Shown: positions 1 through 64,000, numbered from the stretch's first letter. The stretch: 64,000 nucleotides of DNA from Candidatus Latescibacterota bacterium (GCA_965203175.1 OZ241867.1:5472001-5536000), one strand, 5' to 3'. Notes: generated from the letters alone by a model not told the origin. Translations and numbers: made by a program.

Positions 1-1519
1 GGGTGTTCCAGACCCGACCAGAATCGGTGAGGAGATGCAGTTGGTCGTCGATCTGGGTTCGCATTTCTGGATCGATACACATCGAATGGTTTTCCAAGGG
101 CAGTCTTTCGCCGAATATACAGCGGAGAGCTCAGACGGTTCCCTAGCGCCGGACGGCAGCCTGAAGTGGAATAAACTGCTGCAGCGCAAGCACGAGATCA
201 CCTATAAGAATTTTGAAGTCAATACCTTCTCGCAGGTAGCGGCGCGCTTTTTCAGACTGAGATGGTTTCTAGCGAGTCTGGAAGGAAGTGCCCAGCTAGC
301 CGAGTTACAGCTCTACGGAGAAGGTTTCCAACCCAAGGTTTTCTTAGAGTCGGATCTGATCCGTCTGGGAGGCAGCCGCAATCTGCTCTCCATCGAGTGG
401 CAGGCGGATACTCCTCCAGGTACGGAGGTGCTGATTCAGACGCGCAGTGGCAGTCAACTAGATGAAAAGCTGCACTATTTTCACAAAGACGGCACTGAGC
501 TAACTAAGGAAAAATACGAAGACCTGTTGTCGCTTTTCAGAGGTGATATCATTGCCGAAGATGTACCGGGAAGTGACTGGAGCGACTGGAGCGAGCCGTA
601 CAGCGAGGCGACGGGCAGCCCGATTACTTCGCCTTCGCCGCGAGAATTCCTCAAAATACGGGCGACTCTGCTCTCAGAAAATCCCGAACTCCACGCCGCG
701 CTCCAATCGATCCGTCTGCGCTTCGTCGATCCCGTAGTCCGCAGACTAGTCGGCGAGATCGCGCCATTTCAAGTGGACTCGCTAGGAACGGAACAAGTCT
801 TTTCGCTCTACTTGGAGCCACAGTTCTCCATCAGAGATTCCGGCTTCGACGAATTGCTCCTCGTAGCTCCATCCGATATGAACCTACAATTCGTAGGTTT
901 GTACAGGAACGATGGGGAGTTGGCCGTGGAAGGAGTCTCCGTTGTACCCACCCAAGCCGACAGCCTGCGTCTGTCCTTTCCAAGGATAGCGCCGAATCAG
1001 GGCATTGACCTGCTGCGGCTCGACTTCAGGACCGCGCTCTTTGCTGCGGGCGCTGTGCTGCGTCCGGCCGTGCGCAACAGTGACCAAGGCGAGGACACTT
1101 GGCAGCGGGCAGATCCGGGCGATGTCCTAGCGGCAGTCCAAGGGAACACGACCACGATAGTGAGCACGCTCAAGATCAAAAAGCTGATCACTGGGATCGA
1201 GGTGCGCCCCCTCGTCTTCACCCCCAACGGCGACGGGATTAACGACGAGGTGATTTTCTCATTCCGGGTCACTCGTTTGAGCGCTTCTAGCCCGGTGGAA
1301 GTAACCGTTTACGATCTCAGCGGCCGGCCAGTGCGGCACCTAGCCGAACAACGTCCCTTGAGCACGGGAAGTTATGAGATCGGCTGGGACGGTAGAGATA
1401 GTAAGAACATGGTGGTACCCCCGGGAATCTACTTTGCTCGTCTGCAGATCGCTGCTAATACATTCGGCGCGATCGTCGGGGACGAGACCGTCGTGCGCTC
1501 CATAGGCGTAAGCTACTGA
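1..1519 (+). CDS. Secreted FlgD-Ig/T9SS-type-CTD protein, subtype B (B0; 5' truncated by window edge)
   Basis: Frame is open from base 2 (GVPDPTRIGEEM...). It carries the family motifs VDLG.FWID, SDLIRLG..WQADTPPGT..QTRSG, DWSDWSEPY, GFDEL, FTPNGDGINDE and WDGRD..PGIY, and ends IGVSY. Confidence 0.8.
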   Translation, partial: GVPDPTRIGEEMQLVVDLGSHFWIDTHRMVFQGQSFAEYTAESSDGSLAPDGSLKWNKLLQRKHEITYKNFEVNTFSQVAARFFRLRWFLASLEGSAQLAELQLYGEGFQPKVFLESDLIRLGGSRNLLSIEWQADTPPGTEVLIQTRSGSQLDEKLHYFHKDGTELTKEKYEDLLSLFRGDIIAEDVPGSDWSDWSEPYSEATGSPITSPSPREFLKIRATLLSENPELHAALQSIRLRFVDPVVRRLVGEIAPFQVDSLGTEQVFSLYLEPQFSIRDSGFDELLLVAPSDMNLQFVGLYRNDGELAVEGVSVVPTQADSLRLSFPRIAPNQGIDLLRLDFRTALFAAGAVLRPAVRNSDQGEDTWQRADPGDVLAAVQGNTTTIVSTLKIKKLITGIEVRPLVFTPNGDGINDEVIFSFRVTRLSASSPVEVTVYDLSGRPVRHLAEQRPLSTGSYEIGWDGRDSKNMVVPPGIYFARLQIAANTFGAIVGDETVVRSIGVSY

Positions 1520-1623
1520 ATCTACCTTGGGGCCAAAACCGCGCTCTGACCAGCGCAAGACTTTGCTACAAACTATTGCGGCGACTAATCCGGTTGCCGA
1601 GAGAAGGAGTAAGAAGTGCGGCC

Positions 1624-3576
1624 GTGACGAGAGAGCGTTTTTTCCCCAGTCTGTTGGTTGCCCTGCTGGTCTTGCTCAGTTCAGGCTATGGAGAGCGCCT
1701 TACAGCCCTCACTATATACCGAATCGGCGGCGAACACCTGCCTGCTCCCGAGGAGGAGATGCCGCACGAGTTCGTGCAGCTATCTTGGGAAGCGATAGAA
1801 GAAAATCTGCACGGCAAAGCGGAACTGGTGCAGGTGAGTCCCGATTCGGTTTCTCCACTGCGCCTTGATCCCAATCTCAATCTCACGCCGCTGATCGAGG
1901 AGCGCGGCGGCCAGATAGAGAACTTGAGTTTCCGAGGCTGGGAAAAGCACGGCGATGAGGATGCCTTGATATTCGACCGGGATCCGAGCACCATCTACCT
2001 AGGGGACGGCCGCTTCGCCTCGTATTCGGCCACCGAAAAAAATTTGCTCTTCGATTTTGGCGGTAGGGTGACCCTCCACAGGGTTCGCTTCTATCCGCGT
2101 GACCAGTTCCTAAGCGACCGATTTGTGCAGAAGTTCAAGATCGGCATCAGCGACGGGGATTCACTCAAAGATGGCACGCGAGAATTTAACGTACTCTTCC
2201 GCGTATGCCCCAGTTGTCCCACGCAGAGTGCCGGCGACTTCGACCTGATCCACGATATCCGCGAAAACACCGAAGCCGTCGTCGATCTGCAACTACCACA
2301 GATGCCCTCCCGCAAATTGGTCTTTCAGGCTTTCGAAAATACCCGCAATGTCTGGGAGATCGCCGAGTTCGAGATCTACGGAATCGGCTATGCACCCTTC
2401 GCAAGCTATGTATCCAATATCATCGACTTGGGCGCTCCGGCCACTCTGGGAAGGATATCATGGTCCGGCCGCGTTGACCCAGAGGCCAGAATCGACCTAA
2501 AGTCGCGCAGCGGCGACGATAGCGAACCGAACACGTACTGGCGCTTCACCGAGCGCGGCAGCGAGCGCACCCGCCTAGGTGCCAACGGCGCAGAACTGAC
2601 CAGACAAGCCTACCAGAAACTATCGTTTAACGAAAAGGCAGGGACTACCCATGACGGTGAAAACTGGAGCTTCTGGTCAGCCCCATACGACTTCAAGGCC
2701 ATGAGTAGCTCTCTAGTGAGCTCCAAACCACAGCAGTTTATCCAGTTCCAGATCGACTTCTCCTCTGCGGTGCAAGCTGGTGCCCGGCTGGATTACCTTC
2801 AGTTTGGGGTATCGGTACCGCCGGTGGCCAGTCAAGTTCTCGCTGAGATCACTCCGGTGGCAGTGCCTGCGGGTGAAGAATCCAATTTTACCTACAAACT
2901 ACGTCCTCAAATTGCACCCAATGATCTGGGTTTTGACAGTATCGAGATCGACGTGCCCGGAGTCCTTAAAGGTGTGGACGCGGTGCGCATCAGCGGCACC
3001 CCAGTGGAATTCGAGATAAGGCACCTAACAGACAACGGACTTGCCGTGCAGATCCCGAGGATCGATTTCGAGCGCACAGGTGAATTGATCGAATTAGATT
3101 TTCGGGCGGAGGTGTTCAAATTCAGTACTATCTTTGCGGGACGGGTCTTCGACAGTACGCGACCACACGAGATGCATCAGGCAGTAGCACCTGGCGATGC
3201 GGACCCGCTAACTGACACCAATACCCTGAAGGTGGACCTGAGCCAGTTGCGACAGGAGACGATCTGGACGCTGCGGCTTTCCCCAGCGGCTTTTACCCCC
3301 AATGGAGACGGGATTAACGATGCGGTGCGGATCGTTTACGACCTGCTAAATCTGACGAGCCCAGCGTCGGTAACGGTGGAACTATACGACCTGTCAGGTA
3401 GGAAGCTGGCAACGATACATAGGAGCGAGAACCCGAGCGGCCGCTTTTCGTTTAGCTGGGATGGTCGCAACAGTCAAGGCGAGATCCTGCCCCTAGGCAT
3501 TTACTTTCTTCGCATGGAGGTGGATGCGGACAAAGGCCGTGACTCAGCGCAGCGCGTCATTTCCATCGCCTATTAA
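1624..3576 (+). CDS. Secreted FlgD-Ig/T9SS-type-CTD protein, subtype A (A0, divergent member)
   Basis: Hydrophobic N-terminal signal-like segment; SNIIDLG..GRISW, NWSFWSAPY, GFDSI, FTPNGDGINDA, WDGRN..LGIY; ends ISIAY. Start is uncertain: GTG 1624 (AAGGAG upstream) versus TTG 1576. Confidence 0.8.
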   Translation: MTRERFFPSLLVALLVLLSSGYGERLTALTIYRIGGEHLPAPEEEMPHEFVQLSWEAIEENLHGKAELVQVSPDSVSPLRLDPNLNLTPLIEERGGQIENLSFRGWEKHGDEDALIFDRDPSTIYLGDGRFASYSATEKNLLFDFGGRVTLHRVRFYPRDQFLSDRFVQKFKIGISDGDSLKDGTREFNVLFRVCPSCPTQSAGDFDLIHDIRENTEAVVDLQLPQMPSRKLVFQAFENTRNVWEIAEFEIYGIGYAPFASYVSNIIDLGAPATLGRISWSGRVDPEARIDLKSRSGDDSEPNTYWRFTERGSERTRLGANGAELTRQAYQKLSFNEKAGTTHDGENWSFWSAPYDFKAMSSSLVSSKPQQFIQFQIDFSSAVQAGARLDYLQFGVSVPPVASQVLAEITPVAVPAGEESNFTYKLRPQIAPNDLGFDSIEIDVPGVLKGVDAVRISGTPVEFEIRHLTDNGLAVQIPRIDFERTGELIELDFRAEVFKFSTIFAGRVFDSTRPHEMHQAVAPGDADPLTDTNTLKVDLSQLRQETIWTLRLSPAAFTPNGDGINDAVRIVYDLLNLTSPASVTVELYDLSGRKLATIHRSENPSGRFSFSWDGRNSQGEILPLGIYFLRMEVDADKGRDSAQRVISIAY

Positions 3577-3653
3577 AAGATCGCCTCAATACGTCGGTGT
3601 TAGAGATGAGCTTATGTGATGCGGCCTTCATCTCTAGGCTTACGCGCAAATAT

Positions 3654-3690
3654 AAAAAAGCTGTGCCCGGATGCCCGAGCACAGCTTTTT
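3654..3690. terminator. Bidirectional rho-independent terminator
   Basis: AAAAAAGCTGTGCCCGG-ATGC-CCGAGCACAGCTTTTT lies between convergent genes, with an A-tract on the left and a T-tract on the right. Confidence 0.85.
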
Positions 3691-3719
3691 AGGGATCGTA
3701 AAAGATACAGCGAGAAGGT

Positions 3720-4637
3720 TTATTCCATAAAATAGGACTTGATGCTGCCCCAAGTATCGCTCTCGACCGCGGTTGGCAAACGTTCCTCATCAACCGGGAG
3801 CAGCACGAAGTCGGTAAACGAACTAGCATTTCCGAATACATCGTTCTGGCCACCGAGTATAAAACGACCGAAGCGTTTGTCGTCCTGAGACGGACTTATA
3901 TCGTTGTCGATCACTGCGATCCCGAGGCCGATAATTTCGAGCTCGACGAGGTCGTGTTGGACGCTCTGTTCGGGCCCCTGGAAGTTGAAGTCGTCCCATG
4001 CTACCGTGTACCACTCGGCTTTCAGAGTGGCCTGAGTACCGTGGGAGCCGTCTAGGGTGAACGAATCGGCGCAGCAGGAATAAGGCTCTTCATCGTGCCA
4101 AGTCGACGAGCTCATCCAGAACCAGTTCCAACCTTCCGGCTCGATAGCCGGCCAGCGATAGTGGTAGGTCTGTGCATGGGCACCGTCCAACCGCATGAGC
4201 TCTTCCTCGGGCAGCCCGCGGTCTAGGGTGAAGTACCAGTCGCCAGAGTGGTCGGCATCCACTCCTATCTCAATGCTGTCATCGTTGCCCGAATCACCGT
4301 AACCTCCACCATCGCGGTCCCATAAATCGTCAAAGCGGTCAATGACGTAGTAGAGACGGTCGGTTTCGTCGTGCCAAGAGATGGCAACGCGGAACCACAT
4401 GTCGGACACATCGATCTCCTTGGTGGTGCCCAAGTCGCCGCCGAAATCCTGCTCGTTGATCTCGATCCACAGTTCCTCGGGCAACACCTCCCATTCGGAG
4501 ATATCGCCGTCGAGGACGGGAAGGTGGGACGTGGGCCACTGCCAAGCACCCAATATCTTATCTTCAGGGACATGGGCAGAAACCACATTGGCCAAGGCGA
4601 TCAACCCCACTGCTACAATCGAAAGGCTTTTCATCAT
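3720..4637 (-). CDS. Secreted CBM9/DOMON-like sugar-binding-fold protein with C-terminal TAVE..TWGxIK tail
   Basis: Signal peptide (MMKSLSIVAVGLIALANVVSA); PVLDGDISEW, DDSIEIGVDAD and GLGIAVIDND motifs; ends TAVESDTWGSIKSYFME; GAGGAGGG RBS. Confidence 0.7.
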   Translation of the reverse strand: MMKSLSIVAVGLIALANVVSAHVPEDKILGAWQWPTSHLPVLDGDISEWEVLPEELWIEINEQDFGGDLGTTKEIDVSDMWFRVAISWHDETDRLYYVIDRFDDLWDRDGGGYGDSGNDDSIEIGVDADHSGDWYFTLDRGLPEEELMRLDGAHAQTYHYRWPAIEPEGWNWFWMSSSTWHDEEPYSCCADSFTLDGSHGTQATLKAEWYTVAWDDFNFQGPEQSVQHDLVELEIIGLGIAVIDNDISPSQDDKRFGRFILGGQNDVFGNASSFTDFVLLPVDEERLPTAVESDTWGSIKSYFME

Positions 4638-4664
4638 AATTCCCTCCTCAGTTTATGGGAATGC

Positions 4665-4693
4665 AAAATATAACTACCATACAATCAAGTCAA
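4665..4693 (-). promoter_or_regulatory. Candidate sigma70 promoter for 3720..4637
   Basis: Minus strand reads TTGACT-N17-TATTTT just upstream of the RBS, in an AT-rich spacer. Confidence 0.45.
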
Positions 4694-4855
4694 GATATAT
4701 TTAATTTTTTTAAAAAAATTTAGCGTCAATCAATCAAGGCTCAAATCCCTGCGCTATCGAGCAGTTGGCGATCCGAACGTCCCAGCCCATTTAACTAGTC
4801 TGAATAATTGACCCCAATAAAGGGTCGGATATATCGCAATTAACTTTGTAGGATC

Positions 4856-6745
4856 TCAAGTATAGAAAAAAGAGACGGCCAGAGAAGCCCCGCCAATACC
4901 GACGCTTGCTCCTAGCAGAAGGCCTATGAAGAATGGTCGCGCCTGCCGAAAGAGACTCGCCCCGCCGTAGCGCAGAATTGCGGCCTTGAGGAGCCAAGCC
5001 AGAAAGATGCTGAACCAGTCGAAGCGGATATTCTGAGTCATGCCCAAGACTAGTCCCGCAGGGTGCAGAGGCCAACCGGCGATATGATGGTTGGCAAAGG
5101 TGAGCAAGGCAGCTAGCGCAGCTCCCACACCCATAAAGAAGGCCGTCTGGAGTTGCGGAGGGTGGGGATTGTTCATGGTGTTGGCGACCCAACCCCAGTG
5201 GAAGTCGGGCGACATGACAAAGTACCAGATCCAGCCGTGGATGAGGCCGTGTCGGTAGCCCAGCCAGATATAACAGCCCAAGGCCGTCACCAGACTGACG
5301 ATGAGCGCTGCGGTCATAAAGAGGAAGAGCTGGCGGCTCGTGATCTTTTGCTTTGCCTCTTCGCAGACCTTAAAAGCATGGGCTAGGGTGGCCATGAAGA
5401 AGAGTTGGAGGTCGGAGGCCCAGACAAAATTTACTCCCATGGCCGTCAGGTCGCGGTCGGAGAGATGTCCAGTACCCAAGATATTGGTCAGGATGGGCGG
5501 CAGTGAATAGGGGGCCCGCATGCGACCGAGTCCAGTCTGGGCGACCAGCCGCGCCATGCCGAAGAAGACGAGCAGAGCTACCAAGAGGAAGCCTAGGCTC
5601 CATAGGAGGGAAAGCCCAGTGGCATAGAGGAAGCCGGCCATGTACAGCAGGCCGGCCAAGCCGACGAGGGCGACATAGCGCGGCGAGAGCAGATAGGGTT
5701 CCTGGATACCGCCCCCCACGATCAGGCGCCACTGCTGGCGCAGGTAATCTCGACTGACCCACAGGGAAGAGAGGACTAAGAAAAACAGGGCACCAATCTG
5801 CTGGTGGGTCATAAGCACCGAGCCGGATGGCAGAGGGCCGGCTGGCAATGGACTTGCAATCCCGGCCCATACCAGCAGGCTGTCCTCCAAGTTCATCAGT
5901 ACATGGCAACCCCAAACGCCCAGCAACACGTTCAGGTTTACCAGATACCCGAGACCTATGATCAGCGGATTGACCTCAATGCGGTAACTGAGTCCCAAAC
6001 TGCGGGACACTAGTATGTTGGTAATGGGAATTTCAAAACCGTCTAAAACCTGAAAGTCGAAAAGACGGTCGAGCACATCTATGGTGGGTATGGACCAAGC
6101 GATCAGGAAACCGATCCACAGCAGTTTACTTCTGAAGATGCTCCCCGCCGGATCGTCCAAACTCCCCACCATGCTGGTCGGCAAAATGGTCATCGGATAA
6201 ACCAAGCGCTCCCGGCGGGACCACTGATGATGCATCAAGGTGATAAAGGATACGCTGACTAGATAGAAGGCCAACATAAATGTTCCCCACAGGAACAGAG
6301 GCTTGATCCATAGGCCCCACGGAATAGGCTGATCCGCGGGGATGCCCTGAAATAGGCCCGTGATGGCTTGGAGGTCTCGTGGCACAACCCATTCGGGTAT
6401 GTGGTCCCATATGAGATACTTCCAATTGTTCTCAGGTGTGGCGTAGTAGAACACCCCGGCGAGCAGAGGGATGACATAACCACCAAAACCCATAGTGGGA
6501 ATGACCGTGGAGACCATGAGCGCGGCATAAATAAGCGCCAGATGGGCTGCGGAGAGGCGTAGGAGAGGATGCAACAGGCGTAGTGCCAAGCCAACGACGG
6601 TAGTCCAGAAAACGATGAAGATGACGCCTATGGTGGTGAAGTGGTCGGCGAATCCCGAATACGTGTCCAGTAGTACATAGCTGCGGACACCGACGAAATT
6701 CAGGAAGGCGCACAGGCAAAGAGTGATTACCAGAATCAGCACCAT
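4856..6745 (-). CDS. Polytopic membrane protein, DUF6785/DUF6784-like (putative OPT-related transporter)
   Basis: 629 aa with many TM segments; W..RERLVYP, WPLHPAG and ILRYGG..F..ARPFFIGL motifs recalled for this family. Confidence 0.7.
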   Translation of the reverse strand: MVLILVITLCLCAFLNFVGVRSYVLLDTYSGFADHFTTIGVIFIVFWTTVVGLALRLLHPLLRLSAAHLALIYAALMVSTVIPTMGFGGYVIPLLAGVFYYATPENNWKYLIWDHIPEWVVPRDLQAITGLFQGIPADQPIPWGLWIKPLFLWGTFMLAFYLVSVSFITLMHHQWSRRERLVYPMTILPTSMVGSLDDPAGSIFRSKLLWIGFLIAWSIPTIDVLDRLFDFQVLDGFEIPITNILVSRSLGLSYRIEVNPLIIGLGYLVNLNVLLGVWGCHVLMNLEDSLLVWAGIASPLPAGPLPSGSVLMTHQQIGALFFLVLSSLWVSRDYLRQQWRLIVGGGIQEPYLLSPRYVALVGLAGLLYMAGFLYATGLSLLWSLGFLLVALLVFFGMARLVAQTGLGRMRAPYSLPPILTNILGTGHLSDRDLTAMGVNFVWASDLQLFFMATLAHAFKVCEEAKQKITSRQLFLFMTAALIVSLVTALGCYIWLGYRHGLIHGWIWYFVMSPDFHWGWVANTMNNPHPPQLQTAFFMGVGAALAALLTFANHHIAGWPLHPAGLVLGMTQNIRFDWFSIFLAWLLKAAILRYGGASLFRQARPFFIGLLLGASVGIGGASLAVSFFYT

Positions 6746-6768
6746 AGCTGTGATCGGGGCGTCTGCTC

Positions 6769-7524
6769 CTATTTCATGCGCTCATGCCATATGGCCAGAT
6801 CGCCTTCGACAAAATAAAGCCGCGTGATGGCTTGGCCGGTCGCTCCAGGCGCGAGGGGCCCAAAACTCGGAGCGCTATGTATGCAGGAGTATTCCATGTT
6901 CTGGAATAGGAAGAGAGCTGGTTTCGACGCGGTGGCTATAAAACGGCGACCGTCCACCGACTGGATAGCCATCCACCCCTCTAGGACCACATCTTCGGGC
7001 GTTGCCGCAAAATTGGCTACAAAAGGGATCTTTTTTCCAAGAGGAGCGCCCTCGACGCTGTAAAGCTGGATGGTGGGCCGGGGGCCAAACTGACGCGGCA
7101 ACGCCATCAGACGTTTCATCTGGCCCTGCTGGCCGACCCAATGACGCAGACAGTCGTGGTCCCAGACGGCTTCGGCATTATTTGGGTTAAAACAGTTGAA
7201 GGCCAAGGTGGTCTCCCAGTCCCTAGGACTTTCGTTGGTCAGGCTCAGATGCGCTTCAACCATCTCCTCTCCCGGGATAAGAGTGACGGTGTAGGAGAGT
7301 TCACCCGGACGCCTGCCGACACAATACAGCACACCTCCATCGCGTTCTTCCCAGTTGATCTCCACTTCGTCGCCAAACCAAGTTGCGGCGGCGGCATCGC
7401 CAATCGCTTCGGGAAAGCAGGCACCAAACGTAGCTCCTGGAAAAGCCGGGACATTGGATAGAGAAAAACTCATCGAGCTTGACCCTCCTGGCCCCGAGAG
7501 GGATTTGATCCTGATTGGTGCCAT
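6769..7524 (-). CDS. Hypothetical cytoplasmic protein (possibly beta-sandwich/mutarotase-like)
   Basis: 251-aa ORF in the operon between the FGE-domain and DUF6785 genes; GGAGG RBS lies in the upstream gene end. Fold is a guess. Confidence 0.6.
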   Translation of the reverse strand: MAPIRIKSLSGPGGSSSMSFSLSNVPAFPGATFGACFPEAIGDAAAATWFGDEVEINWEERDGGVLYCVGRRPGELSYTVTLIPGEEMVEAHLSLTNESPRDWETTLAFNCFNPNNAEAVWDHDCLRHWVGQQGQMKRLMALPRQFGPRPTIQLYSVEGAPLGKKIPFVANFAATPEDVVLEGWMAIQSVDGRRFIATASKPALFLFQNMEYSCIHSAPSFGPLAPGATGQAITRLYFVEGDLAIWHERMK

Positions 7525-7525
7525 C

Positions 7526-8194
7526 TTAGCTAGCCTCCTTTGCGCAGCGAAAACCGTAGAACATGGACCGATTATTGGTGAAGCCGCTCATATTCCGCGC
7601 CGCCGGTCGCAGATTGACGACCGATTTAGTCAGGTAACACCCCCCTTTGATAAAAGCCGAACCCGGTCCCGGTGCGTCAGCGCACCATTCGGCCACATTG
7701 CCGACCATATCCATGACCCCGTACGGGCTCGCACCTTCAGGATAGGAGCCGACGGCAGCCGGGCCTTCCCGGCTGGAGCGTCCCCAGCAGCATACCTCTG
7801 GATCGAACTGGTTGCCCCAAGGAAAACTGAGGCCATTCATGCCGCGCGCCGCCTTTTCCCACTCGGCCTCCGTGGGCAGGCGCTTGCCCGCCCATTTTGC
7901 GTACGCCCACGCATCGTCCTGATTTACCCCAGTGACTGGATGGTTGCGCTTTTCGGTCGGGAGCGTCCCATCGGGCCAGAAATCCGGTGGAGGATGGCCC
8001 GTTGCATCCGCGAATTCGGCGTATTGAGCGTTGGTCACTGGGAACTTGTCGATGTAGAAAGCATCCACGTACACTGACCGCTGAGGGATCTCACCGATGA
8101 ACCAGCTAGTGTGGTAGCCGTACGCGGCTGCTAATCGGGTGGCTTCCCGTTCTGAGGTTCCCATCGGGAATACGCCGGCTGGAATCAATATCAT
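7526..8194 (-). CDS. Formylglycine-generating-enzyme (SUMF1/FGE-sulfatase) domain protein
   Basis: IPAG.FPMG, FYIDKFPVTNAQY, RLPTEAEWEKAARG, DMVGNVAEW, GFRCA. It lacks the catalytic Cys pair of true FGE. Confidence 0.9.
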   Translation of the reverse strand: MILIPAGVFPMGTSEREATRLAAAYGYHTSWFIGEIPQRSVYVDAFYIDKFPVTNAQYAEFADATGHPPPDFWPDGTLPTEKRNHPVTGVNQDDAWAYAKWAGKRLPTEAEWEKAARGMNGLSFPWGNQFDPEVCCWGRSSREGPAAVGSYPEGASPYGVMDMVGNVAEWCADAPGPGSAFIKGGCYLTKSVVNLRPAARNMSGFTNNRSMFYGFRCAKEAS

Positions 8195-8425
8195 TTCTTT
8201 ATTTTTCTGACAAATATACGGCGCAGAGGTGGCCTATAATGACAGCAATTGAATGTTCTTGCGCCATTATTTTCAGCGCGGGTATAGCCCCAAGCTCAGC
8301 TTTTGTTGATCGGTATCGTTGAGACCTTCATCCCAGACAGTGGCAGTGGGCGTCTATCTCGTGCGCCTGCACTACCCAGGCGGCGAGCAGACCCGGCGAC
8401 TGCTCCTACTCAAGTAGCTCCCAGA

Positions 8426-8488
8426 CCGCGTCTCTCGCCTTTCTTGATGCTGCCGGGCGAAAGGCATCCCCTCGTTGCAATATGTCAA
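8426..8488 (+). repeat. Direct repeat copy 1 (imperfect ~60 bp ending in perfect 19-mer CCTCGTTGCAATATGTCAA)
   Basis: 8470-8488 is identical to 10239-10257; upstream CCGC.TCTCTCGCC..TCTTGA also matches. Confidence 0.8.
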
Positions 8489-8539
8489 TCCTCTCCTTGT
8501 TTAAGTCAGTTTCTACGCTATATTTCTGACATTATACCA

Positions 8540-9142
8540 ATGGATACGACCATGCCAAGCCTATCTCAGCACATCGCTAAACGCGCCGCCGAACTGCCCG
8601 AGGGGTCACTATTATGCCCAAGGGCGTTGCTCCACCTCGGAAGCAGAGCGGCAGTCGATCAAGCACTGTCGCGCCTCGCACGTCGTGGACAATTAATGCG
8701 GGTCTATCAGGGCGTCTATGTCCGGCCTATAGAGACTCGCTTCGGTCTGCGCCCGCCCGCAGTTGAGAAGGTCATTGAAGCGCTGGCAGAACTGTGGGGG
8801 GAGACCATTGTTCCCTGTGGCGGTGCGGCGGCGAACTTTCTTGGCCTCACTACTCAGACGCCGGTGCAGTCGGTGTACCTGACCTCTGGCCCCAGCCGTC
8901 GGTTGAAACTCGGCGCCCTGACAGTGCATTTGCGTCATGCCCCGCGCTGGCAGTTGGTAGCACCTAACCGACCGGCCGGCGATGCGGTTCGCGCCCTCGC
9001 TTGGTTGGGAGAGATTGAAGAGAACCTCGGCGCAATTGCGAGCAAGCTCTCCCCTGCCGACCTCGACGAATTCGTTGAATTGCGCGTCCTGATGCCAGCG
9101 CGGCTTGCAGAACTCGTGAGCGCACGGATCGTCAATGCCTGA
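8540..9142 (+). CDS. Type IV TA antitoxin, AbiEi/DUF6088 family
   Basis: AVDQALSRL..G.L.RVYQGVY wHTH, GAAAAN.LGLTTQ.P and YLTSGPSR; overlaps the toxin start. Start is ATG 8540 or 8552. Confidence 0.85.
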   Translation: MDTTMPSLSQHIAKRAAELPEGSLLCPRALLHLGSRAAVDQALSRLARRGQLMRVYQGVYVRPIETRFGLRPPAVEKVIEALAELWGETIVPCGGAAANFLGLTTQTPVQSVYLTSGPSRRLKLGALTVHLRHAPRWQLVAPNRPAGDAVRALAWLGEIEENLGAIASKLSPADLDEFVELRVLMPARLAELVSARIVNA

Positions 9143-10154
9143 TGCACTATTCCAGTCCCTTTCGGCCAGCGACCGACGCGACGCTCTGGAAGTAGCCGCC
9201 GGTTTGAGTGGCCGTCGAGCGCATCTGCTGGAAAAAGACATCTGGGTCGTACAAACGCTACACGCTCTCGCCGGAACCCCGTTCGACAGGAATCTGGTCT
9301 TGAAGGGAGGCACATCTTTGGCGAAGGCGTATCACGCGATCCATCGGTTTTCAGAAGACATCGACATCACCCACGACATCCGCGCTTTTGCGCCCGACCT
9401 CGTAGCCGATGGTGGCGAGGATGCGCTTCCGGTCAGCCGCAGCCAAGAGCAACGCTGGACGCGGGCGATCAGGAGGCGGCTGGTAGCATGGGTTCAAGAC
9501 CGGGCGCTGCCAGCTATTGAAGCAAATCTGGCTCAAGCAGGACTCTCCGCTCAGCTTCGCGCTGAAGGAGATCGGCTGTACGTCGGCTATACGCCGCTGT
9601 TTGCCGACTATGGGTTCGTAAGGCCAGAAGTGATGGTCGAGTTCGGGGGGCGCTCAACCGGAGAGCCTCGCGAAGAGCGTTTGACCGAATGCGATGCTGC
9701 CGCCTTCATACCGGACGTCGTATTTCCCTCGGCCCGCCCATTTGTCATGCTGGCCGAGCGCACGTTTTGGGAAAAGGCGACGGCCATACACGTCTTTTGC
9801 CAACAGCAACGCCGTCGAGGGGAGCGTCTTTCTCGGCATTGGTACGATCTGGTCCGGTTAGACGACGCCGGCTATGCTGAAAGAGCGCTAGCCGACCACA
9901 CAGGTATCGCTTTATCAGTTGCGCGGCATAAGGCGATGTTTTTCCGCGAAAAGGACGCCTCTGGCAGTTGGATAGATTACGAAGCGGCGGTCTCGGATGG
10001 CTTGCAACTGCTACCAAAGGGCCATGCTTATGAGGTGCTTGCCGACGACTACGAAAGAATGTTGAGCGACGGCATGCTCTTCGATGACGATGAACCTTTT
10101 GACGACTTGATTGCAAGGTGTGCGGATATCGAAGAGAGGGCTAATCGCCGCTGA
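9135..10154 (+). CDS. Type IV TA toxin, AbiEii nucleotidyltransferase family
   Basis: EKDIWV, LKGGTSL.K, RFSEDID, ERTFWEK and SRHWYD motifs. Confidence 0.9.
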   Translation: MPDALFQSLSASDRRDALEVAAGLSGRRAHLLEKDIWVVQTLHALAGTPFDRNLVLKGGTSLAKAYHAIHRFSEDIDITHDIRAFAPDLVADGGEDALPVSRSQEQRWTRAIRRRLVAWVQDRALPAIEANLAQAGLSAQLRAEGDRLYVGYTPLFADYGFVRPEVMVEFGGRSTGEPREERLTECDAAAFIPDVVFPSARPFVMLAERTFWEKATAIHVFCQQQRRRGERLSRHWYDLVRLDDAGYAERALADHTGIALSVARHKAMFFREKDASGSWIDYEAAVSDGLQLLPKGHAYEVLADDYERMLSDGMLFDDDEPFDDLIARCADIEERANRR

Positions 10155-10194
10155 GCAACTTGAATTCTCCCAAGTCCGCCGAATCGGGCAAAAC

Positions 10195-10257
10195 CCGCAT
10201 CTCTCGCCCATCTTGACGCACCCCAGCAAAACGCTTATCCTCGTTGCAATATGTCAA
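10195..10257 (+). repeat. Direct repeat copy 2, containing the candidate uvrC promoter
   Basis: TTGACG (10213)-N17-TATCCT (10236), followed by the 19-mer shared with 8470-8488. Confidence 0.75.
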
Positions 10258-10273
10258 CCTGCATCGCTTTCTG

Positions 10274-12124
10274 ATGAAGAACCTCTCCGAAGATCTGCGC
10301 CTCAAACTCGACGCCCTGCCCAACGAATCCGGCGTCTATATTATGAAAAGGCGCGACGGGCAAATCATCTACATCGGCAAGGCCAAAAGCCTGCGCGACC
10401 GGGTGCGCTCGTACTTTCGCACGTCGGGCGGCGATGGTCGGCGTCAGTTCAAAGCCCTAGTCCGCAACATCGCCGACATCGACTACATCGTAACGGGCAA
10501 CGAGCAGGAAGCCCTCATCCTCGAAGCCACCCAAATCCGCACCCACAAACCGCGCTACAACATCCTGCTCAAAGACGACAAGAAATACCCCTACATCCGC
10601 ATCACCGCCGAGCCTTTCCCCCGCATCTTCGCCACCCGCGACGTAGTCCGCGACGGCTCGCGCTACCTCGGCCCGTACAGCAACGTCCGCGCCATGCACA
10701 CCACCATCGACACCATGCGCAAAGTCTTCCCCATCCGCACCTGCAACGCCCAGTTGCCCTCAGACAAAGTGCCGCTGTGCCTCGAATACCACATCAAGCG
10801 CTGCGAAGGCCCCTGCGAAAACCTCGTCTCGGCTGACGACTATCGCAAAACCATCGAGCGGGCCGTGCGCTTCTTGCGCGGTCAGAACGCCGAAGTAATC
10901 CGCGAGCTGCAAAAGCGCATGACCGAGGCCGCCGAAGACATGCGCTACGAGAAAGCCGCCCGCTTCCGCGACCAGATCCAAGCCCTAGAATCCATGCGCG
11001 CGCGCCAAAAAGTCGTCCTCGACGAGCCGGTTGACCGCGACGTCCTCGGCATGGCCCGCAGCGACGACGAAGCCTGTTGCAGCGTCCTCGAAATCCGCGA
11101 GGGCCGCCTGCTCGGCAAAAAGCACCACTTCCTCGGCGGGGTCATGGAGTCCTCAGACGAGGAAATCCTCTCGGTCTTTACGCGGCAATTCTACCTGCAA
11201 AGCGACTTCGTCCCACCCGAGATTCACCTGCCAGACCAGCTAGCAGACGCCGACGAGGTAGCCGCTTGGCTGTCGCAAAAAGCCGACGGCAAGGTCGAGT
11301 TAGCCACCCCCCAGCGCGGTGCCAAGGCGCAAATGCTCGACATGGCCGCCAAAAACGCCACCCAGATGCTCGCCGAACGCCAGCTCAAGCGCGAACTGAA
11401 GCGCGACCGCATCCCCCAATCGGTCTACGCCCTCCAGCGCGACTTGCAACTAGCGGCTCCGCCCCGCCACATCGAAGGCATCGACATCTCCACCTTCCAA
11501 GGCGCGAACCCGGTCGGCTCAGTGGTCTGCTTTATCGACGGCCGGGCCAAGCGCAGCCAGTACCGCTACTTCAAAATCCGCGACCTCGCGCAACCCGACG
11601 ACTACGCCGCCATCCACCAAGTAGTCCATCGCCGCTTCCGCGGCCTAGCCGAGCGCAACGAGCCACGGCCCGATTTGCTGCTCATCGACGGTGGGCTGGG
11701 TCAACTCTCCAGCGCGGTCGCCGCCCTGCGCGAACTAGACATAACAGACCAACCCGTCGTCGGCCTCGCCAAGCGCTTCGAGGAAGTCATCCTGCCGGAC
11801 CAGCGCGATCCCCTGCTCCTGCCCAAGACCTCGGCCAGCCTGCGCCTGTTGCAGATGCTGCGCGACGAAGCCCACCGCTTCGCGCTCAAAAACCACCGCC
11901 AACAACGCGCCAAGAGCGCGCTCAGTTCCACCTTGGACCACGTCCCCGGCATTGGCCCACAAAAGCGCAAGGCCCTGCTCGTTGCCTTTGGCTCGGTCAA
12001 GCGCATCGCCGCCACGCCAGCCGAGGAAATTGCCGCCCTCCCCGGCTTCAGCCGCAAACAAGCCGACGCCCTGCTCACCCATCTCAATGGCCCGGATCAT
12101 GGCTCGCCCGAAATCCACGCCTGA
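10274..12124 (+). CDS. uvrC: Excinuclease ABC subunit C
   Basis: GIY-YIG (GVYIM..IYIGKA), Cys cluster, UVR domain, RNase H-like domain (DIS, IDGG.GQL, RDEAHRFA) and HhH PGIG. Confidence 0.97.
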   Translation: MKNLSEDLRLKLDALPNESGVYIMKRRDGQIIYIGKAKSLRDRVRSYFRTSGGDGRRQFKALVRNIADIDYIVTGNEQEALILEATQIRTHKPRYNILLKDDKKYPYIRITAEPFPRIFATRDVVRDGSRYLGPYSNVRAMHTTIDTMRKVFPIRTCNAQLPSDKVPLCLEYHIKRCEGPCENLVSADDYRKTIERAVRFLRGQNAEVIRELQKRMTEAAEDMRYEKAARFRDQIQALESMRARQKVVLDEPVDRDVLGMARSDDEACCSVLEIREGRLLGKKHHFLGGVMESSDEEILSVFTRQFYLQSDFVPPEIHLPDQLADADEVAAWLSQKADGKVELATPQRGAKAQMLDMAAKNATQMLAERQLKRELKRDRIPQSVYALQRDLQLAAPPRHIEGIDISTFQGANPVGSVVCFIDGRAKRSQYRYFKIRDLAQPDDYAAIHQVVHRRFRGLAERNEPRPDLLLIDGGLGQLSSAVAALRELDITDQPVVGLAKRFEEVILPDQRDPLLLPKTSASLRLLQMLRDEAHRFALKNHRQQRAKSALSSTLDHVPGIGPQKRKALLVAFGSVKRIAATPAEEIAALPGFSRKQADALLTHLNGPDHGSPEIHA

Positions 12125-13025
12125 ACGCCCGCTGACAGCGGCCCTGTCCGTCCCCTGCGAGCGCTTCCTCAAGGCCATGGAGCGCGACAATGGGCTGGCG
12201 GCCAATACCCTCGACGCCTATCGCCGCGACCTCAACCGCTATCTGCACCACCTGTCCGCCCAAGGCGTCGAGCGCCTAGAAGCCGTCCAACACCAGCACA
12301 TCGCCCATTTGCTCCACTCGCTGCGCGACGCCGGCCTAACTGCTTCCACCATGGCCCGCAACCTCACCTCGATAAAGCGCTTCCACCAGTACTTGCTGCT
12401 CAAGGGCACAACGACGCACAACCCGGCCGAACTCCTCGATCCGCCCAAACTGGAGCGCCGCCTGCCCGACGTGCTGTCGGTTGAGGAAATCGCTGCTCTC
12501 CTCGCTGCGCCCGACCCCGACGAGCCGCTGGGCCAGCGCGACCGGGCCATCCTCGCCGTGCTCTACGCCACCGGCATCCGCGTCTCCGAGCTGACCGCGT
12601 TGCAACAGGAGGCCCTGCTGCTGGCGCGGGGCCTCATCCGCATCCGCGGCCGGAGCGAGCGCATCGTACCCATCGCGGCCAAAGACGCACGCACACTTAG
12701 ACACTACCTGCGCCAGGGCCGTCCCCACCTCGCCCGTCCCGACTCAAGCGACCACGTCTTTCTCAACGCACAAGGCGGTCCGCTCTCGCGGATGAGCGTG
12801 TGGAAGATCATCAAAACCGCTGGTGAAAAGGCCCGCATCGACAGGGAGATCAGTCCCCACACCCTGCGCCACTCTTTTGCCACGCACCTATTAGAAGGCG
12901 GCGCTAACCTCCGCGCCGTGCAAGAACTGTTGGGACACGCCGACATCTCCACCACCCAGATCTACACGCACCTCGACCTCAGCTATCTCAAAGAGGTCCA
13001 CAAGACTTACCACCCCCGAGGTTAG
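12099..13025 (+). CDS. xerD: Site-specific tyrosine recombinase XerD-like
   Basis: NTL.AYRRDL, YATGIRVSEL, SPHTLRHSFATHLL, LLGHADISTTQIYTH, HPRG terminus. Confidence 0.88.
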   Translation: MARPKSTPERPLTAALSVPCERFLKAMERDNGLAANTLDAYRRDLNRYLHHLSAQGVERLEAVQHQHIAHLLHSLRDAGLTASTMARNLTSIKRFHQYLLLKGTTTHNPAELLDPPKLERRLPDVLSVEEIAALLAAPDPDEPLGQRDRAILAVLYATGIRVSELTALQQEALLLARGLIRIRGRSERIVPIAAKDARTLRHYLRQGRPHLARPDSSDHVFLNAQGGPLSRMSVWKIIKTAGEKARIDREISPHTLRHSFATHLLEGGANLRAVQELLGHADISTTQIYTHLDLSYLKEVHKTYHPRG

Positions 13026-13766
13026 ATGGAGTCTCAGCTAGTCGTCGCCGCAGGACTCAACAAGTACTTCCCCTCTGGGGTCCAAGCCCTGCACGACCTC
13101 AATCTGGAAATTAGCCGCGGCCAATTCGTCTCCATCGTCGGCCCTTCCGGCTGCGGCAAATCCACCTTCCTCCGCCTCGTGGCCGGCCTCGACCAGCCCA
13201 CGAGCGGCGAGTTGCGCGTAGAGGGTCACGATCCGCTCGGCCTCGCCTTCGTCTTCCAAGACGCCACGCTGCTGCCTTGGCGATCGGTCGCACACAACAT
13301 CACCCTCCCTTTAGAGCTGCGCCACGAAGCCGCGGCCGAGCGCGTCGCCCAAACGCTTGAACTGGTCGGCCTAACCGACTTTGCCGAAGCGTACCCGGCC
13401 CAACTCTCCGGCGGCATGCGCATGCGGGTCTCCATTGCCCGCGCGCTGGTGACCCGCCCTCAAATCTTGCTCCTCGACGAACCTTTTGGCGCACTCGACG
13501 AAATCACCCGCCAGCGGCTCAACGAGGAGTTGCTGCGCCTGTGGCAGGAAGACCACTGGACCAGTCTCTTCGTCACCCACAACGTCTCCGAGGCCGTGTT
13601 CCTCAGCCAGCGGGTCCTCGTGATGAGCGCACGCCCCGGCCGCATCCTCGCCGACATCCCCATCCCGTTTCCCTATCCGCGCTCAGCGTACCTGCGCAGC
13701 GCCCCTGAATTCATCCGCATCGCCAACGGGATTTCGCGCCAACTCGCCCACGCCGACGACTCATGA
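13026..13766 (+). CDS. NitT/TauT-family ABC transporter ATP-binding protein
   Basis: [30 protein letters not shown]. Confidence 0.93.
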
Positions 13767-14545
13767 AACGACTGCGCTCCCTGACAACTAACATTCTGCC
13801 TCCACTGCTGTTCTTCGCCTTGGTCGTATGCGCTTGGCAAGGCGCAGTCTCGCTCCTCGGGATCGAACCTTTCCTGCTGCCCGGTCCCCTGCTCGTCGCC
13901 CAAGCCATCGCCGACAATTTGCCACGCCTGCTGTCGGCTACTCTGCTGACGGCATTAGGTGCCATCTTGGGCTTTGTCCTCAGTTTTGCCTTTGGATTCT
14001 TGGTCGCCCTGCTGTTTTCCCAGTCGCGCCTCATCGAGCGCAGCCTCTACCCCTACGCGATCTTCTTGCAGACCATGCCCATCGTAGCCATCGCACCGCT
14101 GATCATCCTGTGGATCGGCTACGGTCTTCAAGGCGTGGTGGCCGTCTCCTTCATCATCGCCCTCTTCCCGATCATCGCCAATACCACCGACGGCCTGACC
14201 CGCGTCGATCCCCACATCCTCGACTTCTTCGCGCTCAACAAGGCCAACCGCTGGCAGGTACTGTTCAAGCTCCGCGTCCCCGGTGCCGTCCCCCAAATGC
14301 TCGTCGGTGTCCGCATCTCCAGCGGTCTGTCGGTCATCGGCGCGATTGTCGGCGAGTTCTTCGCTGGCTACGGCACTGAAGACTTTGGCCTCGGCTACTT
14401 GATCATCCTTACCAACGGCCAAGCCAAAACCGACTACTTGTTCGCCTGTATTCTGTTTTGCACGTTGCTCGGCTTGGGGCTATTTACCACCGTGGGCAGC
14501 TTGAGTAATTTCTTGTTCAGACGCTGGACGGGCGCGCCCGAGTGA
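13763..14545 (+). CDS. NitT/TauT-family ABC transporter permease
   Basis: About 6 TM segments; P.VAIAPL, KLRVP.A.P, VIGAIVGEF, GLGYLI. Confidence 0.92.
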   Translation: MKRLRSLTTNILPPLLFFALVVCAWQGAVSLLGIEPFLLPGPLLVAQAIADNLPRLLSATLLTALGAILGFVLSFAFGFLVALLFSQSRLIERSLYPYAIFLQTMPIVAIAPLIILWIGYGLQGVVAVSFIIALFPIIANTTDGLTRVDPHILDFFALNKANRWQVLFKLRVPGAVPQMLVGVRISSGLSVIGAIVGEFFAGYGTEDFGLGYLIILTNGQAKTDYLFACILFCTLLGLGLFTTVGSLSNFLFRRWTGAPE

Positions 14546-14587
14546 AATGGCGGCGCGCCAACTACCACTACTACTAGGAGGATTCCC

Positions 14588-15556
14588 GTGATGTTCAAAT
14601 ACTCGCTCTTGGCGGCCTTCCTCGCGCTCGTCGCCTGCGCCGCAGAAAAAGAAGCCCCCACAGCCGACGCCCTACCCAAGGTCCAACTCGCGCTCAACTG
14701 GTTCCCAGAAGCCGAACACGGCGGCTTGTACGCGGCCGCAGTCCACGGCTACTACGAGGAAAACGGCGTTGAGGTCGAAATCCTCGGCGGCGGACCGGAC
14801 TCGCCGGTCGTCCAGCGCGTGGCCACCGGCGCGGTAGCCTTTGGCATAGTCAATGCCGATGACATCCTGTACGCGCGCGCCCAACAAATCCCCGTGGTCG
14901 CGCTCATGGCGTCCTACCAGATCAACCCGCACTGCATCATCGTCCACGAGAGCTCGGGTATCGACTCCATTTCGCAAATCAAAAACATCACCTTGGCCTT
15001 GTCGCAACGCCCGGCCTTCTCGCACTATCTGCGCTGGAAATACCCATTTGAAGGCGTCACAATAGTCCCCTATCCCGGCAATGTGGCCCAATTCCTCGCC
15101 GACGAGAATTTCGCCCAGCAGGGCTACGTCTTCAGCGAGCCTTTCGTCGCCAAGACCAAAGGTGGCGATCCCAAGGCCCTGCTCGTAGCCGACACCGGTT
15201 TCAATCCCTATGCCAGCGTGCTCATCACCACCGAAGAGCGCATTGCCGCCGAGCCTGAACTCGTCGGTGCCGTAGTCCGCGCCAGTGTCAAAGGCTGGGA
15301 GAAATACCTCGCTGAGCCAGAGGCGACCAACCGCCATATCAACAGCCTCAACCCCGAGATGGGTATGGACATTCTCGCCTATGGGGCCGCCGAATCTATG
15401 GACATGGTTCTCGACCCAGTCGCCCAACAAAACGGCCTCGGCAGCATGACCTTGGAGCGCTGGCAGAAGCTATTGGAACAAATGGTGACCGTTGGCCTGA
15501 TCAAAGAGGATGTAGTGGACCCCACCGCGGTCTTCACCAACCGCTTCTTGCCCTAG
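14588..15556 (+). CDS. NMT1/THI5-like ABC substrate-binding lipoprotein
   Basis: Lipobox LVAC; LNWFPEAEHGG.YAA..GYY.E.G.EVEI..GGP. Confidence 0.88.
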   Translation: MMFKYSLLAAFLALVACAAEKEAPTADALPKVQLALNWFPEAEHGGLYAAAVHGYYEENGVEVEILGGGPDSPVVQRVATGAVAFGIVNADDILYARAQQIPVVALMASYQINPHCIIVHESSGIDSISQIKNITLALSQRPAFSHYLRWKYPFEGVTIVPYPGNVAQFLADENFAQQGYVFSEPFVAKTKGGDPKALLVADTGFNPYASVLITTEERIAAEPELVGAVVRASVKGWEKYLAEPEATNRHINSLNPEMGMDILAYGAAESMDMVLDPVAQQNGLGSMTLERWQKLLEQMVTVGLIKEDVVDPTAVFTNRFLP

Positions 15557-15559
15557 CCC

Positions 15560-16360
15560 TTGGCCTTTTTGCAAGACATCGCGCTCGGCCGCTACATCGC
15601 GCTCGACTCGCCGATCCACCGCCTCGATCCGCGCACCAAGTTAGGGGGCGTTTTCGCGCTAACGCTGGCGGCCTTTGCAGCGCCCAACGCACTCGCTCTG
15701 CTACTGCTTGGAGCTTTTCTACTGGTGGCCATCGCCTTGGCGCGGGTGCCTTTGAGCCTCATCCTGCGCCAGCTCAAAACCTTTGCTTGGCTCTTCCTGT
15801 TCACCTTTGGTCTCCACGCGCTGCTGACGCCCGGCCGCGCCGTCTTGCCGTTGCCCTTCTCCGATCACGTCCTGACCGCCGAGGGCTTGCGCTTGGGAGC
15901 CTTCTTCACCGCGCGGCTAGCCGCGGCCATCGTCGCTGCCACGCTTTTGACGCTCACCACCGCGCCGATGGAGATAACCAGCGGTTTGGAGCGCTTTTTC
16001 AGTCCCTTGCACCGCTTCGGCTTTCCGGCTGGCGACATGGCGCTGATGATCTCCATCGCCCTGCGATTTATCCCCGTGCTCCTCGACGAAGCCGAGCGTC
16101 TGCGCAAAGCCCAACTAGCGCGCGGGGCCGACTTTAGTGGCTCTTTTCTGCGCCGCAGCAAAAACCTCGTGCCCCTCCTCGTGCCCCTCCTCGTCGCGGC
16201 CTGCGGTCGCGCCGATCGTCTCGCCTTGGCCATGGAGAGTCGCTGCTACGCTAGCGGAGCCGAACGCACCCACTATCGCCCGCTGCGCTTTGGCCGCGCC
16301 GACGGTCTATCCGCCTTGGCTGCCCTAGGCTTAGTCGCGCTCGTGTACTTCTTGCGTTAA
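15560..16360 (+). CDS. ecfT: Energy-coupling factor transporter transmembrane component
   Basis: SPIHRLDPRTK, ALRFIP, AQLARG and AMESRCY motifs. Confidence 0.9.
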   Translation: MAFLQDIALGRYIALDSPIHRLDPRTKLGGVFALTLAAFAAPNALALLLLGAFLLVAIALARVPLSLILRQLKTFAWLFLFTFGLHALLTPGRAVLPLPFSDHVLTAEGLRLGAFFTARLAAAIVAATLLTLTTAPMEITSGLERFFSPLHRFGFPAGDMALMISIALRFIPVLLDEAERLRKAQLARGADFSGSFLRRSKNLVPLLVPLLVAACGRADRLALAMESRCYASGAERTHYRPLRFGRADGLSALAALGLVALVYFLR

Positions 16361-16365
16361 GGGCG

Positions 16366-17121
16366 ATGCGGACGCTGCGCTTAGTAATCGAATACGACGG
16401 CACTCACTTCGCCGGCTGGCAGAGCCAAAAGAGCGATCGCACTGTGCAAGATGCGCTCGAACAAGCCCTACACATCCTACTCAAAGAGCCAGTTCGCCTC
16501 ATCGGCGCGGGCCGCACGGACGCTGGAACCCACGCTCTCGGGCAAGTGGCTCATTTCCAGACCGAGGCCGCGCTGCCTACAGACCGATTGCTCCGCAGCC
16601 TCAACGGTCTATTACCCCCGGACATTGCCGTGCGGGCCGCCGACGAGGTCGCCGCAGATTTCCACGCCCGCTACAGCGCAACCCGCAAGCGCTATCGCTA
16701 CCGCATTCACCAAGGCAAGGCAGCCGTCAACCGCACTCAGGTGTGGACCTATTACTCAGAGATCTCCTTGGATCCTATGGCCGCGGCCGCTCGCGCGCTC
16801 TGCGGCGAACGCGCTTTTGGTGCCTTTTGCAAACAAGATCCCATCCCCGAGTACCTGACCTGCCACGTCTTTGACGCGGTCTGGTCCCAACGCGGCCCCG
16901 AACTGATCTTTGAAATCGAGGCCAACCGCTTTCTCCGCCACATGGTGCGGATCCTCGTCGGCACCATGGTCGAAATCGGTCGCGGTACGAGGCCGCCGGA
17001 GGCCATCGCCGACCTGCTCGCCAGCGGCGACCGCACCGCGGCTGGCGCTACGGCCCCTGCGTGTGGCCTCTGCCTGCTGTGGGTGGCGTACCCTGATAGC
17101 CTTAGCGCAGAAATGGCCTAG
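16366..17121 (+). CDS. truA: tRNA pseudouridine(38-40) synthase
   Basis: EYDGT.F.GWQ, GAGRTDAG.HA.GQ, FHARY, FLRHMVR. Confidence 0.96.
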   Translation: MRTLRLVIEYDGTHFAGWQSQKSDRTVQDALEQALHILLKEPVRLIGAGRTDAGTHALGQVAHFQTEAALPTDRLLRSLNGLLPPDIAVRAADEVAADFHARYSATRKRYRYRIHQGKAAVNRTQVWTYYSEISLDPMAAAARALCGERAFGAFCKQDPIPEYLTCHVFDAVWSQRGPELIFEIEANRFLRHMVRILVGTMVEIGRGTRPPEAIADLLASGDRTAAGATAPACGLCLLWVAYPDSLSAEMA

Positions 17122-17126
17122 CCTAA

Positions 17127-17432
17127 ATGCACAAAAAATTCCAGCGGCACATTGAAAATTTTACTTGCGGAAATTGTGGTTTTCCCGTGCAGGGCGATGG
17201 CTACACCAACCACTGCCCCGAATGCCTCTGGAGCCAACACGTCGATGTAAACCCGGGTGATCGCGCCGAACACTGTCGCGGCTTGATGGAGCCGGTGGGA
17301 TTTACCATCAAACGCGGCGATTATATCCTCGTCCACCACTGCACCAAGTGCGGCACGATCAAAAATAACAAGGCCGCCAAAAACGACAGCTTTGATGCGA
17401 TCCTGAATCTACGCGGCGAATTGCCAGATTAG
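17127..17432 (+). CDS. RNHCP-domain protein
   Basis: FTC..CG, TNHCP.CLWS.HVD..PGDR..C.GLM.P, H.C.KCG. Confidence 0.85.
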   Translation: MHKKFQRHIENFTCGNCGFPVQGDGYTNHCPECLWSQHVDVNPGDRAEHCRGLMEPVGFTIKRGDYILVHHCTKCGTIKNNKAAKNDSFDAILNLRGELPD

Positions 17433-17459
17433 CGATACTGCGAGATAGCTGCGCAATAC

Positions 17460-17489
17460 TTGCAACTATGTATATGATTATTATATAAT
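17460..17489 (+). promoter_or_regulatory. Candidate sigma70 promoter for the htrA-pssA-tatA-gatA run
   Basis: TTGCAA-N18-TATAAT in an AT-rich spacer. Confidence 0.55.
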
Positions 17490-17526
17490 TACTTAATCGA
17501 CGAAATTTATTTTCCGAGGTGCAACC

Positions 17527-18630
17527 TTGCACTTTATTTGCTCACTCGCTCTGCTGGCATTCGCTGTGAACCATGCCGGCGCGTCCATTGGGGAGTCGCG
17601 CCGCACGGCCGTAGTGCGGGCCGTGGAGCGGGTCCAGCCCTCGGTCGTCAGCCTCCACGTACGCTACCGCGAGCGCGTCCAGCATCTATACAGGTATCGC
17701 GGCGACCCTTTTTGGAACCTTTTCTCGCCTTTTTACTACGTGCCCCGAGACCAAGACCGAGTCTCCACCGGCTCGGGTTTCGTCGTCGATAACGAAGGCT
17801 ACATTCTCACTAATAGCCACGTGGTCGGCGATCCGCGCCGGCTACAAAAAATCACGGCCTCTTTGCCCGAACCCGACGGCCGCACCTTTGAGGCCCGCTA
17901 CGTGGACTCCGACTTCAACTTCGACCTCGCCGTCCTCAAGATAGATGAAGGCGATCTGCCGGTTGCGCCCCTCGGCACTTCAGGCGATATTCTGGTCGGC
18001 GAATGGGCCATTGCCATCGGCAACCCCTTCGATTTGGGGCCTACCGTCAGCATCGGCGTCGTCAGCGCCCTAGATCGCGACTTTTCCGAACCCCAAGGCG
18101 ATTACTACTACCGAGACATGATTCAAACCGATGCGGCCATCAATCTCGGCAATAGCGGCGGCCCCTTAGTCAATGCCGATGGCGAGGTCATCGGCATCAA
18201 CAGCTTTATCTACACCGGCGGCGAATACTCCAGCGGCTCCATTGGCATTGGCTTTGCCATTCCCATCGACACGGCCGCGAGCTTCTTAGAGGAAATTCGC
18301 CAGCACGGCCAAGTGCGTCGCTCTTGGACCGGCATCCTAGCCGTCCAAGACATCACCCCGCCTCTAGCGGAGTACCTAAGGCTCGATTCCACTGACGGAG
18401 TTCTAGTCGTCAGGGTAGCTAACGACAGTCCGGCCGAGCTGGCGGGCCTCGAAAAGGGCGACGTAATCGTCGCGGTCAATGACGAGGAGATCCGCAGCAC
18501 CGACGAGGCCATTGGCGTGCTGCGCGGCTTGCGCGTCGGCGAAGTCGCCGCGCTCGGTGTCGTGCGCCACAACGAGCACTACAACCTAGACCTGACCCTC
18601 GAAGAGAGTCCATACCGGACGCGACGCTAG
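17527..18630 (+). CDS. HtrA/DegP-family serine protease with one PDZ domain
   Basis: Signal peptide; TNSHVV, DLAVLK and GNSGGPL catalytic triad; PDZ SPAELAGLEKGDVI. Confidence 0.93.
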   Translation: MHFICSLALLAFAVNHAGASIGESRRTAVVRAVERVQPSVVSLHVRYRERVQHLYRYRGDPFWNLFSPFYYVPRDQDRVSTGSGFVVDNEGYILTNSHVVGDPRRLQKITASLPEPDGRTFEARYVDSDFNFDLAVLKIDEGDLPVAPLGTSGDILVGEWAIAIGNPFDLGPTVSIGVVSALDRDFSEPQGDYYYRDMIQTDAAINLGNSGGPLVNADGEVIGINSFIYTGGEYSSGSIGIGFAIPIDTAASFLEEIRQHGQVRRSWTGILAVQDITPPLAEYLRLDSTDGVLVVRVANDSPAELAGLEKGDVIVAVNDEEIRSTDEAIGVLRGLRVGEVAALGVVRHNEHYNLDLTLEESPYRTRR

Positions 18631-18649
18631 CGGCAGGAAGGATGCGAAA

Positions 18650-19345
18650 ATGAGGCAGTTCATACCCACCGCGTTCACCATCGGCAATCTGTTCTGCGGA
18701 TTCCTCGCCCTGCACTACGCCTTTAACGGCAACTATGTGCCAGCCGCCTGGCTCATCTTCTTGGGCGCGGTATTCGACAAAATGGATGGCCAACTCGCCC
18801 GGGTCATGGGGCGCGATTCCCAATTTGGGCTCCACTTCGACTCCATCGTCGATGTCTGCACCTTTGGCATCGTGCCCGCTGCCATCATCTATCAGGCCCA
18901 CCTGCCAACCGGCTGGGGGCTGGCGCTGGCCTTCGCGTTCCTGCTGTGCGGTGCCATGCGCCTCGCCCGTTTCAATACGCTCAGCCTCGACGGCGAGCGC
19001 GGCGAATTTTACATGGGATTGGCCATTCCCACAGCGGCGGTTTGCCTCACCCAATACGTGGTTTTTGTCAAAGCGTGGCCCATCCCCCACGCCACACCGC
19101 TGGCCGTACTCCTGATTTTAGTGCTGTCCTTCCTGATGGTCAGTCGGCTCGATTACGACAGTATTCCCAATTTCCGCGGCACTTCCCTCGGCGACCGCTT
19201 CAAACAGCTTTACTTCATCACCACGGTCGGACTGACCATCTACGACAGCACCTTTTTCTTTCCCATGACCCTCGTATACATCTTCTCTGGACCCGTTCGC
19301 TGGATCTTCCGGCTTGTACACGGCAACGTCACGCAACACGCCTGA
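18650..19345 (+). CDS. pssA: CDP-diacylglycerol--serine O-phosphatidyltransferase
   Basis: FTIGNLFCG, D..DG..AR...S.FG..FDS..D, RLARFN. Confidence 0.88.
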   Translation: MRQFIPTAFTIGNLFCGFLALHYAFNGNYVPAAWLIFLGAVFDKMDGQLARVMGRDSQFGLHFDSIVDVCTFGIVPAAIIYQAHLPTGWGLALAFAFLLCGAMRLARFNTLSLDGERGEFYMGLAIPTAAVCLTQYVVFVKAWPIPHATPLAVLLILVLSFLMVSRLDYDSIPNFRGTSLGDRFKQLYFITTVGLTIYDSTFFFPMTLVYIFSGPVRWIFRLVHGNVTQHA

Positions 19346-19351
19346 GTCCCT

Positions 19352-19633
19352 ATGCTGCGCGACAAACCCCTCAGCCACCTCATCCTCATCCTCTTCACTA
19401 CGATGATTGGTGCCAATATCCTCGGTGAAATGCTGAGGTTTGTCCTCATGGCCGTGGTCGGCCCCGATACCATTGTCGAACTTGCTCTCTTGCGCTATGT
19501 GGAGTATTCCATCGGGCCGCATATGTTTAACCTCATCATCCTGTCCTTTTCGTTTGAGCTGGCGCTAAAGTTCAACTTAATCACTATGTTGGGACTCTTC
19601 GTCGGCTGGTACTACTTCCGCCACAGCTATTGA
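19352..19633 (+). CDS. Small membrane protein (DUF4321-like)
   Basis: 93 aa with 2-3 TM segments and a GE.L..FNLI..G pattern; operonic position. Confidence 0.6.
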   Translation: MLRDKPLSHLILILFTTMIGANILGEMLRFVLMAVVGPDTIVELALLRYVEYSIGPHMFNLIILSFSFELALKFNLITMLGLFVGWYYFRHSY

Positions 19634-19657
19634 ACACATCTTTCGGGAGCTAGAGCC

Positions 19658-19966
19658 ATGTTCGGTATGGGCCACTGGGAAATACTTATCATCTTCGTCG
19701 TCATTCTGCTCATCTTCGGCGCCAAGCGCATCCCCGAGATGGCGCAGGGCTTGGGCAAGGGCATCCGCGAGTTCCGCACCGCTATGCGCGACGTGCAGGA
19801 CGAAATCGAGGCCCCAAAGCAACCTACTCAGCCTACGGCCCCACCGGCTCAAACTGAGCCTCAGTCCAAAGACAAGGACCAAGCCCAGATCGAGCCCCAG
19901 TCCAAAGACAAGGACCAAGCCCAGATCGAGCCCCAGTCCAAAGACAAGGACCAAGCCGCCTCCTAA
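19658..19966 (+). CDS. tatA: Twin-arginine translocase TatA/E
   Basis: MFGMG.WE..I....LLIFGAKRIPE.A.GLGKGIREF. Confidence 0.93.
   Translation: MFGMGHWEILIIFVVILLIFGAKRIPEMAQGLGKGIREFRTAMRDVQDEIEAPKQPTQPTAPPAQTEPQSKDKDQAQIEPQSKDKDQAQIEPQSKDKDQAAS
19856..19957 (+). repeat. 36-bp in-frame tandem repeat (about 2.8 copies) in the tatA tail
   Basis: Unit GAGCCYCAGTCCAAAGACAAGGACCAAGCCCAGATC encodes EPQSKDKDQAQI. Confidence 0.95.
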
Positions 19967-19969
19967 CTC

Positions 19970-21415
19970 ATGGCGCTCAACCAAGCCACTGCCCACGAAC
20001 TCAGTGCCCGCCTGCAACAAGGGGAAATCACCGCCCGTCAGCTAGTCGAGGCCGCGCTCGACCGCATCGACGCAATCGACGGCCAGATCAACGCCTTCAT
20101 CAGCGTAGATCCAGAAGGTGCCCTAGCACGCGCCGACGACATCGACCAACGGCGCGCGGCAGGTGCAACTTTGGGGCCTTTGGCGGGCATTCCCTTGGCC
20201 CTCAAAGACGTCCTCTGCGTGCGCGGCGGGCGCACCACCTGTGGCTCGAAAATCCTCGAACACTTCATCGCCCCCTACGACGCCACGGCCGTCGAGCGGC
20301 TGCGCGCTGCCGACGCCGTCTTCATCGGCAAAACCAACATGGACGAGTTCGCCATGGGCTCATCCTGCGAAAACTCCTATTTCGGCCCCACTTTAAACCC
20401 CTGCGACTCCGAGCGGGTGCCGGGTGGGTCCAGCGGCGGCTCGGCCGCGGCGGTAGCCGCCAACGAGACCATCCTCGCCCTCGGCTCAGACACCGGCGGC
20501 TCGGTGCGCCAACCGGCCAGCTACTGCGGCGTCGTGGGCCTCAAGCCCACCTACGGCCGCATCTCGCGCTACGGACTCATAGCCTACGCTTCTTCGCTCG
20601 ACCAAATCGGCCCCGTGACCAAAGATGTCGAAGACGCCGCTCTCCTGCTCCAAGCCATCGCCGGGCACGATCCCCGCGACTCGACTTCCAGCACCGCCCC
20701 CGTGCCGGACTATCGGGCCGCGCTCACAGGGAACGTCCGCGGTTTGCGGGTAGGCTTGGCGCGCGAGTACTTTCCCGCCGCACTTGACGCGGAAATAGCC
20801 GCTGCGGCTCAAGGTGCAGCCAACGCCCTGGTGGATGCAGGAGCCGAACTTGTGGATGTCCAGCTACCCGTGGCCGGCCATCCCGAATACTGCATCAGTA
20901 CCTATTACATCATCGCCATGGCCGAGGCATCGGCCAATCTCGCGCGCTACGACGGCGTCAAATACGGCTATCGCGCCGAGGGTAACACGGACCTGCAGGA
21001 GATGTATTTGCACACGCGCAGCGAGGGCTTTGGCACCGAGGTAAAGCGCCGCATCATGCTCGGGGCCTATGCTCTGAGCGCCGGCTATTACGACGCGTAC
21101 TACCGCAAGGCCCAGCAGGTTCGCACCCTGATCCGCGAAGACTTTGCCCGTGCTTTTGCCACCTGCGACGCGCTGATCTCGCCCGTGGCCCCGACCACTG
21201 CCTTCCGCCTCGGCGAACAGCTCGACGACCCCTTGCAGATGTACCTCAACGACATCTACACGGCCTCGGTCAACCTCGCCGGGATTCCGGCCATATCCGT
21301 GCCCTTTGCTCAAAGCCGTAGTGACTTGCCCATTGGCGTCCAACTATTAGCCCCTCCCCTCGAAGAGGCTCGTTTGCTGCGCGCAGCCCATGCCCTCGAA
21401 CGGGCAGCCGCCTGA
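19970..21415 (+). CDS. gatA: Asp/Glu-tRNA amidotransferase subunit A
   Basis: [55 protein letters not shown]. Confidence 0.96.
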
Positions 21416-21432
21416 AATCTGGAGATCAAACT

Positions 21433-22359
21433 ATGAGATACTGTGCCCTCGCCGCCTGCATCCTACTTTCGACCTTGACGCCCGCTAGTGCGATCAACCC
21501 CAACGCCGGCACCACGGGTTTCAACTTTCTCAAGATCGGCGTCGGCACCCGCGCGGCTGCACTCGGCGGGGCCTACGCGGCCGTGTCCGGCAACATCGAG
21601 GCCTCGGCTTGGAATCCCGCCGGACTTTTCGGTTTAAGCGAGCGCACGGCCGCGCTCGCCTACAACAGCTATTTCGTCGATTCCCAAGCTGGCTTCGCCT
21701 CCATCGCTGCCCCCAAGGGATCGCGCGTACACGCCCTAAGCGTCCACTACGTATCCTACGGCGACTTGTGGCATACCGATGCGGAAGGGCGCGATTTGGG
21801 AACCTTCTCGGCAACCGACCTCGCCGCTTACCTGTCCATCGCCCAACAGCTCGGGCCAGACTGGCTAGCCGTCGGTGCCAATTTAAAAGCCGTCTATTCA
21901 AACATCGCCGAGTTTTCTTCAGACGCTTATCTTGCCGATCTGGGCCTCCTCATCCGCGCCCCTATCGAGGGCACCACTCTCGGTGCGGCAATCGCCAATC
22001 TCGGTTTTGTCCGCTCGGGCTACACCGAGGGCTTCAAGGACTCGCTGCCGGTACACATCCGCCTAGGGATGGCCCATCACCTCGCGCACATGCCCGTGCC
22101 CGTGCTCTTGGTGGCCGATTTCAACTTGCCCAACGACAACGACTCTTATCTAGCCTTCGGCCTTGAGGTCCAGCTCGCCTCGGGCCTCTACATCCGGCCC
22201 GGTTACACCACTCAACAAACCGGAAGCCAAGACGAGGAGCCGCTGGGTCTGAGCGCCGGAGCCGGACTGATCATGAACCGCTACGCAGTCGATTACGCCT
22301 ACTCGTCCTCTCCCGACTTAGGCCAAATCCATCGGGTCTCGATCATCGGCACCTTTTAA
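21433..22359 (+). CDS. PorV/PorQ-family outer-membrane beta-barrel protein
   Basis: Signal peptide; FLKIGVG.RA.ALGGAY.A, WNPAGL, DYAY..LG..HRVS; terminal Phe. Confidence 0.8.
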   Translation: MRYCALAACILLSTLTPASAINPNAGTTGFNFLKIGVGTRAAALGGAYAAVSGNIEASAWNPAGLFGLSERTAALAYNSYFVDSQAGFASIAAPKGSRVHALSVHYVSYGDLWHTDAEGRDLGTFSATDLAAYLSIAQQLGPDWLAVGANLKAVYSNIAEFSSDAYLADLGLLIRAPIEGTTLGAAIANLGFVRSGYTEGFKDSLPVHIRLGMAHHLAHMPVPVLLVADFNLPNDNDSYLAFGLEVQLASGLYIRPGYTTQQTGSQDEEPLGLSAGAGLIMNRYAVDYAYSSSPDLGQIHRVSIIGTF

Positions 22360-22367
22360 AACGCGCT

Positions 22368-23282
22368 ATGCCCGGCCTCAGCTCGGAGCAACTCGCATTC
22401 TTCCACGCCGAGGGCTACGTCCACGTACCCGACGCCTTGGCCCCCAAAGATCTAGATCCAGTCCAAGCGGAACTAGAGGGAATCGTCGATCAAGCCGCCC
22501 AACGTCTGCTGGCCGCCGGCAAAATAGAACGCGACTATGGGGAGCTACCTTTTGCAAAGCGCCTGATTCCCCTCGCCAAAGCCGATGCCAGCGCCACAGC
22601 CGGTATCAACTTCCCCGCCAATCTAGGGCCCAACATCTTCGCCTTTTTGCACAACCCACGGCTGCTCGATCTGATCGAATCCTTGGTCGGCCCGGAAATC
22701 TACGCCAACTCCTGCCAGCACATCCGCGCCAAAGTCCCGGCCAGCGACGAGTACGCCGGCAATTTCTCGCAAAACGAATGGGCGCGCTCCACCGCTTGGC
22801 ACCAAGATCTCGGCGTGTTGTTGCCCGAAGCCGACGACACGCTCGTCGTCACCACTTGGATCCCTCTCGTCGATGCCGACGAAGAAAACGGCACCCTGAT
22901 GATCTATCCCCGCTGCCACCAAGAGCCGCTGCGCCGACACGTGCGCCCGCCCGCCGACCAAGGCGGCAGCTTCACCGTCGCTCCCGAAGAGTTGCCTTCC
23001 TGGGATCCGGTCACCATCCCCGTCCAACGCGGCGGCCTGATCGCCATTCACTGCCGCACCCCGCACGGCAGCCAACCCAACCGTTCCGACGCGGTGCGCT
23101 GGAGCATGGACCTGCGCTGGAACGACGCCCGCAAGCCCAATGGCCGGCCCCACCTACCCGGCCTCCTCGTCCGCAGCCAGGAGCATCCCGAACTGGTGGT
23201 CCACGACCGCCAAGAGTGGCTGACAGCCTGGAAATTCGCCCGCGTCTCCAGCCGCGGTGCTCGCACCTATCGCTGGACCTGA
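22368..23282 (+). CDS. Phytanoyl-CoA dioxygenase (PhyH) family protein
   Basis: F..EGY, WHQD, WIPL.D..ENG, HGS.PN.S..VRWS.DLR. Confidence 0.9.
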   Translation: MPGLSSEQLAFFHAEGYVHVPDALAPKDLDPVQAELEGIVDQAAQRLLAAGKIERDYGELPFAKRLIPLAKADASATAGINFPANLGPNIFAFLHNPRLLDLIESLVGPEIYANSCQHIRAKVPASDEYAGNFSQNEWARSTAWHQDLGVLLPEADDTLVVTTWIPLVDADEENGTLMIYPRCHQEPLRRHVRPPADQGGSFTVAPEELPSWDPVTIPVQRGGLIAIHCRTPHGSQPNRSDAVRWSMDLRWNDARKPNGRPHLPGLLVRSQEHPELVVHDRQEWLTAWKFARVSSRGARTYRWT

Positions 23283-23497
23283 GGAGCATTTCTAGCCCGC
23301 CGTGATTGGGGGAGCGGACCGCTCCGCTAGTCATCCCTGAGTGATGGAAGGAGCGTTACCCGCAGTCTGCGCCGCTGTGTCCCAAATGGGTCATTGTCGC
23401 CGGGTGCAAAGATCAATGGCCTGCACATAACTATCTGTTCCTAAAGTAAATAACAGTTTAGTCAACGTCTTGGCCCGCTCTTTGCATTAGCAGGGCC

Positions 23498-26440
23498 ATG
23501 GCCCGTCTCCTGTCCTTTGTCCTCCTGCTTGGGTTCGCGCCCCTCGCCGAAGCCACGATTGTCATCAGCGAAGTGCTCGCCGACCCGCCTACGGGTGCCG
23601 CTGGCGACGCCAACCAAGACGGCCAGCGCAACACCTATGAAGACGAGTTCATCGAACTCTACAACGCCGGTTCAGCACCCGTCGATATAAGTGGCTGGCG
23701 GCTGGGCGATAGCTCGTCATCGAACAACTCCTTTCAATTCCCAGCCAATACCATCATTGAACCGGACTCCTACGTCGTCCTCTTCGGCGGCGGCACTCCA
23801 TCGAGATTCACCGTCCCCGTCTATACTGATGACGGGCGCATTGGCAACGGACTGACCAACTCCGGCGAGGAGATTCGCCTGACCGACGCCAACGGCGCGG
23901 AGATCGCGGTCGTTTCGCACGGCACCTGGCCCAGCGACCAATCCATCGTCCGCAACCCATCCGACGGCGGTGCGTTTGTTCCACACAAAACCGCCTCGCC
24001 AACCGGGGAGCTCTTTTCTCCCGGACGCGCCACAGATGCCGAACCGGAAACACCCGAAACACCCGAACCGGAAACACCCGAACCGGAAACGCCCGAAACC
24101 GAAACACCGCCCGAACCTACACCCGCCTACCCCCTCTTCATCAGCGAAGTGCTCGCCGATCCGCCTTCGGGTGCCGCTGGCGACGCCAACCAAGACGGCC
24201 AGCGCAACACCTATGAAGACGAGTTCATCGAACTCTACAACGCCGGTTCAGCACCCGTCGATATAAGTGGCTGGCGGCTGGGCGACAGCAGGCCTCCGAA
24301 GGAACACTTCCAATTCCCCGCCGACGCGGTCATTGAACCCGGCTCGTACGTCGTCCTCTTCGGCGGCGGCAACCCGTCAGGATTTACCGTGCCCGTCTAT
24401 ACCGACGACGGAAAAATCGGCAATGGCTTGACCGGCAAGGGCGAGGTGGTTCGCCTGATCGACAAAAACGGCCATGAGATCGATAGCGTCGCGCATACCC
24501 CTTGGCCCAGCAAACAGTCTCTCGTCCGCCATCCGCCCGACGGAGACGCATGGGTTCCACACAAGACCGCCTCAACGGTCAAAGCCCTCTTCTCGCCCGG
24601 CCACACCCACATCATCCCCAAACCCTCCTACCCCCTCTTCATCAGCGAAGTGCTCGCCGACCCGCCTTCCGGCCTTGCTGGCGACGCCAATCGAGACGGC
24701 CAGCGCGACGGGTATGAGGATGATTTCATCGAACTGTACAATGCCGGATCGGAGCCTATCCCCTTGGCCGGCTGGCGGCTAGGCGACAGCACGGCACTGA
24801 AGAATTTCTTCCAATTCCCCGCTGACGCGGTCATCGCCCCGCACTCGTACGTCGTCCTCTTCGGCGGCGGCAACCCGTCGGGATTTACCGTGCCCGTCTA
24901 TATCGACGACGGAAAAATCGGCAACGGACTGACCAGTAGCGGCGAGGATATTCACCTGATCGACAAAAACGGCCACGAGATCGATGTAGTCTCGCACGAC
25001 GAGTGGCCCAAAGATCAGTCTATCGTCCGCGCCCCATTGGACGGCGGAGCCTTTGTCCCGCACAAAACCGCCTCGCCGATTGAAGCCTTCTTCTCACCCG
25101 GACACGCTCCGGACACGCGACCCATTTTGACCTATTCCCTCTTCATCAGCGAAGTACTCGCCGACCCGCCTGAGGGACCGGCTGGCGACGCTAATCGCGA
25201 CGGTCGGTACGACTCGCATGAAGACGAATTCATCGAACTCTACAACGCCGGTCCCGTGCCCGTTTCCCTAGCCGGCTGGCGTTTGGGCGACGCGGGTTCA
25301 CTAAGCGATTACTTCCGCTTCCCACGCGACGCCATCATCGCCCCTCGCTCCTACGTTGTCCTCTTCGGCGGCGGCAACCCTTTAGGATTCACCGTCCCCG
25401 TCTATACCGATGACGGAACCATCGGCGATGGACTGACCAACTCCGGCGAGTCTATCCACCTAATTGACAATCATGGCCATGAGGTCTCGTTCCTCTTTCA
25501 AGCTACTTGGCCCTATGCCCAGTCTATCGTCCGCACCCCATCGGACGGCGGAGCCTTTGTCCCGCACAAAACCGCCTCGCCGAATGGGACACCCTTCTCA
25601 CCCGGACACGCTCCGGACACGCGACCCATTTTGACCTATTCCCTCTTCATCAGCGAAGTACTCGCCGACCCGCCTGAGGGACCGGCTGGCGACGCTAATC
25701 GCGACGGTCAGCGCGATCCGTATGAAGACGAATTCATCGAACTCTACAACGCCGGTCCCGTGCCCGTTTCCCTAGCCGGCTGGCGCTTGGGCGACGCGGG
25801 TTCACTAAGCGATTACTTCCGCTTCCCACGCGACGCCATCATTGAACCCGGCTCCTATGTCGTCCTCTTCGGCGGTGGCAACCCAGCGGGGTTCACCGTC
25901 CCCGTCTATACTGACGACGGAACCATCGGCGATGGACTGACCAACTCCGGCGAGTCTATCCACCTAATTGACAATCATGGCCATGAGGTCTCGTTCCTCT
26001 TCCAATCTACTTGGCCCTATGCTCAATCCCTCGTCCGCATTTCACCGGATAGCACCGCGTTTGTTCCGCACCAAACCGCCTCGCTGACCCAAGCCTCCTT
26101 CTCTCCTGGACGCACCATAGACGCGCCCTCTGCATCTGCAGCCAAAATCTCTGCAATGGCCTCGGCAACCTCGCTCCACGTGTGGCCCAACCCCTTCAAC
26201 GCAACCGCTCACTTCGGCTTCTACCTCCGCCAAGCCGCCGTCGTCCACGTAGCCATCTACAACATCCAAGGCCAACTTGTGCGCACGCTGGTGGATGCGC
26301 CGCTACACGCGGGTCTGCACCAGATGCGATGGGATGGCCGTGACGAACGGGGCTATTGGGCGGCGACCGGTCTGTACTTCGCTCGTTTCCACATCGCGCA
26401 TAGCCCCCCGCACTACGCCAAGCTTCTCCTCCTCCGCTGA
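23498..26440 (+). CDS. Secreted protein with 5 lamin-tail domains and T9SS type-A/FlgD CTD
   Basis: Signal peptide; five ISEVLADPP..GDAN.DG..EFIELYN..L.GW.LG repeats; WPNPFN..IYNIQGQLVRTL..WDGRD..GLYF..KLLLLR. Confidence 0.9.
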   Translation: MARLLSFVLLLGFAPLAEATIVISEVLADPPTGAAGDANQDGQRNTYEDEFIELYNAGSAPVDISGWRLGDSSSSNNSFQFPANTIIEPDSYVVLFGGGTPSRFTVPVYTDDGRIGNGLTNSGEEIRLTDANGAEIAVVSHGTWPSDQSIVRNPSDGGAFVPHKTASPTGELFSPGRATDAEPETPETPEPETPEPETPETETPPEPTPAYPLFISEVLADPPSGAAGDANQDGQRNTYEDEFIELYNAGSAPVDISGWRLGDSRPPKEHFQFPADAVIEPGSYVVLFGGGNPSGFTVPVYTDDGKIGNGLTGKGEVVRLIDKNGHEIDSVAHTPWPSKQSLVRHPPDGDAWVPHKTASTVKALFSPGHTHIIPKPSYPLFISEVLADPPSGLAGDANRDGQRDGYEDDFIELYNAGSEPIPLAGWRLGDSTALKNFFQFPADAVIAPHSYVVLFGGGNPSGFTVPVYIDDGKIGNGLTSSGEDIHLIDKNGHEIDVVSHDEWPKDQSIVRAPLDGGAFVPHKTASPIEAFFSPGHAPDTRPILTYSLFISEVLADPPEGPAGDANRDGRYDSHEDEFIELYNAGPVPVSLAGWRLGDAGSLSDYFRFPRDAIIAPRSYVVLFGGGNPLGFTVPVYTDDGTIGDGLTNSGESIHLIDNHGHEVSFLFQATWPYAQSIVRTPSDGGAFVPHKTASPNGTPFSPGHAPDTRPILTYSLFISEVLADPPEGPAGDANRDGQRDPYEDEFIELYNAGPVPVSLAGWRLGDAGSLSDYFRFPRDAIIEPGSYVVLFGGGNPAGFTVPVYTDDGTIGDGLTNSGESIHLIDNHGHEVSFLFQSTWPYAQSLVRISPDSTAFVPHQTASLTQASFSPGRTIDAPSASAAKISAMASATSLHVWPNPFNATAHFGFYLRQAAVVHVAIYNIQGQLVRTLVDAPLHAGLHQMRWDGRDERGYWAATGLYFARFHIAHSPPHYAKLLLLR
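24039..24117 (+). repeat. Low-complexity 9/15-bp repeats encoding a PETPE linker
   Basis: CCGAACCGGAAACAC and CCGAAACAC units encode EPETPETPEPETPEPETPETETPPEP. Confidence 0.9.
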
Positions 26441-26496
26441 GACTCCATCCCACGCAGGTTGTGCATTAGCCGCCTCGGTTACATATTTTGGTAAGA

Positions 26497-26521
26497 CGTA
26501 CTCATCGGTGAGTACGCTTTT
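26497..26521 (+). terminator. Candidate terminator between the two LTD genes
   Basis: CGTACTCA-TCGG-TGAGTACG followed by CTTTT. Confidence 0.5.
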
Positions 26522-26642
26522 AGCAAGGCTTGACCGACCAGCGGTTTTAAAAACTCTTCTATAGGTCACTTGATGGGTGCATCCTTTCTAATCATTCCTA
26601 GCACAGAACGGTTTTAAGAGCCTGCCTAATCCGGCAAAGGTC

Positions 26643-29048
26643 ATGCTCTGCCTCTGCTACAGGCACCTCGCTCTGCTGATGCTGCTCTCGCTCCCATCCC
26701 TCGCCGCAGCCAACGTCATCATCAGCGAAGTACTCGCCGACCCGCCTGAAGGATCGGCTGGCGACGCCAACCGCGACGGTCAGCGCGACCCGCATGAAGA
26801 TGAGTTCATCGAACTCTACAACACCGGCTCACGTCGCGTCTCCCTAGCCGGTTGGCGATTGGGCGACGCGGGACCCCTAAGCGACTACTTCCGCTTCCCA
26901 GCCAAGGCCATCATTGAACCCGGCTCCTATGTCGTCCTCTTCGGCGGCGGCAATCCGGCTGAGTCCACCATCCCCGTCTATACCGATAACGGAACCATCG
27001 GCGATGGACTGACCGACAGCGGTGAGGCCATCCATCTGATCAATAAACGTGGCCATGAGGTCGCGTTCTTCTCCCATACCTCTTGGCCCGACAACCAATC
27101 CCTCACCCGCATTTCACCGGACAGCAGCGCATTTGTCCCGCACAAAACCATCTCGCCGACTGAGGAGTTATTTTCACCTGGACATGCCCCGGGAACTCGG
27201 CCCCCCTTGGTCTACCCCCTCATCATCAGCGAAGTACTCGCCGACCCGCCCGAGGGGCTAGCCGGCGACGCGAATCGCGACGGTCAGCGCGATCCGCATG
27301 AAGACGAATTCATCGAACTCTACAACTCCGGTCCCATTCCTATCTCCCTAGCCGGCTGGCTCTTGGGCGGGTCGGAGTCCCTGAGCGATTACTTCCACTT
27401 CCCGTCCGACGCCGTCGTTGGCCCCGGCTCCTATGTCGTCCTCTTCGGCGGCGGCAATCCGGCGGAGCTCACCATCCCCGTCTATACCGATGATGGAGCT
27501 ATCGGCGATGGACTAACCGACAGCGGTGAGGCCATTCACCTGATCGACGATCATGGCCATGAGATCTCGTTTCTCTCCGAGTCCACTTGGCCCGACAACC
27601 AATCCCTCGTCCGCACTTCACCGGATAGCAGCGCGTTCGTCCCGCACAAAACCGCCTCGCCGACTGGGGCACCTTTTTCACCTGGACATGCCCCAGGAAC
27701 GCAGCCCCCCTTGATTTCCTCCCTCTTCATTAGCGAAGTGCTAGCCGATCCGCCTTTGGGACTAGCCGGCGATGCCAATCGCGATGGTCGGCGCGACCCG
27801 CATGAAGATCAATTCATCGAACTCTACAACGCCGGCCCCGCGCCCATCTCCCTAGCCGGTTGGCTCTTGGGCGGCGAGGGGCCTCGAATTGGCTTCTTCC
27901 GCTTCCCGTCCGACGCTATCATTGAATCCAACTCGTATGTCGTCCTCTTCGGCGGCGGCGACCCGGCGGAGTTCACCATCCCCGTCTATACCGACGATGG
28001 AACAATCGGCAATGGACTGCCCAACACCGGTGAAGCCATCTACCTAATCGACGATCATGGCCATGAGGTCTCGTTCCTCTCCCACGCCACTTGGCCTGAA
28101 GACCAATCCCTCGTCCGCATTTCACCGGATAGCAACGCGTTCGTCCCACACAAAACTGTCTCGGAAACCGAGGCCCCCTTTTCGCCCGGCTATGCCCCAG
28201 ACCTGCCTACTGAGTCAGAAGAGCCGGAAACGCCATCTATGCCTAGTTACCCTCTCTTCATCAGCGAGGTGCTCGCCGACCCGCCTGAAGGATTAACCGG
28301 CGATGCCAATCGCGACGGTCAGCGCGATCCCTATGAAGACGAATTCATCGAACTCTACAACGCCGGAGCAGACACTATCTCCTTAGCTAGCTGGCAGTTG
28401 GGCGACGCTGCGTCCCTGATCGATTATTTCCGCTTCCCTCCCGGTGCCTTCATTGCTCCCGGCTCGTATGTCGTCCTCTTCGGCGGCGGTGATCCATCGG
28501 AGTTCGCCGTTCCCATCTATACCGACGACGGAACAATCGGCGATGGACTAACCGACAGCGGCGAAGCCATCTACCTAATCGATAAAACTGGCTATAGGGT
28601 CGCCAGCGTTTCCCACTCCACTTGGCCCGACGACCAGTCTATCGTCCGCACCTCAGCAGATAGCGCGTTTGTCCCGCACAAAACGGCCTCGTTGACCGAG
28701 ATCCCTTTTTCACCCGGACGCGCCACAGACGCGCCCTCTGAATCAGCGACTAAAATCCCTGCAACGGCATCGGCCCCCTCGCTTCAGGTATGGCCTAACC
28801 CCTTCAACGCCACCACCCACCTCCACTTCCACCTCGACCAAGCCACCTCCGTCCGTTTAGCGATCTACAACGTCCAAGGCCAACTGGTGCGCACGCTCGT
28901 GGACGCGCCGCTCGACGCCGGCGTACACCAGACGCGATGGGATGGCCGAGACGAACGCGGCCATTTGGTGGCTACCGGTCCGTACTTCGTCCGTTTCCGC
29001 ATCGCACATAGCCCCCCACACTACGCCAAGCTCGTCCTTATCCGCTAA
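26643..29048 (+). CDS. Secreted protein with 4 lamin-tail domains and T9SS type-A/FlgD CTD
   Basis: Paralog of 23498..26440; four LTD repeats; WPNPFN CTD ending KLVLIR. Confidence 0.9.
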   Translation: MLCLCYRHLALLMLLSLPSLAAANVIISEVLADPPEGSAGDANRDGQRDPHEDEFIELYNTGSRRVSLAGWRLGDAGPLSDYFRFPAKAIIEPGSYVVLFGGGNPAESTIPVYTDNGTIGDGLTDSGEAIHLINKRGHEVAFFSHTSWPDNQSLTRISPDSSAFVPHKTISPTEELFSPGHAPGTRPPLVYPLIISEVLADPPEGLAGDANRDGQRDPHEDEFIELYNSGPIPISLAGWLLGGSESLSDYFHFPSDAVVGPGSYVVLFGGGNPAELTIPVYTDDGAIGDGLTDSGEAIHLIDDHGHEISFLSESTWPDNQSLVRTSPDSSAFVPHKTASPTGAPFSPGHAPGTQPPLISSLFISEVLADPPLGLAGDANRDGRRDPHEDQFIELYNAGPAPISLAGWLLGGEGPRIGFFRFPSDAIIESNSYVVLFGGGDPAEFTIPVYTDDGTIGNGLPNTGEAIYLIDDHGHEVSFLSHATWPEDQSLVRISPDSNAFVPHKTVSETEAPFSPGYAPDLPTESEEPETPSMPSYPLFISEVLADPPEGLTGDANRDGQRDPYEDEFIELYNAGADTISLASWQLGDAASLIDYFRFPPGAFIAPGSYVVLFGGGDPSEFAVPIYTDDGTIGDGLTDSGEAIYLIDKTGYRVASVSHSTWPDDQSIVRTSADSAFVPHKTASLTEIPFSPGRATDAPSESATKIPATASAPSLQVWPNPFNATTHLHFHLDQATSVRLAIYNVQGQLVRTLVDAPLDAGVHQTRWDGRDERGHLVATGPYFVRFRIAHSPPHYAKLVLIR

Positions 29049-29082
29049 AACAAAAGCCCCACCTCCAAGGGAGATGGGGCTT
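29047..29082 (-). terminator. Rho-independent terminator of sodN
   Basis: Minus strand AAGCCCCATCTCC-CTT-GGAGGTGGGGCTT followed by TTGTTTT. Confidence 0.8.
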
Positions 29083-29106
29083 CCACCAGCGAGACTTGGG
29101 GATGCG

Positions 29107-29565
29107 TTAGTTTTGATAGGCGCTCTTAAACTCATGCAATAAGACCCGCATTTTCTCCACCTGTTCCACGTCCACCGTCTGCTTGCACTTCATGGCCCCC
29201 CGGAGCATCTTGTGCAAAAGCACCAGCTTTGCGGTATATGCGGCCATTGCTTCGTCTCCTTCTTCCACCTCCTTGAGCCGCTGCGTCATAAAATACTGGG
29301 TGACGACGTGCTGGATTCTGTTGGCGTGCTCTTCCTTATTCGCCACCCATCGCGCTAGCTGATTCGCACTTTGGGCGTCGCTTTGGCCCGCGAGCGCAGC
29401 GATTTGCTTCATGGCCTTCTCAATGGTCGTCAGATCTTCCTCTATCGCGGCAAAACGCGCCTCGTCTCCATAAATACCGCAGGGGATTTCACAGTGCGCC
29501 AACAGCGGTGCAGTTGTAGCCAAAAGACAACAGGCGATCAGGATCATCAATTTTCCGTTCTTCAC
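29107..29565 (-). CDS. sodN: Nickel superoxide dismutase precursor
   Basis: Ni-hook HCEIPCGIY directly after a signal-like leader; RWV..KEEHA and K.KQ motifs; AAGGAGG RBS before GTG 29565. Confidence 0.92.
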   Translation of the reverse strand: MKNGKLMILIACCLLATTAPLLAHCEIPCGIYGDEARFAAIEEDLTTIEKAMKQIAALAGQSDAQSANQLARWVANKEEHANRIQHVVTQYFMTQRLKEVEEGDEAMAAYTAKLVLLHKMLRGAMKCKQTVDVEQVEKMRVLLHEFKSAYQN

Positions 29566-29649
29566 AAGGACCTCCTTAGCAAAATAGTTTGTGGATATAG
29601 GCAAGGCATTATAGGGCGATTTCGTCGGCAGGGCAATTTTGCGCCGGCC

Positions 29650-30744
29650 CTAATCGCGCCAAGTGCGCGAGTCTGCGCGGATGAGCCAGCGGTTGATCTT
29701 ACCGTCTGCGTCCAAATCGACGATTTCCTCTAGTTGCGCCTCAAACTGGTGGTCGGTCACTTGGATGACCGGCGGCCAACGGAAGTGCTCCAAGTCCCGC
29801 GCCTCCATCCCGAGCGAGTCCAAGCTGGACGCATAGTGGCCGCGCTCGCGGCGAAAGCTCTGCTGGCGGTAGTAGATTCCGCGCAAAACGCGCTTGGCCT
29901 CCTCGGCAACTGCCGGGCGAAAGGGCACCTTTTGCCGCCCGACGACCTCAGCGGCAAATTGCACGAACCCCCACTTTTCTGGGTAGTGCATATTAACCAG
30001 CCCTTGCGGCGACCAAACCCAGTTGTCCGGGCTGCGGCCCTCTATTTTGACGTATTTACCCACGTCGGTAGCCAAGGCCCATTGCACCCGCGAAAAATTG
30101 ATCCGCCATTGATCGCCATCCATCGGCGGCACCTTCTTGTGCGTGGCCTCGGCCAGCACGGCCCACGGGAAAGCCATCTCCACCGACCACCCCTGGTCCT
30201 CATCAGTGGGATCGTTAATGCTGCCCCACACCCGCACAGCCGTTTGCAGACCGGCGATGTCCCAAGCGCTTACGTAAGGGCCGCCGTCGCGGTAGGGCTT
30301 AATCATCAGCAAATCCCACTCCGTGCCGAGTGCATTGATCTCAAACTCGTAGTACTGATGCGTATCGCCGTCCGGGTCGATAAAGACCTCGAAGTCGTTT
30401 TCTTGGTAGATCGTCGCATCGCGCATAGCGATGGTAGCCCACACGTGCGGCTCCTCCAAATCGGCGGCTATGTATAGATACTCGTCGTCCCACAGCATTT
30501 TAGCCCGCGTCTGCAGGCGCGGCACGGGTTTGCGCTCGCCCTCAATATCGACGAAGGGCGCAGTCCAATCCGCCCGCTGCCAAGACGGCTCGTCGAGATT
30601 GCCGTCGATGTCGATAGCCCCGGCCGTGCGATACGCCACATAAGTCCGCGGCTCGATGCTCTCTACGTAGTCGATGTCAAAGCGCGGTTGCCCCTCGGCG
30701 ACAGAGGCCAGCAAGGCCGCGCCCAACATAGCCCAGTGCAACAT
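29650..30744 (-). CDS. Secreted CBM9-like carbohydrate-binding domain protein
   Basis: IDG.LDE.SW, WDDEYLY, ENDFEVFIDP, YYEFEINA, WRINFSR; AAGGAG before ATG 30744. Confidence 0.85.
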   Translation of the reverse strand: MLHWAMLGAALLASVAEGQPRFDIDYVESIEPRTYVAYRTAGAIDIDGNLDEPSWQRADWTAPFVDIEGERKPVPRLQTRAKMLWDDEYLYIAADLEEPHVWATIAMRDATIYQENDFEVFIDPDGDTHQYYEFEINALGTEWDLLMIKPYRDGGPYVSAWDIAGLQTAVRVWGSINDPTDEDQGWSVEMAFPWAVLAEATHKKVPPMDGDQWRINFSRVQWALATDVGKYVKIEGRSPDNWVWSPQGLVNMHYPEKWGFVQFAAEVVGRQKVPFRPAVAEEAKRVLRGIYYRQQSFRRERGHYASSLDSLGMEARDLEHFRWPPVIQVTDHQFEAQLEEIVDLDADGKINRWLIRADSRTWRD

Positions 30745-30858
30745 GGCTGCTCCTTTGTTTGCTCTTTCCCAAGTCTGACGCCATTGCATCAATATATCAC
30801 TTTGCGCTACTTTTGGAATGTGCAATATCAACAATTCACCTCAAAACAGACTCACGCC

Positions 30859-31182
30859 ATGACTGACAAAATGGCCCTCTATAAGAGTGGCATGAACAAA
30901 TTCGTCCAGCAGGACTTTGCCGGAGCCTTGGACGACCTAGCCCAAGCCATCGCCCTCGACCCGCAATTTGCCGATGCCTACCAAGCTATGGCGCATTGCC
31001 ACGAGAAGTTGGGCGACCTCGACCAAGCGCTCAGCGCAGCGCAAAAGGCCGCCGAGCACGACCCCGACGACTTCCTCGTCCACACTAGCCTCTCCATGTT
31101 CTACCAGCGCAAAGGCATGATCGCCGAGGCCGAACGAGAAAAGGCCATCGCCGCCAAGCTGCAAATGGAGAACCCCTTGTAA
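30859..31182 (+). CDS. Small TPR protein
   Basis: A...L..AIALDP.FADAY..MA..H.KLG..D.A TPR pattern. Confidence 0.8.
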   Translation: MTDKMALYKSGMNKFVQQDFAGALDDLAQAIALDPQFADAYQAMAHCHEKLGDLDQALSAAQKAAEHDPDDFLVHTSLSMFYQRKGMIAEAEREKAIAAKLQMENPL

Positions 31183-31186
31183 GCTC

Positions 31187-32221
31187 GTGCAACTCGGCCC
31201 TCACCAGCTCAACCCCTTCAAGGAGGATATGCCCATCCTCACCCTAGCGCCAATGGCCGGGGTGAGCAACTGGGTCTTCCGCCTTATCTGCGCGCGCCTC
31301 GGAGCGCGGCTGGTAGGAGTTGAATTTATCAACTGCCGCGCTATCGGCATCCACTCGCGCAAGAGCATACAGATGCTCGATTTTTCCGACGCGCCCATCT
31401 ACGCCGACACTGGCATCTCGCTGCTGGCTGCGCAAATCTACGGCAACGACATCGATCTGATCGCCAATGGAGCGCGGGAATTCGAGCGGCGCGGCGCGCA
31501 GGTGGTAGATATCAACTTTGGCTGTTCCGTACCCAAGATCGTCGCCAAAGGCTGCGGCGCGGCCTATTTGCGCGATCTCGATCGGCTCTATCAAGCCGTC
31601 GAGCGCACGGTCAAAGCCGTCTCGGTTCCGGTCATCGTCAAGACGCGCCTAGGCTGGGACGAAGAGGAGATCAATATCCTCGAAGTGGTGCGCCGCTGCG
31701 AGGACGCCGGTGCCCAAGCAGTGGCCATCCACGCCCGCACCGTCGTGCAAAAATACAAGGGCCGCGCCAACTGGCACTGGATCGGCCGCGCTGTCGAAGC
31801 TTCCTCCCTGCCCATCATCGGCAACGGCGACGTACTCACCCTCGACGACGCCCACCTCATGCAGCGGGAAACAGGCTGCGCCGCGGTCATGGTCGGGCGG
31901 GCGGCCTTGGCCAATCCCTGGCTCTTTTCCGGCCGCAGCGGCGCGACTCTCTCCGAGCGCATCAACTTGGCGCTGGAGCAGCTACGCCTGATGGCCGCAT
32001 ACAAAGGCGAGCGCGCCGGCGTCCGCGAGACGCGCAAGCACCTCGCGCTCTACTTCAAAAGCCTACCCCGCGCCTCCGAGTTGCGCCGCCGCCTGCTGAC
32101 AACCGCTTCTCTCGCCGAGTTAGCCGATCTGCTAGCCGAGTGGAAAGAACCAGCCGCCGAAGAAGCCGATCTTACCCTGTCAGCAGCCGAAGCCGAAGCC
32201 CTCGCTTGGGGAGGTAATTGA
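31187..32221 (+). CDS. dusB: tRNA-dihydrouridine synthase family protein
   Basis: LAPMAG, DINFGC, VK.RLGWD, HART, GNGDV, VMVGRA..NPW. Confidence 0.88.
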   Translation: MQLGPHQLNPFKEDMPILTLAPMAGVSNWVFRLICARLGARLVGVEFINCRAIGIHSRKSIQMLDFSDAPIYADTGISLLAAQIYGNDIDLIANGAREFERRGAQVVDINFGCSVPKIVAKGCGAAYLRDLDRLYQAVERTVKAVSVPVIVKTRLGWDEEEINILEVVRRCEDAGAQAVAIHARTVVQKYKGRANWHWIGRAVEASSLPIIGNGDVLTLDDAHLMQRETGCAAVMVGRAALANPWLFSGRSGATLSERINLALEQLRLMAAYKGERAGVRETRKHLALYFKSLPRASELRRRLLTTASLAELADLLAEWKEPAAEEADLTLSAAEAEALAWGGN

Positions 32222-33450
32222 TAACAGCAATGAAAATCAAATCCATCGACCTAGTCCGCATCCAGCGCCCCGACGGCCCTTCGCTCCGCGCCCGTTCTCA
32301 AGCCGGCTCGACGCTTTCCGCCTCGACGGCCCCTGCCCAGCAGAGCCAATCCCGCCGCAAGGCCTGGCCCACCGAAATTGAAGTAGCCAACCCAATGTCG
32401 CGCTTTCCGCGCTTCAAGCCCCGTCGCCAACTCTACGCCGCCCAGCAATGGCCCGGCTTCGCAGTCAAAGTCACGGCTGAAGACGGCACTTGGGGCTTGG
32501 GCACGGCGGCGGGTCGCCCAACTGCCGCTGTAATAGAAGACGCTTTCGCCCATATCCTCGTAGGCGAAGACTGCTTAGCCATCGACAAGCTGTGGGATAT
32601 GATGTTCCGCGTCTCCAAATCCTTCGGCACCGTCGGCATTGCCACCGTTGCCATCAGCGCCGTGGACTTAGCGCTGTGGGATCTGGCTGGCAAGCTGCAA
32701 CAAAAGCCCGTGTACCAGCTCATCGGCGGCCCAGCCCGCGAGCGCATTTTCACCTATGCCACCGGCGACGACGTCGATTGGTATCGCGAATTGGGCTTCC
32801 GCGCCTTCAAACTGCCCTGCCAATACGGCCCCGCCGACGGCCTGTGGGGTCTAGACCAAAACGAGCGGCGAGTTGCCGAAGTCCGCGAGTTGATCGGCGA
32901 CGATTGCGAGCTCATGCTCGACTGCTACATGGCCTTTGACGTCGAATACAGCGTCCGCCTAGCCGAGCGCCTCAGACCCTACAAGTTGCGCTGGCTGGAG
33001 GAGTGCCTGATCCCCGAAGACGTCAAAAGTCACATCAAACTCAAAGAGTGCCTGCCCTGGCAAACGCTGGCCAGCGGCGAGCACTTCTACACCCACTATC
33101 CCTACCAGCAAATGATCGAGCACCGCGCCCTCGACGTGCTGCAACCCGATATCCACTGGGTCGGCGGGCTAACCGCCTGTATCAAGATCTGTCACATGGC
33201 CGAGGCCGCTGGTCTTGAAGTCTGCCTCCACGGCGGCGGGCGTGACCCCTATGGCCAGCACTTGACTTGGGCAATGCCCAACACGCCCTGGGGCGAATAC
33301 TACATCGGCTCAGATCCGGGAATCCCACTGGAGGAAGTAGCCGAGCCGGGGGCGCTGGTGCCCAAAGACAGCTATCTGGAATTTGTGCCGCGCGGACCGG
33401 GTTTCGACTTGGGGATCGAGGAGGATTGGTTGGTGCCATTCGAGGCCTAG
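32218..33450 (+). CDS. Enolase-superfamily acid-sugar dehydratase (L-rhamnonate dehydratase-like)
   Basis: ANPMS, AISAVDLALWD, YATG, LMLDCYM, WLEE, GEH, QPDI.W.GG. Confidence 0.85.
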   Translation: MITAMKIKSIDLVRIQRPDGPSLRARSQAGSTLSASTAPAQQSQSRRKAWPTEIEVANPMSRFPRFKPRRQLYAAQQWPGFAVKVTAEDGTWGLGTAAGRPTAAVIEDAFAHILVGEDCLAIDKLWDMMFRVSKSFGTVGIATVAISAVDLALWDLAGKLQQKPVYQLIGGPARERIFTYATGDDVDWYRELGFRAFKLPCQYGPADGLWGLDQNERRVAEVRELIGDDCELMLDCYMAFDVEYSVRLAERLRPYKLRWLEECLIPEDVKSHIKLKECLPWQTLASGEHFYTHYPYQQMIEHRALDVLQPDIHWVGGLTACIKICHMAEAAGLEVCLHGGGRDPYGQHLTWAMPNTPWGEYYIGSDPGIPLEEVAEPGALVPKDSYLEFVPRGPGFDLGIEEDWLVPFEA

Positions 33451-33518
33451 GCCACTTGTCCAGACGACCGATTTTGTGTATCTAACTGTAGGTACCCGTC
33501 TCCCAATGAGTCCTGCCC

Positions 33519-35531
33519 ATGCGTTTCATCTTTGCCATCCCCTTTTCGTTTCTTCTGCCCAGTGCTCTGTCGGCGCAAATAAGCACTTGGCAGCTCGGCG
33601 GCAGCGACGGCCTTGCATGGTCGGCAAGCGATTCAGTGCACATCTTCATCGACTTCGATTCCATCCCCGGGGCCATCCAGCCCATCTACCTGACTTCTGC
33701 CCAAACTGTCTTTTCTCACCTCGACAACTGGTCTCCGTGGAAATTCCCCCGCGAGATGGGCTATGTCGATGGCCAGCGGCCCCGCGCTTGGAAGCACGGC
33801 TTAGGAGACTCGCGAACCGTACACAATGCCACGTACCTAGTCGATGGCGACAGCACCACCTACAACCCTCCGTCCTCAGACCTGCGGAACTTCGACTGGT
33901 TTACCTTTGACGTGGCAGTGCCCGTCCCGGCCACCCGCTTCGGCTTTTTCACGCCACCGCGTGGTTTCCGCTCGGATGGTACTCCACTAGCCGACGATGC
34001 TGTCCCTGCCTTTGAAGTGAGCGTTGCCACCGAAGCCGATCCCGCATGGCATGGGCACAATTCCTACGCGCGCATCGGGCCGCTTATCGCCGACGTCGCC
34101 GAAAACCTGTCTCCCACCGTGCGAATCGACCTGCCCCGCCAATATGTCCGCTTCATCCGCTGGCGGCGCAACGAGTCCGTACTCGATCCGACCTTGGTCG
34201 TCCAAGAGAACTCGCTGTCGGGTCAAGCGCGGCCAGGCACCATCGGCGACTTTGAACTCTACGCCCACGGGGTCCCGCAGCGCGTGCTGTATCTATCCAA
34301 CATCATCGATCTCGGCGCGGAAGTGAACTTTGGCCGATTGTTCTGGTCGGCGACTTCCATGCGGATGGCAGACGGCACCTTGGTCCCGGCACCTGAAGCG
34401 GCTGTCGGGTTGCGCGTCGAGGTGCGCACCGGTAGGGATCAAGACCCCAATATCTACCGCGAATTCGACGACAAGGGCCGCGAGGTTGAAGTCTCGCGCC
34501 AGCGTTACGAGTTTGAACTCAAGGAGGCGCAAGGCTACGGCTACGTCGCCGGCGAGCGGCCTGGGGTCCGCGCGTCAATAGCCTATGACGAGGACAACTG
34601 GACCTTCTGGTCGCCCGCCTTCTCCGCGCCTGGCCAGCCGCTCAACCTGCACAATGGCTCCCATATCCAAGTCAAAATCACCCTCGATAGCGCGGATTTC
34701 GACGCCTTTACGCGCCTAGATTCACTGTGGATCGAGCAGGCACCCCTCCTAGCGCGCCAGATCGTCGGCGAAGTAGCCCGCCTCGACGACCCGCAACCGA
34801 GCGGTTTCACCGAAGTGGCCCTAGGGCAGGCGACGAGTTTCAGCTACGATATTCGCGCCGACTTTGCAGCCTCCGAGTCGGGCTTCGACGCGCTGCGCAT
34901 TCGCACCGGCAGCCGAGTCCACCTTCAGACGCTGGCAATGGGCGACCCATTGGTGTCCGTCGAGCCCCTCCGGGTCGAGATCAACGACGACGAATTCCGC
35001 ATCGAGTTGCCCGAGCGGGTCCACGCTGCCAACAACGTGCCCATCCGCATCGAGTTCACAACCGATGTCTTCGTCTTCGCCACGACCTTCGAAGGAGAAG
35101 CTATCGACACGACGACCGAACGCCTGCCCCAACCTATTCGGGGCGGCGATGCCACAGCCGCCGTATCGACCAACAGCCTGCGCGTGCTGAGTGCGAAGAC
35201 CGGCCCCATCAATGCAATCCAGAACCTGCGCTTTTCAACACCGGTTTTGACCCCCAACGGCGACCATGTAAACGACCTAGTGCAGGTCTCTTATTCCCTC
35301 TTCCGCCTACCTGCTAGCGTACCCGTCGAACTGCGGGCCTATTCTCTGGATGGCCGGCAAGTCGCACGCCTATCGTTTGCGCCGCAGGCTGCTGGACCGC
35401 AGCACCTTCGCTGGGACGGACGAGACGAGTTGGGACAACTCCTGCCACCCGGCCTCTACCTGCTTGAAGTAGGGCTGCAATCCGACGAGATCAGTGATCA
35501 CCTACTGCGTCCGCTGGGCATCGCCTACTGA
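33519..35531 (+). CDS. Secreted CTD protein, subtype A (A1)
   Basis: Signal peptide; QISTWQLGG, VDGDSTTYN, IIDLG.EVNFGRLFW, NWTFWS, LTPNGDHVND; ends LGIAY. Confidence 0.88.
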   Translation: MRFIFAIPFSFLLPSALSAQISTWQLGGSDGLAWSASDSVHIFIDFDSIPGAIQPIYLTSAQTVFSHLDNWSPWKFPREMGYVDGQRPRAWKHGLGDSRTVHNATYLVDGDSTTYNPPSSDLRNFDWFTFDVAVPVPATRFGFFTPPRGFRSDGTPLADDAVPAFEVSVATEADPAWHGHNSYARIGPLIADVAENLSPTVRIDLPRQYVRFIRWRRNESVLDPTLVVQENSLSGQARPGTIGDFELYAHGVPQRVLYLSNIIDLGAEVNFGRLFWSATSMRMADGTLVPAPEAAVGLRVEVRTGRDQDPNIYREFDDKGREVEVSRQRYEFELKEAQGYGYVAGERPGVRASIAYDEDNWTFWSPAFSAPGQPLNLHNGSHIQVKITLDSADFDAFTRLDSLWIEQAPLLARQIVGEVARLDDPQPSGFTEVALGQATSFSYDIRADFAASESGFDALRIRTGSRVHLQTLAMGDPLVSVEPLRVEINDDEFRIELPERVHAANNVPIRIEFTTDVFVFATTFEGEAIDTTTERLPQPIRGGDATAAVSTNSLRVLSAKTGPINAIQNLRFSTPVLTPNGDHVNDLVQVSYSLFRLPASVPVELRAYSLDGRQVARLSFAPQAAGPQHLRWDGRDELGQLLPPGLYLLEVGLQSDEISDHLLRPLGIAY

Positions 35532-35541
35532 AGGTGGAGCT

Positions 35542-37887
35542 ATGCGCTTCCTCGTTGCCTTTGCAGCTTGGCTCGCTTTGCCGACCGTTTCCGGCTGGAC
35601 CGAAATGCTGAGTTTCGACAGCGCAGAAAAATGGCAAAGCTGGACCATGCCTGCCGGGCTAGTACAGGTGGATGCAGAGGGCATGCTGCGTCTGACCAAA
35701 TACCGCAAGGAAGTGGACGCCATCCGCGATGCCCATCTCTTCACCCATTCCACCCAAAAACGCGGCGAAGTGGCAGGCGGAATCTGGCAGGTCGGCAGCG
35801 GAAGCGCGACTGCCGCAAACGCCATCGACGGCGATCCTGCGACCTTCTGGCAGCCCAATCCAGCCGACAAGCTCAAAGATTGGTTCCTCGATATCGACTT
35901 GGGCCGCGCCGTACTCGCCCGCCACATTCGTCTGACCTTTCCCGATCAAGAGGGTGCCCGCCCGCTGCGGCAGTTTACCGTCTATGGCACCACCGGCGCG
36001 CGCATCCAAGCCACGGCCGATGTCTTCAAATACGAGCCAGTCTATCGCACCACCCTGCCCAACCGCGCCACTTCCCTGACCATTCCCCTCGAGTACCCGG
36101 CCGCCGACACCGTCCTGACGGTTGATCCAGACATGGCCATTGATCGAACCTTTGAAAACCGCTACCAAGTGATTCAGTACATTAGTATCGTCGTCGAAGC
36201 CCAGAGCCCAGATGCGGCACTCGCCGAAGTCGAAATACTCACTGTGGGCGACAATATCAGCATCGGCACCGCCGAGCGCGGCACCTTCCTCAACGGCACG
36301 GTAGCCGCGGCCCCCAATAACCTCTTTGACGCCGATATCAACACCACCAACCTCATCACCTCTGGGCGCGGCGACCAAGGTTGGGAGAAGGCCGGGACCT
36401 GGTTCTACGTCGATCTAGGGGCCGTGTTCTTCGTCGATGAACTCTTCCTCTACGTACTCCAACCTTTTGAGGGCACTGCGGGCCATCACCGCGGCTCGGC
36501 CGGCCCAGGTCACAACATCCTAGTTTCGGACGGCTCGCTGAGCGTGGGCACTTCCCTACCCGTACCTGCGCCGCTCGACTACAGCGATCTGCTCACGCAC
36601 GTCAATCCCAAGGCGGATGGCCTCTATCGCATACGCTATAAATTTAGGCCGCGCAGGATGCGCTATATGTTCTGGCACGGCCTGACCGACCGCGATTGGC
36701 AGGAATCCAAATGGGGCGAGTTCATGCTGTTCTCGCCGGGCTATCCCGCTCAAGTCTCACTGCGCTCCGACTTTATCGACCTCGGCCAGATCACCGGCGA
36801 CGAGCGGCCTAAAGTCATCAAGGGCCTGCACTGGGACTCCGACCTGCCTCCTGAAACTAGAATGCAACTGCGCTCGCGTTCGGGCAACGCGCTGGCACCG
36901 ATCTATACCTTCCACAACAAGATCGGCGAAGAGATCACCGAAGAAAAATGGAACAGCTCGCCCAAAGTGCTGCGCGGCCCCATCGACACCACGCTAGTCG
37001 TCGGCGAGGACTGGGACGCTTGGAGCAATGTGTACCAGTTTTCCGGCGAAACCTTTAAATCGCAAAGCCCGCGTCGCTTCGTGCAACTGGAGCTGATTCT
37101 CGCCACCGACCACCCCGAGGTCGCGCCCACAGTCAACGCGCTGTCGATTGAATTCGACGCGGCACTGCTCCAGAGTGCCCGCGGGCGCGTCGAGCCGCGC
37201 AGTGCCTCACCCAACGAGGAGACGGCCTTCACTTATACCCTGTTGCCCAGCGCCAGCCCCGCTGACGTCGGCTTCGACCTAATGCGCTTTGACCTGCCGG
37301 GTCCGATCAATCTGCACAGCGTGAGCGTGGAAAAGGGTGCCGAAACCACCTCGGCGTCGGCCTCCCTGCGCGGAGACTCCCTACTCATCGCTTTACCCGA
37401 ACCAGTCAGAGACGATTCGCTCCACGTCAACTTTACCACCCGCTTAGTGCGCAATGCCACGCTTTTTGCGTTGGACTTAGGCTCCAGCGCGCATCCAGGA
37501 CTGTGGCAGTCGGTCGAACCGGCAGCGCGCCGTGCCAATATCGTCATGCTGCCCGAACTGACCAGCAGCAGCCAGCTCATCGACGACTTTTTCATCTCCT
37601 CGCCGACACTCACGCCCAACGGCGATGGTATCAACGATCAGCTAGAGGTCCGATTCATCGTCCTCAAAGTCGAAGGCCGCGAGCCGCGCGTGAATGTCTT
37701 CGACCTCGCCGGGCGCAAAGTAGCCGTTCTCACGCCAGTCGCCGAGGGATTGCACCGCCTCTTCACATGGGACGGCACCCAAGCCACAGGCGCAGTCGTA
37801 GAGTCTGGCATCTACGTCCTGCGCGTCGATCTGGGTGCCGACTCCGGTGACGATACGGTCCTGCACACCATCTCCGTCGCCTATTAG
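35542..37887 (+). CDS. Secreted CTD protein, subtype B (B1; two discoidin-like modules)
   Basis: Signal peptide; SFDSA..W, AIDGDP.TFW..IDLGRA, TWFYVDLGA, SDFIDLG, LTPNGDGIND; ends ISVAY. Confidence 0.88.
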   Translation: MRFLVAFAAWLALPTVSGWTEMLSFDSAEKWQSWTMPAGLVQVDAEGMLRLTKYRKEVDAIRDAHLFTHSTQKRGEVAGGIWQVGSGSATAANAIDGDPATFWQPNPADKLKDWFLDIDLGRAVLARHIRLTFPDQEGARPLRQFTVYGTTGARIQATADVFKYEPVYRTTLPNRATSLTIPLEYPAADTVLTVDPDMAIDRTFENRYQVIQYISIVVEAQSPDAALAEVEILTVGDNISIGTAERGTFLNGTVAAAPNNLFDADINTTNLITSGRGDQGWEKAGTWFYVDLGAVFFVDELFLYVLQPFEGTAGHHRGSAGPGHNILVSDGSLSVGTSLPVPAPLDYSDLLTHVNPKADGLYRIRYKFRPRRMRYMFWHGLTDRDWQESKWGEFMLFSPGYPAQVSLRSDFIDLGQITGDERPKVIKGLHWDSDLPPETRMQLRSRSGNALAPIYTFHNKIGEEITEEKWNSSPKVLRGPIDTTLVVGEDWDAWSNVYQFSGETFKSQSPRRFVQLELILATDHPEVAPTVNALSIEFDAALLQSARGRVEPRSASPNEETAFTYTLLPSASPADVGFDLMRFDLPGPINLHSVSVEKGAETTSASASLRGDSLLIALPEPVRDDSLHVNFTTRLVRNATLFALDLGSSAHPGLWQSVEPAARRANIVMLPELTSSSQLIDDFFISSPTLTPNGDGINDQLEVRFIVLKVEGREPRVNVFDLAGRKVAVLTPVAEGLHRLFTWDGTQATGAVVESGIYVLRVDLGADSGDDTVLHTISVAY

Positions 37888-37983
37888 AACCTCTATCTCA
37901 GCGGTAATTATTTAATTCGGCGCATGGCTCTTTTTGCGTTATCTTCCCGCTAGCATTTCACCTCGACGGAGGTACAGTGTCCG

Positions 37984-39993
37984 ATGCGCAGTGCTTGGCC
38001 TTTGATCCTAGTCCTCGCCGTTGCGCCCAGCCATGCTCAAGTAGAAAAGTGGCAACTGGGCGGTAGTGGGGAGGCGTGGGACCAGCGCGACTCTCTCCAA
38101 GTCCTCGTCGATTTTGCCGACGGTGCAATCCAGCCGCTCTATTTGCAGCCGCACCAAAACGTCATTCACCTGCTGGAAAACTGGGAATTCTGGCGCGAAC
38201 CCTTCTTACACAACCTCGGCTACGTCGATGGCCAGAAGCCGCGCTTTTGGAACCGCTGGGGCGGTGCCGGCGGCGATCCGACCCAGAGCGGCGTATTCTT
38301 AGTCGATCGCGATTCCACAACCTACAACGCCCCTAAGAGCCAATCGATAACCAGTACCTTCTTTTCGATTGACACCGCCGTGCCAATCCCCGGTGTCGGC
38401 TTCGGCTTCTTCACGCCCTCGCAGGGTTTTCGCTCCGACGGCACGCCGCTGCCTTTCGACACCACGCCGGCCTTCGACGTCTCCATCGGTTCAGACTTAG
38501 AACCCGCGGTCAACTGGGGCGGCAGAGACCTGTTCGAACAGGTCATCGCCAACGTGGGTGCCAACTTCGACCCCGTCGTCCGCATCGACTTCCCGCGCCA
38601 ATACGTGCGCTTCTTTCGCTGGCGCCGACAGACCTCGCTGGCCGACGAGGAAGCCCTCAACATCTGCCGCGACTGCGGCGGCCAAGGCAACCAAGCCATC
38701 GCGCTCAAAGGCTCAATCGGGGGATTTGAGGTCTTCGGCCAAGGCATACCCCAGCGCGTCGTGTACCTCAGCCAAGTTGTCGATCTGGGCCAAGTCGTGA
38801 ATTTCGGTCGCCTGCACTGGGCGGGCACGCCGCTGCGCCTGGTCGATGGCGAGATCGTCGAAGATGCCAACGCCCCCGTCTGGCTCAAGGCCAAGGTCCG
38901 CGTCGGTCGCGACGACAGCCCGGCGACCTACCACGAATACACCAACATCGGCCGCGAGAAGGAGGTCTCGCGCGAGCACTACGAGTCGCTCACCGCCCAA
39001 CTCAACCGCGATCCACGGCCCGGGATTCGCGCCTCCATCGGCTACGATTCCGCCAACTGGTCCTTCTGGTCGGTGCCTTTTACCGAATCGGGCCAACTCA
39101 TCCGGCTCAGAAGCGGATCGCATCTACAGGTGGACCTTTCTCTGGAAAGCCGCGACTTCGACGCTTGGATGCGGATTGACTCGCTGTGGATTGAGACCGC
39201 GCCCCTATTGGCCGCCGAGGTTTTCGCCGAAGTGGCTCGGCGCGACGACCCGCAGCCCAAGCGCGGTTTTACTGAAGTGGCCTTGGGCCAAGAGACCGAA
39301 TTCGTCTATCAGGTGCGAGCCGAATTCGACGACGCCAGCACGCCTGGCTTCGACGCGCTCAGGATCCACACCGGCAGCCGCACCGCCTTTCGCCGCCTCG
39401 AAATGGGCACCCCGCTCGCTCCCGTCGATCCAGTCGCAGTAGCGGAAGACGACGGGTTGGTGATCCAATTGCCCCAGCGCGTCACTAGCACCGACAACGC
39501 GCCGGTCCGCGTGACCTTCGCCACCGCAGTTTTTGAATTCGCCTCCACCTTTACCGGCGAGATATTTGCCGCCGACAGCGAATCACTCCCCCAGCCGATT
39601 CTCGCCGGCGACGCCGACGAAGCAGTCTCCACCAATAGCCTACGGGTGCTGGGCGCGAACGACGAAACACCTGATTTCATCCAATCGCTCGCTTTGTCCA
39701 CCCCGGTGCTGACCCCCAATGGCGACGGCGTCCACGACCAACTCCAGATGCGTTATTCGCTCTTCCGCCTCCCCGGTGCAGTACCCGTAGCACTGGAAGT
39801 GTACGCCTTGGACGGCCGTCGCATCGCCCGCCTCGACAAGGGCCTGCAAGACTCGGGCGCGCAGGCGATCACGTGGGACGGCCGCGACGAGACCGGCCAA
39901 CTCCTCCCGCCGGGCCTCTACTTGCTCTCCATCGCGCTGCAAACCCAGTTCGTCCAGGCCAAACAACTATTGGCCGTGGGCATTGCCTATTAG
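37984..39993 (+). CDS. Secreted CTD protein, subtype A (A2)
   Basis: QVEKWQLGG; same motifs as A1; LTPNGDGVHD; ends VGIAY. Confidence 0.88.
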   Translation: MRSAWPLILVLAVAPSHAQVEKWQLGGSGEAWDQRDSLQVLVDFADGAIQPLYLQPHQNVIHLLENWEFWREPFLHNLGYVDGQKPRFWNRWGGAGGDPTQSGVFLVDRDSTTYNAPKSQSITSTFFSIDTAVPIPGVGFGFFTPSQGFRSDGTPLPFDTTPAFDVSIGSDLEPAVNWGGRDLFEQVIANVGANFDPVVRIDFPRQYVRFFRWRRQTSLADEEALNICRDCGGQGNQAIALKGSIGGFEVFGQGIPQRVVYLSQVVDLGQVVNFGRLHWAGTPLRLVDGEIVEDANAPVWLKAKVRVGRDDSPATYHEYTNIGREKEVSREHYESLTAQLNRDPRPGIRASIGYDSANWSFWSVPFTESGQLIRLRSGSHLQVDLSLESRDFDAWMRIDSLWIETAPLLAAEVFAEVARRDDPQPKRGFTEVALGQETEFVYQVRAEFDDASTPGFDALRIHTGSRTAFRRLEMGTPLAPVDPVAVAEDDGLVIQLPQRVTSTDNAPVRVTFATAVFEFASTFTGEIFAADSESLPQPILAGDADEAVSTNSLRVLGANDETPDFIQSLALSTPVLTPNGDGVHDQLQMRYSLFRLPGAVPVALEVYALDGRRIARLDKGLQDSGAQAITWDGRDETGQLLPPGLYLLSIALQTQFVQAKQLLAVGIAY

Positions 39994-39999
39994 CGGCCA

Positions 40000-42336
40000 A
40001 TGCGTGCTTTGTTGCTCTCGGTTCTTTGTTCGGCGACAGTGCTCGCCGCCGCGGAATTCCGCTTCGACAGCGCTGCTAGCTGGTCAACCTGGAAGATGCC
40101 CCATGGCTTGATCGAATTTGACGACCGCGGCCAGTTGCGACTGATCAAATTCCGCAAGGATATCAACGCCATCGCCAACGCGACCGAATTCACTCATCTC
40201 ACTCGCTCGCGCGGTGCCAACGTGCCGGGCGGGATCTGGGAAGCCGGCAGCAACCCGGCCGCAGCCGGGCGGATCATTGACGGCGACCGCAAGACCTTCT
40301 GGCAGGCCTCTGCCGACGACGACTTAGGCGATTGGTTCGTGCAGATTGACCTCGGCCGCACCGTGCTAGCCAACGAGATCCGCCTGCACTTCCCCGACCA
40401 AGCAGGGGCACGCCCCTTCCGCCAGTTCACCGTTTTCACCGCCACGGGCATTACTTCCGACGCCCTCGACGATCTTTTTATTTTTCGCCCGGTCTATCTC
40501 ACGACTCAACCCAACCGGGATACCACCATCTCGATTCCCCTCGCCTTCGACCTCCAAGACAGCGCCCAGGTCCTCGACCCCAATCGAGACGTCGATCTGG
40601 AAAAATTCAACCAATATCGCCTCATCCAGTACATCAACTTTACCGTTGAAGACTTCGATCCCGAAGGTGCCCTAGCCGAGGTCGAAGTCTTCGCCGTTGG
40701 CGACAACGTCAGCTTGGGCAACGACCAGCGCGGCGGCATCATCGACGGGCTTACCGCCCGCTCCACCGAGAATATTCTCGACGGCGACATGAACACCGCC
40801 AGTTCCATCCTGCCCGTGGGCTTTGAGGGCCGCGTCCGCACTTGGGAGGATCAGGGCACTTGGTTTTTCATCGACCTAGGAGCCGTATTCTGGATCGACG
40901 AGCTTTTCCTCTACGCGCTCAGGCCGCGCGAGGGCACGGTCGGGAGCGTGGCCAGCCCGCCGCGAGGCTTTACCTTCCTCCACTCAGACGGCACCCGCGT
41001 CATCAGCTCCCAACTTCCCATCCCCGAATCCTTCGACTTCGCTACCCTCATCGACCAACCCGACGCCGATCCCATGCGCTATCTGCGCTATCTGTTCCAA
41101 CCGCGCAGAGTCCGCTACCTGTTTTGGCACGCCCACATCCCCCAAGGGTGGGGTTCGCGCTGGACCGAACTGATGCTGTTTTCGCCGGGCCATCCCGCCG
41201 AGGTCGTCATGCGCTCGGACTTTATCGATCTCGGCAAGACTGCTGGCGATGGACGTCCCAAAGTCATCAGCAACCTCTCTTGGGACGCCGACATCCCACC
41301 TAGCACTCGCCTGCTAGTGCGCTCGCGCTCGGGCAATACCCAAGGCGAAGTCTATGCTTTCCACGACAAGATCGGCGAGCCGATCACCGAGGAGAAATGG
41401 CTCAGCCTACCCAAAGTGCTGCGGGGAAGGATCGACACCTCCGTCGTGGTCAGCGAAGACTGGGATGCGTGGAGCGAGGCGTACAACTTTTCCGGCGAGT
41501 CATTCAAGTCGCAAAGCCCGCGCCGCTTCGTACAGTTGGAACTGATCCTGTCAACCGATGATCCACAGGTGGCACCCGCGATTGACGCGCTGTCCCTCGA
41601 GTACGAGGACGCGCTGTTGCAGGGCGCACGCGGCCTGATTGCCCCCAGAGTCGCCCTGCCCAACGAGGACACCCGCTTCACCTATACCCTGTTGTCCGCA
41701 GCCGATGCCGAGGACACGGGTTTCGACATACTGCGCTTTGACCTTCCCGCTAAGGCTGCCGATGTCGAAATTCGCGTGAGCGATGCCCATATCGAGCCAT
41801 CTTCCATAGCCATCCGCGCCGACACCCTCCAGATCGGCCTGCCGCGTGCGATCACCGCCGACTCCGTCCAAGTCAGCTTCACCACCCGCGTAGTACACAA
41901 CGCCACGCTCTTCGGCCTCGACTTGGGTTCGAGCACCCATCCAGATCTGTGGCAATCGGTCGAGCCGCTGATGCGCCGCGCCAATATCGTCATGCTCCCC
42001 ACTCTGACCGGCACCACTCAGCTCATCGACGAACTCTCGATTTCCTCACCGATACTCACCCCCAACGGCGACGGCATCAACGACGCAGTGGTTATCCGCT
42101 TCGTCGCCTTCAAGGTCCAGCAACGCACGCCCCAAGTGCGCATTTTCGATCTCGCCGGACGGCCAGTCACTGAACTGGCGACTCCGGTCATCGACGGCGT
42201 GGCCTACGTTTTCACCTGGAACGGACGCGCTACTCAAGGCAACCTCGTACCGCCCGGCACCTATCTCTGCCGCATCGACCTAGCGGCTGACGCTGGCGAC
42301 GATACAGCGCTGCGCACCATCGCCGTAGCGTACTGA
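40000..42336 (+). CDS. Secreted CTD protein, subtype B (B2)
   Basis: FRFDSA.SW; same motifs as B1; ends IAVAY. Confidence 0.88.
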   Translation: MRALLLSVLCSATVLAAAEFRFDSAASWSTWKMPHGLIEFDDRGQLRLIKFRKDINAIANATEFTHLTRSRGANVPGGIWEAGSNPAAAGRIIDGDRKTFWQASADDDLGDWFVQIDLGRTVLANEIRLHFPDQAGARPFRQFTVFTATGITSDALDDLFIFRPVYLTTQPNRDTTISIPLAFDLQDSAQVLDPNRDVDLEKFNQYRLIQYINFTVEDFDPEGALAEVEVFAVGDNVSLGNDQRGGIIDGLTARSTENILDGDMNTASSILPVGFEGRVRTWEDQGTWFFIDLGAVFWIDELFLYALRPREGTVGSVASPPRGFTFLHSDGTRVISSQLPIPESFDFATLIDQPDADPMRYLRYLFQPRRVRYLFWHAHIPQGWGSRWTELMLFSPGHPAEVVMRSDFIDLGKTAGDGRPKVISNLSWDADIPPSTRLLVRSRSGNTQGEVYAFHDKIGEPITEEKWLSLPKVLRGRIDTSVVVSEDWDAWSEAYNFSGESFKSQSPRRFVQLELILSTDDPQVAPAIDALSLEYEDALLQGARGLIAPRVALPNEDTRFTYTLLSAADAEDTGFDILRFDLPAKAADVEIRVSDAHIEPSSIAIRADTLQIGLPRAITADSVQVSFTTRVVHNATLFGLDLGSSTHPDLWQSVEPLMRRANIVMLPTLTGTTQLIDELSISSPILTPNGDGINDAVVIRFVAFKVQQRTPQVRIFDLAGRPVTELATPVIDGVAYVFTWNGRATQGNLVPPGTYLCRIDLAADAGDDTALRTIAVAY

Positions 42337-42403
42337 TATTGCTCAAATAGGACAATTACTTACGTCGCATTATATTAATCCTTTCTTCGGAAGGAGAGCC
42401 ATT

Positions 42404-44437
42404 ATGCGCCGTGCCACAATCGTCCTGTTCACCCTAATTCTAGCGCAAAGTGCCACCGCCCAGATTTCCCACTGGCAACTAGGCGGCAGCGGCCTAGCCT
42501 GGAGCGAGAACGACACCACCCGCCTCTTCGTCGATTTCGCAACGACCCCCGGTGCCATCCAGCCCACGTACTTCACGCAGGACGAGACGGTTTTTTCCCA
42601 CATCGGCAATTGGGCCTTCTGGCGCGACCCCAGTGACCGCATCTTCGACTACCTCGACGGCGAAACACCCCGGATGTGGAAGTGGAACCACGGCGTGCCC
42701 GATCCATCGGAAAACGGCTCCTGGCTCATCGACAGCGACCCTATCACCTACAATCCGCCCAAAGCCGACCGCATTGAAAAGGAAACTTTCACCATGGATT
42801 TGGCCGTGTCGGTGCCAGCGGTGGCCTTTGGCTTTATCCCGCCCAGCGAAGGCTTTCGATCCGACGGGACCCCGCTGGAAACGGACTTCGTTCCCGCCTT
42901 TCAGGTGACCGCCTCGGTCGCGCCCGAACCTCCAGTCCTCGAAGGCAATGTCAACCCACTCTCCACCGTCATCGCCGATGTTGACAACAATTTTACCCCG
43001 CGGGTCCGCATTGACTTCAACCGCCAGTATCTGCGCTTTTTCCGCTACCGAAGGACGCTCTCGCTACTGGATGAGGACGCCCAAGCCAAGAGCGGCAATG
43101 TCGCCTTTGCTCTCATCGGCTCGATCAGCGAATTCCAGCTCTTCGCCCAAGGCGTGCCGCAGCAGGCCATCTACAAGACCAAGATAATCGACCTCGGCAA
43201 ACCCGTGAATTTCGGGCGGCTGTTCTGGCAGGCGACGAAATTCCGCATGGTCAATGGGACCCCGGTGGAAACCCCCGACGCGGCGGCGCAACTTAAGATT
43301 GAGGTGCGCACCGGCTTAGACGACGATCCGGCCGTCTATCACGAATACATGGACACCGGACTGGAGCGGGTAGTCTCGCGCGACCACTACGAAAATGCCC
43401 TGCGCACCCGCTTCGTGCGTATTACCGCTGCATCCGACCTGAGCGAACGCCAGCCCAAGCCGGGCGTCCGCGCGTCCATCGGCTACGATTCAGACAACTG
43501 GACTTTCTGGTCCGCACCCTTCGTCGAATCGGGCCAACCGATCAACCTGCGCAACGGCACCCATTTGCAGTTCCGCGTCACCATGGAAAGCGATTCCTTC
43601 GACGACTTCGTGCACCTCGACTCGCTGTGGCTCGAAACCGCCCCGCTGTTGGCCGCCAACGTGCGCGGCGAAGTGGCTCCCCTAGACGATCCACAGCCCG
43701 CCAGCGGGATCACTCAAGTCCCCTTGGGCGAAGCAATAGAATTTGTCTATGATCTCCAAGCCGATTTCGCGACAGTTGACGCACCCGGCTTCGACCTGTT
43801 GCGCATTCGCACGGGGCACCAAACCGAACTCAAAAGCCTACAACTAGGCGAGAGCCGCACGGAAACTGCGCCTGCTGAGATCACCCAAGAGCCCGAGGGC
43901 CTACTCATCCACCTGCCCGAGCGCATCACCCGCGCCAACAATCCGCCGATCCGCATTGTCTTTGGCACGGAGATCTTTGAATTCGCAACCACTTTCCAGA
44001 GCGAGGTCCTAGACAGCGAACGCGACGTTCTGCCGCAACCTGTAGTCGGTGCTGATGTCGGCGCGGCCCTCTCGACCAACAGCCTGCGCGTGCTCGGCAC
44101 CACGGGGCAAACAACCGCCTTCATCCAGAACCTGACCTTTTCCTCTTCGGTCTTTACGCCCAACGGCGACGGTATCAACGACGAACTGCGCGTGGCCTAT
44201 TCGCTGTTCCGCCTGCCCGAAACCGTTCCCGTCGTCCTCGAGGTCTATAGCCTCGACGGGCGGCGCGTGGCCCTCGTCGAGGCCGGCTTGCAGAGCGCGG
44301 GGCCGCAGAGCCTGCAATGGGACGGGCGCGATGAATCGGGTCGGCGGCTGACGCCCGGTCTCTACTTGGTGGCTTTAGACCTGCGCTCGGAATTTGCTGC
44401 CGATCCCCAACTCCGTCCCTTGGGCATTGCCTACTAA
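42404..44437 (+). CDS. Secreted CTD protein, subtype A (A3)
   Basis: 677 aa; QISHWQLGG; FTPNGDGIND; ends LGIAY. Confidence 0.9.
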   Translation: MRRATIVLFTLILAQSATAQISHWQLGGSGLAWSENDTTRLFVDFATTPGAIQPTYFTQDETVFSHIGNWAFWRDPSDRIFDYLDGETPRMWKWNHGVPDPSENGSWLIDSDPITYNPPKADRIEKETFTMDLAVSVPAVAFGFIPPSEGFRSDGTPLETDFVPAFQVTASVAPEPPVLEGNVNPLSTVIADVDNNFTPRVRIDFNRQYLRFFRYRRTLSLLDEDAQAKSGNVAFALIGSISEFQLFAQGVPQQAIYKTKIIDLGKPVNFGRLFWQATKFRMVNGTPVETPDAAAQLKIEVRTGLDDDPAVYHEYMDTGLERVVSRDHYENALRTRFVRITAASDLSERQPKPGVRASIGYDSDNWTFWSAPFVESGQPINLRNGTHLQFRVTMESDSFDDFVHLDSLWLETAPLLAANVRGEVAPLDDPQPASGITQVPLGEAIEFVYDLQADFATVDAPGFDLLRIRTGHQTELKSLQLGESRTETAPAEITQEPEGLLIHLPERITRANNPPIRIVFGTEIFEFATTFQSEVLDSERDVLPQPVVGADVGAALSTNSLRVLGTTGQTTAFIQNLTFSSSVFTPNGDGINDELRVAYSLFRLPETVPVVLEVYSLDGRRVALVEAGLQSAGPQSLQWDGRDESGRRLTPGLYLVALDLRSEFAADPQLRPLGIAY

Positions 44438-44447
44438 GGAAGGCTCG

Positions 44448-44564
44448 ATGCGACGCGCAACCCAAGGAGACCTCGTACCACTCGGCACCTATCTCTGCCG
44501 CATCGCCCTAGCGGCTGACGCTGGCGACGCTACAGCGCTGCGCACCATCGCCGTAGCGTACTGA
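44448..44564 (+). pseudogene. 38-aa chimeric B-gene remnant at the duplication junction
   Basis: MRRATQGDLVPLGTYLCRIALAADAGDATALRTIAVAY is the RBS/start of B3 fused in frame to the C-terminus of B2. Confidence 0.8.
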
Positions 44565-44633
44565 TTGTTTAAATAGGATAATTGATTCCGGCGCATTATA
44601 TTACCCATGCTTCCCGCAAAAAGGAGGGTCATC

Positions 44634-46667
44634 ATGCGTCGAGCCACAATCGTCCTGTTCACCCTAATTTTAGCGCAAAGTGCCACCGCCCAGATTTCCC
44701 ACTGGCAACTAGGCGGCAGCGGCCTAGCCTGGAGCGAGAACGACACCACCCGCCTCTTCGTCGATTTCGCAACGACCCCTGGTGCCATCCAGCCCACGTA
44801 CTTAACGCTAGACGAGACGGTTTTTTCCCACATCGACAATTGGGCCTTTTGGCGCGACCCCAGCGACCGCATTTTCGACTACCTCGACGGCGAAACACCC
44901 CGGATGTGGAAGTGGAACAACGGCGTGCCCGATCCATCGGAAAACGGCTCCTGGCTCATCGACGGCGACCCTCTCACCTATAACCCCCCAATGGCCGACC
45001 TCGTCGAAAAAGAAAGCTTCACCATGGATTTAGCCGTGGCGGTACCAGCGGTGGCCTTTGGCTTTATCTCGCCCAGTGAGGGCTTTCGTGTCGATGGGAC
45101 CCCTCTGGAAACGGACTTCGTCCCCGCCTTTCAGGTGACCGCCTCAGTCGCGCCCGAACCTCCAGTCCTCGAAGGCAATGTCAACCCACTCTCCACCGTC
45201 ATCGCCGATGTTGACAACAATTTTACCCCGCAGATCCGCTTCGACTTCAACCGCCAGTATCTGCGCTTCTTTCGCTACCGCCGGATTATCTCGATACTAG
45301 ACGAGGACGCCCAAGCCAAGATCAGCAAAATCACCTTCTCCCTCATCGGCACAATCAGCGAGTTCCAACTCTTTGCCCAAGGAATACCGCAGCGGAGCAT
45401 CTACAAGACCAAGATAACCGACCTCGGCAAACCCGTGAATTTCGGGCGGCTGTTCTGGCAGGCGACAAAGTTCCGCATGGTCGATGGGACCCCAGTGGAA
45501 ACCCCCAACGCGGCGGCCCAGATCAAGGTCGAGGTGCGCACTGGCCTAGACGACGACCCGGCCGTCTATCACGAGTACATGGATACCGGACTGGAGCGGG
45601 TAGTTTCGCGCGACCACTACGAAAACGCCCTGCGCACCCGCTTCGTGCGCATCGGCTCCTCATCCGACCTGAGCGAACGCCAGCCCAAGCCGGGCATCCG
45701 CGCATCCATCGGCTATGATTCAGACAACTGGACTTTCTGGTCCGCACCCTTCGTCGAATCGGGCCAACCAATCAACCTGCGCAACGGCACCCATTTGCAG
45801 TTCCGCGTCACCATGGAAAGCGATTCCTTCGACGATTTCGTGCGCCTCGACTCGCTGTGGCTCGAAACCGCCCCGCTGTTGGCCGCCAACGTACGCGGCG
45901 AAGTGGCTCCCCTAGACGATCCACAGCCCGCCAGCGGGATCACTCAAGTCCCCTTGGGCGAAGCAATAGAATTTGTCTATGATCTCCAAGCCGATTTCGC
46001 GACGGTTGACGCCCCCGGCTTCGACCTGTTGCGCATTCACACAGGGCACCAAACCGAACTCAAAAGCCTGCAACTAGGCGAGAGCCGCACGGAAACTGCG
46101 CCTGCTGAGATCACCCAAGAGCCCGAGGGCCTACTCATTCACCTGCCCGAGCGCATCACCCGCGCCAACAATCCGCCGATCCGCATTGTCTTTGGCACGG
46201 AGATCTTTGAATTCGCAACCACCTTCCAGAGCGAGGTCCTAGACAGCGAACGCGATGTTCTGCCGCAACCTGTAGTCGGTGCTGATGTCGGCGCGGCCCT
46301 CTCGACCAACAGCCTGCGCGTGCTCGGCACCACGGGGCAAACAACCGCCTTCATCCAGAACCTGACCTTTTCCTCTTCGGTCTTTACGCCCAACGGCGAC
46401 GGTATCAACGACGAACTGCGCGTGGCCTATTCGCTGTTCCGCCTGCCCGAAACCGTTCCCGTCGTCCTCGAGGTCTATAGCCTCGACGGGCGGCGCGTGG
46501 CCCTCGTCGAGGCCGGCTTGCAGAGCGCGGGGCCGCAGAGCTTGCAATGGGATGGCCGTGATGAAACAGGTCGGCGGCTGACGCCCGGTCTCTACTTGGT
46601 GGCTTTAGACCTGCGCTCGGAATTTGCTGCCGATGCCCAACTCCGCCCCTTGGGCATTGCCTACTAA
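44634..46667 (+). CDS. Secreted CTD protein, subtype A (A4; recent paralog of A3)
   Basis: 677 aa, colinear with A3; AAGGAGG RBS before ATG 44634. Confidence 0.9.
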   Translation: MRRATIVLFTLILAQSATAQISHWQLGGSGLAWSENDTTRLFVDFATTPGAIQPTYLTLDETVFSHIDNWAFWRDPSDRIFDYLDGETPRMWKWNNGVPDPSENGSWLIDGDPLTYNPPMADLVEKESFTMDLAVAVPAVAFGFISPSEGFRVDGTPLETDFVPAFQVTASVAPEPPVLEGNVNPLSTVIADVDNNFTPQIRFDFNRQYLRFFRYRRIISILDEDAQAKISKITFSLIGTISEFQLFAQGIPQRSIYKTKITDLGKPVNFGRLFWQATKFRMVDGTPVETPNAAAQIKVEVRTGLDDDPAVYHEYMDTGLERVVSRDHYENALRTRFVRIGSSSDLSERQPKPGIRASIGYDSDNWTFWSAPFVESGQPINLRNGTHLQFRVTMESDSFDDFVRLDSLWLETAPLLAANVRGEVAPLDDPQPASGITQVPLGEAIEFVYDLQADFATVDAPGFDLLRIHTGHQTELKSLQLGESRTETAPAEITQEPEGLLIHLPERITRANNPPIRIVFGTEIFEFATTFQSEVLDSERDVLPQPVVGADVGAALSTNSLRVLGTTGQTTAFIQNLTFSSSVFTPNGDGINDELRVAYSLFRLPETVPVVLEVYSLDGRRVALVEAGLQSAGPQSLQWDGRDETGRRLTPGLYLVALDLRSEFAADAQLRPLGIAY

Positions 46668-46677
46668 GGAGGGTTCG

Positions 46678-49029
46678 ATGCGACGTGCAATCATCGCCTA
46701 CCTCGTGCTAGCCGTCCCACTCGCCGCTGACATGCTCTCCTTTGACAGCGCCGAGGAATGGGCCCAATGGCAACAGCCCTTCGGTTTGGTCCAGGTCGGC
46801 GAACAGGGCCAGCTCTCACTCGTCAAATTCCGCAAGGATATCAACCTCGTCGAGAACGCGCACCTCTTCGTCCACGAGACCCGTACCCGGGGCGATGCCG
46901 TCGCCGGTGGGCTCTGGCAAGCCGGCTCCAACGAGGCCGACGCCCCGCTGGCCATCGACGGCGATCCAACGACCTATTGGCAACCCAGCCCGGACGACGC
47001 CCCCGAGGATTGGTTTATCACCATCGACTTAGGCCGCGCTGCCCTGGCCCGCGAGATTCGCCTAAAATTCCCCGACCAAGAGGACGCGCGTCCATTCCGC
47101 CAATTCCGCGTCTTCACAACCTCCGGCGTGCGCATCTCGGCCACCGAAGACCTCTTTCTCTACCGCCAAGCCTTCCGCACCACGCGCCCCAACGCCGAAT
47201 CAGAAATTGTCATCCCGTTGCGCTACGCTGGTCGCGACAGCGCGCTAGTGTTTGACCTTGATTTGGATCTAACGCCCACAGAACGCAACGACTACCGGTT
47301 AATCCAGTACATCCAAATCATTTCCGAAGAGCAGAACGCCAACGCCGCCCTCGCCGAGGTCGAGGTCATCGGCATTGGCGACAACATTGCCATAGGCACC
47401 AGCCTACGCGGCAATTTCAAAGAAGGCGATGGCACCGGCTCCACCCCCAACCTCTTCGACGCCAACCTCAACACCAACAATACCGTCACCGGCTGCCGTG
47501 GTAATCTGTCGGGATGGGCCGAAGGTGGCACGTGGTTCCGCGCGGATCTAGGAGCGACATTCTTTATCGACGAGATGTTCCTCTATTCCATGCGGCCAGA
47601 CGAAGGCACATTGGGTTTCACCGTCTCTGGGGCTGGGCCAGGACACACCATCCTCTTTTCCGACGGCACCCCGGCCACGGGCACCGCCCCACCCGTCGAA
47701 GTGCCCGAAAACGTCGATTACGAAGAGGTCTTCTCCCATCCGGCCCCCAACGCCGACGACCTGCTCTACATGCGCTATCTGTTTGAGCCGCGCAAGGCCC
47801 GCTACCTGTTCTGGCGCGGAATTAGCTGCAAGGGATGGGGTATCGTCAAGTGGGGTGAGTTACAACTATTCTCACCGGGTTATCCGGCCCAAGTCGAGTT
47901 GCGGTCGGACTTTATCAACCTCGGCGAGGTAGCCGGCGATGGGCGGCCCAAAGTCATCAAGGCCCTGCACTGGGACGCCGACTTGCCTCCGGGCACCCGC
48001 TTGCAATTGCGCTCCCGCTCGGGCAATGCGCTCAGCGCGGAGTTCACCTTTTACAACAAGAAGGGCGATCTGGTCACCGAGGAGAAGTGGAACAGCTTGC
48101 CCAAGGTGATCAGGGGACCTGTTGACTCGACCTTAGTCACGGGCGAAGACTGGAACGAGTTCAGCAATATCTACCAGTTTTCGGGCGAGGCCTTCAAATC
48201 GGCCAGTCCGCGCCGCTTCATATTGCTGGAGATGATCCTCTCCACCGACGACCCCGCCGTCGCCCCGACCGTCAATTCAGTCTCCGTCGAGTTCGAGGAG
48301 GCTCTAGTCCAAGGCGCGCGCGGCAGCGTCGCTCCCCGCGAGGCCAACCCCAACCAAGACACGCACTTCACCTACACCCTCTGGCCCGAGACCGACGAAC
48401 TCGACAGCGGCTTCGACCTAATGCGCTTCACCGTCCCCGAACCTGTTGATCTCCAGAGCGTCTCGGTGATGGTAGGTGCAGAATCGGTCGTTCCGGCTAC
48501 CCTGGACATGCAGGCCGACTCGCTGCTCATCGAGTTGCCGCAGGCGATTTCCGGCGACTCGCTGCAAGTGAGCTTCACTACCCGCCTGCTGCAAAACGCC
48601 ACCGTCTTTACCCTCGACCTCGGCTTGAGCGAAACACCGGGTCTATGGCAATCGGTCGAGGCGGCCGAGCGCCGCTCCAACATCGTCATGCTACCCGAAC
48701 TGACCAGCAGCGGCCAGCTCATCAGCGACCTGCAACTAGCCTCTACGACCGTAACCCCCAACGGCGACGGCATCAACGACCAGCTAGAGGTGCGATTTGT
48801 CGCCTTCAAAGTCGAGGGCTCGGAGCCAAGAGTGGAAGTTTTCGACCTAGCCGGACGCCAAGTAGCAGTCCTCACCCCAAGCGCCGAAGGCTCGCAACGC
48901 CTCTTCACTTGGGACGGCCGCGACGCCGACGGAGCGAGCGCCGCACCCGGCCTGTACGTCCTGCGCGTCAATCTGGGTGCCGATGCAGGCAATGACACTG
49001 CGTTCCGCACCATTGCCGTGGCGTACTAA
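46678..49029 (+). CDS. Secreted CTD protein, subtype B (B3)
   Basis: LSFDSAEEW; same motifs as B1/B2; ends IAVAY; AAGGAGG RBS. Confidence 0.88.
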   Translation: MRRAIIAYLVLAVPLAADMLSFDSAEEWAQWQQPFGLVQVGEQGQLSLVKFRKDINLVENAHLFVHETRTRGDAVAGGLWQAGSNEADAPLAIDGDPTTYWQPSPDDAPEDWFITIDLGRAALAREIRLKFPDQEDARPFRQFRVFTTSGVRISATEDLFLYRQAFRTTRPNAESEIVIPLRYAGRDSALVFDLDLDLTPTERNDYRLIQYIQIISEEQNANAALAEVEVIGIGDNIAIGTSLRGNFKEGDGTGSTPNLFDANLNTNNTVTGCRGNLSGWAEGGTWFRADLGATFFIDEMFLYSMRPDEGTLGFTVSGAGPGHTILFSDGTPATGTAPPVEVPENVDYEEVFSHPAPNADDLLYMRYLFEPRKARYLFWRGISCKGWGIVKWGELQLFSPGYPAQVELRSDFINLGEVAGDGRPKVIKALHWDADLPPGTRLQLRSRSGNALSAEFTFYNKKGDLVTEEKWNSLPKVIRGPVDSTLVTGEDWNEFSNIYQFSGEAFKSASPRRFILLEMILSTDDPAVAPTVNSVSVEFEEALVQGARGSVAPREANPNQDTHFTYTLWPETDELDSGFDLMRFTVPEPVDLQSVSVMVGAESVVPATLDMQADSLLIELPQAISGDSLQVSFTTRLLQNATVFTLDLGLSETPGLWQSVEAAERRSNIVMLPELTSSGQLISDLQLASTTVTPNGDGINDQLEVRFVAFKVEGSEPRVEVFDLAGRQVAVLTPSAEGSQRLFTWDGRDADGASAAPGLYVLRVNLGADAGNDTAFRTIAVAY

Positions 49030-49033
49030 TCCT

Positions 49034-50164
49034 ATGGCCGAACAAACCTACGACCTCTTGGTGCGCGCCCCGCGTCTCTTCTGTGCGGATAGCGGCCTAG
49101 ATGGCCCTGGCGCAGTCGCCATTCGCGGCGACCGCATTGTCGCCTCCGGCCCCGCCGTCGAGGGACCGGTCCACACCGTACTCGACTTCCCCGATGCCCT
49201 CCTCCTCCCCGGCCTAGTCGATCTGCACGCCCATCCGGCCCGCGGCCAATCGCGCTTTGGCATCGACCCAGACATCCACTTTTTGCCGCGCGGCGTCACC
49301 ACCGTCATGTCCCAAGGCGATGCCGGGGCTGTGAACATCGACGACTATCGCCGCACCGTGATCGAGGCCTCGCGCACCCGAGTGCTCCTAGCCATCAACC
49401 TGTGCAAACGCGGCGAGACCCACCCCGTGCGCTGCTTCAACGACTTGGCCGACGCCGATGCCCAAGCCTGCGCCGACGCTATTGCCGCAGACGACCGCAG
49501 CATTTGGGGCATTGCCGTCACCGTCACCGGCGGGGCCTGCGCCGACGGCCTCGACCCGCGTCCCATTATGGCCGCCGGGCTAGAGGCCGCGGAATTGAGC
49601 GGCAAACCACTGCTGGTGGGCACTCGCCTCAAACCCGACTGGCCCCGCCGCGAACAACTCCCCCTGTTGCGCCCCGGCGACGTGGTGACCTACTCCCTCA
49701 ATGCCTTGCCAGAAAACCTGATGGACGGCGACCGCATTGCCGACGACGTATGGGAAGCTCGCCAGCGCGGCGTCCTCTTCGACTTGGGCCACGGCATGAA
49801 CTCCTTCAGCTTTCCCATTGCCGAGGCCACCATTGCCGAGGGCTTCCTCGTCGATACGGTTTCGACCGACCAGTACCACCGCCACGTTGACAGCCGTCCC
49901 CAGCACGACCTCCCCCGCACGATGTCCAAGCTCATCGCCGCTGGCATGGACGAAGCAGAAGTATTCGCCCGCGCCACGGCCCGCCCCGCCGCCGTGCTGG
50001 GCCTAGAGGGCGAAGTCGGCAGCTTGGCTCCGGGTGCCTGCGCCGACCTAGCCGTGCTGCGCTGGAACGAAGAAGCCCTGCCCCTGCGCGACGTCAACGG
50101 CGAGGAGCGGCCCGGCGGCTGTTGGGAACCGGTGGCTACTATCCGCGGCGGCCAAGTGGTTTAG
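49034..50164 (+). CDS. Metal-dependent amidohydrolase (dihydroorotase-like/deacetylase family)
   Basis: PGLVDLHAH, GVTTV..GDAG, FDLGHG..SFSF, STD, G.L.PGA.AD. Confidence 0.85.
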   Translation: MAEQTYDLLVRAPRLFCADSGLDGPGAVAIRGDRIVASGPAVEGPVHTVLDFPDALLLPGLVDLHAHPARGQSRFGIDPDIHFLPRGVTTVMSQGDAGAVNIDDYRRTVIEASRTRVLLAINLCKRGETHPVRCFNDLADADAQACADAIAADDRSIWGIAVTVTGGACADGLDPRPIMAAGLEAAELSGKPLLVGTRLKPDWPRREQLPLLRPGDVVTYSLNALPENLMDGDRIADDVWEARQRGVLFDLGHGMNSFSFPIAEATIAEGFLVDTVSTDQYHRHVDSRPQHDLPRTMSKLIAAGMDEAEVFARATARPAAVLGLEGEVGSLAPGACADLAVLRWNEEALPLRDVNGEERPGGCWEPVATIRGGQVV

Positions 50165-50199
50165 GGCCGTCCATTTCAACAATCGAGGATCAAAACACA

Positions 50200-51099
50200 A
50201 TGGCCGACAAACTAGCGCGCGGGATCTGGCCTGCGCTCGTCACCCCGTTCACCGACGACGGCAGCGCCTTGGCCCCTGCGCGCGTCGAGCCGCTCGTCAA
50301 GCACCTGATCGACGCTGGCTCAAACGGCTTTTTCGTCTGCGGTGGCACGGGCGAGGGAAGCGCCATGAGCGTACCCGAGCGCAAAGCCATGACCGAAGCG
50401 ACCATCGCTGCGGTCGCCGGTGCCGTGCCGCTGATCTTCCAAGTCGGCGCGACATCCACGGCCAATGCAGTGGAATTGGCCCAGCACGCCGCAGCCGCCG
50501 GTGCGGACGCCGTGGCTTCGGTCGCGCCGGTGGATCAGCCCAACGACCTCAAAGCCGCGGTCGCCCACTACGCAGCTATTGGCGCGGCTACCGACCTGCC
50601 CTTCTACGTGTATTGGCTCGCCCACACAGCCGACAAGAATGTTACCGCCGAACAGTTCCTCGAAGCCATGGAAGCCGTGCCCAACTTCAGCGGCCTCAAG
50701 TTCACCGACAGCAACTTCTACTTCTTCCAACGCCTCGTGCAACTAGGCGGCGACTACCTCAACCTCATCTCCGGCCCCGACGAAATCTGCCTCGGCGGCA
50801 TGGTCGCCGGCAGCGACGCAGCCATTGGCTCGACCTACAACATCATGCCCAAACTGTTCGTGGAAATGCGGCAGCACTTTGAAGCGAGTGATATCCAGCC
50901 AGCCATGGCCCTGCAAGCGCGCGCCAACGAGGTCATCTCCACCTTGTTCCACTTTGACCTGCTAGCGGCCGTCAAGGAAATGTTGACCATGCGCGGGCTA
51001 CCCGTAGGCCCTGCCCGTCCTCCTCGCACCCCGTTCGACGATGCGGGCCGCGCCGCGCTGTGCCAAGCGCTGGACGACCTCGGCTTTGCAGTGGAATGA
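50200..51099 (+). CDS. DHDPS/N-acetylneuraminate lyase family aldolase
   Basis: ALVTPF, CGGTGE, Schiff-base GLKFT, SGPDE, AIGSTYN (NAL-like). Confidence 0.85.
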   Translation: MADKLARGIWPALVTPFTDDGSALAPARVEPLVKHLIDAGSNGFFVCGGTGEGSAMSVPERKAMTEATIAAVAGAVPLIFQVGATSTANAVELAQHAAAAGADAVASVAPVDQPNDLKAAVAHYAAIGAATDLPFYVYWLAHTADKNVTAEQFLEAMEAVPNFSGLKFTDSNFYFFQRLVQLGGDYLNLISGPDEICLGGMVAGSDAAIGSTYNIMPKLFVEMRQHFEASDIQPAMALQARANEVISTLFHFDLLAAVKEMLTMRGLPVGPARPPRTPFDDAGRAALCQALDDLGFAVE

Positions 51100-51704
51100 G
51101 GGCCATTCCCCTCCCGGACGGCGACCTGCGCTACGCCCCTGACTTTTTGGCCCCTGCCGAGGCCGACCAATTCATGCGGCAACTGTTGGACGGTATTGAG
51201 TGGCAACAGCACCACGTCGTCATCTTTGGCCGCCAGCACCCCACACCGCGTCTCTCGGCGTGGCATGGCTCCCCAGAAGCCCACTACGCCTATTCGGGGT
51301 TGGCCCTTGAACCGCGTCCGTGGACCAAACCGCTGCTAGACCTCAAGACGCGGCTCGAAACCGCTGCCGACTGTCCCTTCAACAGCGTCCTGCTCAATCA
51401 GTACCGCGACGGCCGCGACAGCATGGGTTGGCACAGCGACGACGAGCCAGAGTTGGGAGCCAACCCGACGATTGCCTCGCTGAGTTTCGGCGGAACGCGG
51501 CGCTTCCTCCTACGGCACAAGCGCCGCGACCATCCCCCGGTCGAAATCCCCCTCGAACACGGCGCGCTCATCATCATGCGCGGCTCGACCCAAGCCCACT
51601 GGCAGCATCAAGTCCCCAAGACTCGACGCCCGTGTGCCCTGCGCCTCAACCTCACCTTCCGCTACATCGTCGCTACTGGACAACCTCCCACCGATGCGCC
51701 TTAA
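51096..51704 (+). CDS. AlkB-family 2OG-Fe(II) dioxygenase (ALKBH2/3-like)
   Basis: Y.YSG, FNSVL.N.YRDG.DSMGWHSDDE, WQHQVPK, RLNLTFR. Confidence 0.92.
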   Translation: MRAIPLPDGDLRYAPDFLAPAEADQFMRQLLDGIEWQQHHVVIFGRQHPTPRLSAWHGSPEAHYAYSGLALEPRPWTKPLLDLKTRLETAADCPFNSVLLNQYRDGRDSMGWHSDDEPELGANPTIASLSFGGTRRFLLRHKRRDHPPVEIPLEHGALIIMRGSTQAHWQHQVPKTRRPCALRLNLTFRYIVATGQPPTDAP

Positions 51705-52575
51705 CCCCCTGTCCTTGCACTGCCGCTAGCGACTCTACCCACTGCCTGCACCATTCGTCGTAATCCCTCAACTCAGACGCGGGATTGGACCGGCTGCGGG
51801 CCACGAAGTCGGGATAGAAGGGGCGACCGGTCGGCGTCCCCGTCTTCTGATAGCGCAAATCCATGCTCCAGCGCACCGTGTCCGCGTTGTTGGGCGTCGA
51901 GCGGTGTGGGGTCTGCTTGTCCATTAGCAGCACGTCGCCTTTGTCCATCGGCAAGGTAAGCGACTCAGCCTGCGGCATTTCCTCGTCGATGATCACCGTG
52001 CCCAAACCCTGCTTGATATGGTGCTGCACCAGCCCGTTCCGGTGCGCTCGTGGCAAGATCTGCAAACAGCCGTTTTCCGGCGTCGCCGCGCACAGCGGTA
52101 GCCATACCGTGAGGATGAAGTGCGGGTCGGCCTCTTCCCAGGTAACTCCGGCGTCTTGGTGCCAAGGGGCCACGTGCGGGTCGCTGCCGCTCGGCGTCAC
52201 ACCCGCGGGCAGTTTGGCGCGGGTGTGCTGAATCGGACTACAAGTGATCTCCGGCCCGACCAAACTTTCGATCATATCGAGCAGGCGGTCGTTGCGCAAA
52301 AATTCAAACGAGGCCCGCCCGCGCAAGTACATGATGTCGAGTTCTCTGTAGATCGCTTCGTCTTCGCGGCAGATCGAGATGAGGCGACGGTCGAAGGGTT
52401 CGTCCGCATACAGGGCCGAGATGTGGCCGGCCGCCAACAACTCCTCGGCGCGGCGGCCGATGTACTCTTCGTACTCGGCGATGATCGGGTCGAGGTCGGC
52501 GTCGGTCAGTGCACCGCGCAGCAACAGATAGCCGTCCTCCGCAAATTGGGCGGCTTGTTCGGGGGTTAGTTGCAT
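51673..52575 (-). CDS. PhyH family dioxygenase
   Basis: F.EDGY, PWHQD, ENGCL, HRS.PN...VRWSMDLRY; paralog of 22368..23282. Confidence 0.9.
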   Translation of the reverse strand: MQLTPEQAAQFAEDGYLLLRGALTDADLDPIIAEYEEYIGRRAEELLAAGHISALYADEPFDRRLISICREDEAIYRELDIMYLRGRASFEFLRNDRLLDMIESLVGPEITCSPIQHTRAKLPAGVTPSGSDPHVAPWHQDAGVTWEEADPHFILTVWLPLCAATPENGCLQILPRAHRNGLVQHHIKQGLGTVIIDEEMPQAESLTLPMDKGDVLLMDKQTPHRSTPNNADTVRWSMDLRYQKTGTPTGRPFYPDFVARSRSNPASELRDYDEWCRQWVESLAAVQGQGVKAHRWEVVQ

Positions 52576-52662
52576 GAGACTTCTCCTGATGGATGGTAGC
52601 GTGCGGCGATAATTTACAATCTACAACCTAAGATGCCTATGAGAGAATCATGCTTAACCGAG

Positions 52663-52720
52663 AAAGTGCATATATGTACACAATAACCTTGACATGATTT
52701 TCAAAAAAGTGCATATATGT
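52663..52720 (+). promoter_or_regulatory. hicAB promoter with two candidate operators
   Basis: AAAGTGCATATATGT at 52663 and 52706 flanks TTGACA (52689); the second copy covers the -10 region. Confidence 0.7.
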
Positions 52721-52740
52721 GTGCATGTTGGATTGCGAAG

Positions 52741-52932
52741 ATGGAAACTAGAACCAACCTGATCAAAAGAAAATTGGAGAGAGAAGGTTGGTACATGGCA
52801 CGCCACGGTGGCAACCATGACATTTACCGACATCCTTTCATCAAGGGCATCATCACCTTGCCAAGACACAACAAGCTGTCGCTAGGTGTCGCCCGCTCCA
52901 TTGCAAAAAAGGCCGGATGGCTGGAAGAATAA
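52741..52932 (+). CDS. hicA: HicA-family toxin
   Basis: LEREGW...RHGGNH.IY.HP....ITLPRH..L..G.ARSI.K.AG. Confidence 0.9.
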   Translation: METRTNLIKRKLEREGWYMARHGGNHDIYRHPFIKGIITLPRHNKLSLGVARSIAKKAGWLEE

Positions 52933-52956
52933 GCGACCAAGGAGACAAGAGAGACC

Positions 52957-53343
52957 ATGATCCGATATCCTGCACTGATCGACGGTGAAAAAGGTGCCTA
53001 TGGCGTGACTTTCCCGGACCTTCCCGGCATCGTGGCCATGGGCAAGACGATGGATGAGGCGCTGATGAATGCCGAAGAGGCGCTTCGCGATGGTGCGCTC
53101 GCAGCGGAAAAAGACGGCGAAACCCTTGCTGCACCGAGTGCCTTCGAAGACATCGAGACCCTCGCTGGACAAGCGCTGGTATCCATTCCCCTGATCCGTC
53201 TGTCGGGTCGCAGTGTGCGCGCCCACTTAAATCTCGATGAAGAGGTAGCCGCTTTTATCGACTCCGAGGCTCGAAGACGCAAAATGACCCGCACGGCCTA
53301 TATATCTTGGATGGCGCGAAGAATCGCGCAGATGGGCGGTTAA
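52957..53343 (+). CDS. hicB: HicB-family antitoxin (RHH-type tail)
   Basis: YGVTFPDLPG..AMG.T.DEA..NA.EAL; C-terminal ID..A..R.MTR. Confidence 0.9.
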   Translation: MIRYPALIDGEKGAYGVTFPDLPGIVAMGKTMDEALMNAEEALRDGALAAEKDGETLAAPSAFEDIETLAGQALVSIPLIRLSGRSVRAHLNLDEEVAAFIDSEARRRKMTRTAYISWMARRIAQMGG

Positions 53344-53482
53344 ACTACTTCTGCAAGGCCTGAATTCTCTTCAAAGACAATTTTGGGACGCCCTGTCTGA
53401 AGGCTATAAGCCTTATCCTTGTAAAGCCAATAACCCGAGACCAGTCCTTTGTGCGTCGGACTAAAAAAGAAAGAAAAGGATC

Positions 53483-54721
53483 ATGCCGTGTAATGCCCCA
53501 CGAGCCGCCGCCTATATGCAGCGCTGCGGCCTAGACGGAATCATTGCTAGTTCGCCGGTCAATATCACCTATTTCACTGATTACCATTGCTGGTTGGACG
53601 GGCAGTTCAAGGAATTCATGGTCAAGCCCGGCGGCAGCGGCGATTTGCTGCCCGCGTTTGCCTTGTATCGGCCGGAGGGACGCCCCGGTCTGACCGTGTC
53701 GGCGCTATTGGCGGTCAATGCCTTGGACTTGCCCGTGGATTTGTGTCCTTGGGGCGATGCGCCTCTTGAGTGGGACGCGCCCTTGGGGCCTATGAACGAG
53801 GCGCAGCGGCAGTTGTGGCAACAGTTGCGGGAGATGCGTTCGGAGACGACGGCAGTGGATGCCCTAGTACATCTGGTGCGGCAAGCAGGCTCGGTCAAGG
53901 CGCGGCTGGGCTTGGAGACGGAGGGCCTACCAGCGCCTCTGTTGGCCGCAGTGCGAGCGGCTTTGCCCAAGGCCGAACTAGTCGATTGCTCCAACGCGAT
54001 CCGCCTAATCCGCATGGTCAAAAGTCCCGCTGAACAGGCGCTGTTAGCCGAGGCGGCGCGCATTGGCGAACAAGCTGCCGCCGCTGCTTTCGCAGATGCC
54101 CGGCCCGGCGTGCGCCTGCGCGATATGCAGCAGCGCTTCCGGGCCGAAGTCGGGCTCTTGGGCGCGGATATCGATCACTTTGCCTATGGCATTCGGGGCC
54201 TAGGGCTGGCCACGGAACCGGACTACGCCTTGATAGAAGGCGACGCCCTGTACGTGGACTACGGTTGCCTGTACCGCAACTACTGCTCGGACAGCGGAGT
54301 GACGCTGGCGGTGGGCGGGCTAGAAGGCGAATGGGTCGGCAAATACCAAGCGTTGTACGAGTGCATGCGGGCCGGACAAGCCGCTCTACAAGTCGGAGCC
54401 AAGGCCGCGGACGCACCGCAAGCTATGGGAGACGTTCTCGGCGAGCGCGGCGTGGCGGCCTCTTTCCCCCACGGCCACGGCATCGGCTTGGAAGTGCGGG
54501 ACTATCCCATCTTAGTGCCGGACAAGGGCGGCCGCATCGCCGACGAATGCGTTGACGAGGCCGCGGACTTGCCGCTGGAGGCCGGCATGGTGCTCAACCT
54601 GGAGGCGATGATCTTTGCGCCGGGGCGGGCTTCTTTGCACATGGAACAAAGCTTTGTCGTCGAGGCCGACGGCAACCGGCCCTTAGTGGAACAGGACCGC
54701 GCACAACCCGTAGTGCCCTAA
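53483..54721 (+). CDS. M24 (Xaa-Pro peptidase/creatinase) family protein
   Basis: N..YFT, IRMVKS..E, D.G...Y.SD, HGHGIGLE, LE.GMV.NLE. Confidence 0.85.
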   Translation: MPCNAPRAAAYMQRCGLDGIIASSPVNITYFTDYHCWLDGQFKEFMVKPGGSGDLLPAFALYRPEGRPGLTVSALLAVNALDLPVDLCPWGDAPLEWDAPLGPMNEAQRQLWQQLREMRSETTAVDALVHLVRQAGSVKARLGLETEGLPAPLLAAVRAALPKAELVDCSNAIRLIRMVKSPAEQALLAEAARIGEQAAAAAFADARPGVRLRDMQQRFRAEVGLLGADIDHFAYGIRGLGLATEPDYALIEGDALYVDYGCLYRNYCSDSGVTLAVGGLEGEWVGKYQALYECMRAGQAALQVGAKAADAPQAMGDVLGERGVAASFPHGHGIGLEVRDYPILVPDKGGRIADECVDEAADLPLEAGMVLNLEAMIFAPGRASLHMEQSFVVEADGNRPLVEQDRAQPVVP

Positions 54722-55143
54722 CCCGCCAATCCCTCGGGCAAGGTCTCGATATAAGCACCAATCTCGTCGCGCACTCGCCGATAAGCCCCCAGCGCTTCTT
54801 CTTCACTGCGCGCATTCTGCGCCAGTTTCGGCGGATCGTCAAAGGCCCGATGGACCACCCGGGCGCGCCCCGAAAAAACAGGACACTGTTCAGCCGCGTG
54901 ATCGCAAACCGTGACCATCCAGTCGAAGTCGATGTGGCGGAGCTGGTCAACGTGCGTCGATTGCTGATCCGAGATATTAATGCCGACCTCGGCCATCACT
55001 TGCACGGCATTGGGGTTGAGGCCGTGGGTCTCGATCCCCGCTGAGTAGGCTTCAAAACGGTTGGATTTTAGCGCGCGGGCAAAACCCTCGGCCATTTGAC
55101 TGCGGCAAGAGTTGCCGGTGCAGAGAAAGAGGATCTTGGTCAT
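54718..55143 (-). CDS. arsC: LMW-PTP-type arsenate reductase
   Basis: LFLCTGNSCRSQMAEG, SAG, TVCD.A.E.CP, FDDP, VRDEI. Confidence 0.9.
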   Translation of the reverse strand: MTKILFLCTGNSCRSQMAEGFARALKSNRFEAYSAGIETHGLNPNAVQVMAEVGINISDQQSTHVDQLRHIDFDWMVTVCDHAAEQCPVFSGRARVVHRAFDDPPKLAQNARSEEEALGAYRRVRDEIGAYIETLPEGLAG

Positions 55144-55158
55144 ATATTAGAGGCCGTC

Positions 55159-56349
55159 TTAATCGTACAGCCACGCGATCGGCCGGATGACAATTTTGCG
55201 GTGACGAGGCCAAGAGGGTGGATCTGTGGAAGCATCCAGTTGCGGGCCGAAATCGTAGAGCAGTACCACTTCATCCCCGAAGAAATGCGCGTTCGGATAC
55301 GACACGTATATCATGTCCGCCGGCAGCTCCCCGAGTTCTTTCTCGCCGCGCACCATACCGATTTCGTCGTCAGGAGCAACGCGGTCTGATCTATCCGCCG
55401 GGCCACCAACTTCGAGCGTCTTAAAGTTCTCCCAGCTAACCCCGTCATCCGTCGAGATGGCGAGCGATAAGCGCGAGCGGCGAAAGCCACGGCGGATCTC
55501 ATCGCCGCTCACCTGATTCCACACGCAGAGCAGATCGCCCGTAGTTGGGATCGTGCGCAGGCGGCATGGCGAATACGAGTTAGCCAGTTCCGTCGGCTGC
55601 GGCAACGACCAAATGAGTCCCTCGTCCTCGCTGACGCTCTGGTACAGGCGGCCCAGCGTCGTGCGGAACATCATCAGAAGCCGACCATCGCGGAGTTGGG
55701 CTGCGCCCGGTTCGTCGCACGGCCACATGCCGCCGTACCCGTCCTCGTGCCAAATCACAATGTCCTGCGGACCCCGTTGCCAAGTGGCACCCTCGTCGTC
55801 CGAAAAGTACACTTGGCTCGTGTCAATCTCCGGACTGTGAGCGTGGCCCTCTGTTTTGAAACGCTTCCCTTGGAAGGTGCCGTAAGCACCGGCGTCTCTC
55901 AGTTCTAGAAACCTGCAGGGCGGACAAAATCGCGTGGGCAAAACTAAGCGGCCCGACTGGAGTTGGAAGAGTACGTCGTGATAGTTGCTTGCGGTCTCAC
56001 CAAGCAGGTTGATGGAGACTTCTGCGGACCATGACTCACCTTCATCGTCGGAGGTGCGAAAACAGAGCGCATAGCCGACCAATGTTCCACCGCCTTGGCC
56101 ACTAAAGCGACCATAGAGGAGACCAAGCTTGCCCGACTGCAACCGCACCAAGCAGGTTGGATCGCCGGTCCCAATGATAGGCTCGCCACAGGTCTGAAGA
56201 GGTTCACTCTCCGACCAAGTTCTCCCCCGGTCTTTGGAGTAACTAACATTCAGTCCAGACCAAACCAACATCCAGCGCCCGTCCTTCAATTCGACCATAC
56301 CCCCGTGCGCTTGCGGGGCGCGGCCTGCAAACATCTTGGAATTTGCCAT
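55159..56349 (-). CDS. BNR/Asp-box (sialidase-like) beta-propeller protein
   Basis: Five S.D.G.TW-type Asp boxes; CDEP, M.R and YP motifs; no signal peptide. Confidence 0.82.
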   Translation of the reverse strand: MANSKMFAGRAPQAHGGMVELKDGRWMLVWSGLNVSYSKDRGRTWSESEPLQTCGEPIIGTGDPTCLVRLQSGKLGLLYGRFSGQGGGTLVGYALCFRTSDDEGESWSAEVSINLLGETASNYHDVLFQLQSGRLVLPTRFCPPCRFLELRDAGAYGTFQGKRFKTEGHAHSPEIDTSQVYFSDDEGATWQRGPQDIVIWHEDGYGGMWPCDEPGAAQLRDGRLLMMFRTTLGRLYQSVSEDEGLIWSLPQPTELANSYSPCRLRTIPTTGDLLCVWNQVSGDEIRRGFRRSRLSLAISTDDGVSWENFKTLEVGGPADRSDRVAPDDEIGMVRGEKELGELPADMIYVSYPNAHFFGDEVVLLYDFGPQLDASTDPPSWPRHRKIVIRPIAWLYD

Positions 56350-56411
56350 TATACGCGTCCTTTCCGAATGCTAACCCTTTCGTTTCAGTCACTTCGGTTT
56401 TGCATACCCTT

Positions 56412-57776
56412 TCACGCAGTTCGCACGGCAAACAAATCAGCGTCCTGTAACACCACCCGCAGACGCACCGGACGGCCCTTGAGCCCAGACAAGTCACCGC
56501 CTGCTTTCCAAGCCACTGGCGCGTCGAGTTGGTCGCCGTAGATCGGGTCCATTTCCTCCAAAGCATATCCAGACAGGGGCTGGCCCGACTCGTCTTGGAT
56601 TTCCACGCGTAGCGACCCCGCCGCTGAGGTCGCGTAGTTGAGGCGCAAGGCGGCCCCTTCCAACAGCAAGAGACGAGTGAGCAATTCACCGCCTCTATAC
56701 CCGGCCCGCACCGAGGCAAAACCATGTGGCCGCACCACCACGCGGCGCAAGCGGTTAGTTGACCAACCGTAATTTTCCGAAAGGTACATGGACCATTCGT
56801 CGTCGGCCGTTTGCACCAAGCCGGGAGCAGGCGTGCAACTGCGGTGGGACCAGTTGCGCTGATCCGTACCGGGGCGCACCCAAGCTTCCATGAAGGGGCG
56901 GTCCCAGTGGACGCCGTCGCGGCTGCTCATAAACACCGCGTCGGACAGACCCGACCCAGGATAATCCATCGCCGCGATGTCGAGCTGACGCTCGGGTAAA
57001 AAGCGCATGGGAAACGACAGCAAGATGTGCTCGGCACCGGGACAAGGCGTGGTGGCGTTGGTGTAGAAGTGCTCCAGCGATACGTCGGCGGCGTACTGGT
57101 GAGGCTCCGGTGCTGTCCAGTGGATGAAGTCCTCGGAGGTGCAACTCTGGATGGCTCGCACCCGAGCGCCAGTGGTGTCGGAGTAGCGGCTGAAGAGGCG
57201 ATAGCGCCCGATGTAGTCGTCCCACAGGGCGACGTTGACCGAGTCGAAAGCACCTGTGACGTCCAAGGGGCCTTCTTTGACCGGAGTCCAATGGAGGCCG
57301 TCGGGCGAGGCAAAACCGTGCAAGTTGGACTGGCCCGTGCCGCCCACGGCCTTGAAGCGTTGGCTCGGATCGGCTGCGGGATTGGCGTCGAGGAAGACGC
57401 AGAAATTGTGGCTCTCGTGGCCTTGGATGAGAACGTTGTTTTTGCGCGTGCCGTTGAATTCGACCAAGCCTAGTTCAGGTTGCTCAAAGTGGATGCCGTC
57501 GGTGCTGACGGCTAGGTTGGTAGTCTGGCTGGCGGCACCGTCGGCGTAGTCCGCGCCAATCGGATAGAAGCCTCGGTAGTACAGGAGGATACGGCCCCCG
57601 TCCTGAGTGAGATTGTAGCAGCCCGTGCAGGCATTGTCCCAGGGCTGGGAGACTTGATAGACTGCTTCGCGACGGACGGGCGAATGCAGGTGTAAAGCGG
57701 CCCCATCGAGATGTTCAATGAGAAAGTGATCGACGAATAATTCGCGGCGGGATCCCAAGGCGATGGGCGTGGTCAT
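56412..57776 (-). CDS. Glycoside-hydrolase-like beta-propeller protein
   Basis: RELFVD..LI, STDGIHF..P.LG, SPDGLHW, FDS.N, SRDG.HW, LRLNYAT; ATG 57776 preferred. Confidence 0.72.
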   Translation of the reverse strand: MTTPIALGSRRELFVDHFLIEHLDGAALHLHSPVRREAVYQVSQPWDNACTGCYNLTQDGGRILLYYRGFYPIGADYADGAASQTTNLAVSTDGIHFEQPELGLVEFNGTRKNNVLIQGHESHNFCVFLDANPAADPSQRFKAVGGTGQSNLHGFASPDGLHWTPVKEGPLDVTGAFDSVNVALWDDYIGRYRLFSRYSDTTGARVRAIQSCTSEDFIHWTAPEPHQYAADVSLEHFYTNATTPCPGAEHILLSFPMRFLPERQLDIAAMDYPGSGLSDAVFMSSRDGVHWDRPFMEAWVRPGTDQRNWSHRSCTPAPGLVQTADDEWSMYLSENYGWSTNRLRRVVVRPHGFASVRAGYRGGELLTRLLLLEGAALRLNYATSAAGSLRVEIQDESGQPLSGYALEEMDPIYGDQLDAPVAWKAGGDLSGLKGRPVRLRVVLQDADLFAVRTA

Positions 57777-57909
57777 GGCGAGGCTCCGGTTAGGGGACGA
57801 TTGAAAAGCGTAGTTTTGCAAGGAAAATACTGCGCTTTATAGCACCGTCAAAATGCTGGTAGAACACGATCTAGCGCAGGCCGTCGAATATCTCCCTTGT
57901 GTTGCTCCT

Positions 57910-57929
57910 TGTAACCGCATATAGTTACA
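57910..57929 (+). promoter_or_regulatory. Inverted repeat, candidate HicB operator
   Basis: TGTAAC-N8-GTTACA lies 3 nt before the hicA ATG. Confidence 0.55.
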
Positions 57930-57932
57930 TAC

Positions 57933-58178
57933 ATGGTCAGTCAGCAAAAGCTGCTCGACAAAGCAATCCGCAATACCAACGGGTTGCGCTTCAACGAATT
58001 TGAAACCTTGCTCAAACAATCTGGCTGGACCTTTGACCGACAACGGGGGTCGCACCGCATCTGGTACTCGCCCCAAGGGGTGCGCTTGTCAATACAGCCT
58101 AAGGGCAATCGGGCCAAAGGCTATCAAGTCGAGCAATTTTTACAATACTATGAGGAGGAACAAAGCGATGGCGGATAA
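57933..58178 (+). CDS. hicA: HicA-family toxin
   Basis: RF.E...LL...GW..DRQRGSHRI, QP.G..AKGYQV. Confidence 0.88.
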   Translation: MVSQQKLLDKAIRNTNGLRFNEFETLLKQSGWTFDRQRGSHRIWYSPQGVRLSIQPKGNRAKGYQVEQFLQYYEEEQSDGG

Positions 58179-58509
58179 CTTCGACGGCTTCTCGGTCAAT
58201 CTCTTTCAAGATGAAGACGGCGATTGGTTGGCGCACTTAGTAGAAATGCCCGGCATTTCGGCCTTTGCCGATACGCCGACCGCAGCGCTGGCAGAGTTGA
58301 CCGTAGCTTGGGAAGCGGCCAAGGAAAGCTACCGGGCGCACAACGAGCCGGTGCCGGTCGCCCCTGCCCGGAAAGAATACAGCGGTCAATTTAACGTGCG
58401 GATTGATAAACGCCTGCATCGACGGCTGGCAATGGAGGCCGGGCGGGCTGGTATTAGCATGAACGCCTTGGTAGCCCAAAAACTAGCTCGAGATTCACCG
58501 AGTCTTTAG
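58168..58509 (+). CDS. hicB: HicB-family antitoxin
   Basis: EMPGISAF.DTP..AL; KEYSGQFNVRI...LHR.LA.EA...GISMN; overlaps the hicA end. Confidence 0.9.
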   Translation: MADNFDGFSVNLFQDEDGDWLAHLVEMPGISAFADTPTAALAELTVAWEAAKESYRAHNEPVPVAPARKEYSGQFNVRIDKRLHRRLAMEAGRAGISMNALVAQKLARDSPSL

Positions 58510-58584
58510 TCGTGACAACGGCTCCATATACCAGCTCTTATTATCGCAAAGCAAGACGACCACCTCTGACAGCCCCAGCGCGTG

Positions 58585-59319
58585 TTATTCCATCACCTCG
58601 GCCTTGACGATGACTGCGTAAGTACGCCCGTCGATATTGGACCCCCCGACGATTACGGAATTGCCGTTTTTGATGTTGAGCGTGGTATTCAATAGTCTGC
58701 GAACCGGTCCGGGGCTTGTGCGTGTGATGGCAAGGTTCTGCACGCGAATTACTCCCTCGCCCTCGCCGATGAAAGTAGGCTCTACCCAAAAGCCGAAAAC
58801 CTCCACCTTGTGAGGGTAATGTGTATTGTCTAGCGGCACACCCTCCAGCTCTGACTCGACCCGCTGGCCGGATTTGGCGACCCAATAGCTGCTGCTCAAG
58901 ATGTAATAGCGCGGAAACTTGAAGATTTCTCTAAGCTGACCGCGTATTCCGTCGTCATCGGGGAGGTTCACTGCGTCAATCTCATTGTCTGTTGCCAGGA
59001 TCAATTGAACGTGCAGGGCGATGTCCTTGAGCGGCACATCAATCCGCGCCAAAATATCCCGCGCTCGCGCCAGCTCCTCCGCGCTCCCAAAGCGGATATA
59101 GTGCTTGTCGCCGATCGACTCACCCGTGCTGGTTCTGAGACCCATCACCTTCATCATCCCAATGAATTCTTGGAGCGTGATGCTTTGAAACTCAAACAGT
59201 CCGACTCCGGCGGGCAGGATCTCCTCAATGCGGTCCCCGTTCTGCGCTCGAGCTGGAGCAGTTAGGATACTGCTGCTTACTGCGGTAATTAGAGCACATA
59301 TAAAAATTCTGGCGTCCAT
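58585..59319 (-). CDS. Secreted protein with secretin-like fragments
   Basis: Signal peptide; ILARIDVP...I.LHVQLILA and LNTTLNIKNG.SVIVGG resemble the secretin N3-core junction and late core strands. Confidence 0.55.
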   Translation of the reverse strand: MDARIFICALITAVSSSILTAPARAQNGDRIEEILPAGVGLFEFQSITLQEFIGMMKVMGLRTSTGESIGDKHYIRFGSAEELARARDILARIDVPLKDIALHVQLILATDNEIDAVNLPDDDGIRGQLREIFKFPRYYILSSSYWVAKSGQRVESELEGVPLDNTHYPHKVEVFGFWVEPTFIGEGEGVIRVQNLAITRTSPGPVRRLLNTTLNIKNGNSVIVGGSNIDGRTYAVIVKAEVME

Positions 59320-59333
59320 CGCATTATCTCCTT

Positions 59334-59963
59334 TTACAAGAGAGTGTGGGGCAGAATCCAGACGACGTCAGTGTTAGAATCCTCCAAGTGTAGAAAAACC
59401 TGGGTACCCGACGGATACGCTATGGATTCGACCGTAGGGTACTTGCGCTCCAGTTCGGCGTCGCTGAGATCTTTTTTGCGGTCCAGCCGCTTGAGTAGCA
59501 ACCGGATTTGGCTGCTGCTCAATTCCTCAAACTGACTGGCGTAGTCGGCTGCCGGATTTTCCTCATCGAGCGCAGCGGTCGATGGCACGGCTTGCACGAC
59601 AGGCGCATCGGCTAGCGGTGTGGTCCCCTTTTCCCCACTCTCCCGCAACAGTCCCACCCCCGCGACTATTGTCGCTATCGCTGCCGCCACCCCTATCTTG
59701 ACAGGCCAAGCAAAGCGTCCCCTGATCTCCGTCGCGTCCGTCGCTAGTTTGGCAATTGTCCGCCCCGCTAGGTCTGCTGATGGTCGAGGCGCTGTCTGCA
59801 TCGCTAACTCGCGCACTTGATCGCGTGCAGCCGACAACGCCTCATACTCGGCTAGGCACCCCGGACACTGGCTTAGGTGCCGCTCCGTCCAACCCATCAG
59901 TCCCTTTCCCCAGTCCCCTCCCGCGTACAGGGGCAACAGCCTCTTCACTATGAGACAAATCAT
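59334..59963 (-). CDS. Zinc-finger (zf-HC2) membrane anti-sigma factor
   Basis: C...HLSQCPGC (HxxxCxxC) motif and a single TM segment; ATGA overlap with the sigma gene stop. Confidence 0.82.
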   Translation of the reverse strand: MICLIVKRLLPLYAGGDWGKGLMGWTERHLSQCPGCLAEYEALSAARDQVRELAMQTAPRPSADLAGRTIAKLATDATEIRGRFAWPVKIGVAAAIATIVAGVGLLRESGEKGTTPLADAPVVQAVPSTAALDEENPAADYASQFEELSSSQIRLLLKRLDRKKDLSDAELERKYPTVESIAYPSGTQVFLHLEDSNTDVVWILPHTLL

Positions 59964-60526
59964 CGCTCGCTCTCCAATCGTTGGCGCAGCCGTTTCCGCG
60001 CCTGGTGCAGATGCACCCGTGCCGTGATCCCGCTGCAATCAAGTATCTCGGCCACTTCCTCGAACGGAAACCCCTGTAGGTCGCGCAGGACGAACGCACT
60101 GCGCTGTTTGGGCGTCAACTCGTTCAATACCTTCTCCAGACTCAATTGCCAATCCACCGCCTCCTCTCTTGACGCAACAGGTACCTCGTCTGGCAACTCG
60201 GCGCGATGCGTACGCTGCTGCCGCCGCAGCAAATCGATCGCAGTATGGGTCACTATCCGATAGAGCCACGTCGAGAATTTGTGCCGAGCCTGATAGCGTC
60301 CCAGATGCCGATACATCTTGACAAAACTCTCCTGACACACATCCTCAGCATCGTCCCAATCCCCGACGATCTGAAAGGCCACCCGCATGGCCATCTCTTG
60401 GTGCTGCCGCAACAGCGCGGCAAAGGCATTGGCGTCTCCCTCCTTAGCGCGTACTATCAACCTGCTTTCGTCGAGGCTCATAGACCGCTTTCGAATCGGG
60501 ATCTCAATCCGCAACACCTCAGCCAA
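59960..60526 (-). CDS. ECF RNA polymerase sigma factor
   Basis: GD..AF..L, DAEDV.QE.F, FSTWLYRI, R..FVLR...G....EVA. Start is 60526 or 60481. Confidence 0.92.
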   Translation of the reverse strand: MAEVLRIEIPIRKRSMSLDESRLIVRAKEGDANAFAALLRQHQEMAMRVAFQIVGDWDDAEDVCQESFVKMYRHLGRYQARHKFSTWLYRIVTHTAIDLLRRQQRTHRAELPDEVPVASREEAVDWQLSLEKVLNELTPKQRSAFVLRDLQGFPFEEVAEILDCSGITARVHLHQARKRLRQRLESER

Positions 60527-60807
60527 AACGCAATGCCCTAGTCAAATGCGCATACATTGTAAAATTCGCTCCCAACCCCTATCGATGATTAAACGATCCC
60601 AGATCACTTTTTGTTTAGAAGGGGACTTGTTTTTTCGTCACCTCAATTTCCTAATCTTATTCTCTATGCCCCAACTCGCACACGTCTCGGCGCAATCCCC
60701 GACTTGGCTGCCCAGGCCAAAGGATATCTACCGAGTAGCCAAAAGTTGGAGATAAACCGGATGATCGCTATTCTTTAGTTGGAGTTAGCAAAAAAAGAGA
60801 GCCGACC

Positions 60808-61668
60808 ATGACTGAAAACGCAGTAGAAGACGAGAACGGAAGCGAAGCGTACGACCCCGATCTCTACGTCCCGACCGGAGAAGCCGAACCAGTCAACGGT
60901 TTGGAGCATATCAGCGACTCTGAGATCGAGCGCTTCAAAGCGCAGGGCTTCCTCGCCGTGGAGGGAGCCTTTTCGGACGCGCAGATGGCCGATGCCATCA
61001 AAGCGGTGGAAGATCTGATCGACGGCAAGAATCAGGGATTCAGGGGCGTGCAGTTCGAACGCGGCGTCAGGGATCAACTGGCGGGCGCTTCGGATGGCAA
61101 GCGACAGACATTGGTGCGCAAGCTGCAGCAGTGGGTCGGCTTCGATGCCCGCCTGGATTCACTGGCCCGGGATGCGCGCTTGCTGGACGTGCTCGGGGGC
61201 ATGATGGGCGAACCAGCCAAGCTCTACCGCCACCAAGCCATGCAGAAACCGGCCCGCATCGGCCGCGAGAAACCCTGGCACCAGGACCACGCGTACTTCG
61301 ATCTGCCCATGGACACAGAGATCATCAGCGTGTGGATCGCCTTGCAAGAGGCCCATCGCGACAACGGCTGCATGCACGTGATTCCGGGCAGCCACCTCGA
61401 AGGGCCCGTGATCCACTTCAGCAGACGGGACTGGCAAATCTGCGATACTGACGTGGCCAGGGAGCGCATCGTCGCCGTGCCGCTCAGGCCCGGGGGCATT
61501 CTGTTCTGGCACGGTCGGCTGCACCACGGATCGCCTGCCAACCGATCGGATCAAGGCCGGCGATCCCTGCAACTCCACTTCATCCCCTCCAGCGTCAGCG
61601 AGGACGAGACCTCAAGAGAGGAACGCCTCGCCGTGTACGGCAGCGAAGGCAAGGACGCGACCTGCTGA
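60808..61668 (+). CDS. PhyH family dioxygenase
   Basis: F.AQGF, KPWHQD, WIAL.....DNGC, HHGS.AN.S...R. Confidence 0.9.
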   Translation: MTENAVEDENGSEAYDPDLYVPTGEAEPVNGLEHISDSEIERFKAQGFLAVEGAFSDAQMADAIKAVEDLIDGKNQGFRGVQFERGVRDQLAGASDGKRQTLVRKLQQWVGFDARLDSLARDARLLDVLGGMMGEPAKLYRHQAMQKPARIGREKPWHQDHAYFDLPMDTEIISVWIALQEAHRDNGCMHVIPGSHLEGPVIHFSRRDWQICDTDVARERIVAVPLRPGGILFWHGRLHHGSPANRSDQGRRSLQLHFIPSSVSEDETSREERLAVYGSEGKDATC

Positions 61669-61722
61669 AGATTATTCATCGACTTCAACTGATATTGCAG
61701 TCCGGCACCTTGACATGACGGA

Positions 61723-61749
61723 AAAGAGTACAGCGGTCAATTCAACGTT
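61723..61749 (+). pseudogene. Tiny hicB-like remnant (KEYSGQFNV)
   Basis: AAAGAGTACAGCGGTCAATTCAACGT versus hicB 58372-58397 AAAGAATACAGCGGTCAATTTAACGT (24/26 identical). Confidence 0.5.
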
Positions 61750-62635
61750 CTTTCTGTCTTCGCCAGTGCTTTTGTCGCACCAGCGGCATCCAGCCAAACC
61801 GCTGGTAAAACCTTCCTGCGCCCGCTTTTTCATCATCTCGCGCAACAGACAGCACGACCCGGTCGCACTTAGCTAGCCGTAGCCATTCAACGGCGTGATG
61901 GACGACCCACGAACCAACTCCCTGATTGCGCATCGTTTCGCTCGTTTCGACCTCCGAGAGCTCAGCCCATCCTGCCAATGCAGGCAACTGGCCGCCTTCC
62001 GTGAGATCTGAAATACATTCGCAGTGCGCAATGTCGTTTCCATCTAACCGTGCGACAAATCGCGTGCCGAATTCCCCCACATCGCGATGGATCGTTATGC
62101 CTTTTACTGGCGGCTCACTAAGAGCAGCAATCTCATTCAGCGTGCCACCATAGACGGATTCGTCAATGTCTTCATTCGCGGAGTAGCCAAATTGTTCCAT
62201 TAGGCCGCTTATGTGCGGCCAGACATCCGGTATTCCCACGCAAGCAGGAACCGGCAAAGGCCCCGAAATCTGCTCGTCCACCACCTGCCAAGCGTTCATC
62301 TGTCGGCGGCATTCTGCCATAACTGCCGCGCCAGCTTCGCGCTCTTCGGGCCAGAACAAGATCCAATCAATGTCTCCAATCCCCTTACTGGGCGTGTCGT
62401 CGCCGTATCGGAGAAGATGTGCCGCCGCGCAAACGCGATTCCTGACTATGCCAACAATGGACTTTCTTTCGACAACCCAAGGATCCGTAATGTACTCCTG
62501 CGGCTCGCTCTGCAGGCGCTCCCAAAAGTAATCAGCAGTCAAGCTCCACCCAGGTATCACGGTACTGAGATGACTGTTGACGAGCGCCAAGACCTGGGGA
62601 AGATGAGAGCGATCTAGTGGTGCTATTTGTACCAT
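61742..62635 (-). CDS. GNAT-family N-acetyltransferase
   Basis: C-terminal R.QGVG motif A and A.RFYQRFGW. Confidence 0.8.
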   Translation of the reverse strand: MVQIAPLDRSHLPQVLALVNSHLSTVIPGWSLTADYFWERLQSEPQEYITDPWVVERKSIVGIVRNRVCAAAHLLRYGDDTPSKGIGDIDWILFWPEEREAGAAVMAECRRQMNAWQVVDEQISGPLPVPACVGIPDVWPHISGLMEQFGYSANEDIDESVYGGTLNEIAALSEPPVKGITIHRDVGEFGTRFVARLDGNDIAHCECISDLTEGGQLPALAGWAELSEVETSETMRNQGVGSWVVHHAVEWLRLAKCDRVVLSVARDDEKAGAGRFYQRFGWMPLVRQKHWRRQKER

Positions 62636-62674
62636 ATTTGGCTCCTCGGATAGATTGGTAGCTTCCCGTAGTTG

Positions 62675-63247
62675 CTAACCTTCGCCGTCCTCAAAATCCC
62701 GGTACGCGCGGCTAGCCGTGGGCACAGTCTGTCCCTGATATTTGCTGCCCAGCCCCGGCGAGCCGTAGGGATTGTCCGCTGGCGTCGATAGCTGCAGGAA
62801 CGAGAGCTGCCCGATCTTCATGCCCTGATACAGCGTGATGGGCAGATTCGCCACATTGCTCAGTTCCAGCGTCAGGTGTCCCTTCCAGCCGGGGTCCACA
62901 TACCCCGCAGTCGAGTGAATCAGCAGCCCGATGCGCCCCAGCGAACTCTTGCCTTCAAGCCGAGCCACCAAGTCGTCCGGTAGCTCTATCGTCTCAAGGG
63001 TGCTGCCCAGCACGAACTCGCCCGGATGCAGCATAAACGGCCGATCGCCAATCTCCTCCATCTCAGTTAGGTCGCTCAAGTCCTCGCGCACGTCGATGAA
63101 TGGGCGGCGCGAATTGCGGAACACGAGAATGTGCTTGTCGAGATGAACATCAACGCTGGCGGGCTGAATGCATCCCTCCCCCAGCGGCTCGACGACGATC
63201 TTGCCTTCTGCCAGTAGCGTCTTGATTACGCGGTCACTGAGAACCAT
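62675..63247 (-). CDS. dcd: dCTP deaminase
   Basis: [47 protein letters not shown]; GGAGG before ATG 63247. Confidence 0.95.
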
Positions 63248-63395
63248 TTTTCCTCCAGACTTTTTATCGTTCACAACCCGATTTTAGCAACATAAGAGAT
63301 TTGCACCATCTTAAATAAGCGGTCGCCTCATTCTTCGCAAAACTGACGACGAGCGAAAACGCCAACCACCATTCCAACGCAGAAAGACTAACATC

Positions 63396-64000
63396 ATGGC
63401 TTTCAAATACAGCTTGCAGTGCGACACGCTTCCGTGGGTCGGCTACAACCTCCTCGAAGAACCCGATGTAGTAATACAAGCCGCCGCAGAAGCCGGGTAC
63501 ACCGGCATCGATCTGCCGGGTAACCCCGAGAAGATGGATGGCCGCGAATGGCGTCGTCGGGTGGAAGACGCCGGCCTCGTCGTCCCGGAAGTCCTCGCGG
63601 CTTGGGGATACTACCACGCCGGCGAGGAGCGCAACCTCGCCAGTTCCGACCCAGAGAAAAGGGCACGCGCCGTGCACTACGCCAAGGACACCGTCAATTT
63701 GGCGGCCGACGCTGGGGCCAGCTTCACGGAACTGTGCGCGGCCCAGCCAGCGGTTCCCCAGTTGCCGTTTCCCCTGGAGCCGGTGGAGACCCTGCGCAAC
63801 AACTTCCGGCAGTCAATCCGGGAAATCTGCGAACACGCGGCAAGCCGCGACATCACCATCCTGCTGGAACCGCTAAACACGTATGAGGGCCTCCCCGGCG
63901 TGCTGACGACGATCTACGAGGCGGTCAACTACGTCGATGAACTCGGGCTCGACAATCTAGGCGTGCAGCCGGACGTGTATCACATGAACATCGAAGAAGG
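63396..64000 (+). CDS. Sugar isomerase/epimerase TIM barrel (ketose 3-epimerase-like), 3' truncated
   Basis: Not in the ORF track. Manual translation MAFKYSLQ...EAGYTGIDL...LLEPLNTYE...DVYHMNIEE stays open to the window end. Confidence 0.88.
   Translation, partial: MAFKYSLQCDTLPWVGYNLLEEPDVVIQAAAEAGYTGIDLPGNPEKMDGREWRRRVEDAGLVVPEVLAAWGYYHAGEERNLASSDPEKRARAVHYAKDTVNLAADAGASFTELCAAQPAVPQLPFPLEPVETLRNNFRQSIREICEHAASRDITILLEPLNTYEGLPGVLTTIYEAVNYVDELGLDNLGVQPDVYHMNIEE

Follow-up and report, generated by a model that had tools for sequence, protein, structure and literature searches.

A tandem array of paired proteins with predicted discoidin heads is one corner of a ~170-gene family in a Latescibacterota bacterium

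The locus analyzed here raises the question of what is encoded by a run of co-oriented genes for exported, paralogous proteins of two subtypes, A and B, in the genome of an uncultured marine bacterium of the Latescibacterota. The array lies in a 64,000-nucleotide stretch of DNA, referred to as the window, whose coordinates are used throughout. An earlier note on this DNA had proposed a two-partner surface receptor or lectin system and knew of no named system with this layout, and we found none in Pfam, NCBIfam, PDB sequences or the literature searched.

Gene order and a tandem duplication

The seven genes, all on the + strand, are ordered A-B, A-B, A-A-B. A1 (33519-35531, 670 aa) is followed after 10 nt by B1 (35542-37887, 781 aa from an ATG, with the longest ORF beginning at a GTG at 35494), A2 (37984-39993, 669 aa) is followed after 6 nt by B2 (40000-42336, 778 aa), and, downstream of A3 (42404-44437, 677 aa), A4 (44634-46667, 677 aa from an ATG, with the longest ORF from 44607) is followed after 10 nt by B4 (46678-49029, 783 aa from an ATG, with the longest ORF from a TTG at 46624). 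Shine-Dalgarno-like sequences (GGAGG/GGTGGA) precede B1 and B4. The B1-A2 and B2-A3 spacers measure 96 and 67 nt and have G+C contents of 0.48 and 0.36, respectively, against ~0.60 for the region, so that the short A-to-B gaps and the longer, AT-rich B-to-A gaps are as first described. No further ORF fits among the seven genes, whose intergenic gaps range from 6 to 196 nt. The A proteins share 49-51% identity (94% for A3 and A4), the B proteins 52-59%, and A and B 24-31% limited to the C-terminal ~430 residues; ORFs and pairwise identities thus agree with the division of seven paralogs into two subtypes. The motifs singled out in the earlier note could also be located: A proteins carry WQLGG close to the mature N-terminus and B proteins FDSA..W; GFD and TPNGDG-type tails occur as well, and all seven proteins terminate in AY.

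The interval between A3 and A4, which had been taken to hold the remnant of a B gene, marks where the two copies of a 2.2-kb tandem duplication meet, A3 being the upstream one. A 38-codon ORF on the + strand (44448-44564) opens with codons 1-5 of a B4-type start, which continue in frame into the ~33 terminal codons of B2, and a copy of the B2-A3 spacer follows. The gene order initially given stands, apart from the decayed B gene, which is ruled out. Three related loci that were compared include A-B pairs only, with no A-A step, and an RNA-library contig joins position 44340 to 46576, which is the unduplicated form. Contigs from RNA libraries cover the array genes and one crosses the A1/B1 junction; as these contigs come from relatives (~92-93% identity) and the flanking genes are covered alike, transcription of the array is not demonstrated by them.

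Predicted folds of the A and B proteins

AlphaFold2 models of A1 (pLDDT 83) and B2 (pLDDT 82) confirmed the proposal of one discoidin-like module in A and two in B. The predicted A1 protein has a signal peptide, N-terminal strands, a discoidin module (residues ~57-256) inserted in a β-sandwich core (~20-56 and 257-412), an Ig-like (GFD) module (~413-562), and a FlgD-Ig/CTD-like tail (563-670). B2 is predicted to have a signal peptide and two tandem discoidin folds (~52-401), and shares with A the β-sandwich core, the Ig module and the C-terminal FlgD-Ig/CHU_C domain. In the models the A head (residues 62-250) superimposes on the CBM32-6 module of Clostridium perfringens GH89 (4a42_B) with Z 12.7 and an rmsd of 2.5 over 122 aligned residues, a B head (55-233) does so with Z 16.0 and an rmsd of 2.0 over 125, and the B tandem pair (52-401) matches neuropilin b1b2 (2qqi_A) with Z 13.9 over 271. 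Foldseek also returned the discoidin fold of 1sdd_B (E 6.7e-11), and the heads include a DGD..T.W/Y-type motif.

While the head folds are like those of CBM32 and F5/8 type C modules, the sequence scores lie at the Pfam threshold: F5_F8_type_C_2 (cut-off 27.8 bits) gave 28.1 bits for B2, 27.6 for B1 (an F5/8 type C entry also gives 26.7) and 24.8 for B4, and matched no A protein. Unlike CBM32 modules, these heads are not joined to a glycoside hydrolase, and that of A is placed within another β-sandwich. A discoidin fold alone is no proof of glycan binding. Pfam detects no enzyme domain in the seven proteins or in 20 further members of their superfamily (see below), in keeping with the absence of a catalytic motif reported before.

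SusE and SusF are surface glycan-binding lipoproteins of Bacteroides starch-utilization loci, encoded beside SusC and SusD. A SusE-like chain (7m1b/7m1a) is among the structural matches of the A and B models, and the two pairs are alike in being adjoining, paralogous, non-catalytic all-β proteins, one member of each having an additional carbohydrate-binding module, and also in surface exposure if A and B are located as we suppose. In contrast to SusE and SusF, all seven N-termini lack a lipobox cysteine after the signal peptide, the genes have no SusC/D-type neighbors, no TonB-dependent receptor or SusD family member being among the genes of the window, and the proteins carry a CTD-like tail.

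Pairing and inheritance of A and B

The suggestion that A plus B is the repeating unit is borne out beyond the array. A B gene follows 9 of the 12 A ORFs of this genome and an A gene precedes 9 of the 11 B ORFs, the A-then-B order recurring at six other loci, and the preferential adjacency expected in related genomes was found, in five of them, for 34 of 45 A genes and 34 of 43 B genes. The co-phylogeny that the earlier note had asked about is seen in the congruence of A with B distances, for which a Mantel test gave r = 0.82 (p = 5e-5) and, once the closest pair was left out, r = 0.74 (p = 9e-4), and the pairs w2 and p481 are sisters in both trees with support of 100/100. Expansion of the repertoire, also anticipated, is visible at the array as growth by duplication.

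Every domain is under purifying selection (dN/dS 0.04-0.43). Within genomes, the Ig and CTD portions of A3 and A4 differ with a dS of 0-0.07 in four of six genomes (0.14-0.29 in G006 and G003), versus 0.10-0.42 for head and core and 0.12-0.41 between orthologs; the 3′ halves of the tandem copies have been homogenized.

These observations bear on the possibility that each A binds its cognate B and that the resulting surface receptor or co-polymer is obligately heteromeric, with the paralogous pairs as a combinatorial specificity repertoire. The conserved order, the 6-10-nt gaps, the ribosome-binding-like sequences before B1 and B4, the adjacency kept across genomes and the correlated divergence all favor it, and the homologous stalk common to A and B could provide a pairing surface. 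However, co-duplication by itself yields correlated trees, A3 is under purifying selection in six genomes in spite of lacking its own B, and in genome G002 the distance between the third A and the B after it is ~12 kb. In addition, the genome under study has A genes standing alone, a locus of the form A-B-B-B and five a-a-b triads of related genes, and these arrangements show that the A:B ratio is not fixed at 1:1. We consider an obligate heteromer possible but rather doubtful.

The wider family and the route of export

The array belongs to an unannotated family of ~170 genes; the superfamily amounts to 169 ORFs and 5.8% of the 6.58-Mb genome, and since the array is such a small part of it, the family matters more than the single array. 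The membership of the seven genes in it, like their distant relatives in barrel-containing cassettes, had been overlooked in the first reading. Two distant members are located at the beginning of the window on the + strand: the C-terminal part of a 'long' one (2-1519; an 843-aa ORF in the genome that overruns the window start) and a 'short' one (1576-3576, 666 aa) with core, Ig and CTD modules and a head without a Pfam match. The variable heads of the earlier description hold strongly across the superfamily only; within the A and B subfamilies variation is modest, as column entropy is spread over the whole proteins with few hypervariable, indel-rich loops.

Many superfamily members are found near genes for a ~900-residue barrel-like protein, F900: 59 of the 98 superfamily clusters have F900 ORFs, 81 in number, at a distance of at most 4 kb. 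In the a-a-b triads an F900 gene is directly downstream of b in five of five cases and a gene designated F336 directly upstream in four of five, and F10 was detected in three. The A proteins are 32-35% identical to the 'a' and the B proteins 31-40% to the 'b' products of these cassettes, with which they share the phylum, homologous discoidin/CTD proteins and the a-then-b order. The A and B genes differ from the cassettes in being arranged as pairs rather than triads, tandemly in the window, and none of nine A/B loci includes a barrel (F900), lipoprotein, F336 or F10 gene within 4 kb.

This last result weighs against the idea that A and B are substrate-capture proteins acting in trans with F900 proteins, either passing on glycans or glycoconjugates or being anchored, which we regard as unlikely. 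What speaks for it, besides the clustering of F900 genes with the superfamily and the five triads, is that the F900 sequence is strand-like, rich in aromatic residues and equipped with a predicted signal peptide, and that its nearest named Atlas cluster, a lead only, is a TonB-dependent-receptor-like barrel DUF (0.89). The sharing of one shuttle by orphan cargo has a precedent in the orphan type-B cargo described for Flavobacterium johnsoniae (PMC12618676). Sugar-acid genes also surround the array (rhamnonate-dehydratase-like, NanA-like aldolase, deacetylase-like amidohydrolase and a BNR protein). The immediate flanks are Dus, an amidohydrolase, and an enolase-superfamily (MR_MLE) gene (32218-33450, + strand) that ends 68 nt before A1, recurs as a neighbor of A/B loci, and has L-rhamnonate dehydratase as its best match with a score under the cut-off. 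On the other hand, the barrel nature of F900 is putative, its sequence matching nothing in Pfam, NCBIfam or PDB, and no transporter genes stand beside the array. The array also has no polysaccharide-utilization context, a point against our main reading of A and B given below.

Regarding export, the seven translations all start with a predicted Sec (SPI) signal peptide, in which a basic n-region and a hydrophobic core lead to an AxA-like end, and the AlphaFold2 models place a helix at the N-terminus with low confidence (residues 2-11 and 2-15). The tail resembles the type-B sorting domain of the T9SS, a likeness that had escaped the first reading. In the A1 model it superimposes on residues 1054-1157 of PorU (6za2_B) with Z 11.6. 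CHU_C (PF13585, cut-off 27 bits) passes in three of the seven proteins (B1 29.0, B2 30.8, B4 28.6 bits), scores 18.6-23.0 in A2-A4 and does not match A1, FlgD_ig passes in four of the seven, and CHU_C does so in 13 of 20 further superfamily members. Of four array proteins scanned with TIGR04131 (cut-off 35), three scored 13.2-19.6 bits and A1 had no match; all 68 matches of this model genome-wide, six of them over the cut-off, fall inside superfamily ORFs, and 168 of the 169 ORFs end in Y. A full-length FlgD flagellar hook-capping protein was rejected, as only its Ig-like part matches (14-24 bits versus equivalog cut-offs of 230-383); PDB FlgD chains align to the A and B tails only. The same genome encodes a 2133-aa ORF with SprA_N (82 bits, cut-off 27), PorU (632 bits, cut-off 420) and, in the window, a PorV/PorQ-family outer-membrane protein (21433-22359, + strand; NF033709 146 bits, cut-off 90; 159 bits against the PorQ equivalog, under its cut-off of 220). 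Other window proteins have type-A CTDs over the cut-off, so this organism appears to use CTD sorting.

One of the closest comparisons is with T9SS type-B cargo that works with PorP/SprF, such as SprB-SprF of F. johnsoniae and PG1035-PorP-PorE of Porphyromonas gingivalis. Likenesses are the Sec signal peptide, a ~90-residue C-terminal Ig-fold domain matching CHU_C/TIGR04131, non-catalytic adhesin-like passengers with several paralogs per genome, and the accompanying SprA, PorU and PorV/PorQ-family genes. Type-B cargo is described as requiring PorP/SprF as shuttle or anchor in Bacteroidota (PMC9143113, PMC12618676); here no PorP/SprF-like gene adjoins the array genes and a PF11751 search of the genome, run without a positive control, gave no match. 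Further differences are that the A and B scores are mostly below curated cut-offs, that the host belongs to the Latescibacterota and not the Bacteroidota, that the family has 169 members and the model 68 matches, compared with the 12 type-B substrates reported for F. johnsoniae (PMC12618676), and that two passenger classes paired in a fixed A-then-B order are not part of the known T9SS type-B system. That the C-terminal domain is a merely structural FlgD-type Ig and the proteins take a periplasmic or other route, for example into a coat or S-layer-like layer, is improbable: the tails at or under T9SS cut-offs, the failure to find PorP, GldM or GldL (PF12081 and TIGR03513 for the PorM/PorL motor, again without positive controls), the description of the T9SS as a Bacteroidota system in the literature cited, and the weak whole-model Foldseek matches (TM ≤ 0.2), which are many and include S-layer and fibril entries, are opposed by the SprA, PorU and PorV/PorQ-family genes, the confinement of TIGR04131 matches to the superfamily, the conserved tail with its terminal Y, and the type-A CTDs elsewhere in the window.

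We conclude that A and B are probably co-expressed, non-catalytic, T9SS-type surface glycan-binding proteins, a reading that retains from the earlier interpretation the export, the lack of catalysis, the discoidin-type heads, the A plus B unit and the duplication-grown repertoire. A and B would be made from one transcript, the B start lying 6-10 nt behind the A stop; the signal peptide would take each protein to the periplasm, the C-terminal domain would carry it through the T9SS translocon, and it would then reside on the cell surface or be released from there, with a conserved stalk of core and Ig module presenting one (A) or two (B) glycan-binding heads. The pair is inherited and duplicated as a unit. 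Arrays would grow by unequal crossing-over, and gene conversion may prevent tandem copies from diverging in stalk and tail, whereas their heads would drift within the limits of purifying selection. The pair may represent a barrel-less offshoot of the larger cassette present many times in this genome, which is composed of genes for a secreted protein, a lipoprotein, a, a, b and the ~900-residue barrel-like protein.

It is a more remote prospect that ~170 stalked lectins per genome constitute an evolvable surface recognition repertoire, exported by a PorP-less, type-B-like T9SS outside the Bacteroidota, with A and B as true heteromeric receptors. If this were the case, gene conversion would leave the stalk and sorting halves exchangeable among copies as the heads diversify, and the repertoire would be the main interface of the organism with host or particle glycans.

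Organization of the array and the A3-A4 junction

The ORF listing of the window revealed seven long ORFs with the same orientation between nucleotides 33519 and 49029, and their starts were set at the ATG that aligned with the paralogues. They encode proteins of two subtypes, A and B, in the order A1 (33519-35531), B1 (35542-37887), A2 (37984-39993), B2 (40000-42336), A3 (42404-44437), A4 (44634-46667), and B4 (46678-49029). The A to B gaps are 10, 6, and 10 nt long and the sequences GGTGGA or GGAGG are found immediately 5′ of the B1 and B4 starts, while the B to A spacers consist of 96 nt (GC 0.48) and 67 nt (GC 0.36) within a region of about 0.60 GC. The A proteins share 49-51% identity with the exception of A3 and A4, which are 94% identical, and the B proteins share 52-59%; A and B can be aligned with each other only over the C-terminal ~430 residues, with 24-31% identity. 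All seven proteins end in AY, and a terminal Y is present in 168 of the 169 ORFs of the genome that belong to the same superfamily. The ORFs, gaps, and motifs that led the earlier note to propose a seven-gene A/B array were all recovered. Neither of two scans gave a signal: one sigma-70-type promoter site, located in the B2-A3 spacer (42349-42376), was found compared with 3.4 expected, and 15 terminators compared with 14.3 expected.

The earlier note had also described a B remnant between A3 and A4. The element found at this location is a 38-codon ORF (44448-44564), the first five codons of which are those of the B4 start while the remainder corresponds to the last ~33 codons of B2, and a copy of the B2-A3 spacer is located 3′ of it. 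The two 2.2-kb units are 93% identical, and the identity rises from 85-95% over the first half to 97-99% over the second. Array-bearing loci were retrieved from eleven other genomes of the genus. Five of them (G010, G001, G012, G006, and G003) have the same A-B, A-B, A-A-B organization as the window; G011 and G013 have three A-B pairs and no A-A step; G007 has two pairs within the 13 kb retrieved; G002 (G002:C1:929579-941833) has A-B, A-B, A, with the next B ~12 kb beyond the third A; G009 has the order B-A-A-B-A-B; and two G016 stretches, whose synteny with the array is unchecked, have A-B and A-B-B-A-B. In G013 (locus L027, G013:C1:699500-719400) about 8.8 kb separate the first and second pairs (B1 to A2), and this array, like that of G002, is interrupted. 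A contig from an RNA library of a relative joins nucleotides 44340 and 46576, which is the unduplicated form. Because of the composition of the junction ORF and the layouts of the related loci, we read the sequence as a tandem duplication of the segment from the B2 tail to the first codons of the last B, with no decay of a B gene; the claimed remnant is a duplication scar made of a B4-type start, the B2 tail, and the spacer copy. Elsewhere in the genome (G000:C1:4817581-4819675) an A-type gene is split in two overlapping ORFs of 347 and 486 amino acids and is probably a frameshifted A; the intact B directly downstream is 70% identical to B2.

Selection was compared on A3/A4-type genes from ten genomes. 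Purifying selection was found in every domain (dN/dS 0.04-0.43), with values of 0.04-0.33 for the discoidin head and the lowest ones, 0.04-0.19, for the Ig module; at the domain level there was no positive selection on the heads, the maximum dN/dS being 0.43. Within genomes, the A3-A4 dS in the Ig module and tail was 0-0.07 in four of six genomes and 0.14-0.29 in G006 and G003. The corresponding range for the head and core was 0.10-0.42, and that between orthologues 0.12-0.41. These dS values are what gene conversion of the 3′ half would be expected to leave. Column entropy is spread along the 46- and 47-sequence alignments, with the addition of a few indel-rich loops (A residues 181-200, 221-240, and 321-340; B residues 341-360, 581-620, and 721-740).

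Domain architecture, superfamily, and putative export

In the array proteins, Pfam matches were limited to the C-terminal ~90 residues (FlgD_ig, CHU_C) plus a threshold-level F5/8 type C match in B, and NCBIfam gave weak matches to the type-B sorting domain of type IX secretion (T9SS) and to the PorU tail. Among PDB sequences, the A and B profiles matched FlgD Ig domains and nothing else. Confident AlphaFold2 models of A1 (pLDDT 83, pTM 0.70) and B2 (pLDDT 82, pTM 0.72) were built on the 46- and 47-row alignments. When whole models were searched with Foldseek, all matches were multi-domain and of low TM (≤ 0.25; galactose oxidase, complement, S-layer), and the informative structural matches were those at the domain level. 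The A region ~57-256 is predicted to have a CBM32/discoidin fold (4a42_B, Z 12.7, rmsd 2.5, 122 residues aligned), and residues 563-670 are modeled with a resemblance to the PorU C-terminal domain (6za2_B, Z 11.6, rmsd 2.5, 100 aligned). The N-terminal strands of A together with residues ~257-410 form a beta-sandwich whose best matches are phage tail protein domains (9nwi_Y, Z 11.9), a likeness between model and structure that we treat as a common fold only. The B model includes a predicted CBM32 domain at residues 55-233 (Z 16.0, rmsd 2.0, 125 of 126 aligned), and its residues 52-401 could be superposed on neuropilin's two consecutive discoidin domains, b1b2 (Z 13.9, 271 aligned), with which Foldseek agrees. 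The discoidin-like modules noticed earlier, one in A and two in B, are confirmed on these models. No catalytic family was found in the seven array proteins and 20 further superfamily members. In the A subfamily a glutamine follows the predicted signal peptide cut (window 33519-33590, 37984-38050, and 42404-42470), A19 and Q20 being at least 90% conserved in 46 sequences, and B does not have such a residue. The position of this glutamine recalls the Q-rule (N-terminal pyroglutamate), which according to the available portion of one source applies to Bacteroidetes without extending to the FCB group as a whole (PMC5837995).

The window corresponds to positions 5472001-5536000 of a single 6.58-Mb contig (G000:C1), and HMMs built from its A and B proteins were run against all ORFs of at least 150 amino acids called on that contig. 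With a cut-off of 55 bits, and with class limits and ORF calls that are analyst-set and crude, the superfamily comprises 169 ORFs in 98 clusters, for a total of 384 kb or 5.8% of the genome. According to module HMMs most members have a core-Ig-tail stalk, the core being present in 153 of the 169; no head was recognized in 45, one discoidin-like module in ~70, and two or more in ~40. The T9SS type-B sorting domain model TIGR04131 had 68 matches in the genome, six above cut-off, and all 68 were located inside superfamily ORFs; CHU_C was above the Pfam cut-off in 13 of the 20 further members scanned. The genome also codes for a SprA-type protein (82 bits, 2133-aa ORF), PorU (632 bits for a cut-off of 420), and a PorV/PorQ-family protein encoded within the window (21433-22359). 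Downstream of the latter gene and of a PhyH oxygenase gene are those for two large proteins (23498-26440 and 26643-29048). Each of them has four to five lamin-tail domains as well as a type-A T9SS sorting domain that narrowly exceeds the NCBIfam cut-off. The PorP_SprF, GldM_1st, and GldL models had no match in the genome, and since no control genome responded either, absence of PorP/SprF, GldM, or GldL from the genome is not shown.

The N-termini suggest that A and B would be exported by Sec, and the models together with the machinery genes point to a type-B-like tail that would guide passage through the SprA translocon. The predicted folds and the absence of enzyme domains are consistent with display or release as stalked lectins. 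In the Bacteroidota, according to the accessible portions of two publications, type-B cargo is bound by PorP/SprF-like barrels that are usually encoded beside it, and orphan type-B cargo can share one shuttle (PMC9143113, PMC12618676). No PorP/SprF-like gene is recognizable here, and A and B may depend on a trans-acting partner, possibly of the F900 type (a family of recurrent neighbors), or on no partner at all.

Pairing of A and B genes and their neighbors

A close-A gene is followed directly by a close-B gene in nine of the 12 A ORFs of the genome, three in the window and six elsewhere, and A is directly upstream of nine of the 11 B ORFs, the other two following another B in an A-B-B-B locus. 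In five further genomes of the genus, B comes directly after 34 of the 45 A genes; of the 43 B genes, 34 are preceded by A, seven by B, and two by neither. Where they are resolved, the A and B trees agree, both of them placing pairs w2 and p481 as sisters (100/100) and grouping w4 with p183. The A and B pairwise distances of nine pairs are correlated (Mantel r = 0.82, p = 5e-5), also when the closest pair is left out (r = 0.74, p = 9e-4). The view of A plus B as the repeating unit, proposed in the earlier note, is borne out by both adjacency and co-phylogeny. We conclude that A-B pairs duplicate as units, which is not by itself proof of physical interaction. The 6-10 nt gaps suggest that A and B would be made together, and A may bind B to form a heteromer, an idea favored by the conserved order, the coupling, and the co-duplication; however, A3 without a B of its own, the A-B-B-B locus, the lone A genes, and 2:1 triads argue against a strict 1:1 cognate complex. 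Complex prediction with A 21-565 and B 240-680, both with alignments, gave an ipSAE of 0.00 twice and counts neither way.

Contigs of relatives with ~92-93% identity over parts of A and B were found in four metatranscriptome-library runs from two studies. They cover the flanking genes equally, and one of 1228 nt crosses the A1/B1 junction; such contigs demonstrate that the sequences occur in RNA libraries but neither that they are transcribed nor that they form an operon, and the parts they leave uncovered are uninformative.

The array is located outside any polysaccharide-utilization locus. Upstream are Dus and an enolase-superfamily gene (32218-33450; best match L-rhamnonate dehydratase, 280 bits, under cut-off), and downstream are genes for a deacetylase-type amidohydrolase and a NanA-like aldolase (48977-51099; both under the NCBIfam cut-offs), a 2OG oxygenase, and, at a greater distance, a BNR-repeat protein (55159-56349). 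The rhamnonate-dehydratase-like, amidohydrolase, NanA-like, and BNR-repeat genes give the flanks an apparent sugar-acid-type character. There are 53 enolase-superfamily ORFs in the genome, and one is found within 4 kb of the A/B genes proper at four of nine loci (permutation p ~0.01), an initial count of six of nine clusters having been revised; this is only a hint of a recurrent neighbor. Two other groups of genes were observed in the window: a DUF6088 gene with a gene for an AbiEii-type nucleotidyltransferase toxin after it (8303-10154), likely a type IV toxin-antitoxin or abortive-infection pair, and, on the minus strand (4856-8194), a gene for a DUF6785/DUF6784 membrane-type protein adjoining an FGE-sulfatase-fold gene and two ORFs that match no family.

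Several families recur near the superfamily clusters. F900 (~900-911 residues, no Pfam or NCBIfam match) accounts for 81 ORFs near 59 of the 98 clusters; 38 ORFs code for F336, a secreted protein of ~310-355 amino acids, 12 for F10, a lipoprotein of ~240-257 residues, 36 for SurA-like PPIases, and 65 for TPR and FG-GAP/ASPIC proteins. More distant relatives of A and B (a and b), 32-40% identical to them, form five a-a-b triads, with F900 directly downstream in all five and F336 directly upstream in four, F10 being detected in three of those. The order of this cassette is F336, F10, three discoidin/CTD paralogues (a, a, b), and F900, as found at G000:C1 6536950-6548337 (locus L061, 3950-15337) and 1155001-1180000 (L058 and L059), and SurA-like PPIase, TPR, and FG-GAP/ASPIC genes are often close to it. 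F900 has a signal peptide and strand-like sequence, and of the named Atlas clusters the one closest to it (0.89) is a TonB-dependent-receptor-like barrel DUF, which we take as a lead only; PDB sequence searches with F900 and F336 gave no meaningful match. Because F900, F336, and F10 are all missing from within 4 kb of each of the nine A/B loci, the A-B pair looks like a barrel-less derivative of the cassette that kept the a-then-b order.

Distribution and significance

At E ≤ 1e-120, the close A subfamily is present in all 18 other genomes of the genus, with 2-14 copies each, and missing from all 12 genomes that represent two further families of the class. Within the family it was found in three of 18 sampled genera (g1, 8/8 genomes; g10, 8/8; g14, 3/5; E ≤ 1e-150). 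The core profile is more widespread, with matches in 65 of 121 genomes of the phylum, including 40 of 40 in the window's family. Three sister families of the class had no match in a total of 44 genomes (f2, 0/29; f4, 0/13; f3, 0/2), and the distribution elsewhere in the phylum is patchy. A search of 1.84 billion cluster representatives with this profile identified 2041 proteins at E ≤ 0.001, a number that falls to 933 at ≤ 1e-10 and to 437 at ≤ 1e-30. Homologues to which the sources give a name come from Latescibacterota or "Gemmatimonadetes" MAGs, with which the Atlas clusters agree, and are named hypothetical, "FlgD immunoglobulin-like domain containing", or "gliding motility-associated C-terminal domain-containing"; an extended search again led to unnamed or "hypothetical" proteins. 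The literature searched, supplements aside, included nothing that joins Latescibacteria with type IX secretion or FlgD, and among the matches listed none mentions Latescibacter with CBM32, discoidin, T9SS, or gliding. The available portion of a report on sponge-associated Latescibacterota genomes (PMC12993501) makes no mention of secretion, discoidin, or adhesins.

The A/B array is part of a real, conserved, and unannotated system made of parts of known kinds, CBM32 heads and a T9SS-type tail. In the sources searched, the core and Ig modules, the fixed pairing of two classes, the absence of a recognizable shuttle, and the scale of 169 genes are undescribed. These paralogues, whose core has no Pfam or NCBIfam model, take up 5.8% of one 6.58-Mb genome. 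If their tails are true sorting signals, this would be a case of type-B-like T9SS export outside the Bacteroidota, without a recognizable PorP/SprF and at a scale far above the 12 type-B substrates that the available text gives for Flavobacterium johnsoniae. In the A-then-B unit, two passenger classes are inherited together, which makes it a clean case that can be tested. Since DNA runs labeled as sponge or marine metagenomes contain 25-81% of the window's sampled words, the family may, as far as this context suggests, be relevant to the encounter of such bacteria with the glycans of hosts or particles.
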